From: Verrucomicrobiota bacterium
Lineage (GTDB): Bacteria > Verrucomicrobiota > Verrucomicrobiia > Limisphaerales > JADJPG01
Length of the DNA stretch: 64,000 bases
NCBI GenBank assembly: GCA_041166945.1
Contig: JBEEGQ010000183.1
Span: forward strand, 742-64,741
Direction: 5' to 3'
Shown here one piece after another: positions 1 to 64,000 of the stretch (position 1 is its first letter; each line of letters begins with the position of its first letter). A program made the position numbers and the translations under genes. Under the pieces are notes generated by a model. That model was given only the letters and a program-made list of their open reading frames with translations, ran no database searches and was not told the DNA's origin.

Positions 1-124
1 GGCGGCCCGTGGCCCGGGATCGGGCAATCCAAACCTCGCCGAACGATCCCTCCCCAATCTTTCGCAGCAGTTCATGATCGGGAATCTGCGGCTGCCCGGA
101 TCCCGGATTGTGGATGTCGCTCAT
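1..124 (-). CDS. Ser/Thr protein kinase, N-terminal fragment (gene runs off the window start)
   Basis: Hand translation of the minus strand from ATG at 124-122 gives MSDIHNPGSGQPQIPDHELLRKIGEGSFGEVWIARSRATGR... 'GEGSFGEV' matches the Hanks-kinase glycine-rich loop GxGxFGxV. The ATG overlaps the TGA of the upstream glycosyltransferase (ATGA at 121-124). It is absent from the ORF track because it is truncated. Confidence 0.55.
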   Translation of the reverse strand, partial: MSDIHNPGSGQPQIPDHELLRKIGEGSFGEVWIARSRATGR

Positions 125-2730
125 GGCGCGGCAGCAGGCTCCAAAGCTGGAGCCTTCCAATCCCGGTCAAAGTCCTGCGCCTGATGAAACATTCCGCCCC
201 AGATGCTTCGCCGGCCCTCGTGTTGCACGAGCGATGGGTTGTGACAAAAGATCGGCCATTGCATCCGGCCGGCCAGCCAGCCCATTTTCAAATCCAACGG
301 AGCCGGGCCCTCAAACCAATGCTCGAGGAAATACCCGGCTGCTTCCCGCGAAATTAATACCGCCTGGGTTCCCATAAAATGCCGCGGATCGACCGCAAAA
401 GCCGTCGGCGGCAAGTCCCATCCCACTTCCGCAAACCGTGGATTATAAAGCGTGGCGAAGGTGACCTGGCGCGAACGCAGTCGCGGCCAATGTTGAAGGT
501 TATGCAACAGATGCCGGTTGAAAGCCAGGTCGTCCTCGAAAAACAAAATGTAATCGGCGTCCGCCTTCAGCCCTTCCTGCAACGCGCACCAGCCGTTGTG
601 CGTGATGTTCTCCTCGCGCTCCGGAAAGCGGCGGGAATCCATCTGCACATGCACCGGCAGCGATCCCCAATCTGTCTCCGCCAGCTTCGCCAGCGTTTTT
701 GCGCGCACCTTGTCCCGCTCGGGACACGAGATCATCGAGGCAAAAAAGCGGATCTCCGGCAGCGCGCCGCCATCACACGGCGGCGCCTCAACCGACGCAG
801 CGGCAGCGCCCGGACGCCGGATCCGGCCGTTCCATTTTTTTCCCAGCTCACCCAGATAGGCCAGGCATTCCTCCTCGAACTCGAATCCCGGCACAGGCGG
901 GTTGTCTCCGAACAGACGCCACTTCGCCATGTTTCGGTGCTGAAAAATGCGGCGCCCTCCGAAGTCATGCTGGCACATCGTTCCCGGCAGCGCCTGAATC
1001 GGAGTCGACGGCATGGCGTAAGGTTCTTCGAGACGCCGAAAAGCCAGGTGAAACGTCTCCTTGTCTCCATGAATGTGCCGGTAAAAAAAATCGGAGTTTT
1101 GATTGTACCAACAGCAGAGTTGAAGCGCGCGCCAGCAACGTTCCTTGTCCATCATCACCTGCCCGCTCTCGACCTCCGGTTCATCGCGATACTCGACACC
1201 AAATGCCTTCCAGGCCGGGCGTCCCGGCGCCAGACGCCCATAGTCCGGCCACAACACCGCCCCCGCCTGCTGGTATGCCTTCGATTCAAACAGGTATTCC
1301 GGGTCGGCCACCGGCACATTGTCGGCGTCGAGGAGCAGCACCTCTTTGAATTTCGAACGCAGGAGCGCCATCGGTTTCAACGCCCAGAAGTTGGACAATG
1401 TTTTCGACGGATCCTCCTCGAACAACGAGGCGTCCACGCACTGCACCCCGAAAGGCTCGACGAGCGCGCGCATCGCCGGATCCAACTCCACGTCGCCCCA
1501 ATGCCAGAGTTCAATCGGCAGCGCGCATCCCTGTCGTCGCAGCATCCGAATGCACACCCACGCATTGGTGAACATCCGCACCCCCCCGCCGCAGATCACG
1601 ATGCCTCGTCCTGAATAGCCTCCCCCGTAGGGCGGAATGGAAGCGATGAACTCCGTCGCCGCCGATGCCGCATTAAAAAGATTCAATGGCTCCTGCGATT
1701 TGCGGCCATCCGACAGCGCTAGAACGCTTCGCGCGGATTCCCTGGCGCCGTTCTCCAGGGTTCTCGCCGCGCCGCCGGCCAGATAAATTTCGATGCGACG
1801 GATGACTTCCGCCGCGGGGATCTGGTCCATGCATCGCGGAAGGCCGTCGCGGACGTCCACGCAGATGTGCCCGGGCTTGTCCTTTTCATCGCCGTCGCCG
1901 AGGGGCTCTACGCGCGACCTCCAGCAGCCGCCTTGGGCGCAACAGGGCAGCGTTCCGACGGCGGAAATAAATTGATGGCCAGGATAAGCTTCCCAATGGG
2001 GCGGCTCACGTCCACCCGCCACCACCACGCACGGCCGGTTGGGGAATCGTCCTTTCCGGATGGGCACCGCGGCGGCCAGGTGCATCAGGCCCGTGATCCC
2101 ACAGACAATTCCATCGGCATGATGCACCAGCTGAATCAGCTCCCGAATGGTGGTGCGTCCCCGCAGATCCATCGTGCCTCGAAGCCGCGGATGATGGTGC
2201 CGTTGATGATCTCCCACCTGGACAAAAAGAAGCCGTCCCTGGAAATGATCGATCACCTCCTGATGGCGTTCCGAGGCCCACCATTTGACCGTGAAATCGT
2301 CCTTGCCCCCTGCGCACACGAGCCAGAACGGTGTGTCCCCTCCCAGCGTTGCCAGCGGGGAGGGAGCCGCGAGCTCCGCCTCCGACAAATGAATGTCCCC
2401 TCGAAATTCTGTCAGTGGAGTATAAACCCCGAGTTTCCAGCCCAAATATTCGTTGAAGCCATTGATAAAATGGCGCCCGGCCTTTTCGCTGCGATCGACC
2501 AGGGGGCAAAGACATTCCAGGATTTCGCTCGAAGGCTCGTAATCATTTAATGGGGTGAGCCCTGGATTATGTTTCCACAAATCCGGAAAGCTGGTCCGCA
2601 CGTCGATCTGAAACCCGCCAGGGCGCGCCCGGTGCAAATCGCGGACCGCCGCGGTCAGCGCGACCATGTCGCCCAGGGAGAGACGGGAGCTGAGAATGAT
2701 CTTTCGCAGGGACATCTGGGGTCGATCCAT
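121..2730 (-). CDS. Multi-domain glycosyltransferase (GT9 heptosyltransferase-like N-terminus plus two GT-A-like DxD domains)
   Basis: 869-aa ORF. The N-terminal ~330 aa look like GT9 (LSLGDMVALTAAVRDLHRARPG...; ...DLRGRTTIRELIQLVHHADGIVCGITGLMHLAAAV). The middle domain has GIVICGGG...LLLDADNVPV (DxD), resembling mannosyltransferase or GT8-type domains. The C-terminal domain has ILFFEDDLAF (GT25-like). Antisense ORFs 379-1614 and 699-1349 are Arg/Pro-rich shadows. Confidence 0.75.
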   Translation of the reverse strand: MDRPQMSLRKIILSSRLSLGDMVALTAAVRDLHRARPGGFQIDVRTSFPDLWKHNPGLTPLNDYEPSSEILECLCPLVDRSEKAGRHFINGFNEYLGWKLGVYTPLTEFRGDIHLSEAELAAPSPLATLGGDTPFWLVCAGGKDDFTVKWWASERHQEVIDHFQGRLLFVQVGDHQRHHHPRLRGTMDLRGRTTIRELIQLVHHADGIVCGITGLMHLAAAVPIRKGRFPNRPCVVVAGGREPPHWEAYPGHQFISAVGTLPCCAQGGCWRSRVEPLGDGDEKDKPGHICVDVRDGLPRCMDQIPAAEVIRRIEIYLAGGAARTLENGARESARSVLALSDGRKSQEPLNLFNAASAATEFIASIPPYGGGYSGRGIVICGGGVRMFTNAWVCIRMLRRQGCALPIELWHWGDVELDPAMRALVEPFGVQCVDASLFEEDPSKTLSNFWALKPMALLRSKFKEVLLLDADNVPVADPEYLFESKAYQQAGAVLWPDYGRLAPGRPAWKAFGVEYRDEPEVESGQVMMDKERCWRALQLCCWYNQNSDFFYRHIHGDKETFHLAFRRLEEPYAMPSTPIQALPGTMCQHDFGGRRIFQHRNMAKWRLFGDNPPVPGFEFEEECLAYLGELGKKWNGRIRRPGAAAASVEAPPCDGGALPEIRFFASMISCPERDKVRAKTLAKLAETDWGSLPVHVQMDSRRFPEREENITHNGWCALQEGLKADADYILFFEDDLAFNRHLLHNLQHWPRLRSRQVTFATLYNPRFAEVGWDLPPTAFAVDPRHFMGTQAVLISREAAGYFLEHWFEGPAPLDLKMGWLAGRMQWPIFCHNPSLVQHEGRRSIWGGMFHQAQDFDRDWKAPALEPAAAP

Positions 2731-2810
2731 TCAAGGCCGCGCGGCTGCCTGCCGACGACGCGCCTGAAAACATCAACAGGAATGGGATGCCGGCGCGCCA
2801 GTCTCAGCGC

Positions 2811-3242
2811 TCACGCCGTTCTTGAAGGGGCTCCCGGGGGAGGCGGCGGGCCGGTAATCCTGTCGGCGCGAATCCGGAACGTGACGCTCAACAATTGGTA
2901 CGCCTTTTCGGAAAGCGTGACGTCGGCGGGCTCGAATCGAACCGGTTCCTCGGGTCTGGAAAGTTCATCCTCAGCCGCATCCAGCGCGTCGCCCAAGGCT
3001 TCCATCACGGCCTGGAAAGACCACTTCTGGATCCGGCTTTTCTCCGCAGCGCTGAGCATCGTCGGATCCCGCTCGGGCGGGGCCAGCTCGGCAACCGTCA
3101 CTGTGCCTGTCGTCCCAATCCACAGGGAACTCAGGTAATGGGAACTGTCACTGCAAGGAGGGGGCGGACAACGCATCAAGCTGTATTGATCTCCCGGCGC
3201 TGTGACCCAATCGATCTCCCGGTAATTCAGAACTTTTCCCAT
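2811..3242 (-). CDS. Hypothetical protein
   Basis: ORF 2811-3353. I prefer the internal ATG at 3242 (MGKVLNYREIDW...). The sequence has an acidic helical segment (EALGDALDAAEDELSRPEEP) and no recognisable motif. It is co-directional with the downstream glycosyltransferase. Confidence 0.35.
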   Translation of the reverse strand: MGKVLNYREIDWVTAPGDQYSLMRCPPPPCSDSSHYLSSLWIGTTGTVTVAELAPPERDPTMLSAAEKSRIQKWSFQAVMEALGDALDAAEDELSRPEEPVRFEPADVTLSEKAYQLLSVTFRIRADRITGPPPPPGAPSRTA

Positions 3243-3386
3243 AAACAATCCATTCCGCTGGTTGATGGTGTGTTGAACTGCTGACGCCTTCTGACGTTTG
3301 CTATTACTGGAACTTAACACGCCGGGCAAGCCCAAATTTACAAGACAAACCACACGCCATCGACTTTTGCCTCGTGAAACGGCCTA

Positions 3387-4778
3387 ATGCCCGCGCTCGA
3401 CAATCCATTGAACTGGACCCTGCTCACCAACAGCCTGATCGTCAGCGCGCTCGCCACATTCCTCGCCACCATCGCGGGATTCGGCGCCGCCCTCGCGCTG
3501 GCCAGTGCCCATCCAAAATGGCGCCGCTGCCTGCTTGTCGCCGTCGTCGTTGCCGTCGCGATGCCGCCGTTTCTGGTGGCCAACAGCTGGCTCGATCTGC
3601 TCGGCCCGAAAGGGGTCCTCCGCCACGTGCTCCCCTTCAACCTCCATTCCCTCGGGGCGACCGCCGCGCTGCTGGCCTCCCTGACATGGCCGTTGACCAC
3701 CCTGCTGACGATCGGGGCATGGACACGCTTGGAGCCGCAGCAATTGGAATCGGATCCACTGCTCCGGGGCTGCGGTTTGTTGCGCTGGCTCCTCTGGCCC
3801 ATGGCACGCACCGGTGTTTTCCAGGCAGCGCTCCTGACCTTCGTGCTGGCGCTCAATAATTTTTCCGTCCCCGTTATTTTTCAGGTGCCGGTTTTTCCCG
3901 AGGAACTCTGGCTGGCTTTCACCACGCGCCTGAACGACGCCGGCGCGTGGGCCGCCGCCATCCCCACCATTCTCGTGCCCCTGGTCCTCGTGCTCCTGCT
4001 GCGACGTTCCGAGATCAGCTGGCCCCGCATTCAGGGAAGCGCAACATCCGCCGCGCTCCAACGGCAACTGGGGCCGGTCCTTTTCATGGCAACCGTCATT
4101 CTCACCGCAGCCCTCCTGGGGTTGTCGCTCGGTGTTCCTTTGGTCCAAATCGCCGGCAGCCGTCGAACCTGGATAGAACTCCCGACCTTCCTTCGGGCTT
4201 CCCCGGACGTCGTCCTCAACTCATTTATTTTCGCGAGCGCCGCTGCCACAGTCTGTGTAGCGGCCGGCCTCGCGCTGCGGCGCCTGCCGCTCGGCGTGGT
4301 GTCATGGATTCCCTTCCTGATCCCGGGCGTGTTGCTGGGCCGGCTCGCCATCACCACGTTGAACGGCACGATTTTTTATCCATCGTCCGGGTTGATCATT
4401 TTGCTGTTCGCCTTTCGTTACCTCGCCATCGGCTGGAGCGGAGCCTCCATCGCTTTCCGTTCCATGGACCGAAATCTCACCGACGTCGCGAGGCTCGGTG
4501 GGGCGCGTGGATGGGCGCTGTTCCGCCACGTCCAGTGGCCGCAAGTCGCGCCGTTCCTGGCGGCCGCCTGGTATGCCATTTATCTGCTGTGCCTCTGGGA
4601 TGTGGAAACGCTCGTGCTGATCCAGCCAGCCGGCGGAGAGACGCTTGCGGTGCGGATTTTCAACCTGCTTCATTACGGCCACAACGCCCAGGTCAATGCA
4701 TTGTGCGTGACCCTCCTGGCCCTCGCCTCGATGCCTCTACTGCTCTGGCGAATCGGACAGTGGATCGCGCGCCGCTGA
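3387..4778 (+). CDS. ABC transporter permease, fused two-domain type (FbpB/ThiP-like iron(III)/thiamine family)
   Basis: 463 aa, polytopic and hydrophobic throughout. There are two EAA-like loops (LESDPLLRGCGLLRWLLWP... and SMDRNLTDVARLGGARGWALFRHVQWPQ). No cognate ATPase or binding protein is adjacent. Confidence 0.8.
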   Translation: MPALDNPLNWTLLTNSLIVSALATFLATIAGFGAALALASAHPKWRRCLLVAVVVAVAMPPFLVANSWLDLLGPKGVLRHVLPFNLHSLGATAALLASLTWPLTTLLTIGAWTRLEPQQLESDPLLRGCGLLRWLLWPMARTGVFQAALLTFVLALNNFSVPVIFQVPVFPEELWLAFTTRLNDAGAWAAAIPTILVPLVLVLLLRRSEISWPRIQGSATSAALQRQLGPVLFMATVILTAALLGLSLGVPLVQIAGSRRTWIELPTFLRASPDVVLNSFIFASAAATVCVAAGLALRRLPLGVVSWIPFLIPGVLLGRLAITTLNGTIFYPSSGLIILLFAFRYLAIGWSGASIAFRSMDRNLTDVARLGGARGWALFRHVQWPQVAPFLAAAWYAIYLLCLWDVETLVLIQPAGGETLAVRIFNLLHYGHNAQVNALCVTLLALASMPLLLWRIGQWIARR

Positions 4779-4949
4779 GGATCCGGCGACGTGCGGCGAT
4801 GCCGAACCCAGCGCCGCCCTCCCATCCCATTCGTGGCACCGGCTGGACCTTTTTCAGCCGACCAATGCGCAAGCGCGGATGAGGCGCCCACAAAAATAAG
4901 GTTTTCAAGGGTTGCCAACCCCCTGCCCAATCCGCTAGTTCTCTTTTGC

Positions 4950-5453
4950 ATGGTCACCGTTTCTGAACAACTCCGGCATGCGCGCGAGTCGCAGAAGCTC
5001 GATATTTATCAGGTGTCCGAGATTACAAAAATCAAGACGGACCACATTCGCGCCATCGAGGCGGGCAATTTTGATATTTTTTCCGCACCCGTCTACATCC
5101 GCGGTTTTGTGCGGAGCTATGCCTCGATGCTGAAGCTGGATGTGCCGCGGGTGATCGAGGATCTCGAGGCTGAGCTCAGCCAAAGCGAGAAATTTGCCGA
5201 GCCTCCTCCGCTCATCCCGCGCTCACTCGGCGTGTTCGATCTGCTGACCCTCTGGCTCTCGCGTCTCAATTGGCGCATCTCGGTGGGCGTTGTCGGCCTG
5301 CTCCTGTTTTTGATTCTCGCCGTGGCCGTCATCCGCAGCCGCACCCGGACTCCATCGAATCCGCTGAAAAATCTGGGCCCGGGCCTTTACCAGCCGCCGA
5401 AGGATCACTCCGGCGAAACCCTGCCGCTTCCCCCCGCCCCCGCGAAGCGCTGA
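4950..5453 (+). CDS. RodZ-like helix-turn-helix membrane protein
   Basis: From the internal ATG at 4950: MVTVSEQLRHARESQKLDIYQVSEITKIKTDHIRAIEAGNFDIFSAPVYIRGFVRSYASML, which is an XRE-type HTH typical of the RodZ N-terminus. A TM helix follows ([17 protein letters not shown]). Confidence 0.7.
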   Translation: MVTVSEQLRHARESQKLDIYQVSEITKIKTDHIRAIEAGNFDIFSAPVYIRGFVRSYASMLKLDVPRVIEDLEAELSQSEKFAEPPPLIPRSLGVFDLLTLWLSRLNWRISVGVVGLLLFLILAVAVIRSRTRTPSNPLKNLGPGLYQPPKDHSGETLPLPPAPAKR

Positions 5454-5523
5454 ACGCGATCTGCGGTCAACCAGCAGTGCCCCGGGCCTTGACGCGCAGC
5501 CTTGCATGCCCAACAGTGCAGGT

Positions 5524-5862
5524 ATGAACAAACCGACCGTCATTGCTTATTTGAAACCCAGTTGCGGATGGAGCCAGGGCGTGCGCGCCGTCCTGCGCAA
5601 ATATGATCTCCCTTTCGAGGATCGCGACATTATCAACGACGCCGCCCAGCGCCAGGAGATGATCGAAAAAAGCGGACAGATGCTCAGCCCGTGCGTGGAA
5701 ATCAACGGACGCATGCTGCCGGACATCAGCGGCGAGGAGGTCGAAGCCTTTCTGCTTTCCAATCAGCTCGTGACCCCCAACCAAATTCAGCCCGACGCCC
5801 CCACCAACCAACCTTGCGCGCACGAGATGCCGCAGTCCACCCCCATGCAGTTCCGGCGCTGA
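5524..5862 (+). CDS. Glutaredoxin/thioredoxin-fold protein
   Basis: MNKPTVIAYLKPSCGWSQGVRAVLRKYDLPFEDRDI...SPCVEINGRMLPD matches a glutaredoxin-like beta-alpha-beta layout. It has SCGWS where CPYC is normally found. The last ~15 codons lie inside repeat unit 1 (see the repeat at 5816-6122). Confidence 0.6.
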   Translation: MNKPTVIAYLKPSCGWSQGVRAVLRKYDLPFEDRDIINDAAQRQEMIEKSGQMLSPCVEINGRMLPDISGEEVEAFLLSNQLVTPNQIQPDAPTNQPCAHEMPQSTPMQFRR

Positions 5863-6122
5863 ATCCCCCGCACACTCCCCGTTCGGTGTCCACCCTTTAG
5901 GGTGTCCTCCTCCACAGACCACAAGGGCCCGACACCCTAAAGGGTGGACACCGAGCGCTCCATTCTTGCGCGCAGGAGATGTCGCAGTCCACCCCGATGC
6001 AGTTCCGGCGCTGAATTCCCCGGCACGCCCCCGCTGTGTTCCCCGTTCGGTGTCCACCCGTTAGGGTGTCTTCCTCTTCAGACCACAGGGGCCCGACACC
6101 CTAAAGGGTGGACACCGAGCGC
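5816..6122. repeat. Tandem duplication (units 5816-5958 and 5968-6122), each holding a REPIN-like inverted repeat
   Basis: Both units start GCGCGCA(C/G)GAGATG(C/T)CGCAGTCCACCCC(C/G)ATGCAGTTCCGGCGCTGAAT. Unit 1 has a perfect 23-bp stem, CGGTGTCCACCCTTTAGGGTGTC (5884-5906) pairing with GACACCCTAAAGGGTGGACACCG (5931-5953), with a 24-nt loop. Unit 2 has arms 6048-6070 and 6095-6117 with one mismatch. Each arm also contains its own small hairpin (CACCC-TTTA-GGGTG). Confidence 0.9.
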
Positions 6123-6182
6123 CCCAACCGCACCCTGACAATTGCATTGCCATCGGCCCCGGGCGTTGGACAACTTCCCGGA

Positions 6183-7052
6183 ATGCGAATCGTGAAGTCC
6201 GTCCGCGCCATGCAATCGCTTTCGCGACGCTGGCGCCGGAGCGGAGCCCGCATCGGTTTCGTTCCCACGATGGGCTCGCTTCACGATGGGCATCTCAGCC
6301 TCGTTCGGCGCGCGCGCGCCGGTGTCGGCCGCCCCGGCCGGGTCGTCGTCAGCCTTTACGTCAATCCCACCCAGTTTGGCCCGCAGGAGGATCTTTCCAA
6401 ATACCCTCGCTCATTGCGGCGCGACACGCAGCTCTGCCGCGCGGCAGGTGTGGATGTTTTGTTTATACCCGCCGACCGTGAAATGTTTCCGCGCAAATCG
6501 CCGGCGCCCTTCAGCACCTGGGTGACCGAGGAAGCGCTCTCCCGACCCATGGAGGGCGGTTCAAGGCCCGGACATTTTCGAGGCGTCACCACAGTCGTGG
6601 CAAAACTGTTCAACATCGTGGGGCCCGACCTCGCGGTTTTCGGCGCCAAGGATTGGCAGCAGGCGGCGGTCGTGCGGCGGATGACGCGTGATTTGAACTT
6701 TCCCGTGAAGGTGATCATCGCCCCAACCCGTCGCGAAGCGGACGGCCTTGCGATGAGTTCACGCAACGCCTACCTGAAGGGCCCCCTGCGAAACCAGGCC
6801 ATCATCCTCTCGAGGGCGCTCGCCGGCGCGCGGCATGTGATACGCAGCTCAGGAAAATCGGTGGACGCAAAACGGCTGAAGAATGTGCTCCGGCGCCTGG
6901 TCGAACATCAGCCGGACGCGCGGGTCGATTACATCGAGTTCTTTGATCCCGAGACACTGGCGCCCTTACGAAAGGCGGGCCGCGGCGCCCACATGGCCAT
7001 GGCCGTGTTCATCGGAAGGACCAGGCTGATCGACAACGGAAAGTTGGGATGA
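6183..7052 (+). CDS. panC: Pantoate--beta-alanine ligase
   Basis: From ATG at 6183: [13 protein letters not shown]...[21 protein letters not shown], the PanC HIGH-like signature. Size is ~289 aa. The upstream part of ORF 6108-7052 lies in the repeat region. Confidence 0.9.
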
Positions 7053-7095
7053 AAGCCGATCGAGCCAGATCCTTCCGGACTTGCCGTATGCGCTC

Positions 7096-8727
7096 ATGAA
7101 ACAATTTGATTACCTGGTCCTAGGCAGCGGCATTGCCGGCCTGACCTTCGCGCTTCAAACAGCCGCGCATGGGCGGGTGGCGATCATCACCAAAAAGAAT
7201 CGCGCTGAATCGAACACCAATTACGCCCAAGGCGGCATTGCAGCGGTGACGAGCCCGGAGGACTCGTTCGAGATGCACGTGCGCGATACCCTCGAGGCCG
7301 GCGCCGGCCTGTGCCGGGAGGCGGTCGTGAGGACGATCGTCGAGGAGGGCCCCGCCCGCGTGGCCGATCTGATCGAGCTGGGCATGAAGTTCTCGCAGCG
7401 GGATGCGCCGGATGAGGACGGCGGGCGGCAACTGGATCTCGGCAGGGAAGGCGGCCATTCGAAACGGCGCATCCTCCACGCAAAGGATGTGACCGGCCGC
7501 GAAATCGAGCGCGCCCTCCTCGCCGCCGTCGCGCGCGAGCCCAATATCTCCATTTTCGAAAACCATTTTGCCATCGATCTCGTCACCACCTCGAAACTCG
7601 CCGAACCCGATCCCAACCGCTGCCTCGGCGTCTATGTGCTCGACAAGAAAAGCGGACAGGTCGAGACCTTCGCGGCGCCCGTGACGTTGCTGGCAACCGG
7701 CGGTTGCGGAAAAGTTTATCTCTACACCACCAATCCCGACATTGCGACGGGAGACGGCGTCGCCATGGCCTACCGGGCGGGCGCCGCCGTCGCCAACATG
7801 GAGTTCATCCAATTTCATCCGACCTGCCTCTATCATCCCAAGGCCAAATCGTTTCTTATCAGCGAAGCCGTCCGGGGTGAAGGCGGCGTTTTGAAGTCGA
7901 TCGAAGGCCGTGAATTCATGGATGAACATCATCCGCTGAAATCATTGGCGCCCCGCGATATCGTGGCGCGGGCCATCGACAGCGAGATGAAACGAACCGG
8001 CGCCGATCATGTTCTGCTCGACATCACCCACCAGCCCGCGCGCTTTCTGATCGACCGCTTTCCCAACATCTACCACACCTGCCTCGGGTACGGCATCGAC
8101 ATCACCAAGGAAGCCATTCCTGTGGTGCCCGCGGCGCACTATCAGTGCGGCGGCGTGCGCACCAACGTGGATGGCGAGACGGGTCTGGCGGGGCTTTTCG
8201 CCGTCGGCGAGGTCGCCTGCACCGGGTTGCACGGGGCGAACCGGCTGGCCAGCAATTCCCTGCTCGAGGCGCTCGTTTGCGCCCACCGCGCCGCCAACCG
8301 CGTGATGTCACAAACCCAACCCATCCACGCCACAAAAATTCCCGGCTGGCAGGCCGGCCAGGCAAATGATGCCGATGAACTCGTCGTCGTCTCCCACAAC
8401 TGGGACGAGATCCGCCGGCTCATGTGGGATTATGTCGGCATCGTCCGCACCAATAAACGATTGCAGCGCGCCAAAACGCGCATCGTGAATCTGCAGGGTG
8501 AAATCGAGGAGTATTACTGGGATTTTATCGTCACGAGCGATCTCCTCGAACTGCGCAACATCGCGACTGTCGCTGAATTAATCGTCGATTCCGCCCTTCA
8601 ACGCACGGAAAGTCGCGGGCTGCATTACAACCTGGATTATCCCCAAACCGACCCTGCCTGGGCCCAGCGCGATACGGTCGTCCAAAATCCTTACGGCACC
8701 GGCGTGGCCTCGATTACGATTCGATAG
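7096..8727 (+). CDS. nadB: L-aspartate oxidase
   Basis: [20 protein letters not shown] is an FAD GxGxxG motif. Further matches are ...[12 protein letters not shown] and HPTCLYHP...[11 protein letters not shown], with NadB-like length. Confidence 0.9.
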
Positions 8728-11700
8728 GCCGGCGCGTCCGGCGATGTGATGGGCATATCCATGAACTGCATCGTGCCTCCGTCGCCGGTGAGGGTCTCCA
8801 GTGGCATCCAGCCCTGGGTTTCGGTATCAAACCATTGGAGGGTATAATCGAAGTTGATCTCGCTCTCGAACATGATCGTGCAGGTGATGGGTTCATCCGC
8901 CGTACATGAAACGCTGAACGGGGAGAGCAGTGTGAGAGTCGCCACTTCGCTGTCGATCGACCCGAGCGCATTCGTGATCGTCACCCTGTAGGCGCCGGCA
9001 TCGGCAAGCGCGAGATTCGTGAGGCTCAACGTCGCGTTCGTTGCCCCCGGAATTTCGACGTCATCCAGGAACCATTGGTAAAAGAAAGGCCGCGAACCGG
9101 TCGCCGTGACGCTGAAGGTGACATTCGACCCCAGCAACAGATCGGCATTCGTCGGCTGCAATGTGATTTGGGGCGCCGCATCATCGACGGTCAGCGTCAC
9201 GATGTCGCTGGTGGTGTTCCCGGCAGGATTGGAGATCACCACGAAATATTCACCCGCAACGGCGCTGGTTACGTTCGACAGGCCGAGCGCCGAAGCGGTG
9301 GCCCCCGGGATCAGCACCGTGTTGAAAAACCATTGATACGAAAGCGGGGATGAACCGGTGGCGGCCACGCTGAACAATGCGTCTTCACCGGAGAAGACAG
9401 CCACGCTGGCCGGTTGCGCGCTGATCGCGGGCGGGACAAACATCACTGTCAGCGTGGCGGCGTCACTCGCCACGGCGCCGAAACGGTTGCTCACCACCAC
9501 ATGATACGATCCGGCATTCGCCGCGCCGGCATTGGCAATCGTCAGCAAGGCACCTGTGCCGCCGGCCACGGGCGTCGTGCCATTGAAAAACCACTGATAA
9601 AAAATAGGCGCCGTGCCCGTCGCGCTCACTCGGAAGGTGGCCACATCGCCTTGAAGTGCGGTGGTGTTCGTCGGCTGGGCGCCGATGATCGGCATGAACG
9701 CATCGAGGGCCAGCGTCGCCGCTTCGCTCGTGGCAGTCCCCGCGACGTTCGTCACCACGACATGATAAAGTCCCGCGTCCCCGGGCTGGACACTCGGGAG
9801 GACCAGTGTGGATTGGTTCGAATTGAGAAGGAACGAGCCGGCGAGATTCGTGCCGTTGTGATACCAAAGAAATCGCAAGGGCAGTGAGCCGAGCGCTTCG
9901 ACCGTGAAAAAAGCCGGGGCATCCGGCAGCACGACGATGCTGGCCGGCTGCACTCTGATTCCTGGGGCAATGACATTGACGCTCAAGACCGCCGGGGCGC
10001 TGCGGATCGAACTGAACGGATTGGAGACGAGCACGCTGTACACACCGGCCTGGTTGGTGGCGACATTGGGAAGTGTCAGCGAGGTGAGCGTCGCGCCGGG
10101 GATCGGATTGGTCTGGTTGAAAAACCATTGATAAGTGATCGGCCCATCCCCCGTGGCGGCGATACGGAAGGTGGCGGTGTTGCCTTGCGCCACTGTCATG
10201 TCCACGAGCGGCACCGAAATCACGACCCGATTGATCAGGGTCAACGTCGCGGCCGTGCTGGTCACCGAGCCGGAATTGTTCGAGACCACGACATCGTAGG
10301 TGGACGCATCGGAGGCCTGCACATTGTTGAGGGTCAGGACCGGGCCGGTGGCTTCGGGGATCGCGTTGCCTCCCCGGCGCCAGAGGTAGGTCAGTGGCCC
10401 ATCGCCATTGACCACGATGATGAAGCTGATCGTGCCGCCCGCCTGCGCGACCTGCGATTGGAGCTGGCTCACGATCACCGGCGCGAGCAGGGTGAGCCCG
10501 AATTCGTAGGCGCCAATGTCGCCCCGCGCGCCGCGGGGACGGGCCACGCCGCGCTGATCGACGACTATCCGGTTCGAAGGATCGCCGGCGTCAATTGCCG
10601 GGCTGTCACTCAGCAGCGGAATGGTTTCTGTCAGGCCGCCATTCCGGCCCAGCAGACCGAGGCGCGGATCGATGTTGCTTCTGCTGCCGGCTGTCTTGAA
10701 GCGGATGCTCCGATCGGAACTGAGATTGTAACCGGCATCGCTGAAGGCGCCGTAGCCGTTGGCGCCCGGAAGCGGAAATGCCATCAGGGAATTGTTGAGA
10801 ATAAAGGTGCCGTTGCCGTTCGCGATGTTGCCGCCACGACCCGCTCCGCGATGGCCATCATCGCCTGCGACAGAACCAGTGCCGGCCAGCCCATTGGTGC
10901 CGCCGGTGACGCCCCCGTCGAAAAAGGTGCAATTCGTCACAGCGGTGCGCTTGGCGTTGTAAAGGTTGCCGCCCCAAGCCGCGCCACCATCGCCACCGCG
11001 GCCGCCCCGAAAATCCGAAGCGGCGCCATTCCCTGCCGACCCGCCGATGCTTTTGTTCGCGAAGAAAGTGGAATTGACCACGGCACTTAACCCGTAATTG
11101 GCAACGGCGCCGCCGACGCTTGAAGCGCCGTTTTTGCCGCCCCGGGCGCGAAGCCGATCACTCCCGGCGTTCGCGCTCGCGCCGGCTCGCGCATCGTTCA
11201 ATGAAAACGTCGTGCCGACGATTTCAAGGACACCACCGCCGAGGTTGTAGATGGCGCCGCCGCCGGACAAGCCGCCGGCGCCGCCATGCCCGAGGTGACT
11301 GGCGGCGAAACCGCTGCCGTTTGTTCCGCCCGCGCCGCCATCGCCCGCGGTCGCGCTATTGAGCATGAACGTGGAATTACTGACGATTAGAACACCCGAA
11401 CTGTAGATGGCACCGCCCTGCGCGCGACCGCCGCTGCCGCCGTTCCCGCCGTCACCACCCAATCCATAACCGTTTCCGCCGTCGCCGCCCGGACCACCCG
11501 CGCCCGCGATGGCGCCGTTGGTCAGAAAAGAACAGCGGCTCACAATGGTGGTGCCGTGAAAACTAAAAATCGCCCCGCCGAGCGCCTGTTGTCCATTGCC
11601 CCCGTTCCTGCCATCGGCACCGTTCAGGCGGTCGCTGCTTCTGCCGCGGCCGCCCCCGGTGCCGCTCCGGCCGATCGCCAGGTTGTTCGACAACACACAA

Positions 11701-12152
11701 TCCTCCAGTGACAGAATCCCCCGGTTGTTATAAATCGCGCCGCCATTCGTCGCGCGACCCGCGGTCAGCGTCAGGTTGATCAGCGAAAAGGAGACACCTG
11801 GATTCACCTGGAACAGCCGGGTGCCATTTGTCGAGTTGGTGCCGGCCGGACTGCTGATGGTGAGCCGATGACCCGAGGCGTTCAATGTCGCGCTCAGCGC
11901 AACGGTGATCGGATTGGTCAGCAACAGTGTGCCATCGCAATTGGCTGTGACGACTCCGCCCTGGGCGAGCGCCGATTCGAGCGCGTGTTGCGAACACTCG
12001 TTGAGAACGGCATCGGCGCGCGCGGGCCTGGGCACAAGCGCCACAACGGCCAGCAACGACATCGTAAAACAGGCCGACATCGCGGACCGAATGCAGCGGC
12101 GCGAGCGCCGGAGAGAGCGCTGCAACGGAGTGTGATTCGAGAAAAACTTCAT
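8691..12152 (-). CDS. Secreted beta-helix / Gly-rich repeat protein with ~8 Ig-like (I-set type) domains
   Basis: 1153 aa. Signal peptide ([17 protein letters not shown]). Pmp/'choice-of-anchor'-like repeats (GGAIYN..., GGAGG runs). Then repeated ~88-aa modules with YQWFFNGT / TYLWRRGG / ...YHVVVSN motifs. The start is 18 nt after the secretin stop. Confidence 0.8.
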
Positions 12153-12170
12153 CGGCGCAGCGGAACCGGA

Positions 12171-14564
12171 TTACCGTGAGAATCCCTCCCGTTTGTAGAT
12201 GTTCTCCTTTTTCAGCATCCGCTTGTCGGTCTCCTCGAGGAGCTTCCGCTCGGACTCGTTGAAATCCTGCTCGGCTTCCTTCGTCGCTGGCATTTTGGCG
12301 CGCTCCTGCTTTGCGAAAGTCGCCGCCACATCCGGTGTGGGAAGAACCGTCGGACGAATGAGAACGATCAGTTCCCGCCGATCCTCGGTTTCCTTCGTGC
12401 TACTGAAGAGCCGGCCCAGGATGGGTATGTCCTTCAAGATCGGCACGCCGCCATGCGACTTGTTCTTCTGGTTGGAAATGAAACCGCCCAGCATCACCGT
12501 CTCGCGATCGCGGACGGACACTTTCGCATTGGCCTCCTTTTGGCTCGTGATCGGCACCGCTCCCACGCTTTGGATGATGACATCGCCATCATAGCTCTCG
12601 ACCTTCTGGCGGATATCCATCACGACGAGGCCATCGTGGTTGATCAGCGGCAGCACCGAGAGAGTGACACCGATTTGGAGCTGCTGAATTTGGTTGTAAC
12701 CGCCGTAGATGCCGCCTGAACTCGAGCTCGACGGGTAGGGACGCGATTGGCCGACGAACAGGTTGGCTTCGACAGCGTGCGAGGTCTGGATGCGCGGACG
12801 TTGAAGAATTTTTCCGCGTCCATCGCCGGCGAGCGCCGTGATGGCGGCGTCGAAATTCATGAAACTCGCGACATAGGTGAACCCATCGCCGATGGAGTTC
12901 GACCCCGTGCCGCCGCCGCCCACCACGTTGTTCAGGCCCAGGAAGGGAATGGTCTTGATGGCGCCGGCGCCGGTGAAGACGTCGCCGACGGTGGTCGGCT
13001 TGGTCTGCACGTAGTTCATTCCGTATTCGAGATTGTTGTTGAGGTTGACCTCCATGATCACGGCCTCGATCACGACCTGGGCGAGGACAACGTCGAGCTT
13101 GTCGATGATGTTCGATATCGTCTGCAAATCCTGGCGGCTGGCGAAGATCAGCAGCGAATTGGTCCGCTCGTCGGCAATGATCTTGGTCTGGCCCAGAACG
13201 AAAATGTCGCCGGTACCGGTCGCCGCGCGGTTGACGATCTGATTCAGCCGTTGCGCAAATGAACTGCGGCCGCCCGCGCCGGGGGCGCCCGCGCCGCCCA
13301 ATGCGCCTCCCTGCTGCTGCGCGCCGTAGGGATTGTTGGGATTGTAACCGGGCTGATTGAGGCCGGTGCCTCCAAAGCCGCCAACGCCCCCGCGGTTGCC
13401 GCCCAATCCGCCGCCGCCCGAACTCAGGCCGGTGTTGCTCTGCTGCCGGCCGACCGTCGTACCGCCGCCCCCGCCGCCCGCCGTCAGCGTGCTCAACACC
13501 TGTTGGATATCCGCCGCCAGCGCGTACTTAATCGGGATCACCACGTCGATGAAATCCTGCACCGGAACCACATCCACCTTCTCGATCAATTCCAGCATGC
13601 GCTTGGCGTTCTCCGCGTAATCGCGAATGATCAACATGCTCGTGCTCGGCACCGTCAGAATGCTCTGGGGCATCTTGGCAAACGGCTGGAGAATCTGGAT
13701 CAAATCGTTGGGCAACGCATTTTTCAACTGGACGACATGCGTCACCATCGTCGCCGATTCCGGGTAGAGCTGCCAATCAGAGTTGGTGCCCAGGTTGTCA
13801 AACTCCTTGCCTTCCGAAAATGCCTGGGCTTGCGGCACGGCTTTCACAAATTTGGTTCCCTGCGGCACCATCGTGATCGAGTTCATCGCCAGCACGGTTT
13901 CCAGCGCTCCTATCGCCTCGCTTCGAGTCAATGGCGTTTGCGTCTTGAACGTGATCTTCGCCGCGGGCAGCGACGGCGCCTTCAACACGGTCCGCCCGGT
14001 CAGCTCCTGGTAAATGTCCAGGATCGGATTGATGTCCGCGTCCGAAAACTTCAGCAGCCCCGGGGGAAAAACCTCCTCGGGCGCGCCGGCGGCATTGCCA
14101 GCGGCCAGATTCGTCTGGCCGGCGGCTGCCGCGCGGATGGCGGCGGCCGTGACATTTGTGGGACCGGCGGCAGCGGCTCCCACTCCCGGGATCGGCGCGA
14201 CCGGCGGGGCCAAGGTTCCGGCCGTGTTGGCCGGCGTAAATCGCATCCCGGGCCGATTGGTGTTCACTCCGCCCGCAGTCGGAAGCGGCGGCGTGGGCAG
14301 AACAGGAAATGCCGCGGGCGCCGGACGGGTGGCCGCCGACGGCAATGTGGTGCCAGGCGCCGGAGTCAGCACGGGCGTCGGCAGGGTTCGGGGATTATTG
14401 GTGGCGGCGGCCGCGGCGGCGGCGCGGGCCGCTGCAAACGCCGCCTTTTCGCGCGCAATCATCTCGGCATCGGGCGTCGGAGGCGGGGGCGTTGGGGCCT
14501 GGGCCCGCAGGTTTGGCCCGATGGCGCCGGCCACCAGGATCAGGATGAGATGGATGTTTTTCAC
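12171..14564 (-). CDS. Secretin (GspD/PilQ family)
   Basis: C-terminal secretin signature (...RETVMLGGFISNQKNKSHGGVPILKDIPILGRLFSS). N0/N1-like repeats are present. I prefer GTG at 14564 (VKNIHLILILVAGAIGPNLRAQA, a signal peptide). The ATG at 14639 would overlap the upstream gene by 71 nt. Confidence 0.88.
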   Translation of the reverse strand: MKNIHLILILVAGAIGPNLRAQAPTPPPPTPDAEMIAREKAAFAAARAAAAAAATNNPRTLPTPVLTPAPGTTLPSAATRPAPAAFPVLPTPPLPTAGGVNTNRPGMRFTPANTAGTLAPPVAPIPGVGAAAAGPTNVTAAAIRAAAAGQTNLAAGNAAGAPEEVFPPGLLKFSDADINPILDIYQELTGRTVLKAPSLPAAKITFKTQTPLTRSEAIGALETVLAMNSITMVPQGTKFVKAVPQAQAFSEGKEFDNLGTNSDWQLYPESATMVTHVVQLKNALPNDLIQILQPFAKMPQSILTVPSTSMLIIRDYAENAKRMLELIEKVDVVPVQDFIDVVIPIKYALAADIQQVLSTLTAGGGGGGTTVGRQQSNTGLSSGGGGLGGNRGGVGGFGGTGLNQPGYNPNNPYGAQQQGGALGGAGAPGAGGRSSFAQRLNQIVNRAATGTGDIFVLGQTKIIADERTNSLLIFASRQDLQTISNIIDKLDVVLAQVVIEAVIMEVNLNNNLEYGMNYVQTKPTTVGDVFTGAGAIKTIPFLGLNNVVGGGGTGSNSIGDGFTYVASFMNFDAAITALAGDGRGKILQRPRIQTSHAVEANLFVGQSRPYPSSSSSGGIYGGYNQIQQLQIGVTLSVLPLINHDGLVVMDIRQKVESYDGDVIIQSVGAVPITSQKEANAKVSVRDRETVMLGGFISNQKNKSHGGVPILKDIPILGRLFSSTKETEDRRELIVLIRPTVLPTPDVAATFAKQERAKMPATKEAEQDFNESERKLLEETDKRMLKKENIYKREGFSR

Positions 14565-14568
14565 GGGA

Positions 14569-15225
14569 TCACTTCTTTTTATTCGTCGTGGTGTTCGACG
14601 GGGTGCCAGTTGTCTTGGGAGGAGTTTTGGCAGGGGCATTCGTGGACTTCGCGGGCGCCGCCGGCGCGGCCTTCGGCGGACTTTTGCGCTGGTAACTTTT
14701 CACCAGTGTGATGTTCCCCTGGAGGCGCATGCGGGTTTGATCGGGCTGCAACAACATGCTCTTGGCGCGAATCAAAAGATCCTTGTCGGCGAGCCGGTAC
14801 AGAAAATCGAGCAATTCCTTTTCGCCAGTCGTGAAAGTGACGCCGACAGAGGCCTCCTCGAAGAAGGCATTTGTTTTCCCGCCCGAACTCCGGCTGACCG
14901 GCGAGATCGAAGGGAGCGTGACGCCGCTGAGAGCGGCCTGGGAGCTCACCTCCTGCGAGAGCCGCAGCGCGGCCTCCTCGGTCGCCACTTCCGTGCCCTG
15001 TTTCGAGAGCTCGCGAATCCGGCCTTCGTAGAGCGGCTTTCTCTTTATTTCAGCCTGAAAATCACTCACCTGCTTCAGCGCCTTTTTGCGTTTGTCCTCC
15101 GTCACACCGTATTCACCAAACCTCGGGATGATGAACCAGATGTTGATCACGATAAACACGCCGATGCCGACGAGGACCACCAGGCGCCGCTCGGCGGGAG
15201 TCAGCTTGTTGAAGAAATCTTTCAT
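14569..15225 (-). CDS. PilO/GspM-like bitopic pilus or secretion assembly protein (hypothetical)
   Basis: MKDFFNKLTPAERRLVVLVGIGVFIVINIWFIIPRF is an N-terminal TM segment. A coiled-coil and an alpha/beta domain follow, then a Lys/Pro/Thr-rich tail. The ATG overlaps the stop of the upstream gene (ATGA at 15222-15225). Confidence 0.5.
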   Translation of the reverse strand: MKDFFNKLTPAERRLVVLVGIGVFIVINIWFIIPRFGEYGVTEDKRKKALKQVSDFQAEIKRKPLYEGRIRELSKQGTEVATEEAALRLSQEVSSQAALSGVTLPSISPVSRSSGGKTNAFFEEASVGVTFTTGEKELLDFLYRLADKDLLIRAKSMLLQPDQTRMRLQGNITLVKSYQRKSPPKAAPAAPAKSTNAPAKTPPKTTGTPSNTTTNKKK

Positions 15226-16628
15226 TCGGTATCCGTGCGCCGCAGATCGCAATTCAGACTCCATGTTAACAACGGAGTTCCCGCTTTGTTGTCCACCCGG
15301 CCGATATTTACCTTGCTGAAAAGTGGCTGCCCATTGACCGCCGCCTTGAGAAGCGCCTCGTTGAATTCAAAAACCATGCTGCGATCCTCGATCCCCGCCG
15401 ATCCGAAAAAGGTGACCTTGTGGCCGCGGTCGAAATTCATCGAATCCAGAATCAGCTCGGTCGGCATCGTTTCCGCCACGGCTTTGTAAGTCTCCAAGGC
15501 GGCATACTGCAACTCCAGCGTCTCCTGCAACACGCGCAGCTTTTCCCGGAGCTGGATCGTATTCGTGTAGGTCACGCCGAGGCTCGAGGCCTCGGTCTGC
15601 ACACTGTCATAGCGCCACGACGCCACCTGCAAAAAACCGAGGTAGACCACCACGCCAAAGACATAAAGCAGCAGCACCGCACCGAGGGATCGCATCCAGA
15701 GGCGGTCCACGAAAAGCTGCCGGTAACGCTTCGAGTATTCCGGCGGCAGCAGGTTCGTGGTGCCGGTGGCGGCGGTCACGCGCCGCGCGGTCAGCGCGGC
15801 CAGCGCCTCCGGAGCCGGCGGCGGAATGACTTCGACCGTGGTATTCGGATCAAACAACGGGACCCACGCCGCAGCCGTCGCTTCGTCAGCCACCAGGTGA
15901 TACCGCGCTTCCGAGGTAAGCCATCCTTCCATCTCGCCCGCCCAGGCCGTTTGCGAAATCTGCTCGCGCAACGCGGGAGCGCGGGTCTCCCCGGGCGGAA
16001 GATTCAGCAGGGTGAGACTTTGGAGCACGCCGTCGAACCACCAGGCGACCATGCAGGTGCTGGCAGTGCCGCCGATCCCCGGAAAAATCCAGGCCCCATT
16101 GGCGCTGACCTTCGTCGAGCGCAGCTCGTCAAGCAGGGGTAGTTCGAGGCGATCCGCCACATAACCCTGGCTTTCCAACTGGCCCAGGAACTCCTCCACG
16201 TGACTGCGCGCCACCATGATGACCACCACCGTCTGCTGTTCGCCGCTGGAATGCGGATTCAGATGATCGCTGGCTCCACCCTGGGCGATGTAGGGAAAAA
16301 CTTCGTAGCTCCAGACAATTTGCGCCACGGGCAGCGGCGAGATCTTCTCGAGCTGCAAATCAATCATCGACTGCGTCTCGGCGGCATCCGTCTTCGGAAG
16401 CTGCAGCACGCGCAGAAAAACTTTCTCCGCCGAGAGCCACGCCACATTGAGACGAGGCTGGAACAGCGAATGCCAGTCCTTCGCCACGAGCTTCTCGGCG
16501 AGGGGTTCGCTGGGAAGTTTCGATTCGGATTTGAGAAGGTTAAACTTGTTGTTGGCGGCGCTGAATTGCCACAGATGCCGGATCTGGGAACCGGACAGGA
16601 GTACATTGCAGGAATGCCAGCGGGCCAT
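15222..16628 (-). CDS. PilM/PilN-like (GspL-like) fused assembly protein (hypothetical)
   Basis: 468 aa. A cytoplasmic ~310-aa domain, then a TM helix (LWMRSLGAVLLLYVFGVVVYLGFL), then a ~130-aa periplasmic PilN-like domain. The call rests on this topology and on its position between the ATPase and the PilO-like gene. No sharp motif was seen. Confidence 0.5.
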   Translation of the reverse strand: MARWHSCNVLLSGSQIRHLWQFSAANNKFNLLKSESKLPSEPLAEKLVAKDWHSLFQPRLNVAWLSAEKVFLRVLQLPKTDAAETQSMIDLQLEKISPLPVAQIVWSYEVFPYIAQGGASDHLNPHSSGEQQTVVVIMVARSHVEEFLGQLESQGYVADRLELPLLDELRSTKVSANGAWIFPGIGGTASTCMVAWWFDGVLQSLTLLNLPPGETRAPALREQISQTAWAGEMEGWLTSEARYHLVADEATAAAWVPLFDPNTTVEVIPPPAPEALAALTARRVTAATGTTNLLPPEYSKRYRQLFVDRLWMRSLGAVLLLYVFGVVVYLGFLQVASWRYDSVQTEASSLGVTYTNTIQLREKLRVLQETLELQYAALETYKAVAETMPTELILDSMNFDRGHKVTFFGSAGIEDRSMVFEFNEALLKAAVNGQPLFSKVNIGRVDNKAGTPLLTWSLNCDLRRTDTE

Positions 16629-16723
16629 GGGTCAGGAGAGATGAAGATTGAACGGCAGTGGGGCAGTTGTCGCGGCCTGTCCCGGGCCCGTGGCTTCGGG
16701 CATCATCGTTAGCCAGCTCGAGT

Positions 16724-18475
16724 TCATGTCTTGGTGACGAATTCAGTCCGCGAGTCGCCCATCAATCCGAAGTGTTCCTCGGTCTGGGTGACGCGAAGGA
16801 CCTCCTCGACGGTGGTTCGTTTGGCCTTCACCTTTTTCCAGCCGTCGGTGCGCAGCGTTCGCATGCCGCCTTCCATCGCTTTTTGCGCGAGTGTGTTCGC
16901 GGGCGCGCGATTCATGATGAGCGGCCGCAACGCCTCGGTCACGACGAGCAATTCGTAGATTCCCTGCCGGCCCTGGTAGCCCAATGAGCGGCAGGCCTCG
17001 CACCCCGCGCCGCGATAGAATTTCGCCGTCCCAATCTCGTGCTCCGGGAACTGCACCTTGCGCAGGAACTCGGCATCGAAATGCTGTTCGACCATGCACG
17101 ATGTGCAAATGGTCCGGACAAGCCGCTGGGCCAGGACAGCCTCGACGGATGAGGCGACCAAAAACGGCTCGATGCCCATGTCGATAAGCCGCGTGAACGC
17201 GCTCGGGGCGTCGTTCGTGTGCAGCGTGCTGAAGACCAGATGCCCGGTCAGCGCCGCGCGGATCGCGATCTCAGCCGTCTCCAGATCGCGAACCTCCCCC
17301 ACCATGATGACGTTTGGATCCTGCCGCAGGATATGGCGCAGGCCCATCGCGAAGGTCAGCCCGATGTCCGAACGAACAGAGATCTGGTTGATCCCCTTCA
17401 ATTCATACTCGACCGGTTCCTCGATGGTGATGATCCGCTTGCTGACGGAGTTGATCGAACTGAGGAAGGCGTAAAGCGACGTCGATTTCCCCGCGCCGGT
17501 CGGCCCCGTGACGAGCATGATGCCGTGAGGCTTGAGCACGATGTCGCGGATCGCCGTCTCTTCCATGTGATCGAAACCCAGCTTGTCGAGCGTCAGAAAA
17601 ATCTTGCCGCGCGTCAGTAACCGCAGCGACACGCTTTCGCCATATACGGTCGGGACCGTCGAAACGCGGATGTCGATCTCCTCGCCCTTGATGCGGACAT
17701 TGATGCGGCCGTCCTGCGGCAGGCGTTTCTCGGAGATGTTCATCCCGGACATCACCTTGATGCGCGAGATGATCGCCGCCTGGAAACGTTTCAACTGCGG
17801 CGGCATCGGGGTCTGGTGCAGGATGCCATCGATGCGATAGCGGATGCGCAATTCATCCTCGGCCGGTTCGAAATGGATGTCCGTCGCGCGATCCTTGAAA
17901 GCCTCCCAGATGATCTGGTTGACGAATTTGATGACCGACGCCTCCTGATCGCCCTCGGTGATCTCCTTGTCCCCGGCCAGATCGAGGTCGAGGGTGTCAT
18001 CCTCCTTCGACATTTCATCCAGGGTCTCGGCGCCGACGCCGTAGTATTTCTTGAGCGCCTTGTCGATTTCGATCTTCGGCGCCAGCGCGAATTGCACCGG
18101 GGATCGGGCGTCGAACTGCACCGCGCTCAGCATCCCGGCGTCGAACGGGTTGCTCACCACAACCTGCAGGGTGCCATTCTGGTAATCGGTCGGGATGGCG
18201 AAATATTGAAAGGCGACCTTCGTCGATATCTTGTTGCGCGCCTCGGTGGGCACCGTGAGTTTTCGGAGGTCGACAAAGGGCCAGTTGAGAACGCCGGCCA
18301 GTTGTTGGAGGAAGAGTTCCTCGGTCGTTCCTGCCTCGCGACATATAAACTCCAGCAAGCCATCCTGCGAGCCGTCGGCTGTCGCCAGGCGCCATTTCTT
18401 CTGCCAATCATCCACCTGCCCCGGCGAAGTGTTCGCAGCGCGAGCGACGATGTTTTTGAGTGAGACGTGAGCCAT
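16724..18475 (-). CDS. Type II secretion / type IV pilus assembly ATPase (GspE/PilB family), full length
   Basis: 583 aa. Has an N-terminal T2SSE_N-like region, Walker A GPTGAGKST, Asp box IEEPVEYE, Walker B VIMVGEVRD, His box GHLVFSTLHTND, and CTSC...CEAC tetracysteine. Confidence 0.92.
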   Translation of the reverse strand: MAHVSLKNIVARAANTSPGQVDDWQKKWRLATADGSQDGLLEFICREAGTTEELFLQQLAGVLNWPFVDLRKLTVPTEARNKISTKVAFQYFAIPTDYQNGTLQVVVSNPFDAGMLSAVQFDARSPVQFALAPKIEIDKALKKYYGVGAETLDEMSKEDDTLDLDLAGDKEITEGDQEASVIKFVNQIIWEAFKDRATDIHFEPAEDELRIRYRIDGILHQTPMPPQLKRFQAAIISRIKVMSGMNISEKRLPQDGRINVRIKGEEIDIRVSTVPTVYGESVSLRLLTRGKIFLTLDKLGFDHMEETAIRDIVLKPHGIMLVTGPTGAGKSTSLYAFLSSINSVSKRIITIEEPVEYELKGINQISVRSDIGLTFAMGLRHILRQDPNVIMVGEVRDLETAEIAIRAALTGHLVFSTLHTNDAPSAFTRLIDMGIEPFLVASSVEAVLAQRLVRTICTSCMVEQHFDAEFLRKVQFPEHEIGTAKFYRGAGCEACRSLGYQGRQGIYELLVVTEALRPLIMNRAPANTLAQKAMEGGMRTLRTDGWKKVKAKRTTVEEVLRVTQTEEHFGLMGDSRTEFVTKT

Positions 18476-18576
18476 GAAATCTGCTTAACCCGTTGCGTAA
18501 CTTAAACAACCGAACCTAGGGAAAGTTTCGGAAAGGGTCAAAGTATTTAACCGGTCCAGCATCCAACCAGATGCAT

Positions 18577-18785
18577 CCCGAAGTTGTTGGTGAACGTCCG
18601 AGCCGGGATTGATTCGCCCCTGTAGCGCAGACTTCCAGTCTGCTGTATCGCGGGTTTCCAATCCGCACGCGTTGGGAGTTGCCTTTTGCGCCAGGATTGT
18701 CAACCGCCTGCCGACTGGAAGTCGGCGATACAGCAGACTGGAAGTCTGCGCTACGTGCGGAATGGCTCCAACCAACAACTTCGGG
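18577..18785. repeat. Nested inverted-repeat element (REP/REPIN-like)
   Basis: Outer perfect 15-bp IR: CCCGAAGTTGTTGGT (18577-18591) with ACCAACAACTTCGGG (18771-18785). Inner perfect 30-bp IR: GTAGCGCAGACTTCCAGTCTGCTGTATCGC (18622-18651) with its reverse complement at 18725-18754. Each inner arm is itself a hairpin (GCAGACT-TCC-AGTCTGC). A third related hairpin, GCCGACTGGAAGTCGGC, lies at ~18710-18726. The inner arms end in GTAG...CTAC. Confidence 0.85.
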
Positions 18786-18873
18786 ACACACGGCATCCAA
18801 GCAGGTCGGCAGAAGCCGACTGCACTTGAGGATTCAATTGCAGGGAACAGAAACCGAATCCAGATCCAGCCGC

Positions 18874-19926
18874 TCAGCCCAGGTCGTGCCATCCATGCTG
18901 CTCTCGGACATCGATCATCGCCCGCAAAATGTTGTTCCAGGTCTCCTGCTTCCGCATCACATCGTTCGGAAACATGCAGCCATCCCAGCAGACGTGCATC
19001 ACCGCTTTCGTCAGCTTTTTCTTCTCGTCCCGCAGCCAGAAGCCCGCGTGATGGGCGATGTTCAATTTGCCGTTCGGGTCGTTCACGACACAATGGCGGC
19101 CGGTCTTATCATGCCCGCCTGACCCCTTCACCGTGGCGTCGTTCTGGGCGACATGGAAATCGATCGTCCACGGGCGGAGCGCAGCCGTCAGCTTGACGAG
19201 CGCCTTGTCCAGGGTGGATTTGTCCTTCCAATTGTAGCCGGCCGGCAGGATCGCGTCTTTTTCGGCGTTGTAACCCAGCGTGTAAAGAAGCGTGTGCGCC
19301 ATGTCCGCTTGGAAACCCACGGTCTGCGGACGGTCCGTCGCCTCGAGCAGATTCACCATGTTGCGCCATGAATGCATGCCGCCCCAGCAAATCTCCCCTT
19401 CCGCAGCCAGCCGTTCACCATGCTCCTCGGCAATTACCGCCCCTTCGCGAAAGGTTTGGGCGATGCGCTTCGTGTTGCCCTTGGGATCCTTGTCCCAATC
19501 CGCGACGCCCGCCGCGGAATCGATCCGCACGATCCCATAGGGACGCACGCCGATCTGCCGAAGCGTCCGCCCGATGCGACAGGCTTTGCGAACCGCCGTG
19601 AGCCAGTTGGCCCGCTGGGTGTCGTCGCCCATCGCCGAGGCATCGAACCAGACCGGCGCCACCACCGACCCCACCACGAATCCCCTCCCCGCGATCTTTT
19701 CAGCAAGCGCCTTAATCCCGTCGTCACCGATGTCGATCGACACGTGCGGATCATAAAGAAACAGATCGACGCCATCGAAGCGCGTCCCATTGACCTCCGC
19801 TTTGGCCGTCAAATCGAGCATGGTATCCAGGTCGATGGAGGGTTCCGCCCCGGGCCCGCCCTTGCCCACGAGGCCGGGCCACATGGCATTATGAAGTTTG
19901 GGAAAGAGATTCTTCTGTTTGCTCAT
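18874..19926 (-). CDS. Sugar phosphate isomerase/epimerase (xylose isomerase-like TIM barrel)
   Basis: 350 aa. [23 protein letters not shown]...DGVDLFL... resembles the PVC-typical TIM-barrel family that is usually paired with Gfo/Idh/MocA oxidoreductases. Confidence 0.75.
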
Positions 19927-20014
19927 GCCGATGCCTTTGATGTTTAAGATGCGCCCGAGCTGATGTGGGGACTTCTCTGCCGAAAACGCGTGCCGAGGGC
20001 AAGCCTGATCTGGC

Positions 20015-21175
20015 TTATCGCGTGAAGGATTTTGTAAAATCCTCAGACGACACTTCGATTACTTTTTTTCGCAACTTCGAACCCGCGATAAGTTCGGCAA
20101 GTTTATTTTCATACGCCGCGGCATCCAGCGGGAGTTCGATGGTCTGGCCGATAAGCGACGAATACAGCATCGCGTTGGCGAGTTCGACGGAATAAATCCC
20201 TTCCTGGCCGGGCACGAGCAACGGCGCGCCGTCGAGGATCGCATCGACAAAATTCTGCATCAACGTGGCGTGTTGCGAAGGCGCATTGTCGAAGGGAATG
20301 TCGCATTGCCAGACCTCAGGCCGCGCAAAACCGGTGCGCACCGCCCGGCTGAATTCGAGCATGTCGGCTTCGTTGCGCGTAAAGCTCAGCTTGTTGTTCT
20401 CGAGCACGAGGCGTCCCCGCGTCCCCGCCAGCTCGAACCGGTTCGTGCCGGGTGCTTCCCCTGTGCTGGAAATAAAAACGCCGGTCGCGCCGCTGCCCCA
20501 CTCGAGATGCACAGTCACGTTGTCCTCGACTTCAATGTCGTGAAAGCGGCCGAGCTGGCAAAAGCCGCGGACCCGCGCCGGCATTCCAACGAGCCACTGA
20601 AGCGTGTCGAGCTGGTGAAGACATTGGTTCAGCAACACCCCGCCGCCCTCCCCTTTCCACGTCGCGCGCCAGCCGCCACTCGAGTAATAAGCCTCGGTGC
20701 GAAACCAATCGGTGATGATCCAATTGACGCGCACGATGCTCCCTAAATCGCCCTCCTGGATGAGCCTTCGGATTCGGGTGTAACGCGGCTCGGTCCGGAG
20801 CTGGAACATCGCCCCAAAAATCTGCTTCGGCCGTTCCGCCGCCACGGCAATAAGACGTTCCGCATCGGCTTTGTGTGACGCGATGGGTTTCTCGACCATC
20901 ACGTGCAATCCGGCTTCCAGCGCTGCGATCCCCTGGGCGGGATGCTGGGGATGCGGCGTTGCGATCAGGACGGCATCCACCGCGCCGGATCCGATTAATT
21001 TCGAAGCATCATCGAAAACAGCGACGCCCCTGTTCCTGAAAGCGTCGAGCTTTTGAGGGGAGGTCGAACAAACGGCCGCCAGTTCGCATCGGGCGACCTT
21101 CTCCGCCAGCAGATAGTCGGCGTGAAACTTCCCGATGTTTCCCATGCCGATAAGGCCCAGACGGACTTTGTTCAT
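20015..21175 (-). CDS. Gfo/Idh/MocA family oxidoreductase
   Basis: [22 protein letters not shown] is a Rossmann GxGxxG motif, followed by ...HVMVEKPIA. 386 aa. Confidence 0.85.
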
Positions 21176-21249
21176 GCGAAGGCCAATAGTAACGGCAGCC
21201 GCTGAATATTGTCGAGAATCCTCGAAAAGCCCAGGTGCGCATCATCAAT

Positions 21250-21981
21250 TTAAGGTGATTCCCACTGGCCCTCCTTGACCAGGGCTTTCCAGAGCCGGCG
21301 CATTTTTTCCCGCGCCCGGAACGCCCTCACTTTCACGAGCGAAATGGACCATCCAGTCATCCGGCTGATTTCGTCCACACTGCGTTCCTCCAGGTGGAGC
21401 AGGTTGATGATCATCCGGTCTTCGGGCCATAACGGCGCCATGAGACGTTCCAGTAATTCGCGCGCCGCCCGAAGTTGCCCGGCCGGCACGTCCTCATCCG
21501 TGCAGGCGAGATGCTCGACCACCGCCTCCTGCTCCTGGCTCAAATCGCTCATCCGCAACTCGGGCCGCCCCGATTCGTGCTTGAGCTGATTGATGCACGT
21601 GTTGATGGCGATGCGGGACACCCAATGTTCCAATGGCACCCGGCCGGAGAACTGATGAAGGGATTTGAAAATTTTTGCGAAAATGGCCTGCGTCAAATCC
21701 TCCTCGAGGGTTCGCGGCGAAAGACGCCCGCGCACGATTTTCAGGACGAGTGGATAAAGCCTTTGGACCAGGGCGCGCGCAGCGGTTTCATCGCCCTGGC
21801 GCGCCTGTTCGATCCTCGATGAGTCCGCTGAATCGGGATTGCTTCCGGCCGCGCCGGATCGCTCCGCCAAGCGCGAGGCCCTCTCCCGCGCCATCCATCG
21901 AAGTGGCCAGTCTTGCAGTGCGGCAGGTTCCGGGGCGCAGTCCTCCGCGGGAGCCAGCGTTGCCATGGTGAGTGTTGCCAT
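21250..21981 (-). CDS. ECF-type RNA polymerase sigma-70 family factor with N-terminal extension
   Basis: Region 2: LEEDLTQAIFAKIFKSLHQFSGRVPLEHWVSRIAINTCINQLK. Region 4: SVDEISRMTGWSISLVKVRAFRAREKMRRL. There are ~55 extra N-terminal residues, so the start is uncertain. Confidence 0.8.
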   Translation of the reverse strand: MATLTMATLAPAEDCAPEPAALQDWPLRWMARERASRLAERSGAAGSNPDSADSSRIEQARQGDETAARALVQRLYPLVLKIVRGRLSPRTLEEDLTQAIFAKIFKSLHQFSGRVPLEHWVSRIAINTCINQLKHESGRPELRMSDLSQEQEAVVEHLACTDEDVPAGQLRAARELLERLMAPLWPEDRMIINLLHLEERSVDEISRMTGWSISLVKVRAFRAREKMRRLWKALVKEGQWESP

Positions 21982-22069
21982 TTCGGATCGTGATTTACAA
22001 AGACATGCGCAAACGCCGGGCGAAGTCCGCAGGAAATTTTTAGCGACGCCTTCTCAACCGACGATTTGT

Positions 22070-22636
22070 TCAATCGTTTGTGGCCGCCGTGCCTTTGATG
22101 CTGCCGACGTGGAAGTCCGCGTAGAGAACATTTTTGCCCGTTCCACCGCTGTGGAAGCTCTCGTAGTCATACATGAGAAAGGCTTCGCTGATCGGATTCT
22201 GGCTGTGACGCGGGCTGTCCACCGGCCGGCCGCCATACCAGTTGTTCCATTCGTAACTCGAGCCGTTCTGCTCAAAACGCAGCGCATTGTCGTCGGGGCA
22301 TCGAAAAACGGTGTTGTGTTGCGGCAACGCATTGGTGTTGTAGCTCAGCTCCGGGCCGAGAAGATCGCAGATCCGGGGCAGCGGCGGGTTCGTCGAGGGC
22401 AATGTCGGCAACTGTTCCGCCAGCGGCAACTTGCCTTCGTTCTCGTCGGCAAACATCCGGACGGCCACTCCGAGTTGTTTCAAATTGTTGACGCACGTGA
22501 TGTCGCGGGCCTTCTCCTTCGCCCGACCCAGGACGGGCAATAACAAGCCTGCCAGGATGGCGATGATCGCGATCACCACGAGCAGTTCAACCAGGGTGAA
22601 AGCCGCGCGACGCTCGAGTGCAGATGCTTTTTTCAT
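22070..22636 (-). CDS. Prepilin-type N-terminal cleavage/methylation domain protein (DUF1559 / 'H-X9-DG'-like pseudopilin)
   Basis: From ATG at 22636: [56 protein letters not shown]... The C-terminus is [14 protein letters not shown]. An alternative GTG at 22675 overlaps the upstream stop. Confidence 0.8.
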
Positions 22637-22671
22637 TCTGTCTAAAATTAATTTGAGTTGTGAATGTTCCG

Positions 22672-23865
22672 TCACCGCGGAGGGCCGCCCGGTCCGCCGG
22701 GACCACCGGGACCACCGCGGCCGGGGCCTCCGGGTCCGCCGCCGCCGGGCGGTCGCATCCGCGCACGCTGTTCCGGCGTTGTGTTCATGATGCGATCGCG
22801 GTTCATCTTTGCCATTTCCGGCCCGCTCCTCTGGCTAAAGCGCTGCGCGCGCTCCTCGGGAGTCATATTTTGCATCTCCTGCATCTCCTTCTCCCGCTCT
22901 GCCTGCGCCTGTTCGAGTTTCGCGCGCTCGTCCGCCGGCAACGCCTGGCGAAGCTCGGCTTCCAACGCCTCCCGCTGCTGGCGCAGCTCATCGTTTTGCG
23001 CATCACCCATTCGCGGTCCTCGAGGGCCCATCTGGCCGGAATCATTCGTCCCGTCGCGCGGCCGAGGCGGGCCGCCACCCCGTTCGCCGAGGCCACTTTG
23101 GTCATCGTTCATCGGCCCGCGCGACGCAAACTCGGGAGGCCCGCCGCGTCCTCGAGGCCCTCCCCCCGGACCGCCGGGTCCAAATTCCATCCGCAGCGTA
23201 TAAAGCCGTTTCCAACTGAGATGCGCCCTTTTCGCCAATTGCGCCACGGCGTCCTTCACGGTCGCCTTGTTCAGGGTAAACGTCACCGACGCGCTGGCGC
23301 CATCCTCGGGGACAACGCGAGTCTGCGCGAATCGGCCGAAAGCGAGCGTGGCGAACGACACATCCTTGTCCTGAATCTGCAACGACACCCGCTGCGGCGC
23401 GATCGAAAGCGGCCCGCCGAAAGGGCCTCCGCCGAATGGTCCGCCGCCACCGAACATCGGGCCCCCTCGAAAAGCGCCACGCACGTTCAAATTGGTCCAT
23501 CCGTTTTGAGCCGGATCCAACTCGCCGCGCAATGATTGCTTCAGGGCGCCCAAGGATTTGCCGGTCGAATAGAGCGGATAAATCACGCTGGATCGGCACG
23601 AGGTCTGATCGGCAACGAGGCGCAAAACGTTTTCGAGCGGCATTTTGCGGACGTTTAAGGTGACCTTTCCCTGCACCTCCTTTTGCACGTAAATCGTCTC
23701 CCACGTCTGTCGCTCAATTTTCTTCACCACCTCGCGCACGTCCATGTCCCGGACATTAAGCGTCACCCGGTTTGAATGCGCCCGAACCCCCAGCCAGGCG
23801 GCATAAATGGCGACGCCGACCACCACGAGCCCGATAATAAACAGCCGCTTGCTTCGAGGTTTCAT
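22672..23865 (-). CDS. Membrane-anchored hypothetical protein with STN-like repeats and Gly/Pro-rich spacers
   Basis: 397 aa. N-terminal TM ([20 protein letters not shown]). Three 'VTLNV/VTFTL...' beta-alpha units. Low-complexity stretches [28 protein letters not shown] and a C-terminal [24 protein letters not shown] charged helical region has two TPE(E/Q)RA motifs. Confidence 0.6.
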
Positions 23866-24036
23866 AATTCAAAAATTGCGGTCACAAAATTCATTGGTCC
23901 GGTTGCGAGTCCTGGACCACATCCTAACATGCGCAAAGCGACGGCCGTATCCGCAACATTTCACCGGAATTCGCATCGCACGATTTTTGGCGGACTTTTC
24001 GCGATTCTGGAGCATGCTTTTGAAGTCATTTAACCA

Positions 24037-25839
24037 ATGAAACAGCGGACCGGGAAACGGGCGCCACCCAATGCGCGCCGGCAGATGAAGCGACGATTCG
24101 CGCTGCTGCTTGTTTTGGCCGCTGTCGGTGCCGTGGCCGTCTTGGGCGCCCGCAAGGTTTTTCGTCCCCGGAAATCCGAGCCCGACCGGGCGGCCGAATA
24201 CCATCCACGACCCCCCGGCCAACTCACCTTTAACCGGGAAATTGCCCCGATTATTTACGGGAACTGCGCCATCTGCCATCGTCCAGGACAGGCCGGACCG
24301 TTCAGTCTGTTAAGTTACCGGGAGGTCAAGGACCACGCCCCCGACATCGTCAAGGTAACGGCCAGTCGCTTCATGCCGCCATGGCTCCCCGAGCATGATC
24401 GCCCCGCGATGGCGGGCGAACGCCGCCTGACGCCCGATCAAATCGGGGTGATCCAACAATGGGTCGCCGAGGGCGCTGCCGAGGGATCTCCCGGCGACCA
24501 CACGCCGGCGCCCACATGGGCCACAGGATGGCAGTTGGGGACGCCGGATTTGGTGGCGGAATTGCCGGAAGCCTACACGCTGCCCGCCGACGGCCGGGAT
24601 GTGTATCGGAACTTTGTGATCCCATTGCCGCTCTCACAACGCCGTCTGGTGCGCGCGCTCGAGTTCAGTCCCAATACAAAAGTCCTGCACCACGTTTTCA
24701 TCCGGTTCGATCGAACACGCCAGTCCCGGCGACGCGACGCGGAGGATCTTGAAGTGGGTTTCGGCGGGATGGCGCTGCCGCCGAGCGTGGAAGCGCCGGG
24801 AGGTTATTTCCTGAGCTGGCAGCCCGGGCGCGGCCCCACGCATTTTCCACCGGGCCTGGCCTGGGCGATCGAGCCGGGCAGCGACCTGATCCTGCAAGCT
24901 CACATGCAGCCCAGCGGCAAGCCGGAGCCGGTGCGTCCCAGGATCGGTTTTTATTTCACCGATGTCGCGCCGACGAATACCCCTTCAAAACTCGTGCTGA
25001 GCTCGCTGAATATCGACATTCCGGCTGGAGCCCGAAATTACGAAATCCGGGACAGTTATGTCCTTCCGGTCGACGCCGACCTCCTGGCTGTCCTGCCGCA
25101 TGCGCATTATCTGGCCCGTGAAATGCGCGGGCTGGCCGTCCTTCCCAATGGCGAGACTCGACCGCTGTTGAATATCCGCGACTGGGATTTTAACTGGCAG
25201 AGCGATTATCAGTACGCGGAACCAATTCATCTCCCGAAAGGAACGCGGCTGGAAATGAAGTTTACCTACGATAATTCCAGCCAGAATGTGCGGAACCCGC
25301 ATCAGCCGCCCGAGCCGGTGAGCTACGGCGTGCGTTCCACGGATGAGATGGGCGAATTATGGTTTCAGATGCTGATGGGGAACGCCAATGACCGCCGCAC
25401 GCTTGAGGACGATTACGCCAGGCGCCTCGTGCAGGAGGCCATTGACTATAACACGCTGATGCTTCGCCAAAATCCGTCCAACGCCCATGCCCATGTTCAA
25501 CTCGCCAAGGCGCTGATCAATCTCAATAGAAGCGGCGACGCATTCACTCACTTGCGCCGCGCGATTGAAATCGATCCGAACGAAGAGGAGGGCCATTACC
25601 ATCTCGGCGTGCTGGCAATGAACACGGACCCGATCAGCGCGGAGCCGGAATTCATGGAAACGATCCGGATCAATCCTGAAAATTTCAAAGCGCGTAATAA
25701 TCTCGGGCTCATCCTGATGAACTCCGGCCGGTACGCCGACGCCGAGGTGCAATTCCGGGCAGCCTTGGCGTTGCGCCCGACAGATCGAATTGTGATCGAT
25801 AACCTCAACCTGCTCCGCCAGCGAGCAGGCCGGCCCTGA
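24037..25839 (+). CDS. Haem-c motif (CxxCH) / PHM-DBH-like type-II copper monooxygenase-like / TPR protein
   Basis: 600 aa. FNREIAPIIYGNCAICHRPGQAGPF carries the CxxCH. Putative CuH ligands: VLHHVFI and LILQAHMQP. Putative CuM ligands: LPHAHYLAREM and GVRSTDEMGELW (compare PHM HHM...H / HxH...DEMC). The C-terminal ~170 aa are TPR-like. Confidence 0.7.
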   Translation: MKQRTGKRAPPNARRQMKRRFALLLVLAAVGAVAVLGARKVFRPRKSEPDRAAEYHPRPPGQLTFNREIAPIIYGNCAICHRPGQAGPFSLLSYREVKDHAPDIVKVTASRFMPPWLPEHDRPAMAGERRLTPDQIGVIQQWVAEGAAEGSPGDHTPAPTWATGWQLGTPDLVAELPEAYTLPADGRDVYRNFVIPLPLSQRRLVRALEFSPNTKVLHHVFIRFDRTRQSRRRDAEDLEVGFGGMALPPSVEAPGGYFLSWQPGRGPTHFPPGLAWAIEPGSDLILQAHMQPSGKPEPVRPRIGFYFTDVAPTNTPSKLVLSSLNIDIPAGARNYEIRDSYVLPVDADLLAVLPHAHYLAREMRGLAVLPNGETRPLLNIRDWDFNWQSDYQYAEPIHLPKGTRLEMKFTYDNSSQNVRNPHQPPEPVSYGVRSTDEMGELWFQMLMGNANDRRTLEDDYARRLVQEAIDYNTLMLRQNPSNAHAHVQLAKALINLNRSGDAFTHLRRAIEIDPNEEEGHYHLGVLAMNTDPISAEPEFMETIRINPENFKARNNLGLILMNSGRYADAEVQFRAALALRPTDRIVIDNLNLLRQRAGRP

Positions 25840-25865
25840 CGTGTTCGGCCGGACCGGCTCGTCGG

Positions 25866-26075
25866 TCAGCCTCCCGCGACAATCCTGACAATTTCAAGCC
25901 GGTCGCCGGGCTGCAAGTCACGGCGGCCGAATTCCGAGGGGGCCACCGCTTCCCCGTTGTGTTCGACGACCACGCTTCGTGGCGGCAAACCCTGCGCAAT
26001 GAGGAATTGCTCGATGGTGCATGGCAGCGCCGCGGTTGTCTCGCGGCCATTGGCGACGATGATGTTGATCTTCAT
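25866..26075 (-). CDS. thiS: Sulfur-carrier protein ThiS
   Basis: From ATG at 26075: MKINIIVANGRETTAALPCTIEQFLIAQGLPPRSVVVEHNGEAVAPSEFGRRDLQPGDRLEIVRIVAGG. 69 aa, ubiquitin-like, ending in GG like E. coli ThiS. Confidence 0.8.
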   Translation of the reverse strand: MKINIIVANGRETTAALPCTIEQFLIAQGLPPRSVVVEHNGEAVAPSEFGRRDLQPGDRLEIVRIVAGG

Positions 26076-26244
26076 CGGTTCGTGGAGATTCAACCAACGT
26101 CCGCCAGCCGTCCCAAGCTCAATTCCAGCACACCAGCATTATTTCGGCAGGGTCCCGCCGTTTTTTTGAAAGATTACGCGAATCTTTCCGTAAGAATAGT
26201 TAGGGCCGCTTGGAGGGCCCCGGAAAATCCTGACCCGGAGGAAT

Positions 26245-26790
26245 ATGACAACGTTTGCGACCAGGGAGAATGGACGGTGCGAAGCGCGGTTGAGATTGCC
26301 CACAGGCTTTGGGTCCGCATTGGGCAACAAGGAACTTGCGGAAGTCGTTCTCGAGGCAGTCCGGATGCTGGACGACGGGGAGCTGAACCCGCCGTTGTCC
26401 CCAGCCACCGCGCCGGCTTTTCGCCCGCGGGTCATGCTGGCCATGTTGACTTATTGCTATGCCATCGGCGTTTACAGCTCGAAGGATGTTGAAGAAATGA
26501 TGTACGTCGACGCGCCGTTTCGCGCCCTGTGCGGGATGGAGTATCCCGACTGGAAACGGCTCAAACGGTTTCGTCGCGACAATCACCCCGCGCTGGAGCG
26601 GACACTCGAGGAAACCTTCAGCCGGATTTGGATTTTGCATGAGACGCCCAGCCAGACTCGCGCGGATGAACCCTCAAATGGTCATTCGAGCAATGGCCTC
26701 CGCGAGCCGGCGCGGCAGGGATGGTTCCTCATCGAGGCACAGTCGCGCATCGAACAGGCCATGTTCATTGACCACATGACCGACGTCTGA
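26245..26790 (+). CDS. Stand-alone transposase InsH N-terminal (DUF772)-like domain protein
   Basis: FRPRVMLAMLTYCYAIGVYSSKDVEEMMYVDAPFRALCGMEYPDWKRLKRFRRDN resembles the DUF772 consensus (...Y.PR.ML..LLYGY..G..SSR.LE......AFRWL.G...PDH.T..RFR). No DDE catalytic domain follows and no terminal inverted repeats were seen. Confidence 0.55.
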   Translation: MTTFATRENGRCEARLRLPTGFGSALGNKELAEVVLEAVRMLDDGELNPPLSPATAPAFRPRVMLAMLTYCYAIGVYSSKDVEEMMYVDAPFRALCGMEYPDWKRLKRFRRDNHPALERTLEETFSRIWILHETPSQTRADEPSNGHSSNGLREPARQGWFLIEAQSRIEQAMFIDHMTDV

Positions 26791-26949
26791 ACTTTTGAGC
26801 AACAATCGAACAAAATATTCGCATGAAATTTCATCTCCAACAGTTACAACGCCGTTCGCTTCCCCGTGGACGCACTCCCCTCCCGCCTTAATCCCACCAC
26901 ACGACTTGCACCGGCCCTAAAACCGGTGTCCTTCCGTCGAGGTTGTTAC

Positions 26950-26984
26950 CTGGCGGCCGACAGTTTCGGCCGCCAGTCCTTTTT
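26950..26984 (+). terminator. Putative Rho-independent terminator
   Basis: Perfect 11-bp stem, CTGGCGGCCGA (26950-26960) pairing with TCGGCCGCCAG (26966-26976), with a 5-nt loop. TCCTTTTT follows. It lies ~160 nt downstream of the DUF772-like gene, and on the other strand no T-run follows. Confidence 0.45.
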
Positions 26985-27023
26985 GGATCGAGCCCCGCTC
27001 CTGCGGCGGCCCCCCGGTGCAAC

Positions 27024-28406
27024 TCAGGCAATGACGTTGTGAACGACCCGTCCCGCGATGTCGGTCAGGCGAAAGTCGCGTCCCCCATGCCGGTAAGTCA
27101 GGCGCTCGTGATCCAGCCCGAGCAGGTGAAGGATCGTCGCATGCAGATCGTGCACATGCACTTCATCACGGTCCACGCTGATCCCGTACTCATCCGATGC
27201 GCCATGGACAATTCCCGCTTTCACTCCGCCGCCGGCCAGCCACGAGGAAAAGACCGCGCTGTGATGCTCCCGTCCTTTGTGGCCCGCCTTTTCCACGAAT
27301 GGTGTCCGGCCGAATTCCGTTGTCCAAACCACCAGCGTGTCGTCCAGGAGCCCCCGCCGCTTGAGATCCTTCAGCAGGCCGGCGATGGGTTGATCCACAT
27401 TGCGCGAGAGCCGCCAATGATCGGCCATGTCCCCATGCGAATCCCAGTTCTTGTTGGATCCGGTATCGATCAATTCGATGAAACGAACGCCGCGCTCGGC
27501 CAGCCGGCGCGCCACCAGGCATTGCCACGCAAATCCCAGGCGCGCTCCGCGGGTCAACCCATACAGCTCGTGCGTCTCGTCCGATTCTCCCGATAAATCA
27601 AATGCCTCGGGCGCTTCCATCTGCATTCCAAACGCCGTTTCAAATGATTGAATCCGCGCGGCCAAAAGAGGGTCCGCCCCCCGGGCGCTCAAATGCCGGC
27701 GGTTCATCGACTGCAACAGGCCCAGTTCCAGCTCCTGCAAATCCGCAACGTTCGGCTGGGGCTTCATGTTGGCGATCGGCTCGGGTCCGGGCAGCACCCG
27801 CGTGCCTTGATGACAACCCGGCAGAAAATCGGACGACCAAACCTGCCCTCCGGCATACGGCAGGAACGGCGCCAGCACCACAAACGACGGCAAATTCCGG
27901 TTCACTGTCCCCATTCCATAACTGATCCACGATCCAATGCTCGGCCTCGCGAATGTCACCGAACCGGTGTGGATCCCCAGGGTCGCCTCAAAATGGCTCC
28001 CATGATCACCGCGCATCGAACGGATGATCGCCATATCGTCCACACACTCCGAAAGCGCCGGAAACAAATCGCTCACTTCTGTCCCGCTTCGCCCGTAACG
28101 CTCAAACTCCCATGACGGCGCCTTGAAGAAACCGCGCGGCCCTTTTTTCCCATCGTCGGCGAACAGCTTCGGCTTCGGATCAAACGAATCCACATGCGAC
28201 AAGCCGCCGCTCATGTAGAGAAAAATGACGCGCTTCGCCCGGGCTCGAAAATGCGGCGCCTTCGACGCCATCGGATCGGGAGCAATGGGCCCGTCCGCCT
28301 CACGGCCCAGCAATTCCGACAGGATTCCCGGCAGCAATAAGGAACCGCCCGCCAGCGAACGAATCGCGTGTCGCCGGTTGCAACCGCGCTGGAAGGAATC
28401 GAACAC
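27024..28406 (-). CDS. DUF1501 domain protein (sulfatase-fold, Tat-signal)
   Basis: MFDSFQRGCNRRHAIRSLAGGSLLLPG is Tat-like. Further matches: ...RVIFLYMSGGLSHVDSFDPKP... and ...WDSHGD... This is the classic DUF1501 layout of Planctomycetes and Verrucomicrobia. Confidence 0.85.
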   Translation of the reverse strand: MFDSFQRGCNRRHAIRSLAGGSLLLPGILSELLGREADGPIAPDPMASKAPHFRARAKRVIFLYMSGGLSHVDSFDPKPKLFADDGKKGPRGFFKAPSWEFERYGRSGTEVSDLFPALSECVDDMAIIRSMRGDHGSHFEATLGIHTGSVTFARPSIGSWISYGMGTVNRNLPSFVVLAPFLPYAGGQVWSSDFLPGCHQGTRVLPGPEPIANMKPQPNVADLQELELGLLQSMNRRHLSARGADPLLAARIQSFETAFGMQMEAPEAFDLSGESDETHELYGLTRGARLGFAWQCLVARRLAERGVRFIELIDTGSNKNWDSHGDMADHWRLSRNVDQPIAGLLKDLKRRGLLDDTLVVWTTEFGRTPFVEKAGHKGREHHSAVFSSWLAGGGVKAGIVHGASDEYGISVDRDEVHVHDLHATILHLLGLDHERLTYRHGGRDFRLTDIAGRVVHNVIA

Positions 28407-28415
28407 GGACTTAAC

Positions 28416-29792
28416 TTACCCTGGAATCGGCACAATGGTATCGTAACTCAACGCCGGTATGACCTTCCCTTCACCGGTCTTGATCTGGCGGGTCTTTTCA
28501 TCGAAGAACAGCATCAAGCCCAGCCGCTCGCTCATCTCCGCCAGGCAGAGCACTGTGTGGGCGCGAATCGCCAATCCGATGTCCGCCAATGGCGTCTTGC
28601 CGGTGCGGATGCAATCAAACCAGTTCTTTTCCAGCCGCGGAATATCCGCCAGCGGCTTCGGATCCTTGAAATGCTCCATCTCCAACTCCTCGACAAACGG
28701 CCGCTCCGGCCGAATCTCCACGTCGTTGGCGGTGCTCGAAAAATAAATGGTGCCTTTCCGCCCGCGGATCATGTCCTGCAACCCCTGCTCGTTCACCGTG
28801 CTGCCCGCGACGCAAAATGTCAGCCCGTTCGGAAATTCCGCCAGCAGATGGGTCGTGTCGGTGATTTCGCGATCCGTTGAAACCTTGCGCGTCCCCAGGC
28901 AGGTCACTCGCCGCGGAAATTGCGGGTCGCCCGTCGCCAGCATCAGCGGCAGGAATTTATGCGGAAGCAAATTTCCCAGGATCCCGGAATTGTAGGCGTA
29001 AAATTTGTGCCATGAAAAATAATGCTCGGGATTGAACGGCACCTTCGACGCCTTCCCCAGCCATCGATACCAATCCAGGTTCGTCTCCTTCAGATCCGGG
29101 TCCACCGGATAGGTCCATTCAGTCCGGTTGTCCTTGTTGTTCTTGTCCTGACGGCAATACGAGCCCTGCGCCCATACCAGCGGGCCGAGCTTGCCGCCTC
29201 TGATCCATTCCGCCGCCTTGTGGTACATCGGGTCCGCACAAAACTGTGAGCCAAGCTGGAAGGTCTTTCCCGTCTTTCGCACGGTGTCATGGATCGCAAA
29301 TCCTTCATCCAGGTAGCGCGCCAGGGGTTTCTCTCCATAGACATGCTTGCCGGCTTCCATCGCGTCGATCGCCACCTGCGAATGCCATGTGTCCACCGTC
29401 GCCACCACCACCGCATCAATGTCTTTTCGCTCCAAAAGTTTCCGGTGATCCTTGAACCCGTCGGCATCCGTCAATCCCATGAACTTCTTCGCCGCGTCCA
29501 ATCGTTTGTCCCAAACGTCGCAGACCCCCGCCTGCACAATGTTGTTCTCCGATGCATGAAGTTTCTGCCCGCGGACATGCACCATCCCCTGCCCTCCCAC
29601 GCCCACATACGCGACCGCAATCCGATCATTCGCACCCACAACGCGGCTCGGTGAAGGCGCTTGGTTCTGACCGTAGACCGGGGTCTTCACGATGCCTGTG
29701 GCCGCCACCGCCGCAGTGGCCGCCGCGGCGGTTTTCAAAAAGGCCCGGCGGGAGCGGCGGGTGTTCGAGAGCGAAACATTGGGGTTCTTCAT
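28416..29792 (-). CDS. Gfo/Idh/MocA family oxidoreductase with twin-arginine signal
   Basis: From ATG at 29792: MKNPNVSLSNTRRSRRAFLKTAAAATAAVAATG (Tat). Then IAVAYVGVGGQG (Rossmann) and HVYGEKPLA. Confidence 0.8.
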   Translation of the reverse strand: MKNPNVSLSNTRRSRRAFLKTAAAATAAVAATGIVKTPVYGQNQAPSPSRVVGANDRIAVAYVGVGGQGMVHVRGQKLHASENNIVQAGVCDVWDKRLDAAKKFMGLTDADGFKDHRKLLERKDIDAVVVATVDTWHSQVAIDAMEAGKHVYGEKPLARYLDEGFAIHDTVRKTGKTFQLGSQFCADPMYHKAAEWIRGGKLGPLVWAQGSYCRQDKNNKDNRTEWTYPVDPDLKETNLDWYRWLGKASKVPFNPEHYFSWHKFYAYNSGILGNLLPHKFLPLMLATGDPQFPRRVTCLGTRKVSTDREITDTTHLLAEFPNGLTFCVAGSTVNEQGLQDMIRGRKGTIYFSSTANDVEIRPERPFVEELEMEHFKDPKPLADIPRLEKNWFDCIRTGKTPLADIGLAIRAHTVLCLAEMSERLGLMLFFDEKTRQIKTGEGKVIPALSYDTIVPIPG

Positions 29793-29975
29793 AGGTTTTG
29801 ACGAATAAGGCGATGGCACGAGGTTACCCCGGCATGTCATTGGGTCAACAGCGAATCAACCCCCGGCCCACTCGCCAACCGACGCAGCGCCTCGGGCCCG
29901 GAATGAGAATGCCAGCAGAACCCCACGCGGCACTTGCAGTCCGGCCCGTCCCTTGGCTCAATCGACCAGCCAGCC

Positions 29976-30494
29976 ATGATGTGCATCGTTCCAGCCACCG
30001 CCACTGACATCCCGGCGCTCCAACACCTCGCCCATCGCATCTGGCACGAATATTATCCCGGCATCATTAGTCGCGCTCAGATCGATTACATGCTGGCACG
30101 AATGTATGCCCCTGAAACCATCGCGCGGGAACTGTCGAATGGCGTCCGCTGGGAGATCGTGCGGTGGTCCGGAGAGTCGGTCGGCTTCCTCTCCTTCGAA
30201 TTCATCGACGCCCCGCCGCATTTGAAACTCCATAAACTTTATCTCCTGCCCGCGCTTCACGGCCAGGGCATCGGCCGCGACATGCTCGAACACGTCAAGA
30301 CCCAGTGCTCGAATAGGGGCGCATCCGAAATCTGGCTTCAAGTCAACCAGCACAACACCCGCGCCCTCCGCGCCTATCAACGCGCCGGATTCCAAATCCG
30401 AAATCAAGTGGTCACCGACATCGGCCACGGCTTCGTCATGGACGACTTCATCATGACCCTGGGCGTCCCCAAGGGGTCAGTCCCTACTATTTGA
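29976..30494 (+). CDS. GNAT family N-acetyltransferase
   Basis: From ATG at 29976: MMCIVPATATDIPALQHLA... The acetyl-CoA motif is LYLLPALHGQGIGRDMLEHV, followed by ...NTRALRAYQRAGF. The last 10 codons and the stop (GVPKGSVPTI*) are encoded by the left arm of palindrome copy 1. Confidence 0.8.
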   Translation: MMCIVPATATDIPALQHLAHRIWHEYYPGIISRAQIDYMLARMYAPETIARELSNGVRWEIVRWSGESVGFLSFEFIDAPPHLKLHKLYLLPALHGQGIGRDMLEHVKTQCSNRGASEIWLQVNQHNTRALRAYQRAGFQIRNQVVTDIGHGFVMDDFIMTLGVPKGSVPTI

Positions 30495-30539
30495 ACTTTT
30501 TCATCATTGAGTTCAAATAGTAGGGACTGACCCCTTGGA
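30461..30539. repeat. 79-bp palindromic element, copy 1
   Basis: Perfect 29-bp stem: CCAAGGGGTCAGTCCCTACTATTTGAACT (30469-30497) with AGTTCAAATAGTAGGGACTGACCCCTTGG (30510-30538). The 12-nt loop is TTTTCATCATTG. No T-run follows on either strand. Confidence 0.95.
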
Positions 30540-30594
30540 GTTCGGGCTCGCTAGTTGTCACGGCAGAGAAGCAGAATTTCACCGCATCCGCGCC

Positions 30595-31815
30595 ATGCAT
30601 CACACCACGCAATACCTCCAGTCGGATTACACTGCGGAAAAGGGAATCGAGATTGGGGTGCTGGTTCATCACATTCTCACAGACGCCATCCAGGCTGGCG
30701 CGAGCGACGTTCATATCGAACCGTGGGAAAACACCATCGTGGTCCGGTTGCGCTTGAGCGGTGTTCTGACTGAACTCGTGCATCTGCCTCTGGACCTGAT
30801 GGAAAAGATCTCGGGCAGGTTCAAGGTGATGGCCAACCTGATCAGTTACCAGACGGGCTTGCCCCAGGAGGGACATGCTTCGGGAGGACCGGAATTGGGC
30901 GGCGTGGAACTGCGCATCTCGGTTTTTCCCACTACGCGCGGGGAGAAAATTGTCGTGCGCCTGTTCGATCCCCGCAATCGCAGCTTCAACCTGTCCACAC
31001 TGGGCTTCGATGAATCTGTCGAGCGCCAGTGGCTCAAGCTGCTCGCGCGTCCGAGCGGGTTGTTGTTGCTGACCGGCCCAACGGGCTCGGGCAAGACGAC
31101 GGCGATCTATTCGTCCCTCCACCAAATCGTCCAGCGAACTGGGCCCGCCGTGAGCATCAGCACAGTCGAGGATCCGGTGGAATTTAATCTCCCGATGATC
31201 AGCCAGGCTCAAATCAATCCTGTGCAGGATTTCACCTATCCGAAGGCGCTGCGTTCGCTGATGCGTCAGGATCCACAAGTAATCATGATTGGCGAAATCC
31301 GCGACCCGGAAACGGCGAACATCGCGGTCCAGGCCGGGCTGACCGGACATCTGGTCATCAGCACCATCCACAGCGGCATTGCCGCGGGAGTTTTCGCGCG
31401 CTTGATCAACATGGAGATCGAGCCATTCCTCCTGGCCTCCAGCATCATCGGCATCCTCAGCCTCCGGCTCGTTCGCAAGAATTGTCCGGATTGCCTGCAA
31501 CCGTATTCCCCGGAAGAAGGCGTGTTGAAAATGATGCCCGGAGACGAGATCGAACACGCGCGCTTCCTGAAGGGCGCCGGCTGCGCGCGCTGTTCGGATA
31601 CCGGCTTTCAGGGGCGAACCGCATTGACGGAATTGCTGGTTCCCGATGAAGTTTTCCGGGACGCTGCGCTGCAGAGGTTGCCGACGCGCGCCCTTCAGGA
31701 CATTGCGATCCAGCAAGGGATGCAAACGATGTGGATGGACGGGATCCACCGCGTGGTCCGCGGCGAGACGACTTTGGAGGAAATCGTCCGCGTCGTCGCC
31801 GCCGACCAAATCTGA
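30595..31815 (+). CDS. Orphan GspE/PilB-family secretion ATPase lacking the N-terminal T2SSE_N region
   Basis: 407 aa from ATG at 30595. SDVHIEPWENTIVVRLRLSGVL, Walker A GPTGSGKTT, VEDPVEF, Walker B VIMIGEIRD, His box GHLVISTIHSG, and CPDC...CARC. The 467-aa antisense ORF 30487-31890 is a shadow. Confidence 0.88.
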   Translation: MHHTTQYLQSDYTAEKGIEIGVLVHHILTDAIQAGASDVHIEPWENTIVVRLRLSGVLTELVHLPLDLMEKISGRFKVMANLISYQTGLPQEGHASGGPELGGVELRISVFPTTRGEKIVVRLFDPRNRSFNLSTLGFDESVERQWLKLLARPSGLLLLTGPTGSGKTTAIYSSLHQIVQRTGPAVSISTVEDPVEFNLPMISQAQINPVQDFTYPKALRSLMRQDPQVIMIGEIRDPETANIAVQAGLTGHLVISTIHSGIAAGVFARLINMEIEPFLLASSIIGILSLRLVRKNCPDCLQPYSPEEGVLKMMPGDEIEHARFLKGAGCARCSDTGFQGRTALTELLVPDEVFRDAALQRLPTRALQDIAIQQGMQTMWMDGIHRVVRGETTLEEIVRVVAADQI

Positions 31816-31852
31816 GCCGTAATCGATTTGCCTTACAACCCGTTCACAAAGA

Positions 31853-31960
31853 CTGCTAGCTGTGAAACAGGAAAAAGCCGCCGACCACAACGACGAGGCC
31901 GGCCAGTTTTAAAAACACCGGACGGCGGGCGGCATGCCAGTGGGTGCGGCAAAACATCAT
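31853..31960. repeat. 108-bp direct repeat: extra copy of the 3' end of gene 32046-32774 (partner at 32043-32150)
   Basis: 106/108 identical to 32043-32150; both differences are A/G. On the minus strand it encodes MMFCRTHWHAARRPVFLKLAGLVVVVGGFFLFHS*, identical to the C-terminus of the intact gene. Confidence 0.95.
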
Positions 31961-32039
31961 GGGCGTCCCCAAGGGGTCAGTCCCTACTATTTGAACTTTT
32001 TTATCATGGAGTTCAAATAGTAGGGACTGACCCCTTGGA
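31961..32039. repeat. 79-bp palindromic element, copy 2
   Basis: Identical to copy 1 except at two loop positions (TTTTTATCATGG). The stems are 31969-31997 and 32010-32038. The offset from copy 1 is exactly 1500 bp. Confidence 0.95.
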
Positions 32040-32045
32040 AGGCTG

Positions 32046-32774
32046 CTAGCTGTGGAACAGGAAAAAGCCGCCGACCACAACGACGAGGCCGGCCAGTTTT
32101 AAAAACACCGGGCGGCGGGCGGCATGCCAGTGGGTGCGGCAAAACATCATTGTGATGATGCCCGCCACGAATGTGCCGATCAGCACGGCGATTCCCCAAC
32201 CGGGGCTCGTTCGGAAAGCGGCGCCCACCAGCCAGACGTGTCCCGCGGCGATGGTGAGAAAGCCCAATCCCAGGAGCCCCGTCCCGGCGATGTTTCGAAT
32301 GGTCCAATGAAACGGCTCATCATGGGTGGATTCGCACTGGGCTTTGTCATCCGGTCCGCCCTCCGCTTCCGCGGTCGCGGTTTCACGTGCCTTGATGGGT
32401 GTCGCCCCGCTGCTGCGCGGTGAGGAGCTGGCATTTCCGGCGCGTTCGCTGACGCCGAGGTTCAGAGCCCCCCGGCCCAGCTGGCTGAGCGCATCGGGCT
32501 CCAGATCTTCCAACAGAACGGTCGCGAATCCCTGCGCGGACCGGAATGAAACGTGCCGTTTGGAAATGTCGACGATGGTCACCTTTGTGTAGGCGGTGCC
32601 CCGCACGGTCAGCGTATCAAAGGCGCGCCCCGAAGGTGGCGGGTCCACCGCACGCGTCGACGGAACGAAAAAAAGCGTGAGCGCGATCACAACGCCCGCG
32701 AAGAGCCACGATGGAAATCCCGCATCAACGCGGGCTTGGATTTGTTCGCCGGGCACAACAATGGAGGCTTTCAT
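32046..32774 (-). CDS. Hypothetical membrane protein
   Basis: 242 aa. N-terminal TM (WLFAGVVIALTLFFV), a small beta-rich domain, a Ser/Ala-rich linker, and three C-terminal TM helices. No recognisable motif. Confidence 0.6.
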   Translation of the reverse strand: MKASIVVPGEQIQARVDAGFPSWLFAGVVIALTLFFVPSTRAVDPPPSGRAFDTLTVRGTAYTKVTIVDISKRHVSFRSAQGFATVLLEDLEPDALSQLGRGALNLGVSERAGNASSSPRSSGATPIKARETATAEAEGGPDDKAQCESTHDEPFHWTIRNIAGTGLLGLGFLTIAAGHVWLVGAAFRTSPGWGIAVLIGTFVAGIITMMFCRTHWHAARRPVFLKLAGLVVVVGGFFLFHS

Positions 32775-32910
32775 ATTTTCAGCATCGTTCTTCCGTTAAG
32801 AAATATCGGCACACCCGCGCCCGGTCTTGATTCGCCCCCCAACCGCCCGGCGTTATCTGCCGGGCGTTGACAGCTTGGCGAACGGAGGTCCAGCCGCTAG
32901 GGTTGGGGGC

Positions 32911-34005
32911 GTGACGCGCCTCCCATTGCACCAGTTTCACGAAGGTCTGGATGCCCGCTTCGGGGTGGTGAACGATTCTGAGGTAGTAAACGATTATGGC
33001 GCTCCCCTCGCCGAGCACGCCGCCTTGAACGGCGTTGCGGGGATCATCGACCTGAGTTTTCGCAGCCGGCTTTGTGTCACGGGCGCGGATCGCGCGCGCT
33101 TTCTTCATGGCCAGGTCACCAACTCTGTTCAGGACCTCCAACCCGGCCAGGGATGCTACGCGGCGCTCGTGACGGCCAAAGGCCGGATGGAATCCGATCT
33201 CAATGTGCATTGCCTGCCGGAGGAGTTGCTCCTGGATTTCGAACCCGGACTGGGCGGACGCATCAGCGATCGCCTCGAACGATTCAGCGTCGCGGACGAC
33301 GTCCAAATCGTGGATGTCATGCCCCATTACGGATTTTTGTGTGTGGTCGGCCCAAAAGCCGACCGCGTGATGGCCGCGATGGGATTGGACATTCCTGCCG
33401 AGCCGATGGGCTCCGTCACGATTCACGACGCAGAGGCCGGGGAGATCCTCGTTGTGAATCGCCCATGGGGAAAAATTGCCGGCTTGGATTTATTCGTGCC
33501 GACTCTCGCGCTCGAGAGCGTGGCAGGACGCGCAATTGTCGCGGCGAAGGCGTTGTCGGGATGCGCCTGCGGCTGGGAGGCGCTGGAGGCAATTCGGATT
33601 GAGGCGGGGCTGCCGCGGTTCGGCATCGATATGGACGAGACAAATCTGGCCCCCGAAACCGGCATCGAGGCTCGAGCGATCCGGTATGACAAAGGATGTT
33701 ACATCGGCCAGGAGGTGATCAACAAACTCCACACCTTTGCTCACGTCACAAAATCCTTGAAGGGAATGCGCCTGGAAAATCAACTGCCGGCCCTGCCGGC
33801 TCGGGGACAGAAACTTTACTGCGACGGCAAGGAGGCGGGTTATGTGACGAGCGCCATAGCGTCACCGGCGTTCGCACGAAACATTGCGTTAGGTTATGTG
33901 CGTCGTGAATTCGACACGCCCGGAACCAGGCTCGCATTCCAATCGGCCGGTGGCGAATCCGAAGCGACGATTGTTCCTTTGCCCTTCGACAAGGCCAGCC
34001 TCTGA
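32911..34005 (+). CDS. ygfZ: Folate-binding YgfZ/GcvT-family protein (aminomethyltransferase fold)
   Basis: KGCYIGQEVINKLHTF matches the YgfZ K-G-C-Y-x-G-Q-E signature. WEALEAIRIEAGLPRFGIDM is also present. The start is uncertain: I chose GTG at 32911, and the TTG at 32827 from the track is possible. Confidence 0.72.
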   Translation: MTRLPLHQFHEGLDARFGVVNDSEVVNDYGAPLAEHAALNGVAGIIDLSFRSRLCVTGADRARFLHGQVTNSVQDLQPGQGCYAALVTAKGRMESDLNVHCLPEELLLDFEPGLGGRISDRLERFSVADDVQIVDVMPHYGFLCVVGPKADRVMAAMGLDIPAEPMGSVTIHDAEAGEILVVNRPWGKIAGLDLFVPTLALESVAGRAIVAAKALSGCACGWEALEAIRIEAGLPRFGIDMDETNLAPETGIEARAIRYDKGCYIGQEVINKLHTFAHVTKSLKGMRLENQLPALPARGQKLYCDGKEAGYVTSAIASPAFARNIALGYVRREFDTPGTRLAFQSAGGESEATIVPLPFDKASL

Positions 34006-34208
34006 CTCCCCGGCGCGCGGCTTTTAAGCCGCTTCATCATTCGTCAGCACCCACGCCACCATTGATTCCGAACCTGCGAGCTCGTTCCTCTCCCGCCCAT
34101 CGGGCTCCATTTCTGAAATAGGGCGAGGGAGGGGGAGAGGAGGCGGCATCCGCCTGGATGGCTTTTCGCGTTGAACGATATGCGCGCACTCGCTTAGCGT
34201 TCGATTTC

Positions 34209-35180
34209 ATGAATGTGTTTGTCACCGGCGGCGCAGGCTATATCGGCTCCGTTTGCGTGGAACAACTTCTCGACGCCGGCCATGGGGTAACGGTGTTCGA
34301 TAATCTTTCGGAAGGCCACCGCGATGCTGTCGATCCGAGGGCCACTTTTGTGCATGCCTGTCTGAGTGACGAACCCGCTTTGCGCAGCGCGCTCTCCAAA
34401 TCAGGAGCCACCGCGGTCATCCATTTCGCCGCCCATGCGCTCGTCGGCGAGTCGATGACCAATCCGGGGAAGTATTTTGGAAACAACGTCGGGAACGGCA
34501 TCAAGCTGCTGAACGCCGCGGTGGAGGCGGGGGTCACGAAATTTGTTTTCAGTTCGACCTGCGCCACCTATGGCCCCCCGGCGAGCGTTCCGATCACCGA
34601 GGAGACGCCGCAGCAGCCCATCAACCCGTACGGCGAATCGAAGCTGATGTTCGAGCGGATCCTGCAATGGTACCATCAGGTGCATCGCCTGGAATTTGTC
34701 GCCTTCCGCTATTTCAACGCCGCCGGCGCGAGCGCCCGTTTCGGCGAACATCACCGGGTCGAGACCCATCTGATTCCCAATGTGCTGCGCGTCGCGTTGG
34801 GACAAGCCCCCCGGTGCGAAATTTTCGGCACGGATTATCCGACACCCGACGGGACGTGCATTCGCGATTACATTCATATCCTCGACATCGCCGAGGCGCA
34901 TCGCGTCGCGCTCGAGCCAGCGCGACAGGGTTTTTTCAACCTGGGCAACGGAGGCGGCTACTCGGTTCGCGACGTGATCCGCGCCTGTGAAAAGGTCACA
35001 GGCAAAAAGATCGCGGCCATCGAGCAACCACGGCGCGCCGGTGATCCGCCGCGCTTGATCGCGGCCGCGGACAAGGCCCGGCGCGAACTCGGTTGGTCTC
35101 CGCGTTTCCCCAACCTCGACGAAATTGTCCGGACGGCCTGGGCCTGGCACCAGCAGCATCCCACTGGCTACAAGTCTTGA
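34209..35180 (+). CDS. galE: UDP-glucose 4-epimerase
   Basis: From ATG at 34209: MNVFVTGGAGYIGSVCVEQLLDAGHGVTVFDNLSEGH. Further matches: ...SSTCATYG and YGESKLMFERIL (YxxxK). Confidence 0.9.
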   Translation: MNVFVTGGAGYIGSVCVEQLLDAGHGVTVFDNLSEGHRDAVDPRATFVHACLSDEPALRSALSKSGATAVIHFAAHALVGESMTNPGKYFGNNVGNGIKLLNAAVEAGVTKFVFSSTCATYGPPASVPITEETPQQPINPYGESKLMFERILQWYHQVHRLEFVAFRYFNAAGASARFGEHHRVETHLIPNVLRVALGQAPRCEIFGTDYPTPDGTCIRDYIHILDIAEAHRVALEPARQGFFNLGNGGGYSVRDVIRACEKVTGKKIAAIEQPRRAGDPPRLIAAADKARRELGWSPRFPNLDEIVRTAWAWHQQHPTGYKS

Positions 35181-35185
35181 GAATT

Positions 35186-36262
35186 GTGCGCACGGAACAT
35201 CTGAAGAACATTACCCGGCTCGTCCTTAAACTGGGCACGGGTGTGCTGACGGATGCGCGGAAGCGTCCGGACCCGGCGCAATTGGAACAACTCGTGGCCC
35301 AAATTGCAGCGCAGCGAAGCGCGGGCCGCGAAGTGGTGCTGGTCAGCTCGGGAGCTGTGGGCGCGGGAATGGGCGTCCTGGGCTACGAGAAACGGCCGGT
35401 CGCCATGGATGAATTACAGGCCTGCGCCGCCGTGGGGCAGTCACGGCTCATGGCGACCTATGATGTCCTCTTTTCCCGGTTCGGGCTTCACGTCGCACAG
35501 GTTCTTCTCACCCATGACGATCTCGCGCATCGCGAGCGGCATCTCAACGCGCGCAACACACTGGTGACGTTGTTGCGAAAGGGCGTGGTTCCGATCATCA
35601 ACGAAAACGATGCGGTTTCGTCCGCTGAAATAAAGTTTGGCGACAACGACACCCTTTCGGCCCTCGTCGCATCGCTCCTCCCCGCCGATCTGCTGGTCAT
35701 CCTCACGACGGTCGATGGTGTCGTGGAAAACTTCGGCGCTCCCTCAGCGCGGCTCATCTCGTTGATCGAGCGGGTGGATGATTCCATCGAGGAAATGGCG
35801 GGAGGCACCACCAGCGCTACGGCGGTTGGTGGTATGGCATCCAAAATACAGGCCGCAAAAATTGTCATTCGCAGCGGCATTCCGCTCGTCATCGCTTCCG
35901 GGCGAAAGCCCGCGGTGCTGCAGCATATTCTTGCCGGGGCCGACGAAGGAACTCTGTTCGTGCCGCAACCAGGTCGCTTGAAAGGGCATAAGCGCTGGAT
36001 CGCATTTTTCCATCATCCCAAGGGCGCCCTCGTGGTGGATGAAGGAGCGCGCAAGGCATTGCGGGATGATGGCAAGAGCTTGTTGCCGCCGGGGGTGAAA
36101 AGTTGTGAGGGAACATTTGCGCCGGGCGATGTGGTGCGCATCTGCGACCTCGACGGCACGGAGTTCGCCCGGGGCATTGCGCGGTTCGACGCGGCGGCCA
36201 TTCGCGCGGGAGGCTTGCCACGCGCCGAGGTCATTCATCGGGATGACCTGGTCATCCTGTAG
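35186..36262 (+). CDS. proB: Glutamate 5-kinase
   Basis: ITRLVLKLGTGVLTD, ...VVLVSSGAVGAG..., ...IINENDAV..., and a C-terminal PUA-like region. The start is GTG at 35186 (or TTG at 35177), just after the galE stop. The upstream part of ORF 35093 overlaps galE. Confidence 0.88.
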   Translation: MRTEHLKNITRLVLKLGTGVLTDARKRPDPAQLEQLVAQIAAQRSAGREVVLVSSGAVGAGMGVLGYEKRPVAMDELQACAAVGQSRLMATYDVLFSRFGLHVAQVLLTHDDLAHRERHLNARNTLVTLLRKGVVPIINENDAVSSAEIKFGDNDTLSALVASLLPADLLVILTTVDGVVENFGAPSARLISLIERVDDSIEEMAGGTTSATAVGGMASKIQAAKIVIRSGIPLVIASGRKPAVLQHILAGADEGTLFVPQPGRLKGHKRWIAFFHHPKGALVVDEGARKALRDDGKSLLPPGVKSCEGTFAPGDVVRICDLDGTEFARGIARFDAAAIRAGGLPRAEVIHRDDLVIL

Positions 36263-36267
36263 GATCT

Positions 36268-36963
36268 ATGAAACGCCGCTTTCGCCCGACGCGTCATGCG
36301 ATGAACGACCTGCTGAAGGTCATGGCTGTCTTGCGCTCGCCAGAGGGGTGTCCATGGGATCGTGAGCAAAACCATTTCACGCTGCGCCATCATGCGGTGG
36401 AGGAGGTTTACGAACTCATGGATGCCATCGAGGCCCGCGACGATCACGAGATGGCCGAGGAACTGGGCGATCTGCTCCTTCAGGTGGTGTTTCATTCCCA
36501 GCTCGCCCGGGAACGGAAGGCATTTAATTTCGAGGATGTGGCACGGCGAATTGTGGACAAGCTTGTGCGCAGGCATCCGCATGTTTTTGCCAACGGCCGG
36601 GCCCGCACAGTCGAGGCGGTCTGGGCTCAATGGGAGACGATCAAATCCGCGGAAAAAGCGGGAACGCGGCACGCCCGTCCGAGTCTTCTCGATGGCATTC
36701 CCCGTCATCTTCCGGCGCTGTTGCGCGCGGAGAAACTGGTCAAGAAAGCGCGCAAGGCGAAGCTACTTCCCGTTCCACCCGCTCGCGCTGCCTTGGCGAC
36801 GAAGAGAACGCTCGGGCGCCAGCTTTTTTCTTTGGCCGCTCGGGCCCAGGCAAAGGGCTGGTCTGCTGAGGCGCTCCTTCGCGACGAATCCCAGCGGCAG
36901 GAACGCGCCCTGCGGCGCCTGGAACGGACGCGAACTTCGAAGCGACCGACACGCCTGGCCTGA
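36268..36963 (+). CDS. mazG: Nucleoside triphosphate pyrophosphohydrolase MazG
   Basis: LLKVMAVLRSPEGCPWDREQNHFTLRHHAVEEVYELMDAIE, then EELGDLLLQVVFHSQLA. An alternative start is ATG at 36301. Confidence 0.85.
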   Translation: MKRRFRPTRHAMNDLLKVMAVLRSPEGCPWDREQNHFTLRHHAVEEVYELMDAIEARDDHEMAEELGDLLLQVVFHSQLARERKAFNFEDVARRIVDKLVRRHPHVFANGRARTVEAVWAQWETIKSAEKAGTRHARPSLLDGIPRHLPALLRAEKLVKKARKAKLLPVPPARAALATKRTLGRQLFSLAARAQAKGWSAEALLRDESQRQERALRRLERTRTSKRPTRLA

Positions 36964-37053
36964 CGACGAGGACGCACCAACTATTTCGGGATGCACCGGT
37001 TGATCCGTCAAGCCCTCGCTGGTTTTCTCCGATAGCAATCGAGGGAACACGTG

Positions 37054-38166
37054 ATGAAAACCCTGCTCACACTATTCTTTTTTTCCGGCCTGCTGATCGC
37101 ACGCGGTGCGGACGCTCCCAAGCGGTGTGTCATTTGCGGCCTGCCACTGGGCGCCACGTTCTACTATGTCACGAGCCCGACACTTGCGGAGAAACAGGCG
37201 GTTTGCGCCGCGTGTTCCAAACTCAAGGATCATTGCTCCATCTGCCGCCTTCCGCTTCCCGCGGCCAACGCGCGCAAGCTCGAAGATGGCCGCCTGTTTT
37301 GTGAACGCGATTTCCGCGCTGGTGTTTTCGAACTCAAGGACGCGCGACGCATCTATGAGGCGGTGCGCAGGGATGTGGCGGGAATCCTGTCGGGTTACGG
37401 CATTCTTCCGGAACGAAACATCACCGTGGCTCTGGCGGGAGGCAGCGAGCTTAAGAAATTGCAGCTGACGCTCCCCTCCGAGCACGACGGGGAAGGATTG
37501 CTCGGCCTGACGCGCACTGAATCCACCGGACGCAAGCAGTTCCAGCATCACATCCTTTTGCTGACAGGCCTTCCGAAGGACCGGCTCTCGGCCGTTTGTG
37601 CGCACGAATACACCCACACCTGGCTTCACGAAAATATTCCGGCCGATCGAAAGCTCGAGAAGGACACGGTGGAAGGGTTCTGCGAGTTGATCGCCTACAA
37701 GCTGATGGTTCAACGGCACGAAGAGTTGCAGCGAAAGATCATCCTGGAAAATGCGTACACCCGCGGCCAGGTCAATGCTCTGGTGGAAGCCGAAAACCAG
37801 CACAATTTCCATCGCATTGTGAAGTGGGTGCAAACAGGAGTCGACGTCGCGCTCTTCGAGACCAACAAAGTCCAGGCGCTGACATTGCGCGACGACACGG
37901 ATGACGCCGGTCCCGTCTGGCCGCCGCCGACCGCCATTCCCACTCGCGTGCCCAATTCGCTCACGCTCAAGGGAATTTCAGGCACAGCCGCGCGCCGTTT
38001 CGCGCTCATCAACGATGCAACCCTCGTGAAGAACGAGGAGGCCAAGGTCCGGGTGGGCTCGTCGAATGTTTTCGTCCGCTGCCTCGAAATCCATCCGAGG
38101 TCGGTCTGGATCCAAATCCGCGGCGCCGTCGCTCCGATGGAACTGGTGCTGACCAATAACGACTAG
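37054..38166 (+). CDS. Secreted DA1-like LIM-type zinc-finger metallopeptidase
   Basis: Signal peptide MKTLLTLFFFSGLLIARGADA. The Cys pattern CVIC-x22-CAAC-x6-CSIC-x18-CERD is LIM-like. ILLLTGLPKDRLSAVCAHEYTHTWLHEN...VEGFCELIAYKLM aligns by eye with plant DA1 [25 protein letters not shown]...VEEGICQVMAHKWL (HExxH). Confidence 0.7.
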   Translation: MKTLLTLFFFSGLLIARGADAPKRCVICGLPLGATFYYVTSPTLAEKQAVCAACSKLKDHCSICRLPLPAANARKLEDGRLFCERDFRAGVFELKDARRIYEAVRRDVAGILSGYGILPERNITVALAGGSELKKLQLTLPSEHDGEGLLGLTRTESTGRKQFQHHILLLTGLPKDRLSAVCAHEYTHTWLHENIPADRKLEKDTVEGFCELIAYKLMVQRHEELQRKIILENAYTRGQVNALVEAENQHNFHRIVKWVQTGVDVALFETNKVQALTLRDDTDDAGPVWPPPTAIPTRVPNSLTLKGISGTAARRFALINDATLVKNEEAKVRVGSSNVFVRCLEIHPRSVWIQIRGAVAPMELVLTNND

Positions 38167-38176
38167 TTCGCGGCGC

Positions 38177-39517
38177 CTACTCGGCGAGAAGTTTGGCGAC
38201 CTTCCGAGCGAGCGCCGGATCGGCCAGCATCCGCGTCCGCACAAATTCATTGCGACGCCGCGCTATGTCGCCCTGTAGCAGATCCAAATCGGATTCCTCG
38301 TGAGGCACCGCGATGAGACTGACACTACCCATCTCGTCCTTGGATTCTTCACCCCATACAACGCGCACCGGCGGGCTGGAAGGGTTGCGAGGATTCGCCG
38401 CGGAATTGTCCCAGTGAATCTCCACGTCCAGCTTCGTGCCTTGCGGAAGCGGCACGAGGTGCTGGAAAAAATAACGGTCCTGCCACGCGAAATCCCAGTC
38501 CTTGATCCATAACAACGTCTTGACGCCGCCGTCCGGGAATGTGGCCGTCATCTTCAGCTGGCGGCCGATGTAATGGGCATGGGCGCCGATTCCGACCGCG
38601 TCGATCGCCACAGGCACGACATAGGAATCGCGGATCACAAAATCTTTTTCGCCCGGGGGAATGTCGAGGCCCGAGAAGAGCGAATAATGGGGCGGCATCT
38701 GGATGCGGGCGAGCGTGCGTCCCGGCGGCTTTTTGGCAAAATAAAGGCCGATGCGGGACTTCTCGGTCTCCGGTTTGCCGGTCGGATGGAAGTGATATTG
38801 GATGACCAGATCGGATCCCTTTGTGACCTGAAGCGCGAGTCCCTCAGGATAATGATGTGGTTGCGCCCCGAGCGCCCAGCCGCCCAGCGGAACACTGGCA
38901 CCGCCCGGGCGCATCCCATTGAATCCCGGCTCGGTTCCCTGCGGCGGTTTCAGGTGCGCGCGCCCGGTGGGATCGGCGAAGTAAAGCACGTGATGAACGG
39001 CAGCCCGTGCCGAAGGACGCATATCGAGCGCAGTTATCCACTTGTCCTCCGACAGGCCCAACGGCACCGCAATGTTCCGATACACATCCGGCCCATCGGC
39101 GGAGACGTGATAGGCGGCGGGCATTTCCACCACCAGATCCGGCTCGCCCAGTTGCCAGCCGGACGAAAAAACGGGCAACGACGGTTTGGCTCCAGCGCCT
39201 TCCGGCATCCCGGTCTCCACCCAATCCCGAATCAAACGGATCTCTGCCTCGGTCAGCCGGCGTTCGTCACGATAGGCATAGGAAGCCGCTTCCGCCTTCC
39301 ACGGCGGCATGAGATGCGACGTCGTGACCTTGCTGATCATCGAGCCTTTTTTGGCCACGTCGGCGTACGTGAGCAGTGGAAAAGGCGCCGCTTCGCCCGG
39401 CCGATGACAGGATGAACAATTGCGATGAATGATCGGGGCGACGTCCCTGTTAAATGTCACGGGCCCGGCCATCGCCGCAAACGGGAGTGTCAGGATCAAT
39501 GGGACGAAGATTCGCAT
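38177..39517 (-). CDS. Haem-c motif (CxxCH) / PHM-DBH-like copper monooxygenase-like protein (paralog of 24037-25839, no TPR)
   Basis: Signal peptide, then FNRDVAPIIHRNCSSCHRPGEAAPF. The remaining motifs, AVHHVLYF, LVIQYHFHPTG, GAHAHYIGRQL, IKDWDFAWQ and GEESKDEMGSV, are collinear with the 24037 protein. Confidence 0.7.
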   Translation of the reverse strand: MRIFVPLILTLPFAAMAGPVTFNRDVAPIIHRNCSSCHRPGEAAPFPLLTYADVAKKGSMISKVTTSHLMPPWKAEAASYAYRDERRLTEAEIRLIRDWVETGMPEGAGAKPSLPVFSSGWQLGEPDLVVEMPAAYHVSADGPDVYRNIAVPLGLSEDKWITALDMRPSARAAVHHVLYFADPTGRAHLKPPQGTEPGFNGMRPGGASVPLGGWALGAQPHHYPEGLALQVTKGSDLVIQYHFHPTGKPETEKSRIGLYFAKKPPGRTLARIQMPPHYSLFSGLDIPPGEKDFVIRDSYVVPVAIDAVGIGAHAHYIGRQLKMTATFPDGGVKTLLWIKDWDFAWQDRYFFQHLVPLPQGTKLDVEIHWDNSAANPRNPSSPPVRVVWGEESKDEMGSVSLIAVPHEESDLDLLQGDIARRRNEFVRTRMLADPALARKVAKLLAE

Positions 39518-39615
39518 CGTCCGGTTATGCCATGGCCCAATTTGGATGCAAGGGCGTTGCTGTCTCCTGCGTGAAATCCGCCTCGTTGCCCTCGTCGCGG
39601 CCAGGTCGAGTTCAA

Positions 39616-42600
39616 CTAAGCATAATAGGGCCGCAGCGTCGCGGTCATCGAACCAATCTTGAGAGCTTGTTCCACATTTGAACCGGGATCGGCGGCGTCC
39701 AGGGGCACCACCTTGCGGGCCACCAGTGCCGCGAGCGGAACGCCATCGCGCATCACGAAACGGCTTGCCGATATCGACGCCAGGCGCGCGCCGGGAGTCA
39801 GGATGCCCACGAGGTTCAGCGGGTCCGCTGCGCTGAGGGCGATCAGCGCGCCGTCCGGCTTGCGTTTTCGCTGCGAGCGCAACAGCCCGATCGCCTCCGG
39901 CAGGGCGAATTGCTCGCCGCTCACGCCGCTGACGAACTGACCGCCGCGAATTTCGCCGCGCGCCTCGAGCCGCCGCAGGACACGGCCCATTTCATACCAC
40001 GAAACTTTCAACGCCTCGCGTTCGAGCAGCCGCCGAAACAAGATTCCATAACGGCGCAACAGCACGCGGGCGAATTTTTCCAGCGCTTCATCGCGCGTCG
40101 GGGTTCCATTCTCCGAACCCGGCGACGTCGGCGATACTCCGCCATGGCTGGCCTCCTCCGGCGGCCTGCGCAAAAGGGACCAGCGTCCGGCAAACTCCAC
40201 GCTCGTCACGGTTTTGTGGCGACGCCGCCGTCGGATGTCACCGAGAGGCGCGCGCTTATCCGGCGGCGTCAGGAGCGCCCGCAATCCTTCAAAGCTGTCG
40301 GACGTCACCCACCCCAGGGCGGCAAGCTGTCCGAGACCCTGCTCCACGCGCGACGGCAGCAGCCCGGTGGCGCGCGTCACTTCGGAAAAAAACAGAGCCC
40401 CGGCACGCGCCAGTGTTTTTAGTACAAGGTCAGTGTCCGGGTGGAGTGAAACAGACGCAGGAGCCGCGGCCAGTGCCAGCCAGTGTGAAAGGTTTTCGCG
40501 CCGGAAGAGACAGATGGGACTGGATCGGAGCGGAATCCACGCGCGCCGTTTGGGATGCTGTGGCGGTGATAGACGGCCCCATCCAATGCGGCCCGTGAAA
40601 CAGAGTTGGTCCAGCCACTGTGGGACATAGTGCGCCACCCGCGAAGTCAGCACGTCGGGTTCCCAGGCCGCCGCCGGCAATTCATAGCCATCCAGCAGTT
40701 CCAAAACAGCATCGAGGCCTTCCACGCCATTCGCTTGGTGTTCGGTGTCGATCCGTTGCCACGCGAGAAGAAATCGCTGAAAATCGGCAATCGACACCGG
40801 CTGGATTTCGGCCCTCAGCCGGTTAAGCGTCAGTCGGTGGATTCGAGCCAGCAACCGGCGATCGCACCATTCCAGATCCGGCACGCCGGCGTGAAATCTG
40901 CCCCGCAGGACGAATCCCTCCACCTCGAGCGCCAGCAATGCCGAATCGATTTCCATCGGGGGCAGCGCCAGCTGCGACGCCAGTGCCGCCGCTGTCACGG
41001 GGCCCACGATCTCGATTCGGCCGCGCACCAACTCGCGCACGGCTTCGGAGCGTTCCCAAATCCGCTTCGATTCGGATTCGGGAGCGACAATCGGCGGTTC
41101 AATGGCCAGGCCGGGATACACCGCCCGGGCCAGCGGCAACCGCTCCGCCGCCACCCAAAAACTTCGCGGATGGTCCAACAGTCCCGCGCGCCGTTCTGTC
41201 GTCAGCAACTTCAACATCGAGCGCACCCCGTCGGCGCAACGGTCCATCTCTTCATCCGGAACGACACCGAACTGAAGCAGTGTTTCATGAAGTTCATCGG
41301 CGTTGGCAGCTCGCGGCCAGCTTTCCGAACAGACGCGATCGATGGCGGCGGCGTCCAGAATGCCAAGCCCATCGGGGGACGCATCGCTGGCACGCCGCGT
41401 GTAAACCGCCTGCGTCCGCCGTTCCTCGAGCGGGGCGTCATCGAGAAAAGCATACGGGCGGGCATTGAGAATCTCGTGAGCGAGCGGCGACGGCTCAGGC
41501 AGGTCGAGCGCGATGCAGCGGACGATTCCCTTTTCGATTCGCAGCAGCAACGCCTCGAGTCCCTCGATGTCCATCGCCTCCACCAGGCAATCCTCGATCG
41601 TCTGTCGCACCAGGGGGTGCTCAGGCACTTCGCGGTCGCCGGCGATATTTTCCTGGCACGCCAACTGGTCGGGAAACACCGCGGCCAACAGGTTCTCGGA
41701 TTCCATCCGCTGCAATGGCGGCGGGATCCTTCGACCACCGCGCTGGCGCGGCAGGGCGAGCGCGCGGGTGGCATTCCAGCGCCAGCGAATTCCGAACATC
41801 GGCGCGTCGAGCAAGGCCTGGACAAGGATTTCCCGCACCGTTCCGCTGTTGAGATACCGGAAGACTTCATCCAGTGGAAACGAGTGCTGCGTTCCGAGGG
41901 ACAACACAATCGCGTCGTCGGTTGCCGCGGCCTGCAATTCGAAATTAAACGAGCGACAAAATCGCTTGCGCAATGCCAGGCCCCAGCCCCGGTTGATCCG
42001 CGCTCCAAATGGCGAATGTATCACCAACTGCATCCCGCCCGACTCGTCAAAGAATCGTTCCAACACGATTTTTTCCTGGGACGGAATCACGCCGAGCGTC
42101 CGGTGAATCGCGACAAAATAATCCGCCAGCTGTCGCGCAGCCGCGCTGGCGATGTGGGTTTCGTTTTCGAGCCACGCCATGAGCCGGGCGTGGACATTTT
42201 CCAGGGGCGCGGACGGGCCAGCCGGAGCAGCATCGTTGAGCTGGCGCTCGACGTCGTCACGAAGCCGGGAGACCGCGCCAGACAGTTCTTCGGTTCGAGC
42301 GGGTCCTTCGCCGAGCCAGAAGGGAATGCCGGGCGGTTGACCCTGGGCGTCCGCGACTCGAACGATCCCCGAGTTGACACCCAGGATTCGCCATGAGGTG
42401 TTGCCCAATTGGAAGATGTCGCCCGCGATGCTTTCCACGGCGAAATCCTCGTTGACCGTGCCGACGAAGGTTGCACCCGGTTCCACAACGACCCGGTAAT
42501 CCGCATTGTCGGGAATGGCGCCACCGGATGTCAGGGCGACGAGACGCGCGGCGCGCCGGCCGCGAATTCGATGGTTCACGGCGTCGTGATGAATCAAGGC

Positions 42601-44004
42601 TCCGCGGCGTCCCCGTTTGGTGCTGAATCCCTCGCTCAACATCCGCAACACGGCGTCGAATTCCGCGCGCGCCAGGTCCCGATAGGGATAGGCGGACCGC
42701 ATCAGGTCGAACAGCTCCGATTCCTCCCAGTCCTTGCACGCCGCGGCGGCGACCATTTGCTGGGACAGGACATCGAGTGGTTTGCGGGGAATATGAAGGC
42801 GGTCGAGTTCCCCTCGCCGCACGCAGCGCAGCAGGGCCGCGCTCTCGACCAACTCATCGCGTGTCAGCGGAAATAAACGGCCTTTCGGCAGGCCGCCCCG
42901 GCTGTGACCGGCGCGCCCGATGCGTTGCAGAAATGTGGCGATGGATCTGGTGGTGCCCACTTGGCAAACCAGGTCCACCGAGCCGATGTCGATGCCCAGT
43001 TCCAATGAAGAGGTCGCTACCAGTGCCTTCAACTCGCCATTTTTCAGGCGCGTTTCCGCGTCGAGCCGGAGCGCCGTGGAAAGGCTGCCGTGATGGGACA
43101 TCACCTTTCCTTTTCCCAATCGTTCGGCCAGCCGGTGGGCCACGCGCTCGGCGAGACGCCGGGTATTGACGAAGATCAGTGTCGTTTGGTGCGATTCGAT
43201 CCGATCGACCAACCGGTCATAGATTTCCACCCAGACTTCGTTCGACATGACGGCTTCGAGCGGGGACCCGGGCAATTCGAGCGCAACATCCATGGCGCGT
43301 GAATGGCCGACATCCACAATCGTGCACGATGGAGGCGTGCGCTTGGCACAGCCTCCCACCAGGAATCGGGCGACCTCTTCGATCGGTTTTTGAGTCGCTG
43401 ACAATCCCACGCGTTGCACGGGCCGCCCGGTGAGCGCTTCGAGCCGTTCCATGCTCAACGCAAGATGCGAGCCGCGCCGGTTCGAAACGACCGCGTGGAT
43501 TTCATCTACAATCAGTGTCCGCACCGTCGCCAACATTTTCCGGCCGGAGACGGAAGTCAGCAGGAGATAAAAGGACTCGGGTGTGGTGACCAGAATATGA
43601 GGGGGCTTTCTGAGAATGGCTTGGCGTTTGGAGGCCGGTGTGTCGCCCGTGCGAACAGCGGCGCGGACATGGACATCCCGGCCCATCCCATTCCCCAAGG
43701 CAGCGCGAATCTCGGCGAGAGGCACCTCCAGGTTTTTGTGAATGTCATTGCTCAGCGCCTTGAGCGGCGACACGTACAACACGCGGGTCTCGTCTGGAAG
43801 CTCACCGGCAATTCCCTCCCGGAATAGCGCATCCAGCGCGCACAGGAATGCCGCCAGCGTTTTGCCCGACCCGGTGGGCGCCGCGATCAACGTGTGGGGA
43901 CCCGACTGAATCGCCGGCCATCCCTGTTCCTGGGGCGGTGTGGGCGTCCCGAACTTATCGCGGAACCATCGGGCGATAATCGGATGAAACTCGAACGTCT
44001 GCAT
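39616..44004 (-). CDS. lhr: Lhr-family ATP-dependent DEAD/DEAH-box helicase
   Basis: 1462 aa. [49 protein letters not shown] (motif I), LIVDEIHA (motif II, DEIH), and an Lhr-like long C-terminal extension. Antisense ORF 40606-42396 is a shadow. Confidence 0.87.
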
Positions 44005-44104
44005 GGGATCATAACCTACCGCGTTCGGAATTCTTTTCAGGAAAAATCCAGCGCTTTGGCCTGCCGAATTTTGGATGCCGGCGGTTTCGGACGGCCTGCG
44101 GGGA

Positions 44105-46069
44105 TCAACTCATCGACGCGAGCTTCGTCGCTTCCGCCTCCCACTGGGGCGTCACGGTGGCGAGGTCGTCATGGATCCCCACCAATTCGCGGTTGATTTG
44201 GTTCGCCCGCCCCGGGGTGTCGTAGGTCTCCTGCTTTTCCAACTCAGCGGTCAGCTCCGTCTGTCGTTGTTCGAGCATCTGAATTTTCTTTTCGAGGTCA
44301 TGGACGATCTGACGCTGGCCCTTAAGTTTGTTGGAACGGGCCTGGCGCTGTTCCGCCTCGAGACGTTTCTGATCCTTTTTATTTCCCCCGCGTTGCGAAC
44401 CCGATGCGTCTTCGGTCGCGCGCGATGGGACAGGCGGCCCGGCAGTCCGACCACTGGCCGTCAACGCAGCCCGGGCGGAAAGCGCCTTGGTTTTATCCAG
44501 GTAATACTGGTAGTCGCCGGGATAATGGGTCAACTGCCCGCTGTTGACATGGACCACGTGGTCGGCGAGGGCGCGGATGAAATAAACATCATGGCTGATG
44601 AAGACGAGGGTGCCTTCAAACTGGTCCAATGCGAAGAGCAACGCATCGATGCTGTTCATGTCCAGATGCGTGGTGGGCTCGTCCATGAGCAGCAGGTTGG
44701 GCGGATCCAGGAGGAGCTTCACCAGGGCCAGCCGGCTTTTTTCGCCGCCGCTGAGCACGCTCACCTTCTTGAAGACATCATCGCCGCGAAACAAAAAACT
44801 GCCCAGGAGCGTGCGCACAAATTGCTCGGTCACCCGTTGCGGCGTGTCCAGGCCCTCCTCGAGCACGGTGCGCGTGGGGTTGAGCATGTCCACGCGATAT
44901 TGCGAATAGTAACCGGATTTGACGTTGTGCCCGAGGGTCCGGGTCCCGGCCTGCGGTTGGAGGGCCTCGGCCAGGATTTTCAGCAGCGTGGATTTGCCGG
45001 AGCCGTTGGGGCCCACCAGCACCGTGCGCTGCCCGCGTTCCGATTCAAAATCCATCCCCCGATAAACGACATTCTGGCCGTAAGCGAAATCGATGTTCTC
45101 GAGCTTGATGACTCGCTGGCCGCTGCGCTGCGGTTGCGGAAACGAGAAGCTGACTTTTCGATCGTCGCTCGTCGGGGCCTCGAGTTTGTCCATCCGTTCC
45201 ACAGCCTTCAGCTTGCTCTGGGCCTGGGCGGCCTTGGATGCCTTTGCGCGAAACCGATTCACGAATTGCATCATGTGCGCGATTTCGCGCTGTTGATTCT
45301 TGTAGGCCGCGACCAGCTGCACTTCATTGGCCTCCCGCTGGACCAGGTATTCGTCGTAATTGCCGCGATACCGGACCAGTTTGCTCTGGCGGATCTCGAC
45401 GATGCTCCCGACCAGGCTGTTGAGAAATTCGCGATCGTGGGAGATCACCAGGATGGCGCCCGGATAACCCTGGAGATATCCCTGGAACCAGAGCAGCGAT
45501 TCCAGATCGAGATGGTTGGTGGGTTCGTCGAGCATCAGCAAATCCGGCTCCTGCGTCAGCAGCCGCGCCAGGTGGGCGCGCATCACCCAGCCGCCGCTCA
45601 TCTCGCGCGCCGGCCGGTCGAAATCCTTTTCGCGAAAGCTGAGGCCCGCCAAAATTTGCTTGGCTCGCGCCTCCACCCGGTACCCGTTGAGCTCGTTGTA
45701 ACGATCGTGAATGTCATCATGGATGTCCTCGGAATGCTGGGCCTCGATCGGATGATCGGCTTCCCAAGCCTTGATGATACGACGCAGTTTCACGAACTCC
45801 GGGGATATTGCTGTGGCCAGTTCGATGACCGTCTCGTCGCCGGCGGGCGCGCTCTCCTGCGGCAAATAACCGATCGCGATATTCCGCTCGGCCATGATCT
45901 TGCCGTCGTCGGGCGAGTTCTCGCCGAGCATGATCGAGAACAGCGTGGTTTTTCCCGCGCCATTGGGGCCCACGAGGCCGATGCGGTCCTCGCGATTGAT
46001 CTGGAGGGTGACGTCCTCGAACAGGACGCGCCCGCCGTAGGCTTTGCTGATGCCGGAGAGAGTCAACAT
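44105..46069 (-). CDS. ABC-F family ATPase (Uup/YheS-like, two ABC domains plus C-terminal coiled coil)
   Basis: [24 protein letters not shown]...[14 protein letters not shown] and a second Walker [14 protein letters not shown]. Signature motifs LSGGW and LSGGEKSRL. No TM domain. The 676-aa antisense ORF 44075-46105 is a shadow. Confidence 0.9.
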
Positions 46070-46234
46070 GCGAGGTCAATTTTAGCCCGGAATCACGAAC
46101 GATGACAAGACCGCTCCGGCAAATTCGCTTACCTCCGGTCCGCGAGCAGCTCGAATGTCAGTTGCAAATCAAGATTGCCCATCCTCCAGCGGATCGCATA
46201 ATGCCCGGAACCGGTCGCTGAAACGGCTACTTTC

Positions 46235-46849
46235 ATGAACGAATGGCATATTCAATCGCGCGCCCACGCCTGCCAGGCTTGCGGCAGGCATTTCGCCGAC
46301 AAACAGCCTTATCACACCGTGCTGGCGGATGCGAAACACGAGATACAGCGCCTCGACCTCTGCCCGGCCTGCTGGTCCAGCGACGCCGAAGGCGCGCGCG
46401 ATCGAAAAGGGTTCATCTCCCATTGGCAGGGAATTTACGAAGCGCCTCCCGCAGCCCTGCCCGAAGCCATCCAGAAGGAAAATGCCGAAACGCTCCTGCG
46501 AAAACTCATCGAGCTGAATGACCCGCAACATGCCGCGGCGAGCTTCATTCTTGCGGTGATGCTCGAACGCAAACGGATTCTCAAGGTCAAGGAACAGGTG
46601 ATTCGGGAAACAGGGCGCGTGTTTATTTATGAACATCCGAAAACCGGCGATGTTTTTTCCATCCCGGATCCGAATCTTCAATTGAACCAGCTCGAGACGG
46701 TGCAACGGCACGTGGCGGAACTCCTCGAATTCGGCTTGAACGGTCCGCCGCCCGCCGCCGATGCAACGACCCCGACCGCTCTCTCCGATCAGGGGGGCGG
46801 GCCGCCGGAGTCTATCGGCGAAAAAGTCGTCGCTCCCGTCGCCGGCTGA
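46235..46849 (+). CDS. Hypothetical zinc-ribbon protein
   Basis: MNEWHIQSRAHACQACGRHFADKQPYHTVL...LDLCPACW (CxxC...CxxC). It sits directly upstream of rnc. The sequence looks like a real protein, unlike antisense ORF 46169-46711. Confidence 0.55.
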   Translation: MNEWHIQSRAHACQACGRHFADKQPYHTVLADAKHEIQRLDLCPACWSSDAEGARDRKGFISHWQGIYEAPPAALPEAIQKENAETLLRKLIELNDPQHAAASFILAVMLERKRILKVKEQVIRETGRVFIYEHPKTGDVFSIPDPNLQLNQLETVQRHVAELLEFGLNGPPPAADATTPTALSDQGGGPPESIGEKVVAPVAG

Positions 46850-46857
46850 ATTCCACC

Positions 46858-47601
46858 GTGCCGAACCTCGCCGATCTCCAAAACCGCCTCGGCTATTCTT
46901 TTCTCGACGAAGAACTTCTTCGGCTCGCCCTCACTCATCCTTCCGTCGCCCATGAATCCCCCGTGGTCACGACCCACAACCAGCGGCTCGAATTTCTGGG
47001 CGATGCGGTTCTCGGCCTGGTTCTCACCGGCGCATTATACGAAAGGTTTCCCAGTCTCGGGGAGGGCCCGTTGACGAAAGCCCGCGCTCAATTGGTGAAT
47101 AGACGGACCCTGGCCACTGAGGCGCGCCGGATCGGATTGGGCGCCCATTTGCTCGTCAGTCACGGGGAGGAAAGCAGCGGTGGTCGCGAACGGCAATCCG
47201 CGCTGGCCGATGCCTACGAGGCGCTCCTCGGCGCCATCTTCATCGACGGCGGCTACAACGCGGCTGCTGAATTCATCCTGCGCAGTTTCCGCGACATGTT
47301 CGGCTCGCTGACCGCGGTTCCGATTCTTGAAAATCCAAAAGGTGAGCTCCAGGAATTTCTGCAATCCACCTCCCCGGCCGCGCCGCGCTACGAATTGATA
47401 GGAGTGACCGGCCCCGATCACGACCGCATTTTTGAATGCGCCGTGTACCATGGCGGCAACGAACTCGGCCGCGGCTCGGGGAAAAGCAAAAAAGAGGCGG
47501 AGAGCTGCGCCGCCGTCGCCGCCTTGCAAAAACTTCGGATGACGGCCGGCACTCCTTCGGCCGGGACGAGGCCCGTCGAAAATCAGGAAGCCGGAGGATG
47601 A
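46858..47601 (+). CDS. rnc: Ribonuclease III
   Basis: GTG start. LGYSFLDEELLRLALTHPSVAHE...NQRLEFLGDAVLGLV is the RNase III signature, and there is a C-terminal dsRBD (GSGKSKKEAESCAAVAALQKL). Confidence 0.92.
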   Translation: MPNLADLQNRLGYSFLDEELLRLALTHPSVAHESPVVTTHNQRLEFLGDAVLGLVLTGALYERFPSLGEGPLTKARAQLVNRRTLATEARRIGLGAHLLVSHGEESSGGRERQSALADAYEALLGAIFIDGGYNAAAEFILRSFRDMFGSLTAVPILENPKGELQEFLQSTSPAAPRYELIGVTGPDHDRIFECAVYHGGNELGRGSGKSKKEAESCAAVAALQKLRMTAGTPSAGTRPVENQEAGG

Positions 47602-47605
47602 ACAA

Positions 47606-49921
47606 ATGCCGGCGGCTCAGCGTCGACAAAACATCAACCGCTCGCTCCACCATCCTGGCACTTTCCTTGCCGCCCGCGCTTTCCTGCCGGTCCTCCTCAT
47701 GCTGGCACTGGTGAACCGGGCTCATGCCGCGGCTGCCGTGTCGTTTCGCAACGACGTCATGGCGGTTCTGTCGAAGGCCGGATGCAACGCGGGTGCGTGC
47801 CACGGCAACCGAAGCGGCAAGGGCGGTTTCAAGCTCTCGTTGCGCGGGGAGGATCCCGATGCCGACTATGCCGTTCTTGTCCAGGGTCTCGCCGGGCGAC
47901 GGATCAATTTCAATGACCCGGATGACAGCCTTCTGCTGTTGAAGCCGACCACCGCGGTGCCGCACGAGGGCCAGCTTCGGCTCCAGCCGGGATCGCTCGA
48001 ATATAAATTGCTTCAGCGTTGGATCGCGGACCGCGCCCCCGACGATTTGGAGCGCGCTCCGAAACTGGCGCGCATCGAGGTCTCCCCGGCTGCCGAGGTC
48101 CTTTATGCCCCGCGCGATCACACACAAATCAAAGTCACGGCCCACTACGCGGATGGGTCGAAACGGGACGTGACGGCGCTCGCCTGCTTCGAAAGCGTGA
48201 ATACGCTGGTGGACGTCTCCCGCCAGGGCCTTGTGGCCAGCAAATCTCCGGGCGAGACGACGGTCCTGGTCCGTTACCTGAATCAGCAGGTGCCGGTGAG
48301 CCTCGCGTTCGTGCCCGAGCGCCCGCGGTTTCGTCGCGGTCAAAATCCGCCCGCCAACAACTTCATCGACCGCCACCTTTTTGCACGGATGCGCACGCTG
48401 CGGCTGAATGCCGCGGCGCTCTGTCCAGACGAAGTTTTTTGCCGCCGCGTGCATCTCGACCTTTTGGGAATCCTTCCCACGGCGGATGAGGCGCGCGCGT
48501 TTGTTGCCGACGACCGCGCGGACAAACGGTCGAGGCTGGTCGATGCGCTGCTGGCGCGACCGGAGTTTTCGGAATTCTGGGCGCTCAAATGGCTCGACCT
48601 TCTGCACGCGGATGAACGGACGCTCGATGCGAAGGGCCTTCGCGGGTTTCATGAATGGATCCGCGGCAGCATCGCGGGGGGCAAGCCACTGGATCAGTTT
48701 GCCCGTGAATTGCTCGCCTCCCGTGGCAGCACCTATGCCGAACCGGCCGCGAATTATTATCGCGCGTTGCGCACGCCCGTGGAGCGCGCGGAGGCGGCGG
48801 CGCAGGTTTTCCTCGGAACACGCCTGCAATGCGCCCAATGCCATAACCATCCGTACGAACGCTGGACCCAGGATGACTATCACGATTGGACCGGCCTGTT
48901 TGCCCGGGTGAATTACAAGGTCCTCGAGAACAAACGCCGCGATAACAACGACAGCCACGAGTTCATCGGCGAACAAATTGTTTTTCTCACCAACAACGCC
49001 ACCCATCTCAATCCCCGCACCAGCACCGCCGCCGTGCCGCGATTCCTGGGAGAAATAACGGCGGTGACGGGGCTTCCCTTGCGCTCAGGAACAGGCGCGA
49101 ACGCGACACAGCCGGATGAATTGGAGAAACTCAGCGTCTGGCTGACGCGTCCCGGCAATCCGCTCTTCGCTCGCGCCCAAGTGAATCGAATCTGGTTTCA
49201 TCTTATGGGACGCGGGCTTGTCGAGCCGGTGGACGATTTTCGCGCCACGAATCCCGCGTCGCATCCGGCGTTGCTCGAGGCGCTGACCGCGGAATTCCTC
49301 CGTTCCAAATTTGACCTGCGCCACGTTGTCCGGCTGATTGCGAATTCGCGTGCCTACCAGCTCGACTCGACACCGGCCCCCGGGAGTGAGGACGATCGTC
49401 TCAACTATTCGCACGTGCTGGTGCGGCGCCTGGGGGCGGAGCAACTTTTGGATTGCGAAAGCCAGGTCGCTGCGGTGCCTCTCGAATTCAAGGGTTGGCC
49501 TGTCGGCACCCGCGCCGCCCAGCTCCCATCGGTGCGCGTCCAAGCCGCGGTCGCCCGGCGCAAAGTCGGCCAACTGGACCTGTTCCTGCGCGCGTTTGGC
49601 AAACCCCCGCGACAACTGGCAACGGAATGCGAGCGGTCCTGTGAGCCGGCGATGGGCCAGGCATTCCAACTCATCAGCGGCCCGACAACGCAGGAGTTTA
49701 TCAACGACCCTGACAACCGCCTGGGAACACTCCTCCGTTCGAATCGAACGGATCGCGAAAAGATCGAAGAACTTTTTTGGACGGCCCTGACTCGTCCACC
49801 GACGGCCGCGGAGCACGAGCGCCTGGCGACTCTTCTCTCGAAGGCATCGGACAAGCGGCCAGTTTTCGAGGACTTGCTCTGGGCGCTCCTGAACTCGAAG
49901 GAGTTCATCCTGCGGCGTTGA
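47606..49921 (+). CDS. DUF1549 (PSCyt2) / DUF1553 domain protein
   Basis: Signal peptide. FRNDVMAVLSKAGCNAGACHGNRSGKGGFKLSLRG. FLGTRLQCAQCHNHPYERWTQDDY matches the DUF1549 CxxCH-like motif. The C-terminus is DUF1553-like. Antisense ORF 47273-49006 is a shadow. Confidence 0.85.
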   Translation: MPAAQRRQNINRSLHHPGTFLAARAFLPVLLMLALVNRAHAAAAVSFRNDVMAVLSKAGCNAGACHGNRSGKGGFKLSLRGEDPDADYAVLVQGLAGRRINFNDPDDSLLLLKPTTAVPHEGQLRLQPGSLEYKLLQRWIADRAPDDLERAPKLARIEVSPAAEVLYAPRDHTQIKVTAHYADGSKRDVTALACFESVNTLVDVSRQGLVASKSPGETTVLVRYLNQQVPVSLAFVPERPRFRRGQNPPANNFIDRHLFARMRTLRLNAAALCPDEVFCRRVHLDLLGILPTADEARAFVADDRADKRSRLVDALLARPEFSEFWALKWLDLLHADERTLDAKGLRGFHEWIRGSIAGGKPLDQFARELLASRGSTYAEPAANYYRALRTPVERAEAAAQVFLGTRLQCAQCHNHPYERWTQDDYHDWTGLFARVNYKVLENKRRDNNDSHEFIGEQIVFLTNNATHLNPRTSTAAVPRFLGEITAVTGLPLRSGTGANATQPDELEKLSVWLTRPGNPLFARAQVNRIWFHLMGRGLVEPVDDFRATNPASHPALLEALTAEFLRSKFDLRHVVRLIANSRAYQLDSTPAPGSEDDRLNYSHVLVRRLGAEQLLDCESQVAAVPLEFKGWPVGTRAAQLPSVRVQAAVARRKVGQLDLFLRAFGKPPRQLATECERSCEPAMGQAFQLISGPTTQEFINDPDNRLGTLLRSNRTDREKIEELFWTALTRPPTAAEHERLATLLSKASDKRPVFEDLLWALLNSKEFILRR

Positions 49922-50031
49922 GACCTTCCTGCAGCGCTGTCCTTTTCGTCGTCGTCTCCTGTCGCAACCGGCGCGTCGTTTTAGTTTCTCTTTTGTCACC
50001 TTTTTGTCGCTGCTCCAATTACGCCCTGTGG

Positions 50032-51297
50032 TTAAACCAGGGCGGTGGGCGCGGGAGGGGATGAGGGAAGGAGTTGATACCAGTTGTCGCGCTGGCGGGG
50101 TTGGTATCCCAGGTCCCGGATCAGCCGTTGCATGTCCGCCACGCCCATCCGAAATGTTGTTCCCGCCTGGCTCACCACATTCTCCTCGATCATGATGCTC
50201 CCCAAATCGTTGGCTCCATGTTTCAAGGCGATTTGGCCAATTTCCTGTCCTTGCGTCACCCACGAGCTTTGGATGTTCGGGATGTTATCGAGGTAAATGC
50301 GGGAGAGTGCCTGCATGCGCAGGTATTCATGCGCCCCCACCGTCGGCGCCTTCAACACGGTGTTCTCCGACTGAAAGGTCCATGCGATGAACGCCGTGAA
50401 TGCCCCGCCGCTCATCACCGATGGGAGCGCGGTGGTCAGGCCGGAATGGCCGCTGCTCGAAATCGACCCGTCCGGCAGCTCGGGAATCGTTTCCGTTGGG
50501 CGGGTCGGCGACGAAGCCATCCGCGCCAGCGATTTGTCCTGTTGCCGGCGCACCACATCGAGATGTTCGATCCGTTCCTCGACGGTTTCGACATGACCGA
50601 ACATCATTGTCGCCGTGCTGGCCAGGCCGAGACGATGCGCGGCATCCATCACTCCCATCCAATCAGCGGTCATTGCTTTGAGCGGGGCGATGCGCTGGCG
50701 GACGCGGTCGACGAGAATTTCACCGCCACCCCCTGGCACCGAGCCCAAGCCGGCCTTCATGAAATCGCGCAGGACCTGTTCGACCGGTTCGCCGAAAAAC
50801 TCCTGGAACGCGACGAATTCGCTCGGGCTGAAACCATGGATGTTAATCTGCGGAAACTTCGTTTTGAGATGCGACAGGAGGTCGAGATACCATTGCTTGC
50901 CGAGCTCTGGATGGTGCCCGCCCTGCATCAGGATCTGGGTGCCGCCCAGTGCGATGGTCTCCTCAATCTTCCTGTCCATCTCGTCGTGCGACACAACGTA
51001 GGCGTCGGCATCCTTTTCGGTCCGGTAAAACGCGCAAAACTTGCAATAGACATTGCAGACATTGGTGTAATTGACGTTGCGATCGATGATGTAGGTGACC
51101 ACCTCGTTGCCGCGTCCCCGGTAATCCGGCCCCTTCGCCAACTCGCGCCGACGATGTGCCAAAGCGCCCAAATCCTCGAGCGGCAGCGAATACAGACGAA
51201 GCGCCTCGACGGGGCTGATGCGGACGCCATTCCAAACGCCCTGTAACAAACCATCGAGTGACGCATCGTGAACCACGGATTGAATGTACCGGCGCAC
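50032..51297 (-). CDS. mqnC: Radical-SAM menaquinone (futalosine pathway) enzyme, MqnC-like
   Basis: VTYIIDRNVNYTNVCNVYCKFCAFYR carries the CxxxCxxC radical-SAM cluster. Also GGTQILMQGGHHP, IHGFSPSEF and FTAFIAWTFQSENT. The choice between MqnC and MqnE is made from memory of family consensus. Confidence 0.65.
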   Translation of the reverse strand: MRRYIQSVVHDASLDGLLQGVWNGVRISPVEALRLYSLPLEDLGALAHRRRELAKGPDYRGRGNEVVTYIIDRNVNYTNVCNVYCKFCAFYRTEKDADAYVVSHDEMDRKIEETIALGGTQILMQGGHHPELGKQWYLDLLSHLKTKFPQINIHGFSPSEFVAFQEFFGEPVEQVLRDFMKAGLGSVPGGGGEILVDRVRQRIAPLKAMTADWMGVMDAAHRLGLASTATMMFGHVETVEERIEHLDVVRRQQDKSLARMASSPTRPTETIPELPDGSISSSGHSGLTTALPSVMSGGAFTAFIAWTFQSENTVLKAPTVGAHEYLRMQALSRIYLDNIPNIQSSWVTQGQEIGQIALKHGANDLGSIMIEENVVSQAGTTFRMGVADMQRLIRDLGYQPRQRDNWYQLLPSSPPAPTALV

Positions 51298-51333
51298 GAA
51301 GGAAAGGGCAACGCCTGTGCGCAGTTCTTCGCG

Positions 51334-51954
51334 TCACTTCACCGGAGCGAAGCCCGTTATTTCAGGTCGGCCCTCCTCGATGATCACGTGCCGATCCGCC
51401 GCGATGGCTTTTATCTCCTGCACCAACCCGCTGGGCCACGTGACGGTCAGGGTGTCCACCTTTGACGCGGTACCGAGACCAAAATGGACATGGGCCGGGC
51501 CCTGGGCTTTGAATCCATTGTAAGGATACAATTCGCGAACGATCCGGCCGCCGTTCAAATGCGCGACCAGCCGGGCTCCAATGCCCAGACGATTGCTTTT
51601 GACGCCGCGCAATGAGACGTCGAGCCAATGGGCGGCTGGCAGCCGGTTTTCGAAGACGAGGAGGGTGCCCCCGCCCGCCTGGCGAACAATCAAATCCTCC
51701 ATTCCATCACCGTTCAAATCGGAGGCGACCACCGAACGCGCATCGCCATCGCTGTCAGCGCCGCCGGTGAGGCCAGAGATCTCGAAAAATTCCTTGCCGC
51801 CGGAATTGAGATAAACCCTGTTTCGTTCGTAACCGGACAGGCTTTTGCCTTTGGCGGCGATTTGCCATGGGTTTTCGACCCACCAGTCCTTCAGCCGCGC
51901 ATCCGGAGCGAGCGGCGACGGGCAGATGGCCATCCGATCGAAAGGCTGTGACAC
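51334..51954 (-). CDS. ASPIC/UnbV-domain fragment (C-terminal part of a CRTAC1-family gene, in frame with 51976-53736)
   Basis: NGDGMEDLIV is an FG-GAP motif. SNRLGIGARLVAHLNGGRIVRELYPYNGFKAQGPAHVHFGLG is the ASPIC/UnbV motif. It has a GTG start and sits in the same reading frame as the upstream ORF, separated by one TGA plus 7 codons. Confidence 0.6.
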   Translation of the reverse strand: MSQPFDRMAICPSPLAPDARLKDWWVENPWQIAAKGKSLSGYERNRVYLNSGGKEFFEISGLTGGADSDGDARSVVASDLNGDGMEDLIVRQAGGGTLLVFENRLPAAHWLDVSLRGVKSNRLGIGARLVAHLNGGRIVRELYPYNGFKAQGPAHVHFGLGTASKVDTLTVTWPSGLVQEIKAIAADRHVIIEEGRPEITGFAPVK

Positions 51955-51975
51955 GACAGCCTGCCAGAGGCATGG

Positions 51976-53736
51976 TCAACCGTCTGGTTCCTCCTTGTTG
52001 ACGCTCATGAACCCTGCGGTCGCGTAGAGGTCGAGCAGGCCGTCGTTGTCCAAATCGAAAAACGCCGTCCCGTAAGCCCAGCCGACGGCATGGACCCGAG
52101 CGGCCCTACCAGACCGGGTGAATTTGAGCCCTCCGTCGTTGTGGTACAGCTCGCTGCCGGTGACGAACCGTTTCATTTTTGCAAAAACCTCGGCGCTGTA
52201 GGAGGCCTGCGACAGATTCTCCATGATACGGCGGCCCGCCTTGCTGTACATGTTCGCGGTGTAAATATCGATTTGGCCGTCGTTGTCGTAGTCGCCGACC
52301 GCCAAGCCCATTGATCCAAAATCCCCGGTGTCATCCCGCAACGACATCTCACGGAATGTTCCGTCGCCCTTGTTGACGAGCAGGACGCCGCCGCCAAATT
52401 CGTTGATGACATAGATGTCCGGCCAATTGTCATTGTTGGCGTCCAGCCATGCGGAGGTAAAAACGGAACGGCGACCCGCCTGGGCGTTCGCGCGAGCGGA
52501 CACCTCCTCAAACTTCCAGCCCCCCAGATTATGCCAGAGCTGGTTGCCCGGTCCTCCAGGTCCGTCGATCCAGGAATTGGTGCCCGTGTATTTGCCCACG
52601 CCATCATTGCGGCTCACATAGATGTCGAGTTTCCCGTCGCGATCATAATCGCCGAGGGAAAAACCGCTCACACCGGGCCCAAACGGTATGCGCGCTCTCT
52701 CGGAAATATCCTCAAAACGGCATGCTCCCAGGTTCCTGTAGATGCGGGTCGCGGTGATGAGATCCACGAGGCCGTCGCCGTCGAAATCGCCCCAGGCGGC
52801 GTTGAGCACGCCACGCAACGTTGGCGAAAGCCCCGACTGCCTCGTGAAATCCTCGAACTTGCCAGCGGGGCCGCCTCGATAGAAAAAGAGCCCGCGCATA
52901 TCGGTGACCAGAAGATCATCATGGCCGTCGTTGTCCACATCCGCCAGGAACAGGCCGCCGGTGACGATCGGCCGCCGCTCGGGCGGAGTGTTCCAGTTAT
53001 CCTGGAACAACGAGCGATCGATCCCCCAAGCCAGGCCGGTTTCTGTAAAGAGGTCGCGCGCGGCGACGGCTTCCTGTAGCTCCACGACATGGCAATTGCG
53101 AATCCAACCGGGCTGCGTGGCGATCTCGTCCGCATCCGGCACTGTGGCGAGTTCAAATTCCATTTTTGCCAGCAACTCCGCGTTGCCCCCGACGACACAC
53201 GGTCCAACCATGCGAAGCGCGCAACTGCCCTGCCACGCGCCATCCAGTTCGGTGCGTTTTACGGGAACCAAATTCATCAACGCCAGTTCCACCTTCGTGG
53301 CGTCACGAAAACGACCGCGTGTGGCTACCAGGAATTTGGCGAACGCCTCGGGGCCGCAGCTTGCCGGTTTTGCGCCCCGGTCAGCCGCCGTCAACCTCCG
53401 AATCTTCAAGGAGGCGCTCGACGGCCCTTTACCCTCCTCGATGGCCAGCGTGGATCCCTGGAAGTTTGTAGTGAGAAAAAATGCCACCTTCTCCCAACTG
53501 CCGGTCTGAATCGCCTTGGAGAGGGCCGGCCATCCGCGTCTCGTCAACACCAGCCCGCGCTGCTCGATGTTCGCGATGAAAACCCGCTCGGGTTCCGGCA
53601 GGGCCATTGTGGAACTCTCCAACGAGGCGGGCGCTGCCTCAACTGTCAGCAATCCCCCATGGCTCGACAGAGCCAGGAACAGCAACAGACCCAAACTGCC
53701 GCGCGCTGACCAAGGCGATGGCGAGGGTTGAAACAT
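51976..53736 (-). CDS. FG-GAP/VCBS-repeat protein (N-terminal part of a CRTAC1-family gene)
   Basis: From ATG at 53736: MFQPSPSPWSARGSLGLLLFLALSSHG (signal). Repeated DxDGDGxxDL motifs occur (DVDNDGHDDLLV, DFDGDGLVDLI, DYDRDGKLDIYV, DYDNDGQIDIY, DLDNDGLLDLY). It ends at TGA 51978-51976. Confidence 0.75.
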   Translation of the reverse strand: MFQPSPSPWSARGSLGLLLFLALSSHGGLLTVEAAPASLESSTMALPEPERVFIANIEQRGLVLTRRGWPALSKAIQTGSWEKVAFFLTTNFQGSTLAIEEGKGPSSASLKIRRLTAADRGAKPASCGPEAFAKFLVATRGRFRDATKVELALMNLVPVKRTELDGAWQGSCALRMVGPCVVGGNAELLAKMEFELATVPDADEIATQPGWIRNCHVVELQEAVAARDLFTETGLAWGIDRSLFQDNWNTPPERRPIVTGGLFLADVDNDGHDDLLVTDMRGLFFYRGGPAGKFEDFTRQSGLSPTLRGVLNAAWGDFDGDGLVDLITATRIYRNLGACRFEDISERARIPFGPGVSGFSLGDYDRDGKLDIYVSRNDGVGKYTGTNSWIDGPGGPGNQLWHNLGGWKFEEVSARANAQAGRRSVFTSAWLDANNDNWPDIYVINEFGGGVLLVNKGDGTFREMSLRDDTGDFGSMGLAVGDYDNDGQIDIYTANMYSKAGRRIMENLSQASYSAEVFAKMKRFVTGSELYHNDGGLKFTRSGRAARVHAVGWAYGTAFFDLDNDGLLDLYATAGFMSVNKEEPDG

Positions 53737-53816
53737 GGTGGGATGACGTTGCCGAGAATGGGTCGCAGCCGATCGAAAGTCAAGATTTGGGCCTCGTTCA
53801 ATCAGCGCGGCGGCAA

Positions 53817-56800
53817 TTAGCGGACATGCACAACACTGCCGGAGACATCGATGGTCACTTCGCGGGCGCCGGCAGGAATGGCGCTGCTGGTGGATTTGCC
53901 ACCCGGCCAGCACACCTTCAGGGTATCGGGCGGCACCGGCGAGCCCAGCACCTGCACTGCGGCGTCCTGCGACCAATAACCCGAGCCTGCATGCAACTCG
54001 CGAGCGGGCCCCAGCCGTCCTGCGGTGGCAGCGCGCAATACCGAACCGATGCCGTCCGGATTTCCGGCCGGCCCATGCAAACGCACCCGAAGTCCATGCG
54101 CGCCGCCGGTGTTGTGGAGCAGCCGGGTCTCGGCGTTGTTTTGCGTGACCACCAAATCCACGCGCCCATCGCCATCGTAATCACATGCCGCTGCACCACG
54201 TTGTTCCCCATAAATCAGCACGCCCGAATCCTGTCCGCGCAACGCCGCAAAGCCCCCATTGCCATCTCCGCGCAAAAGCAGCCCGCGGCCCGCGTCGAGC
54301 CGTGAAACATCGGAGGGGACTGCGAATAGATTTTGGCTCAGAAAAATGTCCTCGCGCCCATCGCCGTCAAAATCCTGCGCGCAAACCGCGAATGCCATGG
54401 TGAACTGGGCTTCGTTGGGAAGTGCAACGGCCAGAAAATGGTCGCCACGATTGAGGAACAACGTGGTTTCCAAACATACGGCCCGAAGTTCCTTCAACTC
54501 TTTCCACCCTTCTCCATAAATCTCCGGAAGCGTCCGGCGCGCATAATTGTCGAAGGTTCCGACAGTGTCGCGCAACGAAGGCATCACGACGTTCATCAGG
54601 TGAAATGGTTGAACCGGCCAGAGCCGGCGCGTTGCGGGATCCTCGAAGCCTTCAATCGCCAGCACGCCAGCCCCGGAAACCAGCTCCCCGTAGAACAGAT
54701 GCAGGGGCCTGGCGCGAAACCGCTCGTACTTTGTGTTGCGGCCGGCGTTGCAGGCGACGATGTCCAGGCGCCCATCGCCGTCGAAATCACCGGTCGTCAC
54801 CCCGTTCCACAAGCCGCGCAGATCATTGAGCGTGCGCACCTCGTCGGAGCCGTGAAACATGGGAGCGCTATTCGTCGAACTGCTCTGGATTCTCACGGGA
54901 GCATTCCAAGGGACCAGTTTGCCCCGGACATTGCGAAAAATCTTCAGCGGCCCCCATTCACAAGCCAGGATCAACTCGGACATTCCATCCCCATCGAGAT
55001 CACTAAAAACAGCGCCGGAGACAAGCCCGACGCCTGCGAGCGTTTTGGTGTTTTCCATATCCTCTTCGAAACCCGCCTCTGTGCCACGAAACATTGCGGA
55101 AGAGGCATTTTCGGGAAAGCGGCGCGCGTTGACTCTGCCGCCCACAAATAAATCGAGTTGTCCGTCCCCATTCAAATCGGCAAGTGCCAGGGGACCGGGT
55201 TTCGACGGCAGGTCCCGAATAGCGTCGAAAACCGTGCCCGCGGCCAGATCGAATTGCCTGATGCTGTTGCTCCCACGCAAACCGATCTCGTCGATGGACG
55301 ACCCCGCCAACACCATGGTCGGGCCACCTTTCGCGTGCCAGCCCAGGACAGTGGATTGATTGCCAGGGGAAGGCGTATCGAGAGGAGGGCCGATGACCCG
55401 TGCGAAGCCGCCCTGGGCGTCGTTGTGAAACAGTGCAAGAACTCCTCCTTTGCCCGTTCCTACAATCAAATCATCCCATCCATCGCCGTCGACATCGAAC
55501 CAGGCGACGCCGGGCCCGAGCTGGCTGAACCGGTGAGGCAACGTCGGTTGCACCCCAAAATCATCAGAGACGTTCTCCTGATGCGAATGCTGCAGCAAGC
55601 GACTGGCATCGGTGAACAATGGCTTCGAGGGACCGCCGGCGTTCTGTGCAGTGACGCTCGGCATGGGCGTAACGACCTTGGGTGAGGGACGCTGTTCCTC
55701 GATTTCATAAAGTCTGTTGGCGTGGAGTCCGGTCAACACGCTCCGTTGACCGCTGCGCCACCCGACCTGGACAGTCAATTCATTCGTGATCGAGCCCGCC
55801 GCGAAAACGCGCATGGCATCATCGCTTGACAGATATCTTCCGCCGCAAATCATTTCCTGGCTTTGGAGAACCGGCCCGCCCAGCACCCGGATTTTTGCGC
55901 CAATGCCCCGCGTGTTGGGCGGGATGCCCTTCAATCGAATGGCGATGCGCGGAGCATTCGATTCATTGCGATAGAGGACGGCCGCACCGTTGAGATTGTT
56001 GACGATGACATCAAGGTCACCGTCGTTGTCCAGATCGGCGAGCGCCATCCCTTGGGAGACAGCGCGATCATGGAATCCCCATCGCTCGCTGATTTCTTCG
56101 AACGTCAAATCGCCACGGTTTCGAAATGCGAGATTCGCCGTGTCTAGTCGCGGCAGCGCCTTGCGAAGATGCAATTGTTCCAGCGCAGAAAGTTTTTGTT
56201 TTCGCTTGGATGCCTCAATTTGCTGAAGGACGTCGGCGTTCATCCCGTCCCGTTCGAAACCGTTCGAGACCAGGAGATCCTCGAATCCATCCAGATCGAC
56301 ATCCAGAAAGATGGGCGTCCAGCTCCATTCGCTGGAGTCGAGCCCGGCCAACCGGGCTATCTGAGCCCAGGTTCCATCGCCGCGATTCAAAAAAAGCGTG
56401 TTATGGGGATACTGCGGGCGATTTTGGATTGCGCCCGGGAGGAGGAGTTCGGATTCGATGTCGACGCGCTGGGTCAAACGGTGGAGATGCTCGCGACTCA
56501 GCATGTCGACCACTAAAAAATCATCCCAGCCATCCCGGTTGATGTCGGCAAAATCGATTCCCATCGAACTCTGGCTCGTCTGTCGCAACGCCAGGGCTGG
56601 GGCGGCGCGAAATCGGCCGCGTCCGTTGTTCAGCCAAAGCCGATCGGGCGATTTGAAATCATTGCACACATAAATGTCGGGCGTCCCGTCCCCGTTCACA
56701 TCGCGAAACATGACCGAGAGTCCCCAATCCAGAGATGGGCCGGTTAGCGCTTCTCCCTTGTCATCCAGAAATGTGCCATCGGTCCACGAGAGCGGTGTGA

Positions 56801-57749
56801 AATGGCCGTTCCCATCGTTGCGGAGCAGCAAGTCCGGCTCCCCGTTTTCGTCGTATGCCAGCACGGCTGTTTCATCCCGCATTGTGATTCGAAACGAAAA
56901 ACGGTTCGTGAGGTCGGGCGCCGTCAGCGGCCGGCCATCCACGCTGACCACCCGTGGAACAGTTTCCAGGGTGGAGATCCTGAAGCGCGTGTTGGGTTGA
57001 TCCCGAATGGTAACCGTCCGGTAATTGGCGATATAAATATCCAAATCGCCATCCCCATCAATGTCGGCCAGCGCCATCGATGTTCCCCCCCGCCGGGAAT
57101 TCAACGGCGGCAAACGCTCCGAAAAATGCGCCTTGCCGTCGTTCAGAAATATGTGAGTGCCGCCTCCCAGCGTATTCACGACGAGGTCCAAATCGCCGTC
57201 CCCGTCCAGATCCGCAAACGCCGCACCTGAGGCGTCCAGTTTCGCGCAGGCCACACCCGCTTCAGCGGTGATGTCCTGGAAACGCCAGTGGCCGAGATTT
57301 CTATAAAGCACATTGGCATTGTCCAATCCGCAGAAATAGAGATCACAGAGACCGTCGCCATCGACATCTCCGGCCGTCACACCTGAACCGTTCAACAGGA
57401 TCTGATTGGTCAGTTGTCTCTCGAGGGAGAGCTGGTTGGTGAATCGGATGCCGCTTTGAGAAGCGGGCATCGATTCAAAGCCGGGATGCCCCGACGCCGG
57501 GATGTTCAACGCCACGGATCGGACCGGGAGTTGTTGACCGGTGTCAACAGGAGCAACTGTCTCTGCGCCCATCGCAGCCATCCAGCAGAAAGCCGTGAGG
57601 ACGCCAATGGGGATCAGGGATAAATGGAACCCCTGGATCCAGGTGAAGAGCGGACGTTTAGGAGCGAATGGCTCGCGCCTCGACAAGATTGGGTAACGGC
57701 GGGGCACAGCACGGAAGAACGAGTGTGAAGGCTGAGGTTGATTCTGCAT
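53817..57749 (-). CDS. CRTAC1-family protein: two tandem FG-GAP/VCBS repeat plus ASPIC/UnbV units
   Basis: 1310 aa with a signal anchor. Many D.DGDG..D repeats. Two ASPIC motifs: NTRGIGAKIRVLGGPVLQSQEMICGGRYLSSDD and NPDGIGSVLRAATAGRLGPARELHAGSGYWSQD. Confidence 0.82.
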   Translation of the reverse strand: MQNQPQPSHSFFRAVPRRYPILSRREPFAPKRPLFTWIQGFHLSLIPIGVLTAFCWMAAMGAETVAPVDTGQQLPVRSVALNIPASGHPGFESMPASQSGIRFTNQLSLERQLTNQILLNGSGVTAGDVDGDGLCDLYFCGLDNANVLYRNLGHWRFQDITAEAGVACAKLDASGAAFADLDGDGDLDLVVNTLGGGTHIFLNDGKAHFSERLPPLNSRRGGTSMALADIDGDGDLDIYIANYRTVTIRDQPNTRFRISTLETVPRVVSVDGRPLTAPDLTNRFSFRITMRDETAVLAYDENGEPDLLLRNDGNGHFTPLSWTDGTFLDDKGEALTGPSLDWGLSVMFRDVNGDGTPDIYVCNDFKSPDRLWLNNGRGRFRAAPALALRQTSQSSMGIDFADINRDGWDDFLVVDMLSREHLHRLTQRVDIESELLLPGAIQNRPQYPHNTLFLNRGDGTWAQIARLAGLDSSEWSWTPIFLDVDLDGFEDLLVSNGFERDGMNADVLQQIEASKRKQKLSALEQLHLRKALPRLDTANLAFRNRGDLTFEEISERWGFHDRAVSQGMALADLDNDGDLDVIVNNLNGAAVLYRNESNAPRIAIRLKGIPPNTRGIGAKIRVLGGPVLQSQEMICGGRYLSSDDAMRVFAAGSITNELTVQVGWRSGQRSVLTGLHANRLYEIEEQRPSPKVVTPMPSVTAQNAGGPSKPLFTDASRLLQHSHQENVSDDFGVQPTLPHRFSQLGPGVAWFDVDGDGWDDLIVGTGKGGVLALFHNDAQGGFARVIGPPLDTPSPGNQSTVLGWHAKGGPTMVLAGSSIDEIGLRGSNSIRQFDLAAGTVFDAIRDLPSKPGPLALADLNGDGQLDLFVGGRVNARRFPENASSAMFRGTEAGFEEDMENTKTLAGVGLVSGAVFSDLDGDGMSELILACEWGPLKIFRNVRGKLVPWNAPVRIQSSSTNSAPMFHGSDEVRTLNDLRGLWNGVTTGDFDGDGRLDIVACNAGRNTKYERFRARPLHLFYGELVSGAGVLAIEGFEDPATRRLWPVQPFHLMNVVMPSLRDTVGTFDNYARRTLPEIYGEGWKELKELRAVCLETTLFLNRGDHFLAVALPNEAQFTMAFAVCAQDFDGDGREDIFLSQNLFAVPSDVSRLDAGRGLLLRGDGNGGFAALRGQDSGVLIYGEQRGAAACDYDGDGRVDLVVTQNNAETRLLHNTGGAHGLRVRLHGPAGNPDGIGSVLRAATAGRLGPARELHAGSGYWSQDAAVQVLGSPVPPDTLKVCWPGGKSTSSAIPAGAREVTIDVSGSVVHVR

Positions 57750-57844
57750 GCTGTTCTGCAGGTGCCTGGCAACAACCCGCCACCCTGTATCATGGACCGC
57801 CAGGCAGCGCCCATTTGTAATCCGTCCCTTGAGGAGGGATCAGC

Positions 57845-57876
57845 AAAAAAAAGAGACCGGGATTACTCCCGGTCTC
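57845..57876 (-). terminator. Rho-independent terminator of the giant adhesin gene
   Basis: Perfect 10-bp stem, GAGACCGGGA (57853-57862) pairing with TCCCGGTCTC (57867-57876), with a 4-nt loop. On the minus strand a run of 8 U (57845-57852) follows. It lies ~50 nt after the stop at 57927. Confidence 0.8.
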
Positions 57877-57926
57877 CTGTGAATTAATTCTGACTGATGG
57901 GGAAGGGATGCTTCCGCACCATGCCG

Positions 57927-60900
57927 TCAGTGATTATGGCCGTGCATGACGGCTTCCATGTCCTGCGAGCAATGAATTGCGTCGATGAACGCATGCGCTT
58001 CGGCTGTGAAACGAGCGGCTTCGACGGGGTTATCGCGGCTGACCTGGGCGCGGACCTTATTGATGAAGGCTTCGAGCTGATTGACGCCGGACCCGAAACT
58101 GCCGCGCTCGAAGGAGGCACAAGCCGCCTTGAGAGAGGCCAGGAACGGCCGTTTATTCTTCCGCGTCAACGACGAGGTGTTTTTGTCATCGATCAGTGCC
58201 TCAATCGCTTCGCAGCCGCTGATGATTTCGATCGTCACCTGCGCGGTGCCGTCGCATTGACCGTCGCGAGCGGCGAGCGTGATGTGGTGCATCCCGACTT
58301 CGAAGCAGTTCGTGGTCAACGCGGCCGTCGAGAAGGGAACAGGGGCGCCGTCCAGGAACCAGGCGTAAGTCAGCGGGTCGCATTCAATGTCGCTCGAATT
58401 CCTGGCGTCCAGGATGATGCAGGCGTTTGAATTATTTCCCGATACGATGAGGAGCCCGTTCATTCCGGGCAACGCACAGAGAGGCGTGGCTTGGATTACG
58501 GCCGTCGGGCAATCATTCACTTCGATCACGCGGATGGTCACTGTGGCGGGCTGTGACACGCATTCCCCGTCGCTGACCCTGTAAGTGAAGCTGTCGGCGC
58601 CGTTATTGTGTCCGCAGCCGCTGGGATAACCGGGTGTCGGTTTATAGACGAGGTTCGGAGGCGTCCCAGTCAACGTGCCGTGAGTCGGTCCAGTGACGAT
58701 GGTGTATGTCAGCGTCCCCAGGCCGCAGCTGCCGGCCGAGTCGGCATCGAACGCGCCCAACACAATGGCAATCGAACTGTCCTCATTGACATTGACGGTT
58801 TGCGCGAATGCAACCGGGCAGTCATCGACCGGGCGGATCGTGATTGTGAACTGGCACGAGGCGCTTGTATCGGTGCCGTTGCAGGCGGTGCCGCCATTAT
58901 CCATGGCGACGACCGTGACGGTCGCGCTGCCGCAAGCATCCGCCGCCGAGCGGTAGGTGAGAGTGCCATCGGGCGCAACTGCCGGCTGCTGAGCGAACAG
59001 TGCCGGGTTGTTGTTGCTGACATTGAAGTGAACCGCCTGGCCGGCTTCGACAACGGAATCATCGACGGCCTGGGCAGAGATGTTGATGTCGTCAATGTAA
59101 TTGTTCTCGTTCAAGCCACCGGTCCGGCCACCAATTCCGAAACGGGCTCCGGAGATGGGAACGTATCCGGTTGCCAGGTTCTGATAGACGGGTACTCCGT
59201 TCGCGGTCAAATCCAGCGTGCCGTCGGCATGCAGAACGATTGAGACAGGAACGAATTGGCCGCCGGTTTCCACGCTGGGAACCGGGGTGTGAGCGATGGT
59301 CGTTCCGCCGTACTTGACATCAATCGCAGGGGCTTCGGCGCCGCCATTGTCGTAGCTGTCGAACGATACCGTCAGGCCGGTGCCTTCTCCCTCTTCACCG
59401 AACGATGCGTTGGGAATGTTATTGGCGATCGAGACGGAGAGGCCGTCAGCAGGAGGAGTGGTTCCCTGACCGAGCAGCACTTTCATGGTCATGGTGAAGG
59501 TGCCGAGGGGGGCGCCGTTGAGCAGATCGTTGATGATGATGCTGCCCTGTTGGCTGTTCACCGCATCCGTAAGGTGCAGGTAGCCGCCGTCCACATGAGC
59601 GTTGCCGTAAATGGCTGACCCCGCAGGCACTCCCGATGCGAAATCGGTGGAGAAAGCGCCCGTCGCCCCGTTGATGCTGTCCGGAACGATGCCCGTTGCC
59701 CAGTTGGGCACGGTGTGCGCTCCGGAATCCTCATCTGCTTGCTGGTTGGACCCGCAGGCGAAACTCGGAGCGGTGTTGCGATGAGTGACTGTCAGGCAGG
59801 CAGGCGGGCTCGTCGTGGTCTTGCCAGGGATATAGAGCGTGACTCTGAAGCACGCGCCGTTGTCCGAGAGTTTCGGAACAATCGTGTAGGTGGGACTATT
59901 CGCACCAGGGATGTCTCTGAACCCGGTGCCATCGTCACGTTGCCATTGATAGAAGATGGTCTGGTTGGGATTTCCCTGGATAGACGCCGTTGCGCTCGAG
60001 ACGAATGTCACCTGCGTGGCATCCGCGATACCTTGGGCAAGGGCGAAACTATCGATTTCCCACCCAGGAGCCTGGCCTTTCGTATTGGTATCCGAGGCAG
60101 CCATAAACTGGATCGAAATGGTATCGCCCGAATTGAATGCCCCGAGGTTGGCAATGGTGGTCAGATAGGGTGAAGGATCATTATAGTTTGCGGACTGCGA
60201 AATGTACCCGGGCTGTCCATGCAACTCCGATGAGCTTCCCGTGTAGATGGTGCCGTTGTAACCATTGAGCGGGAATGACGTTGCGGGGATTGCAATATAG
60301 GGTCCTCCGTTCACGCTAATGCGCACCTGTCCACCGTCCCAAGCCGTGCCGTCGAATTCGAAGGCCCAACGGTGTTTGAAGCTGAGTTGAACCGAGCCGG
60401 CCTGGGTGATGTGATACGCCGGGCTGGTCAAATAGGATGTGTTGGGATGGCTGTCCTCCGGGTCCTGGCCTTCCGCGTGCCAGGCTCCGCGCGCTGAGTC
60501 ATACACCCACGGACCATTGAAGGCGATGGGCGTTTGGACCGTAAAGCCTCCGTTGCCGCTGTTGAAGTCTTCGCTGGCGAGATTCGCCGGGGCCGGGGTG
60601 GGCGGGCCTGCGCTGATCTGGCAGAACTGTTGGCTCACGGGCAGCTGGGTCACGTTAATGACGGCACCTTGCGGATCCGCGAAGAGCCCGAGGTTCCCCG
60701 AACTAATCGGAGCGAGGGAATTCGGATCGGTCGGATCGGTGTCGAGTTTAACAGCAACCTGCGCGTAATCACCGCCGCCGCCTTCCTTGTAAAGCGCCAT
60801 GATGTAATACTTCTGGCCCGCCGTGAGTGCTTGAGGCGCCGTGGCATGGCCTGCGAACGCGCCGCAGCATCCGGTTTCCTCCTGGATCTTGATCGCGCCG

Positions 60901-63900
60901 CCGGCATCTGCGCCGTTCGGGTTGAACCAGAGTTCCGAAGCGTCATCGCTGCGGATGTAGAAGATGTAATTGCCGCTGACCTTCGGCACGAACTCGCCAC
61001 TGATGCGGCCGCCGTACTGTTCATGGCTGTCGTTGGGATAGGCGTTGCGGGTATCGAACGTCGGAATGTAGAAACGCTCGCGCGGGTTGTTCGGGTAGTT
61101 GGGACTGCTGGTCAGAAGCGAAACAGCGGTTCCAGCGGCAGGCGTGTCATAGGTTTCGAACAGCACGAAGCCACAACTGAAGATGAAAGAGTGGCAGTTC
61201 ACGTGAGTGTCCGCGGCGATCGAATTGGGCGGGCTCGCGATGTCCGTCACATTATTGATCGTGACGGTATAATTGACGTTCTCCGCCTGCCGGGCCGTAA
61301 CAATCGTCAGATGCATGCCGTCTGCCGAGAGGTTTAGGCTGTTAATGGTTAATGGATTGCCACTGCTATCCGTGATTTGATAATTGAACGTATCCGTGGC
61401 ACTTCCAGGCTCCACAGGTTCATCAAACACAAGGGTAAACATGTCCATCGTGCCGCTACCGGAGCAACCGGTGACAGTCGGGGGTTGGTGATCTTCGATC
61501 ACGGTCAGCGTCGCGACCGCGCTGTAGCCGGAATTTCCAGGGACACAAAACAAGGCGCGATATTTGTCGCCATTGTCGTTGGCAATGCTCAGGAAGCTCT
61601 TGCTGTAGGTGCCGGAATTCGCGCCGGGAATGTTCACCCAGGTCGCACCCATGTCATCGCTGCGCTGCCATTGGATGGACGGCTGGGTAATCGCTCCAGA
61701 GGCGGTCGCCGCAGCTGTGAATGTCACGGTTTGGTTTTCAGACTTGGTCTGGGAAACCGGCTGTGTGGTGAATGTAAACGTGGCAGTGCCAGGAGCGGTG
61801 TAAAGACCGAGGCTGCCTGAACCAATCGGCGATAAGGCGTCAGGCGCCGTGGGATCGGTGTCCAGTTTGGCTGCCACCTGGATGTAGTCGCCGCCGCCGC
61901 CTTCTTTATAGAGGCCCTCGATGTAGTAAGCCTGGCCCGCTGTGAGCGACTGGGGCGCAGAAGCATGGCCAGAGAACGCACCGCAGCAGCCGGTTTCTTC
62001 CGTCAGCAACACCTTGCCACCGGCGCTCTTGCCAGTCGGATTCAGGAAGAGCTGGGACGCGTCGTCGCTTTTCAGATAGAAGATATAATTTCCGGAAACA
62101 GGCGGAAGGAACACGCCGCTGATGCGACCGCCGTACTGCTCATGGCTGTCATTGGGATAAGCTTGCCGGCTGTCAAACGAACGGATGTAGGCGACATCAC
62201 GAGGATGATCGGGGTAGTTCGGATGGCTCGTGAGCAACGAAACAGAATTGCCCGGAGTCGAACTGGTGTCGTAAGCCTGGAACAGCACGAATCCGCAGCT
62301 CAGGACATACGAACGGAATTGCACAGTGCTGTTGTCCGCAATGGGATTGGCAGGATCGGCGTTATCGTTGACCCCGCTGACGGTCACCGTGTAGATGGTG
62401 TTCTCGGCCATGGGTGTCATGGGATCCAGCGACAGAATGACGCTCATGCCATCCGCACCCAAAGTCGCACCGAGAACAGTGACCCCACCGTCCACGGCAT
62501 AATTGAAGATATCGACGGCGCTGCCCGGTTCGACTGGTTCATCGAAACGAACTGTGATCTTGTCGAAGGTGGCGTTGCCTTCAGCGGATACCAAATGTGG
62601 CGGGGTGGTATCATCGAACACGGTAATCGTGTTCATGCGGCTCGTTGCGGACCCAATGCTGTTTTGCACCACCACGTTGTAGTGGTCACCGTTATTGGCC
62701 GGGAAACGGAGGGTGGCGGTCTGGTAGGTGGCACCGGTGGCACCCGCGATGGCGACGCCGTTGCTAAACCATTGATAAGTGAGAATCGGAGAACCGGACA
62801 CGCCGACCGTCAGCAACGCGCGGCGACCTTCACCCAACGTTTGATCCACAGGATCCGTCACGGCAATCACCGGAGCGGTTTCAAAAGGCGAAATGTATAA
62901 GGCGCCAATCGGAAGACTGCCGTCCGCGGGCACGCCCGGCACAGGTCCGCCGGCGGGAGTCTGCCAGGCTACTGAGAAATAATCGCCGCCGCCGCCTTCG
63001 TTATGGATGACTTCGAGGTAATAACGGCATCCCGCGACAAGATTCACCGGGGCGGAAATGTTGCAATCGGTGCCGGGGCAAACACGGCCACCGCCGCCGC
63101 CACCCCCGCCGTTGTAAGTCCGGAAGGTCGACCAATTCGGCTCGCGAGCGATTTGAACCTTATGGCTGGGATTCTCGTCGGTGCTCAGGAACAGGGCCGA
63201 GCTGTCGTCGGAAGCAATGTAAAACCTATAGTTGCCGGTCACAGGCGGGCTCAACAACGCCAATGTCTGGCCAACATAGTTATCACCATGGTTGCCGCCG
63301 CCTTCAGGGTTTTCGATGAGAGGCGGATGCGAGATGACATCCGGATTATTCGGAAAACCGGCGCCATTGTTGTTGAAGCGGCTGTGACGCGAAGTGCCTT
63401 CGGCATAGATAACGGGAGTCGATGAATTGGGAAGGATGACGTTCTGGCTGGGTGAGCGATCTCGAATGTTGCTCACCGAGACAGTCTTGCATCCTACTTT
63501 CGACAATGCCGGGGTCACCGCCAATACCACGGTGACGTTGTCACCTTGTAGGGCGCCGCCAAGAATCGTGAAGCCAGGCAGTGAATAATTTGCGGGATTC
63601 TGCGCGTCAGCCTGGTTGACGGGTTCGCTAAAACGAACGCCGAAGTGCGTGGCGTCGGTGCCCCATGCTGTACCGCCTGCCGCACCGACCAAAGTCGGCT
63701 TGGTCGTGTCCGTGTTCACCGTGAGCACCGCAGCCTGGCTGTCCACTGTCTGAGGAACCCCGTTGGCAACGCGAACGAAGAATTGCGCGCCGTTGGCAGA
63801 TGGCGACACATTGTTCAACGTCAAAGAGGGCCCAGTAGCTCCGGCGATCGCAACATTGTTGCTGAACCATTGGAAGGTGTAGGGGCGAATGCCCTGCGCG

Positions 63901-64000
63901 CCCACCGAGAAGGTCACGCTCTGAAGCTCTTGAATCGTCCGGCTCTGCGGCTGCTGAACCAACGTCAACGGCTCCGTTGCCGATGTCGTTCCAGGTCCCG
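57927..64000 (-). CDS. Giant secreted adhesin-like protein (Ig-like, Big/SbsA-like, 3x PA14, LamG-like, cadherin-like domains), 5'-truncated by the window
   Basis: The frame stays open to the window end (the track's 'M' at 63968 is a TTG). Motifs: YTFQWFSNNVAIAGATG (Ig). Three PA14-like modules carry SGNY(I/R)FY(I/L)...DDAS.L(F/W)...YKEGGGGDY. A ConA/LamG-like region and a cadherin-like region (VNVNEDSSIAIVLGAFDAD) follow. Confidence 0.85.
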   Translation of the reverse strand, partial: GPGTTSATEPLTLVQQPQSRTIQELQSVTFSVGAQGIRPYTFQWFSNNVAIAGATGPSLTLNNVSPSANGAQFFVRVANGVPQTVDSQAAVLTVNTDTTKPTLVGAAGGTAWGTDATHFGVRFSEPVNQADAQNPANYSLPGFTILGGALQGDNVTVVLAVTPALSKVGCKTVSVSNIRDRSPSQNVILPNSSTPVIYAEGTSRHSRFNNNGAGFPNNPDVISHPPLIENPEGGGNHGDNYVGQTLALLSPPVTGNYRFYIASDDSSALFLSTDENPSHKVQIAREPNWSTFRTYNGGGGGGGGRVCPGTDCNISAPVNLVAGCRYYLEVIHNEGGGGDYFSVAWQTPAGGPVPGVPADGSLPIGALYISPFETAPVIAVTDPVDQTLGEGRRALLTVGVSGSPILTYQWFSNGVAIAGATGATYQTATLRFPANNGDHYNVVVQNSIGSATSRMNTITVFDDTTPPHLVSAEGNATFDKITVRFDEPVEPGSAVDIFNYAVDGGVTVLGATLGADGMSVILSLDPMTPMAENTIYTVTVSGVNDNADPANPIADNSTVQFRSYVLSCGFVLFQAYDTSSTPGNSVSLLTSHPNYPDHPRDVAYIRSFDSRQAYPNDSHEQYGGRISGVFLPPVSGNYIFYLKSDDASQLFLNPTGKSAGGKVLLTEETGCCGAFSGHASAPQSLTAGQAYYIEGLYKEGGGGDYIQVAAKLDTDPTAPDALSPIGSGSLGLYTAPGTATFTFTTQPVSQTKSENQTVTFTAAATASGAITQPSIQWQRSDDMGATWVNIPGANSGTYSKSFLSIANDNGDKYRALFCVPGNSGYSAVATLTVIEDHQPPTVTGCSGSGTMDMFTLVFDEPVEPGSATDTFNYQITDSSGNPLTINSLNLSADGMHLTIVTARQAENVNYTVTINNVTDIASPPNSIAADTHVNCHSFIFSCGFVLFETYDTPAAGTAVSLLTSSPNYPNNPRERFYIPTFDTRNAYPNDSHEQYGGRISGEFVPKVSGNYIFYIRSDDASELWFNPNGADAGGAIKIQEETGCCGAFAGHATAPQALTAGQKYYIMALYKEGGGGDYAQVAVKLDTDPTDPNSLAPISSGNLGLFADPQGAVINVTQLPVSQQFCQISAGPPTPAPANLASEDFNSGNGGFTVQTPIAFNGPWVYDSARGAWHAEGQDPEDSHPNTSYLTSPAYHITQAGSVQLSFKHRWAFEFDGTAWDGGQVRISVNGGPYIAIPATSFPLNGYNGTIYTGSSSELHGQPGYISQSANYNDPSPYLTTIANLGAFNSGDTISIQFMAASDTNTKGQAPGWEIDSFALAQGIADATQVTFVSSATASIQGNPNQTIFYQWQRDDGTGFRDIPGANSPTYTIVPKLSDNGACFRVTLYIPGKTTTSPPACLTVTHRNTAPSFACGSNQQADEDSGAHTVPNWATGIVPDSINGATGAFSTDFASGVPAGSAIYGNAHVDGGYLHLTDAVNSQQGSIIINDLLNGAPLGTFTMTMKVLLGQGTTPPADGLSVSIANNIPNASFGEEGEGTGLTVSFDSYDNGGAEAPAIDVKYGGTTIAHTPVPSVETGGQFVPVSIVLHADGTLDLTANGVPVYQNLATGYVPISGARFGIGGRTGGLNENNYIDDINISAQAVDDSVVEAGQAVHFNVSNNNPALFAQQPAVAPDGTLTYRSAADACGSATVTVVAMDNGGTACNGTDTSASCQFTITIRPVDDCPVAFAQTVNVNEDSSIAIVLGAFDADSAGSCGLGTLTYTIVTGPTHGTLTGTPPNLVYKPTPGYPSGCGHNNGADSFTYRVSDGECVSQPATVTIRVIEVNDCPTAVIQATPLCALPGMNGLLIVSGNNSNACIILDARNSSDIECDPLTYAWFLDGAPVPFSTAALTTNCFEVGMHHITLAARDGQCDGTAQVTIEIISGCEAIEALIDDKNTSSLTRKNKRPFLASLKAACASFERGSFGSGVNQLEAFINKVRAQVSRDNPVEAARFTAEAHAFIDAIHCSQDMEAVMHGHNH
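60650..63100. repeat. Internal ~1.1-kb module repeats within the adhesin gene (three Ig-Big-PA14 units)
   Basis: The landmark G(T/A)A(G/A)TC(G/A)CCGCCGCCGCCTTC recurs at ~62978, ~61884 and ~60765. Flanks of modules 2 and 3 align by eye at the DNA level (for example 61884-61990 against 60765-60871). The boundaries are approximate. Confidence 0.6.

Follow-up and report, generated by a model that had tools for sequence, protein, structure and literature searches.

Near-identical palindromes on both sides of a verrucomicrobial GspE/PilB-type ATPase gene: probable REP-like repeats around a resident gene

Two near-identical palindromes, which lie 1500 bp apart in a contig of a Verrucomicrobiota bacterium and bracket the gene of a GspE/PilB-type ATPase, are probably ordinary small non-coding repeats of the REP/REPIN kind. 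They would belong to the class with GGGGWSAS-type arms (GGGGTCAGTCCC), and the ATPase between them is in all probability a conserved native resident of its locus, not a mobile cassette. The window, i.e., the whole stretch of DNA that was analysed, comprises 64,000 nucleotides. Its cassette-like layout is thus best read as a resident gene that has acquired REP-like hairpins on both sides, and the value of this reading is mostly that of a correction. With the ATPase being resident and the hairpins acquired, there is no new mobile ATPase module to infer. A long duplication of the flank of one palindrome is a modest mechanistic curiosity and is discussed below.

The architecture of the palindromes is simple. 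Repeat detection yielded a direct repeat of 80 nt with 98% identity at positions 30460-30539 (P1) and 31960-32039 (P2), the spacing being exactly 1500; no strand is assigned to either copy. The repeat units are asymmetric. In each of them, 9 unpaired bases, TGGGCGTCC, precede a stem of two 29-nt arms (30469-30497 and 30510-30538 in P1) that are 100% complementary and enclose a loop of 12 nt; one base trails behind. P1 and P2 differ in 2 of the 80 positions, and both mismatches are confined to the loop (TTTTCATCATTG versus TTTTTATCATGG). A previous interpretation, made from the letters alone and here called the sequence-only reading, had already described the pair with its spacing, stem, loop and two loop differences, and this description proved to be correct with a repeat unit of 80 nt. 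Each arm contains GGGGTCAG, a motif of the GGGGWSAS type (at 30473 and 31973), with the complement CTGACCCC at 30527 and 32027. Folded as RNA, the hairpins reach -58 to -66 kcal/mol with a z of about -11. The stem sequence has no third occurrence within the 64 kb with up to 3 mismatches allowed (chance expectation 0.00), and the two copies visible in the window represent a single locus. Downstream, the stem is followed by AGTTC or AAGGC; GTAG is absent from the flanks. An Rfam search with P gave no match at gathering thresholds, and below them it gave only models of miRNA precursors, matched through generic hairpin features.

The ATPase gene (30595-31815, plus strand) starts with an ATG at 30595, outside the repeat element, and encodes 406 amino acids; from this ATG onwards the sequence is identical to P0001. 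The protein consists of an N2 domain and a C-terminal ATPase domain, while the N1 and MshEN domains are absent. It had been considered as a truncated protein of 407 residues. This view has to be revised. The Pfam T2SSE match extends over model positions 9-370 of 370 (E 8.5e-101), the protein aligns over its entire length with the structures of EpsE, PilB and PilF, and the T2SSE core is complete, comprising Walker A and B, the Asp and His boxes and the tetracysteine motif. A 583-aa paralogue, which has an additional MshEN domain, is 38% identical. In Verrucomicrobiota the family comprises more than 120 matches with 76-86% identity and 403-456 residues, and since nearly all of them measure 404-406 residues, the protein is a conserved short form and not a truncation. 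The GC content does not shift across the 1500-bp unit.

Upstream of the ATPase lies the gene of a GNAT acetyltransferase (29976-30494, plus strand), which reads its non-conserved C-terminal tail and its stop from the left arm of P1. This overlap is limited to the last 10 codons, GVPKGSVPTI, plus the stop, exactly as the sequence-only reading had it. Homology to other GNAT proteins stops at ...FVMDDFIMTL, and the tails of the homologues are variable, having 3-20 residues. When the homologues were compared for a native origin of the 9-nt lead TGGGCGTCC, which would have revealed in which direction P was copied, the C-terminal tails turned out not to be conserved and gave no information on this point. 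On the other side, the gene of a 242-aa membrane protein (32046-32774, minus strand) converges with the ATPase gene; P2 is intergenic and begins after the stop codons of both genes, 7 nt from that of the membrane gene and 144 nt from that of the ATPase. The pairing of these two genes is ancestral. In one relative (L017) an epimerase, GCV_T, the membrane gene and the ATPase are found together, and the convergent stops are 7 nt apart; another one (L014) has the same membrane gene/ATPase pair with a gap of 9 nt; in L004-L006, L022 and L025 GCV_T comes directly after the ATPase. In 11 relatives that are more distant, the ATPase has as its immediate upstream neighbour a divergent, weakly similar (27-32%) gene of a GFO-type oxidoreductase. 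The order of ATPase, membrane gene, GCV_T and epimerase is common to relatives that are free of the palindrome, which implies that the palindromes came to a locus where the gene was already resident. The P palindrome was not found on both sides of the ATPase in the relatives, the P motif occurred in none of them, and related verrucomicrobial loci, 747 kb in total, contained practically no 10-mer core of P. Several relatives have unrelated long hairpins upstream or downstream of the ATPase.

Relatives of the palindrome are widespread in metagenomes. Metagenome contigs were searched with the gapped pattern GGGGTCAGTCCC N{25,55} GGGACTGACCCC, i.e., for the inverted pair of the outer stem. It was detected in at least 120 contigs with a GC content of 0.32-0.74, the number expected by chance being estimated at well below 1. 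The members are palindromes of 49-79 nt with subfamily-specific inner stems and variable loops, and a crude ORF analysis places them at a median distance of 10 nt from a stop codon. One subfamily from one freshwater population has at least 12 distinct flanks and is therefore dispersed. Judged by its sequence, P is a member of this family: positions that were not imposed by the search, (A/G)CTATT and AATAGT, are common to P and one subfamily (L147, L103, L124, L204, L218). AT-rich members contain a self-folding GGGG/CCCC mini-hairpin, which is missing in the arms of P. A 20-mer across outer and inner stem (GTCAGTCCCTACTATTTGAA) had no exact match in GTDB representatives or JGI contigs, neither of which contains the source genome. 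The six-frame peptides of P, compared with proteins at E <= 10, revealed no read-through of another copy, which is a weak negative, and 10- to 13-mers of P retrieved nothing but unrelated primers from the full-text literature. The sequence-only reading had itself named what would make P an ordinary element, namely palindromes at the 3' ends of unrelated genes and an ATPase that stays in the same place in relatives. This is what the family search and the synteny comparison found.

The accepted view of GGGGWSAS-class elements is that a Y1 transposase, encoded elsewhere in the genome, mobilises them in trans in the form of single-stranded hairpin DNA. Such Y1_Tnp genes are present on three contigs of the family, L208, L141 and L123. 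Pfam recognises the first two (E 4e-14 and 6e-16, respectively), the third was seen by tblastn only, and the L208 protein scores above the NCBIfam cut-off for a "REP-associated tyrosine transposase" (85.6 versus 80 bits). Each of these genes has, at a distance of about 40-60 nt on its flanks, sequences related to the palindromes that are dispersed on the same contig. The number of Y1 genes shows no clear enrichment, since the palindrome loci have 3 in 624 kb and the control loci 2 in 747 kb, and the link therefore rests on the relatedness of the flanking sequences. In the 64-kb window tblastn detected no Y1 transposase. The sequence-only reading, which had seen neither recombinase nor transposase there, is inaccurate in detail, as the ORF at 26245-26790 has a DUF772 transposase domain. 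The GGGGWSAS repeat class, previously described from a few cultured genomes, proves to be widespread in metagenomes over a very wide GC range, to have a conserved core of 12 nt and to reach Verrucomicrobiota.

The flanking repeats of TIRYTs share the consensus GGGGWSAS, i.e., GGGG[AT][CG]A[CG]; the repeat families are moderately abundant, dispersed and often dimeric, and those published for TIRYTs and for TnpA_REP subclass 2.1 are mostly from Proteobacteria and Acidobacteria (PMC3733652, PMC6006769). The GGGGTCAG of the P arms fits this consensus of the TIRYT or "TIRtron" (Di Nocera et al. 2013) and of TnpA_REP subclass 2.1 (Quentin et al. 2018). Like these, the P class forms hairpins from head-to-head dimers, is dispersed in subfamilies other than that of P, is found downstream of genes and has relatives that flank Y1 transposase genes, albeit in other genomes. 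It differs in that the host of P is a verrucomicrobial MAG and that the conserved core extends to 12 nt. P also resembles the REPIN/RAYT system (Bertels & Rainey 2011, PMC3116915) in form: it is one long, non-coding and extragenic hairpin made of two inverted short repeats, in the size range of about 70-110 nt, and in both cases the flank is sometimes duplicated along with the element. However, P lacks the GTAG (or CTAC) tag at the ends of the classical REP/REPIN, its arms are not hairpins themselves, and its duplicated flank is found on both sides of a single element and not in a unit-by-unit tandem array. Such tags are present in another palindrome of the window (18622-18754), which has GTAG at its beginning and CTAC at its end.

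The duplicated flank had escaped the sequence-only reading. It is a direct repeat of 112 nt with 97% identity, immediately on either side of P2: X1 at 31849-31960 and X2 at 32039-32150, both read on the minus strand. The membrane gene has its functional 3' end in X2, and the C-terminus encoded there aligns end to end with the homologues. X1 is a displaced copy of this end that takes in the stop and 7 nt besides the last 34 codons; it is detached from the membrane gene, and the gene caller predicted a 34-aa ORF there. Because the last 34 codons are duplicated, the membrane gene is still intact. Of the 3 mismatches between X1 and X2, one is situated after the stop and two are synonymous, and with 3 in 112 the X pair is as divergent as the P pair with 2 in 80. 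P1 has no flanking duplication, the longest shared run being 8 nt. The arrangement of flank, palindrome and flank recurs with a flank of at least 304 nt (99%) in L199 and of 25 nt in L206, and these three independent cases of an element between long direct duplications hint at insertions or rearrangements at the 3' ends of genes that spare the gene. A MITE of a DDE transposon was also considered and discarded: the length of the duplication is not fixed, there being none at P1, 112 nt at P2, and 0, 25 or at least 304 nt at further members of the family.

We infer mobilisation in the source genome and an order of events that may have been as follows. ATPase, membrane gene and GCV_T are residents in their ancestral order, and the palindromes would have arrived later. 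A copy of the element would have been placed just past the stop codon of the membrane gene, whereafter DNA synthesis would have restarted 112 nt upstream on the original template. Such a replication-coupled insertion or template switch, with an overlap of only 1 nt per junction, would have duplicated the 3' end of the gene and left the membrane gene intact. Whether a single event produced both the P and the X duplication appears to us about evenly balanced; the equal divergence of the two pairs and the layout in L199 and L206 support it. Canonical IS200/IS605-type transposition does not duplicate its target, and the 112-nt duplication therefore needs an extra, hypothetical step. To our knowledge, target duplication has not been described as an insertion signature of Y1/HUH-mobilised elements, which are held to make none. 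That insertion of GGGGTCAGTCCC-class elements is coupled to replication and able to duplicate tens to hundreds of target bases (25, 112 and at least 304 nt) is quite unlikely. If it were true, a gene whose 3' end is hit by an element would have this end restored, and a pseudo-3'-end would stay behind in a displaced position, which would explain how very tight convergent gene junctions in compact genomes are colonised.

The same arrangement could have arisen in two steps, which we consider somewhat unlikely. P would first have been located between ATPase and membrane gene. P plus X would then have been duplicated in tandem (190 bp), and the proximal copy would have been precisely excised and, by peel-and-paste, re-inserted at the GNAT 3' end at a distance of 1.4 kb. 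There are precedents: in P. fluorescens SBW25 no higher-order arrangement is more common than tandem repeats of REPINs plus flank, and excision of REPINs has been observed (PMC3116915). The window itself harbours such a cluster of a different palindrome (5808-6126, gene 3' end plus hairpin, twice), and the equal divergence of P and X is compatible with this sequence of events, too. It requires two events, however, duplication and element must share their left end, and among 114 family elements tested the intermediate, flank-P-flank-P, was never seen, versus 2 cases of flank-P-flank. Very improbable is an artefact of metagenome assembly, by which a repeat or hairpin would have generated X1-P2-X2 or the second palindrome. 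The source contig was indeed assembled from a metagenome, and breaks or branches at such elements occur in some related contigs: L206 and L212 agree in the left flank and the element but differ on the right side, and the contig of L007, which was checked for repeat-caused breaks beside the ATPase, starts with Illumina adapter sequence. Yet a JGI contig with a record of its own and a different length (35 kb versus about 64.8 kb) matches over 13.2 kb with 100% identity, all repeats included, there are 2 and 3 substitutions between the copies with a longest exact shared run of only 56 nt, and a hairpin fold-back would yield inverted, not direct flanks.

It is very improbable, too, that P evolved locally as a terminator-like hairpin, that one local rearrangement then produced the second copy, and that the 12-mer is shared by convergence. 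Only two copies are seen, both local, an exact 20-mer match elsewhere is missing and the window has no Y1 gene, all of which would fit; but the inverted 12-mer pair and the extra inner positions are shared with a defined subfamily far beyond chance, and the motif fits a published transposase-associated consensus. The least credible proposal, and in our view an extremely improbable one, is that of the sequence-only reading, according to which palindrome plus ATPase form a mobile or excisable 1500-bp cassette, or the ATPase was inserted between pre-existing repeats. One intact gene is bracketed by two 80-nt direct repeats, and the upstream neighbours of the ATPase do vary among its relatives. 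The gene order shared with palindrome-free relatives nevertheless contradicts the proposal, conservation of the family at about 406 residues is expected under vertical inheritance, the GC content is even, and the unit carries X1, a fragment of the neighbouring gene, unlike a cassette. What survives of it is the REP-type nature of the palindromes; the landing of the ATPase between them does not. A single ORF between similar, more or less perfectly palindromic sites of 60-140 nt is also reminiscent of integron attC cassettes, but the stem of P is perfect and free of extrahelical bases, RYYYAAC/GTTRRRY core sites are missing and the ORF is a syntenic resident gene. GTTRRRY is found at neither right end (GTTCGGG after P1 has a C where R is required), and no integrase was detected among the ORFs scanned with Pfam. 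Recombination between the 80-nt copies could delete or invert the ATPase, the latter because each P copy doubles as its own inverted repeat. This potential is common to any such pair of repeats and does not make the ATPase a mobile unit.

The only role of the P hairpins today is most likely that of very stable stem-loops at the 3' ends of the transcripts of the GNAT, ATPase and membrane genes, and at the RNA level they may affect termination or mRNA stability. They share with Rho-independent terminators the very stable stem-loop directly after the stops of convergent and tandem genes, but the stem is far longer than canonical and a U-tract is lacking. Intrinsic terminators were accordingly dismissed: as the sequence-only reading had stated, no T-run follows P1 or P2 on either strand, and the terminator scan made no call at either copy. 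In giving codons to a protein, the GNAT tail, P1 resembles the Rickettsia palindromic elements (RPE) and intragenic REPs, and the unpaired lead TGGGCGTCC contains a CGTC tetranucleotide. The difference is that P1 supplies the last 10, non-conserved codons only and that CGTC is 1 nt off the stem.

The two palindromes that enclose the ATPase gene, P1 (30460-30539) and P2 (31960-32039), are 98% identical and offset by exactly 1500 nt. In both, arms of 29 nt, 100% complementary, enclose a loop of 12 nt, and the 2 differences between the copies lie within this loop. In these respects the sequence-only reading was right. It had described a perfect palindrome of 79 bp; the palindromic stem stands, but the unit comprises 80 nt and is asymmetric, with 9 unpaired bases (TGGGCGTCC) to the left of the stem in both copies. 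No further stem match with up to 3 mismatches was found within the 64 kb (chance expectation 0.00). As RNA, the hairpins have folding energies of -58 to -66 kcal/mol (z ~ -11). The upstream acetyltransferase (GNAT) gene indeed takes its ten C-terminal residues (GVPKGSVPTI) and its stop from the left arm of P1, and the claim that neither palindrome is followed by a T-run was borne out by inspection of both copies and by a terminator check.

What had been overlooked is that P2 is itself enclosed by direct repeats of 112 nt with 97% identity, X1 (31849-31960) and X2 (32039-32150). X comprises the final 34 codons of a membrane gene on the minus strand (32046-32774), its stop and 7 further nt. X2 is the working 3' end of this gene, and the protein ending in it aligns with its homologues from end to end; X1 is a displaced copy, annotated by the gene caller as a 34-aa ORF. 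The plus-strand order is GNAT, P1, ATPase, X1, P2 and X2 with the membrane gene. The new junctions around P2 have one ambiguous base each, T at 31960 and A at 32039. With 2 differences in 80 and 3 in 112 positions, the P pair and the X pair have diverged to the same degree, suggesting that both duplications have a single origin. The three X differences (31852, 31866 and ~31926), one after the stop, two synonymous and none non-synonymous, are too few to be interpreted, yet they are not the commonest outcome of neutral decay of X1 alone.

Could these repeats be an assembly artefact, e.g., a hairpin fold-back? Such a fold-back would yield inverted flanks, whereas the flanks observed are direct. 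Nor are the repeat copies identical; substitutions distinguish them. Further, the window is part of a ~64.8-kb NCBI MAG contig, and a separately recorded 35-kb JGI contig is 100% identical to it over 13.2 kb, all repeats included.

An exact 20-mer across the outer and inner stem had no match in GTDB genomes or JGI contigs, collections that do not comprise the source genome. A gapped outer-stem pattern, GGGGTCAGTCCC N{25,55} GGGACTGACCCC, however, matched on at least 120 metagenome contigs. The matches listed are palindromes of 49-79 nt that have the outer 12-mer in common; their inner stems are specific to the subfamily and their loops vary strongly. They lie on contigs with a host GC of 0.32-0.74. 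One freshwater subfamily occurs with at least 12 different flanks and is thus a dispersed repeat. The subfamily with which P aligns occurs in part on contigs bearing Planctomycetes/Verrucomicrobia-type genes, and P and this subfamily have positions in common outside the search pattern, (A/G)CTATT in one arm and AATAGT in the other. The closest member among the matches listed, L147, agrees with P in the first 19 nt of the arm. On L175, a contig of 1.66 kb, two copies of one subfamily (854-929 and 1492-1567, 91% identical, 638 nt apart) again bracket a short stretch.

Three of the palindrome contigs listed carry a Y1 transposase gene. The L208 protein matches Pfam Y1_Tnp at 4e-14 and reaches 85.6 bits with the NCBIfam model 'REP-associated tyrosine transposase', the cut-off of which is 80 bits; L141 matches Y1_Tnp at 6e-16, and the L123 gene is 48% identical to the L208 protein (tblastn). 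Within ~40-60 nt, these genes have flanks related to the dispersed palindrome of the same contig, e.g., AAATAAAGGGGTCAGACCCCTTTATTT in L141 and GGGGACAGTCCCCCGCCACAG in L208. RAYT-like 'TIRYT' genes flanked by inverted repeats with a common GGGGWSAS were described by Di Nocera et al. in 2013; the repeats form moderately abundant dispersed families, often as dimers (PMC3733652). Quentin et al. in 2018 placed these genes in TnpA_REP subclass 2.1, with the flanking consensus GGGG[AT][CG]A[CG] (PMC6006769). Since GGGGTCAG of P fits this consensus exactly, P is best filed, judging from its sequence, as a head-to-head dimer of the GGGGWSAS class with REPIN-like architecture. In contrast to classical GTAG REPs it lacks the GTAG tag and does not belong to them. 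The REP-type nature of the palindromes, previously offered as an alternative, is supported by this consensus fit and by the family in metagenomes. The class is already in the literature; P is a further member beside an ordinary resident gene.

The previously preferred idea, a cassette-like, excisable unit carrying a truncated ATPase, is not supported. The gene (30595-31815, plus strand) encodes 406 aa from the ATG at 30595, not 407, and is not truncated, because the Pfam T2SSE model is covered in full. It has more than 120 relatives in the databases at 76-86% identity, all with T2SSE as sole domain and nearly all of 404-406 aa; six longer calls have 412-456 aa. A GTDB scan yielded 554 loci encoding a relative, and the 80 kept were mostly Verrucomicrobiota MAGs labelled Limisphaerales or Pedosphaera. 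By alignment, the protein corresponds to the N2 and C-terminal domains of GspE/PilB. The 583-aa paralogue (16724-18475, minus strand), to which it is 38% identical, additionally has an MshEN domain and adjoins a secretin gene.

Nor did the ATPase land between the palindromes, as the gene order common to the window and its relatives reveals. The window has ATPase, membrane gene, GCV_T and GalE. The comparison locus L017 has an epimerase, GCV_T, the membrane gene (54% identical) and a convergent ATPase, with stops 7 nt apart; in L014 this convergent pair recurs, 9 nt apart, and in L004-L006, L022 and L025 GCV_T directly follows the ATPase. Eleven more distant loci have a GFO-type oxidoreductase of weak similarity (27-32%) in divergent orientation just upstream of the ATPase; the window also has one, but there the GNAT gene intervenes. 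The GC content shows no break across the 1500-bp unit. Judged by its neighbours, the ATPase is a resident gene, and the palindromes and the X duplication are lineage-specific additions. Of course, homologous recombination between P1 and P2 could delete or invert the ATPase, as with any 80-nt repeat pair. In the window and in loci L002-L098, from Limisphaerales/Pedosphaera-type MAGs, the ATPase is solitary and highly conserved, and its neighbours include no further secretion or pilus genes; downstream there is often GCV_T/YgfZ, and divergently upstream often the GFO-type oxidoreductase. L007 starts with Illumina adapter sequence (TGACTGGAGTTCAGACGTGTGCTCTTCCGATCT, 1-33), a contaminant in a public assembly.

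As the order ATPase-X-membrane gene is ancestral and P2 lies between the X copies, the event placed one element copy and duplicated 112 nt at the target. A simple tandem duplication predicts X-P-X-P or P-X-P-X, unlike the layout observed. Among the scenarios we favour a single replication-coupled event, to which we would give about an even chance. Synthesis would copy the element, with either P1 or an excised single-stranded intermediate as its source, and then pick up again further upstream on the original template; the resulting duplications could have any length and would show minimal homology at their junctions. The main alternative is a tandem duplication of element and flank, followed by precise excision and re-insertion at the GNAT 3' end. 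These are known processes; among the REPIN clusters of P. fluorescens SBW25, element-plus-flank duplications are the commonest type (PMC3116915), and the window itself contains a clear case with a different palindrome (5808-6126). We consider this route rather unlikely. A single assembly cannot prove either scenario.

The flank-element-flank layout recurs in two other family members. In L199 (1-731) direct repeats of at least 304 nt (99%) enclose the palindrome and a 42-nt extension, and the intact gene end appears to adjoin the element with the displaced copy beyond, as in the window; in L206 a 25-nt flank duplication surrounds the palindrome. This long and variable flank duplication, with three cases in the family, is the residual curiosity. 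L117 (6057-6235) has the same element and extension as L199 with a different left flank, and also partial tandem arm copies (AAGGCAAGGGGTCAGTCCCGCATAAGCAC twice). L206 (1-192) and L212 (1-168) have the left flank and palindrome copy in common (98% over 168 nt), whereas their right flanks differ and the 25-nt duplication is absent from L212; the element is either the site of a polymorphic rearrangement or a branch point of the assembly.

A crude ORF analysis places family members close to stop codons, at a median distance of 10 nt and often with overlap; the intergenic ones are found between convergent (21), tandem (32) or divergent (11) genes. Together with the general REP literature, the proximity to stop codons suggests that the hairpins may act at most as 3'-end stem-loops, in termination, mRNA stability or translation of the last codons.

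The claim that the window contains no transposase applies to Y1 enzymes, none of which is found anywhere in the 64 kb, but not to a DUF772 transposase-domain ORF (26245-26790, E 7e-10) ~4 kb upstream of the P1/ATPase locus, probably an IS5/IS1182-type fragment unrelated to Y1 enzymes. The array at 5808-6126 consists of Y1 (here a repeat, 5808-5870), Q1 (5876-5962), Y2 (5960-6022) and Q2 (6040-6126), with 90-93% identity between copies and most differences in the hairpin loop. Y is the 3' end of a 118-aa glutaredoxin-like gene (5506-5862), with its final 18 codons, its stop and ~7 nt more; Q is an 87-nt palindrome of another family than P. Y and Q are tandemly duplicated, matching the 'REPIN plus flank' cluster type of Pseudomonas. 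A third palindrome (18622-18754), located between an AP_endonuc_2 gene and the beginning of full-length GspE, has 50-nt arms (88% complementary), each with a mini-hairpin (GCAGACT-TCC-AGTCTGC); with GTAG at its start and CTAC at its end, it has the appearance of a REP dimer (REPIN) of the classical GTAG-tagged kind. Similar GTAG-type elements lie upstream of the ATPase in the relatives L035, L047 and L059. In the verrucomicrobial relative L078 (1500-2900) a Y1_Tnp-like gene (E 7e-5) lies within GTAG-tagged REP arrays (GTAGCGGCAGCCATCCTGGC...), so classical REP/RAYT systems also occur in the lineage. Finally, a secretion or pilus-related cluster extends on the minus strand from 12171 to 23865, with the secretin (12171-14639), a 468-aa ORF without Pfam hit (15222-16628), the full-length GspE with its MshEN domain (16724-18475), an ECF sigma factor (21250-21981) and a protein with STN and GspD-N0 domains (22672-23865).
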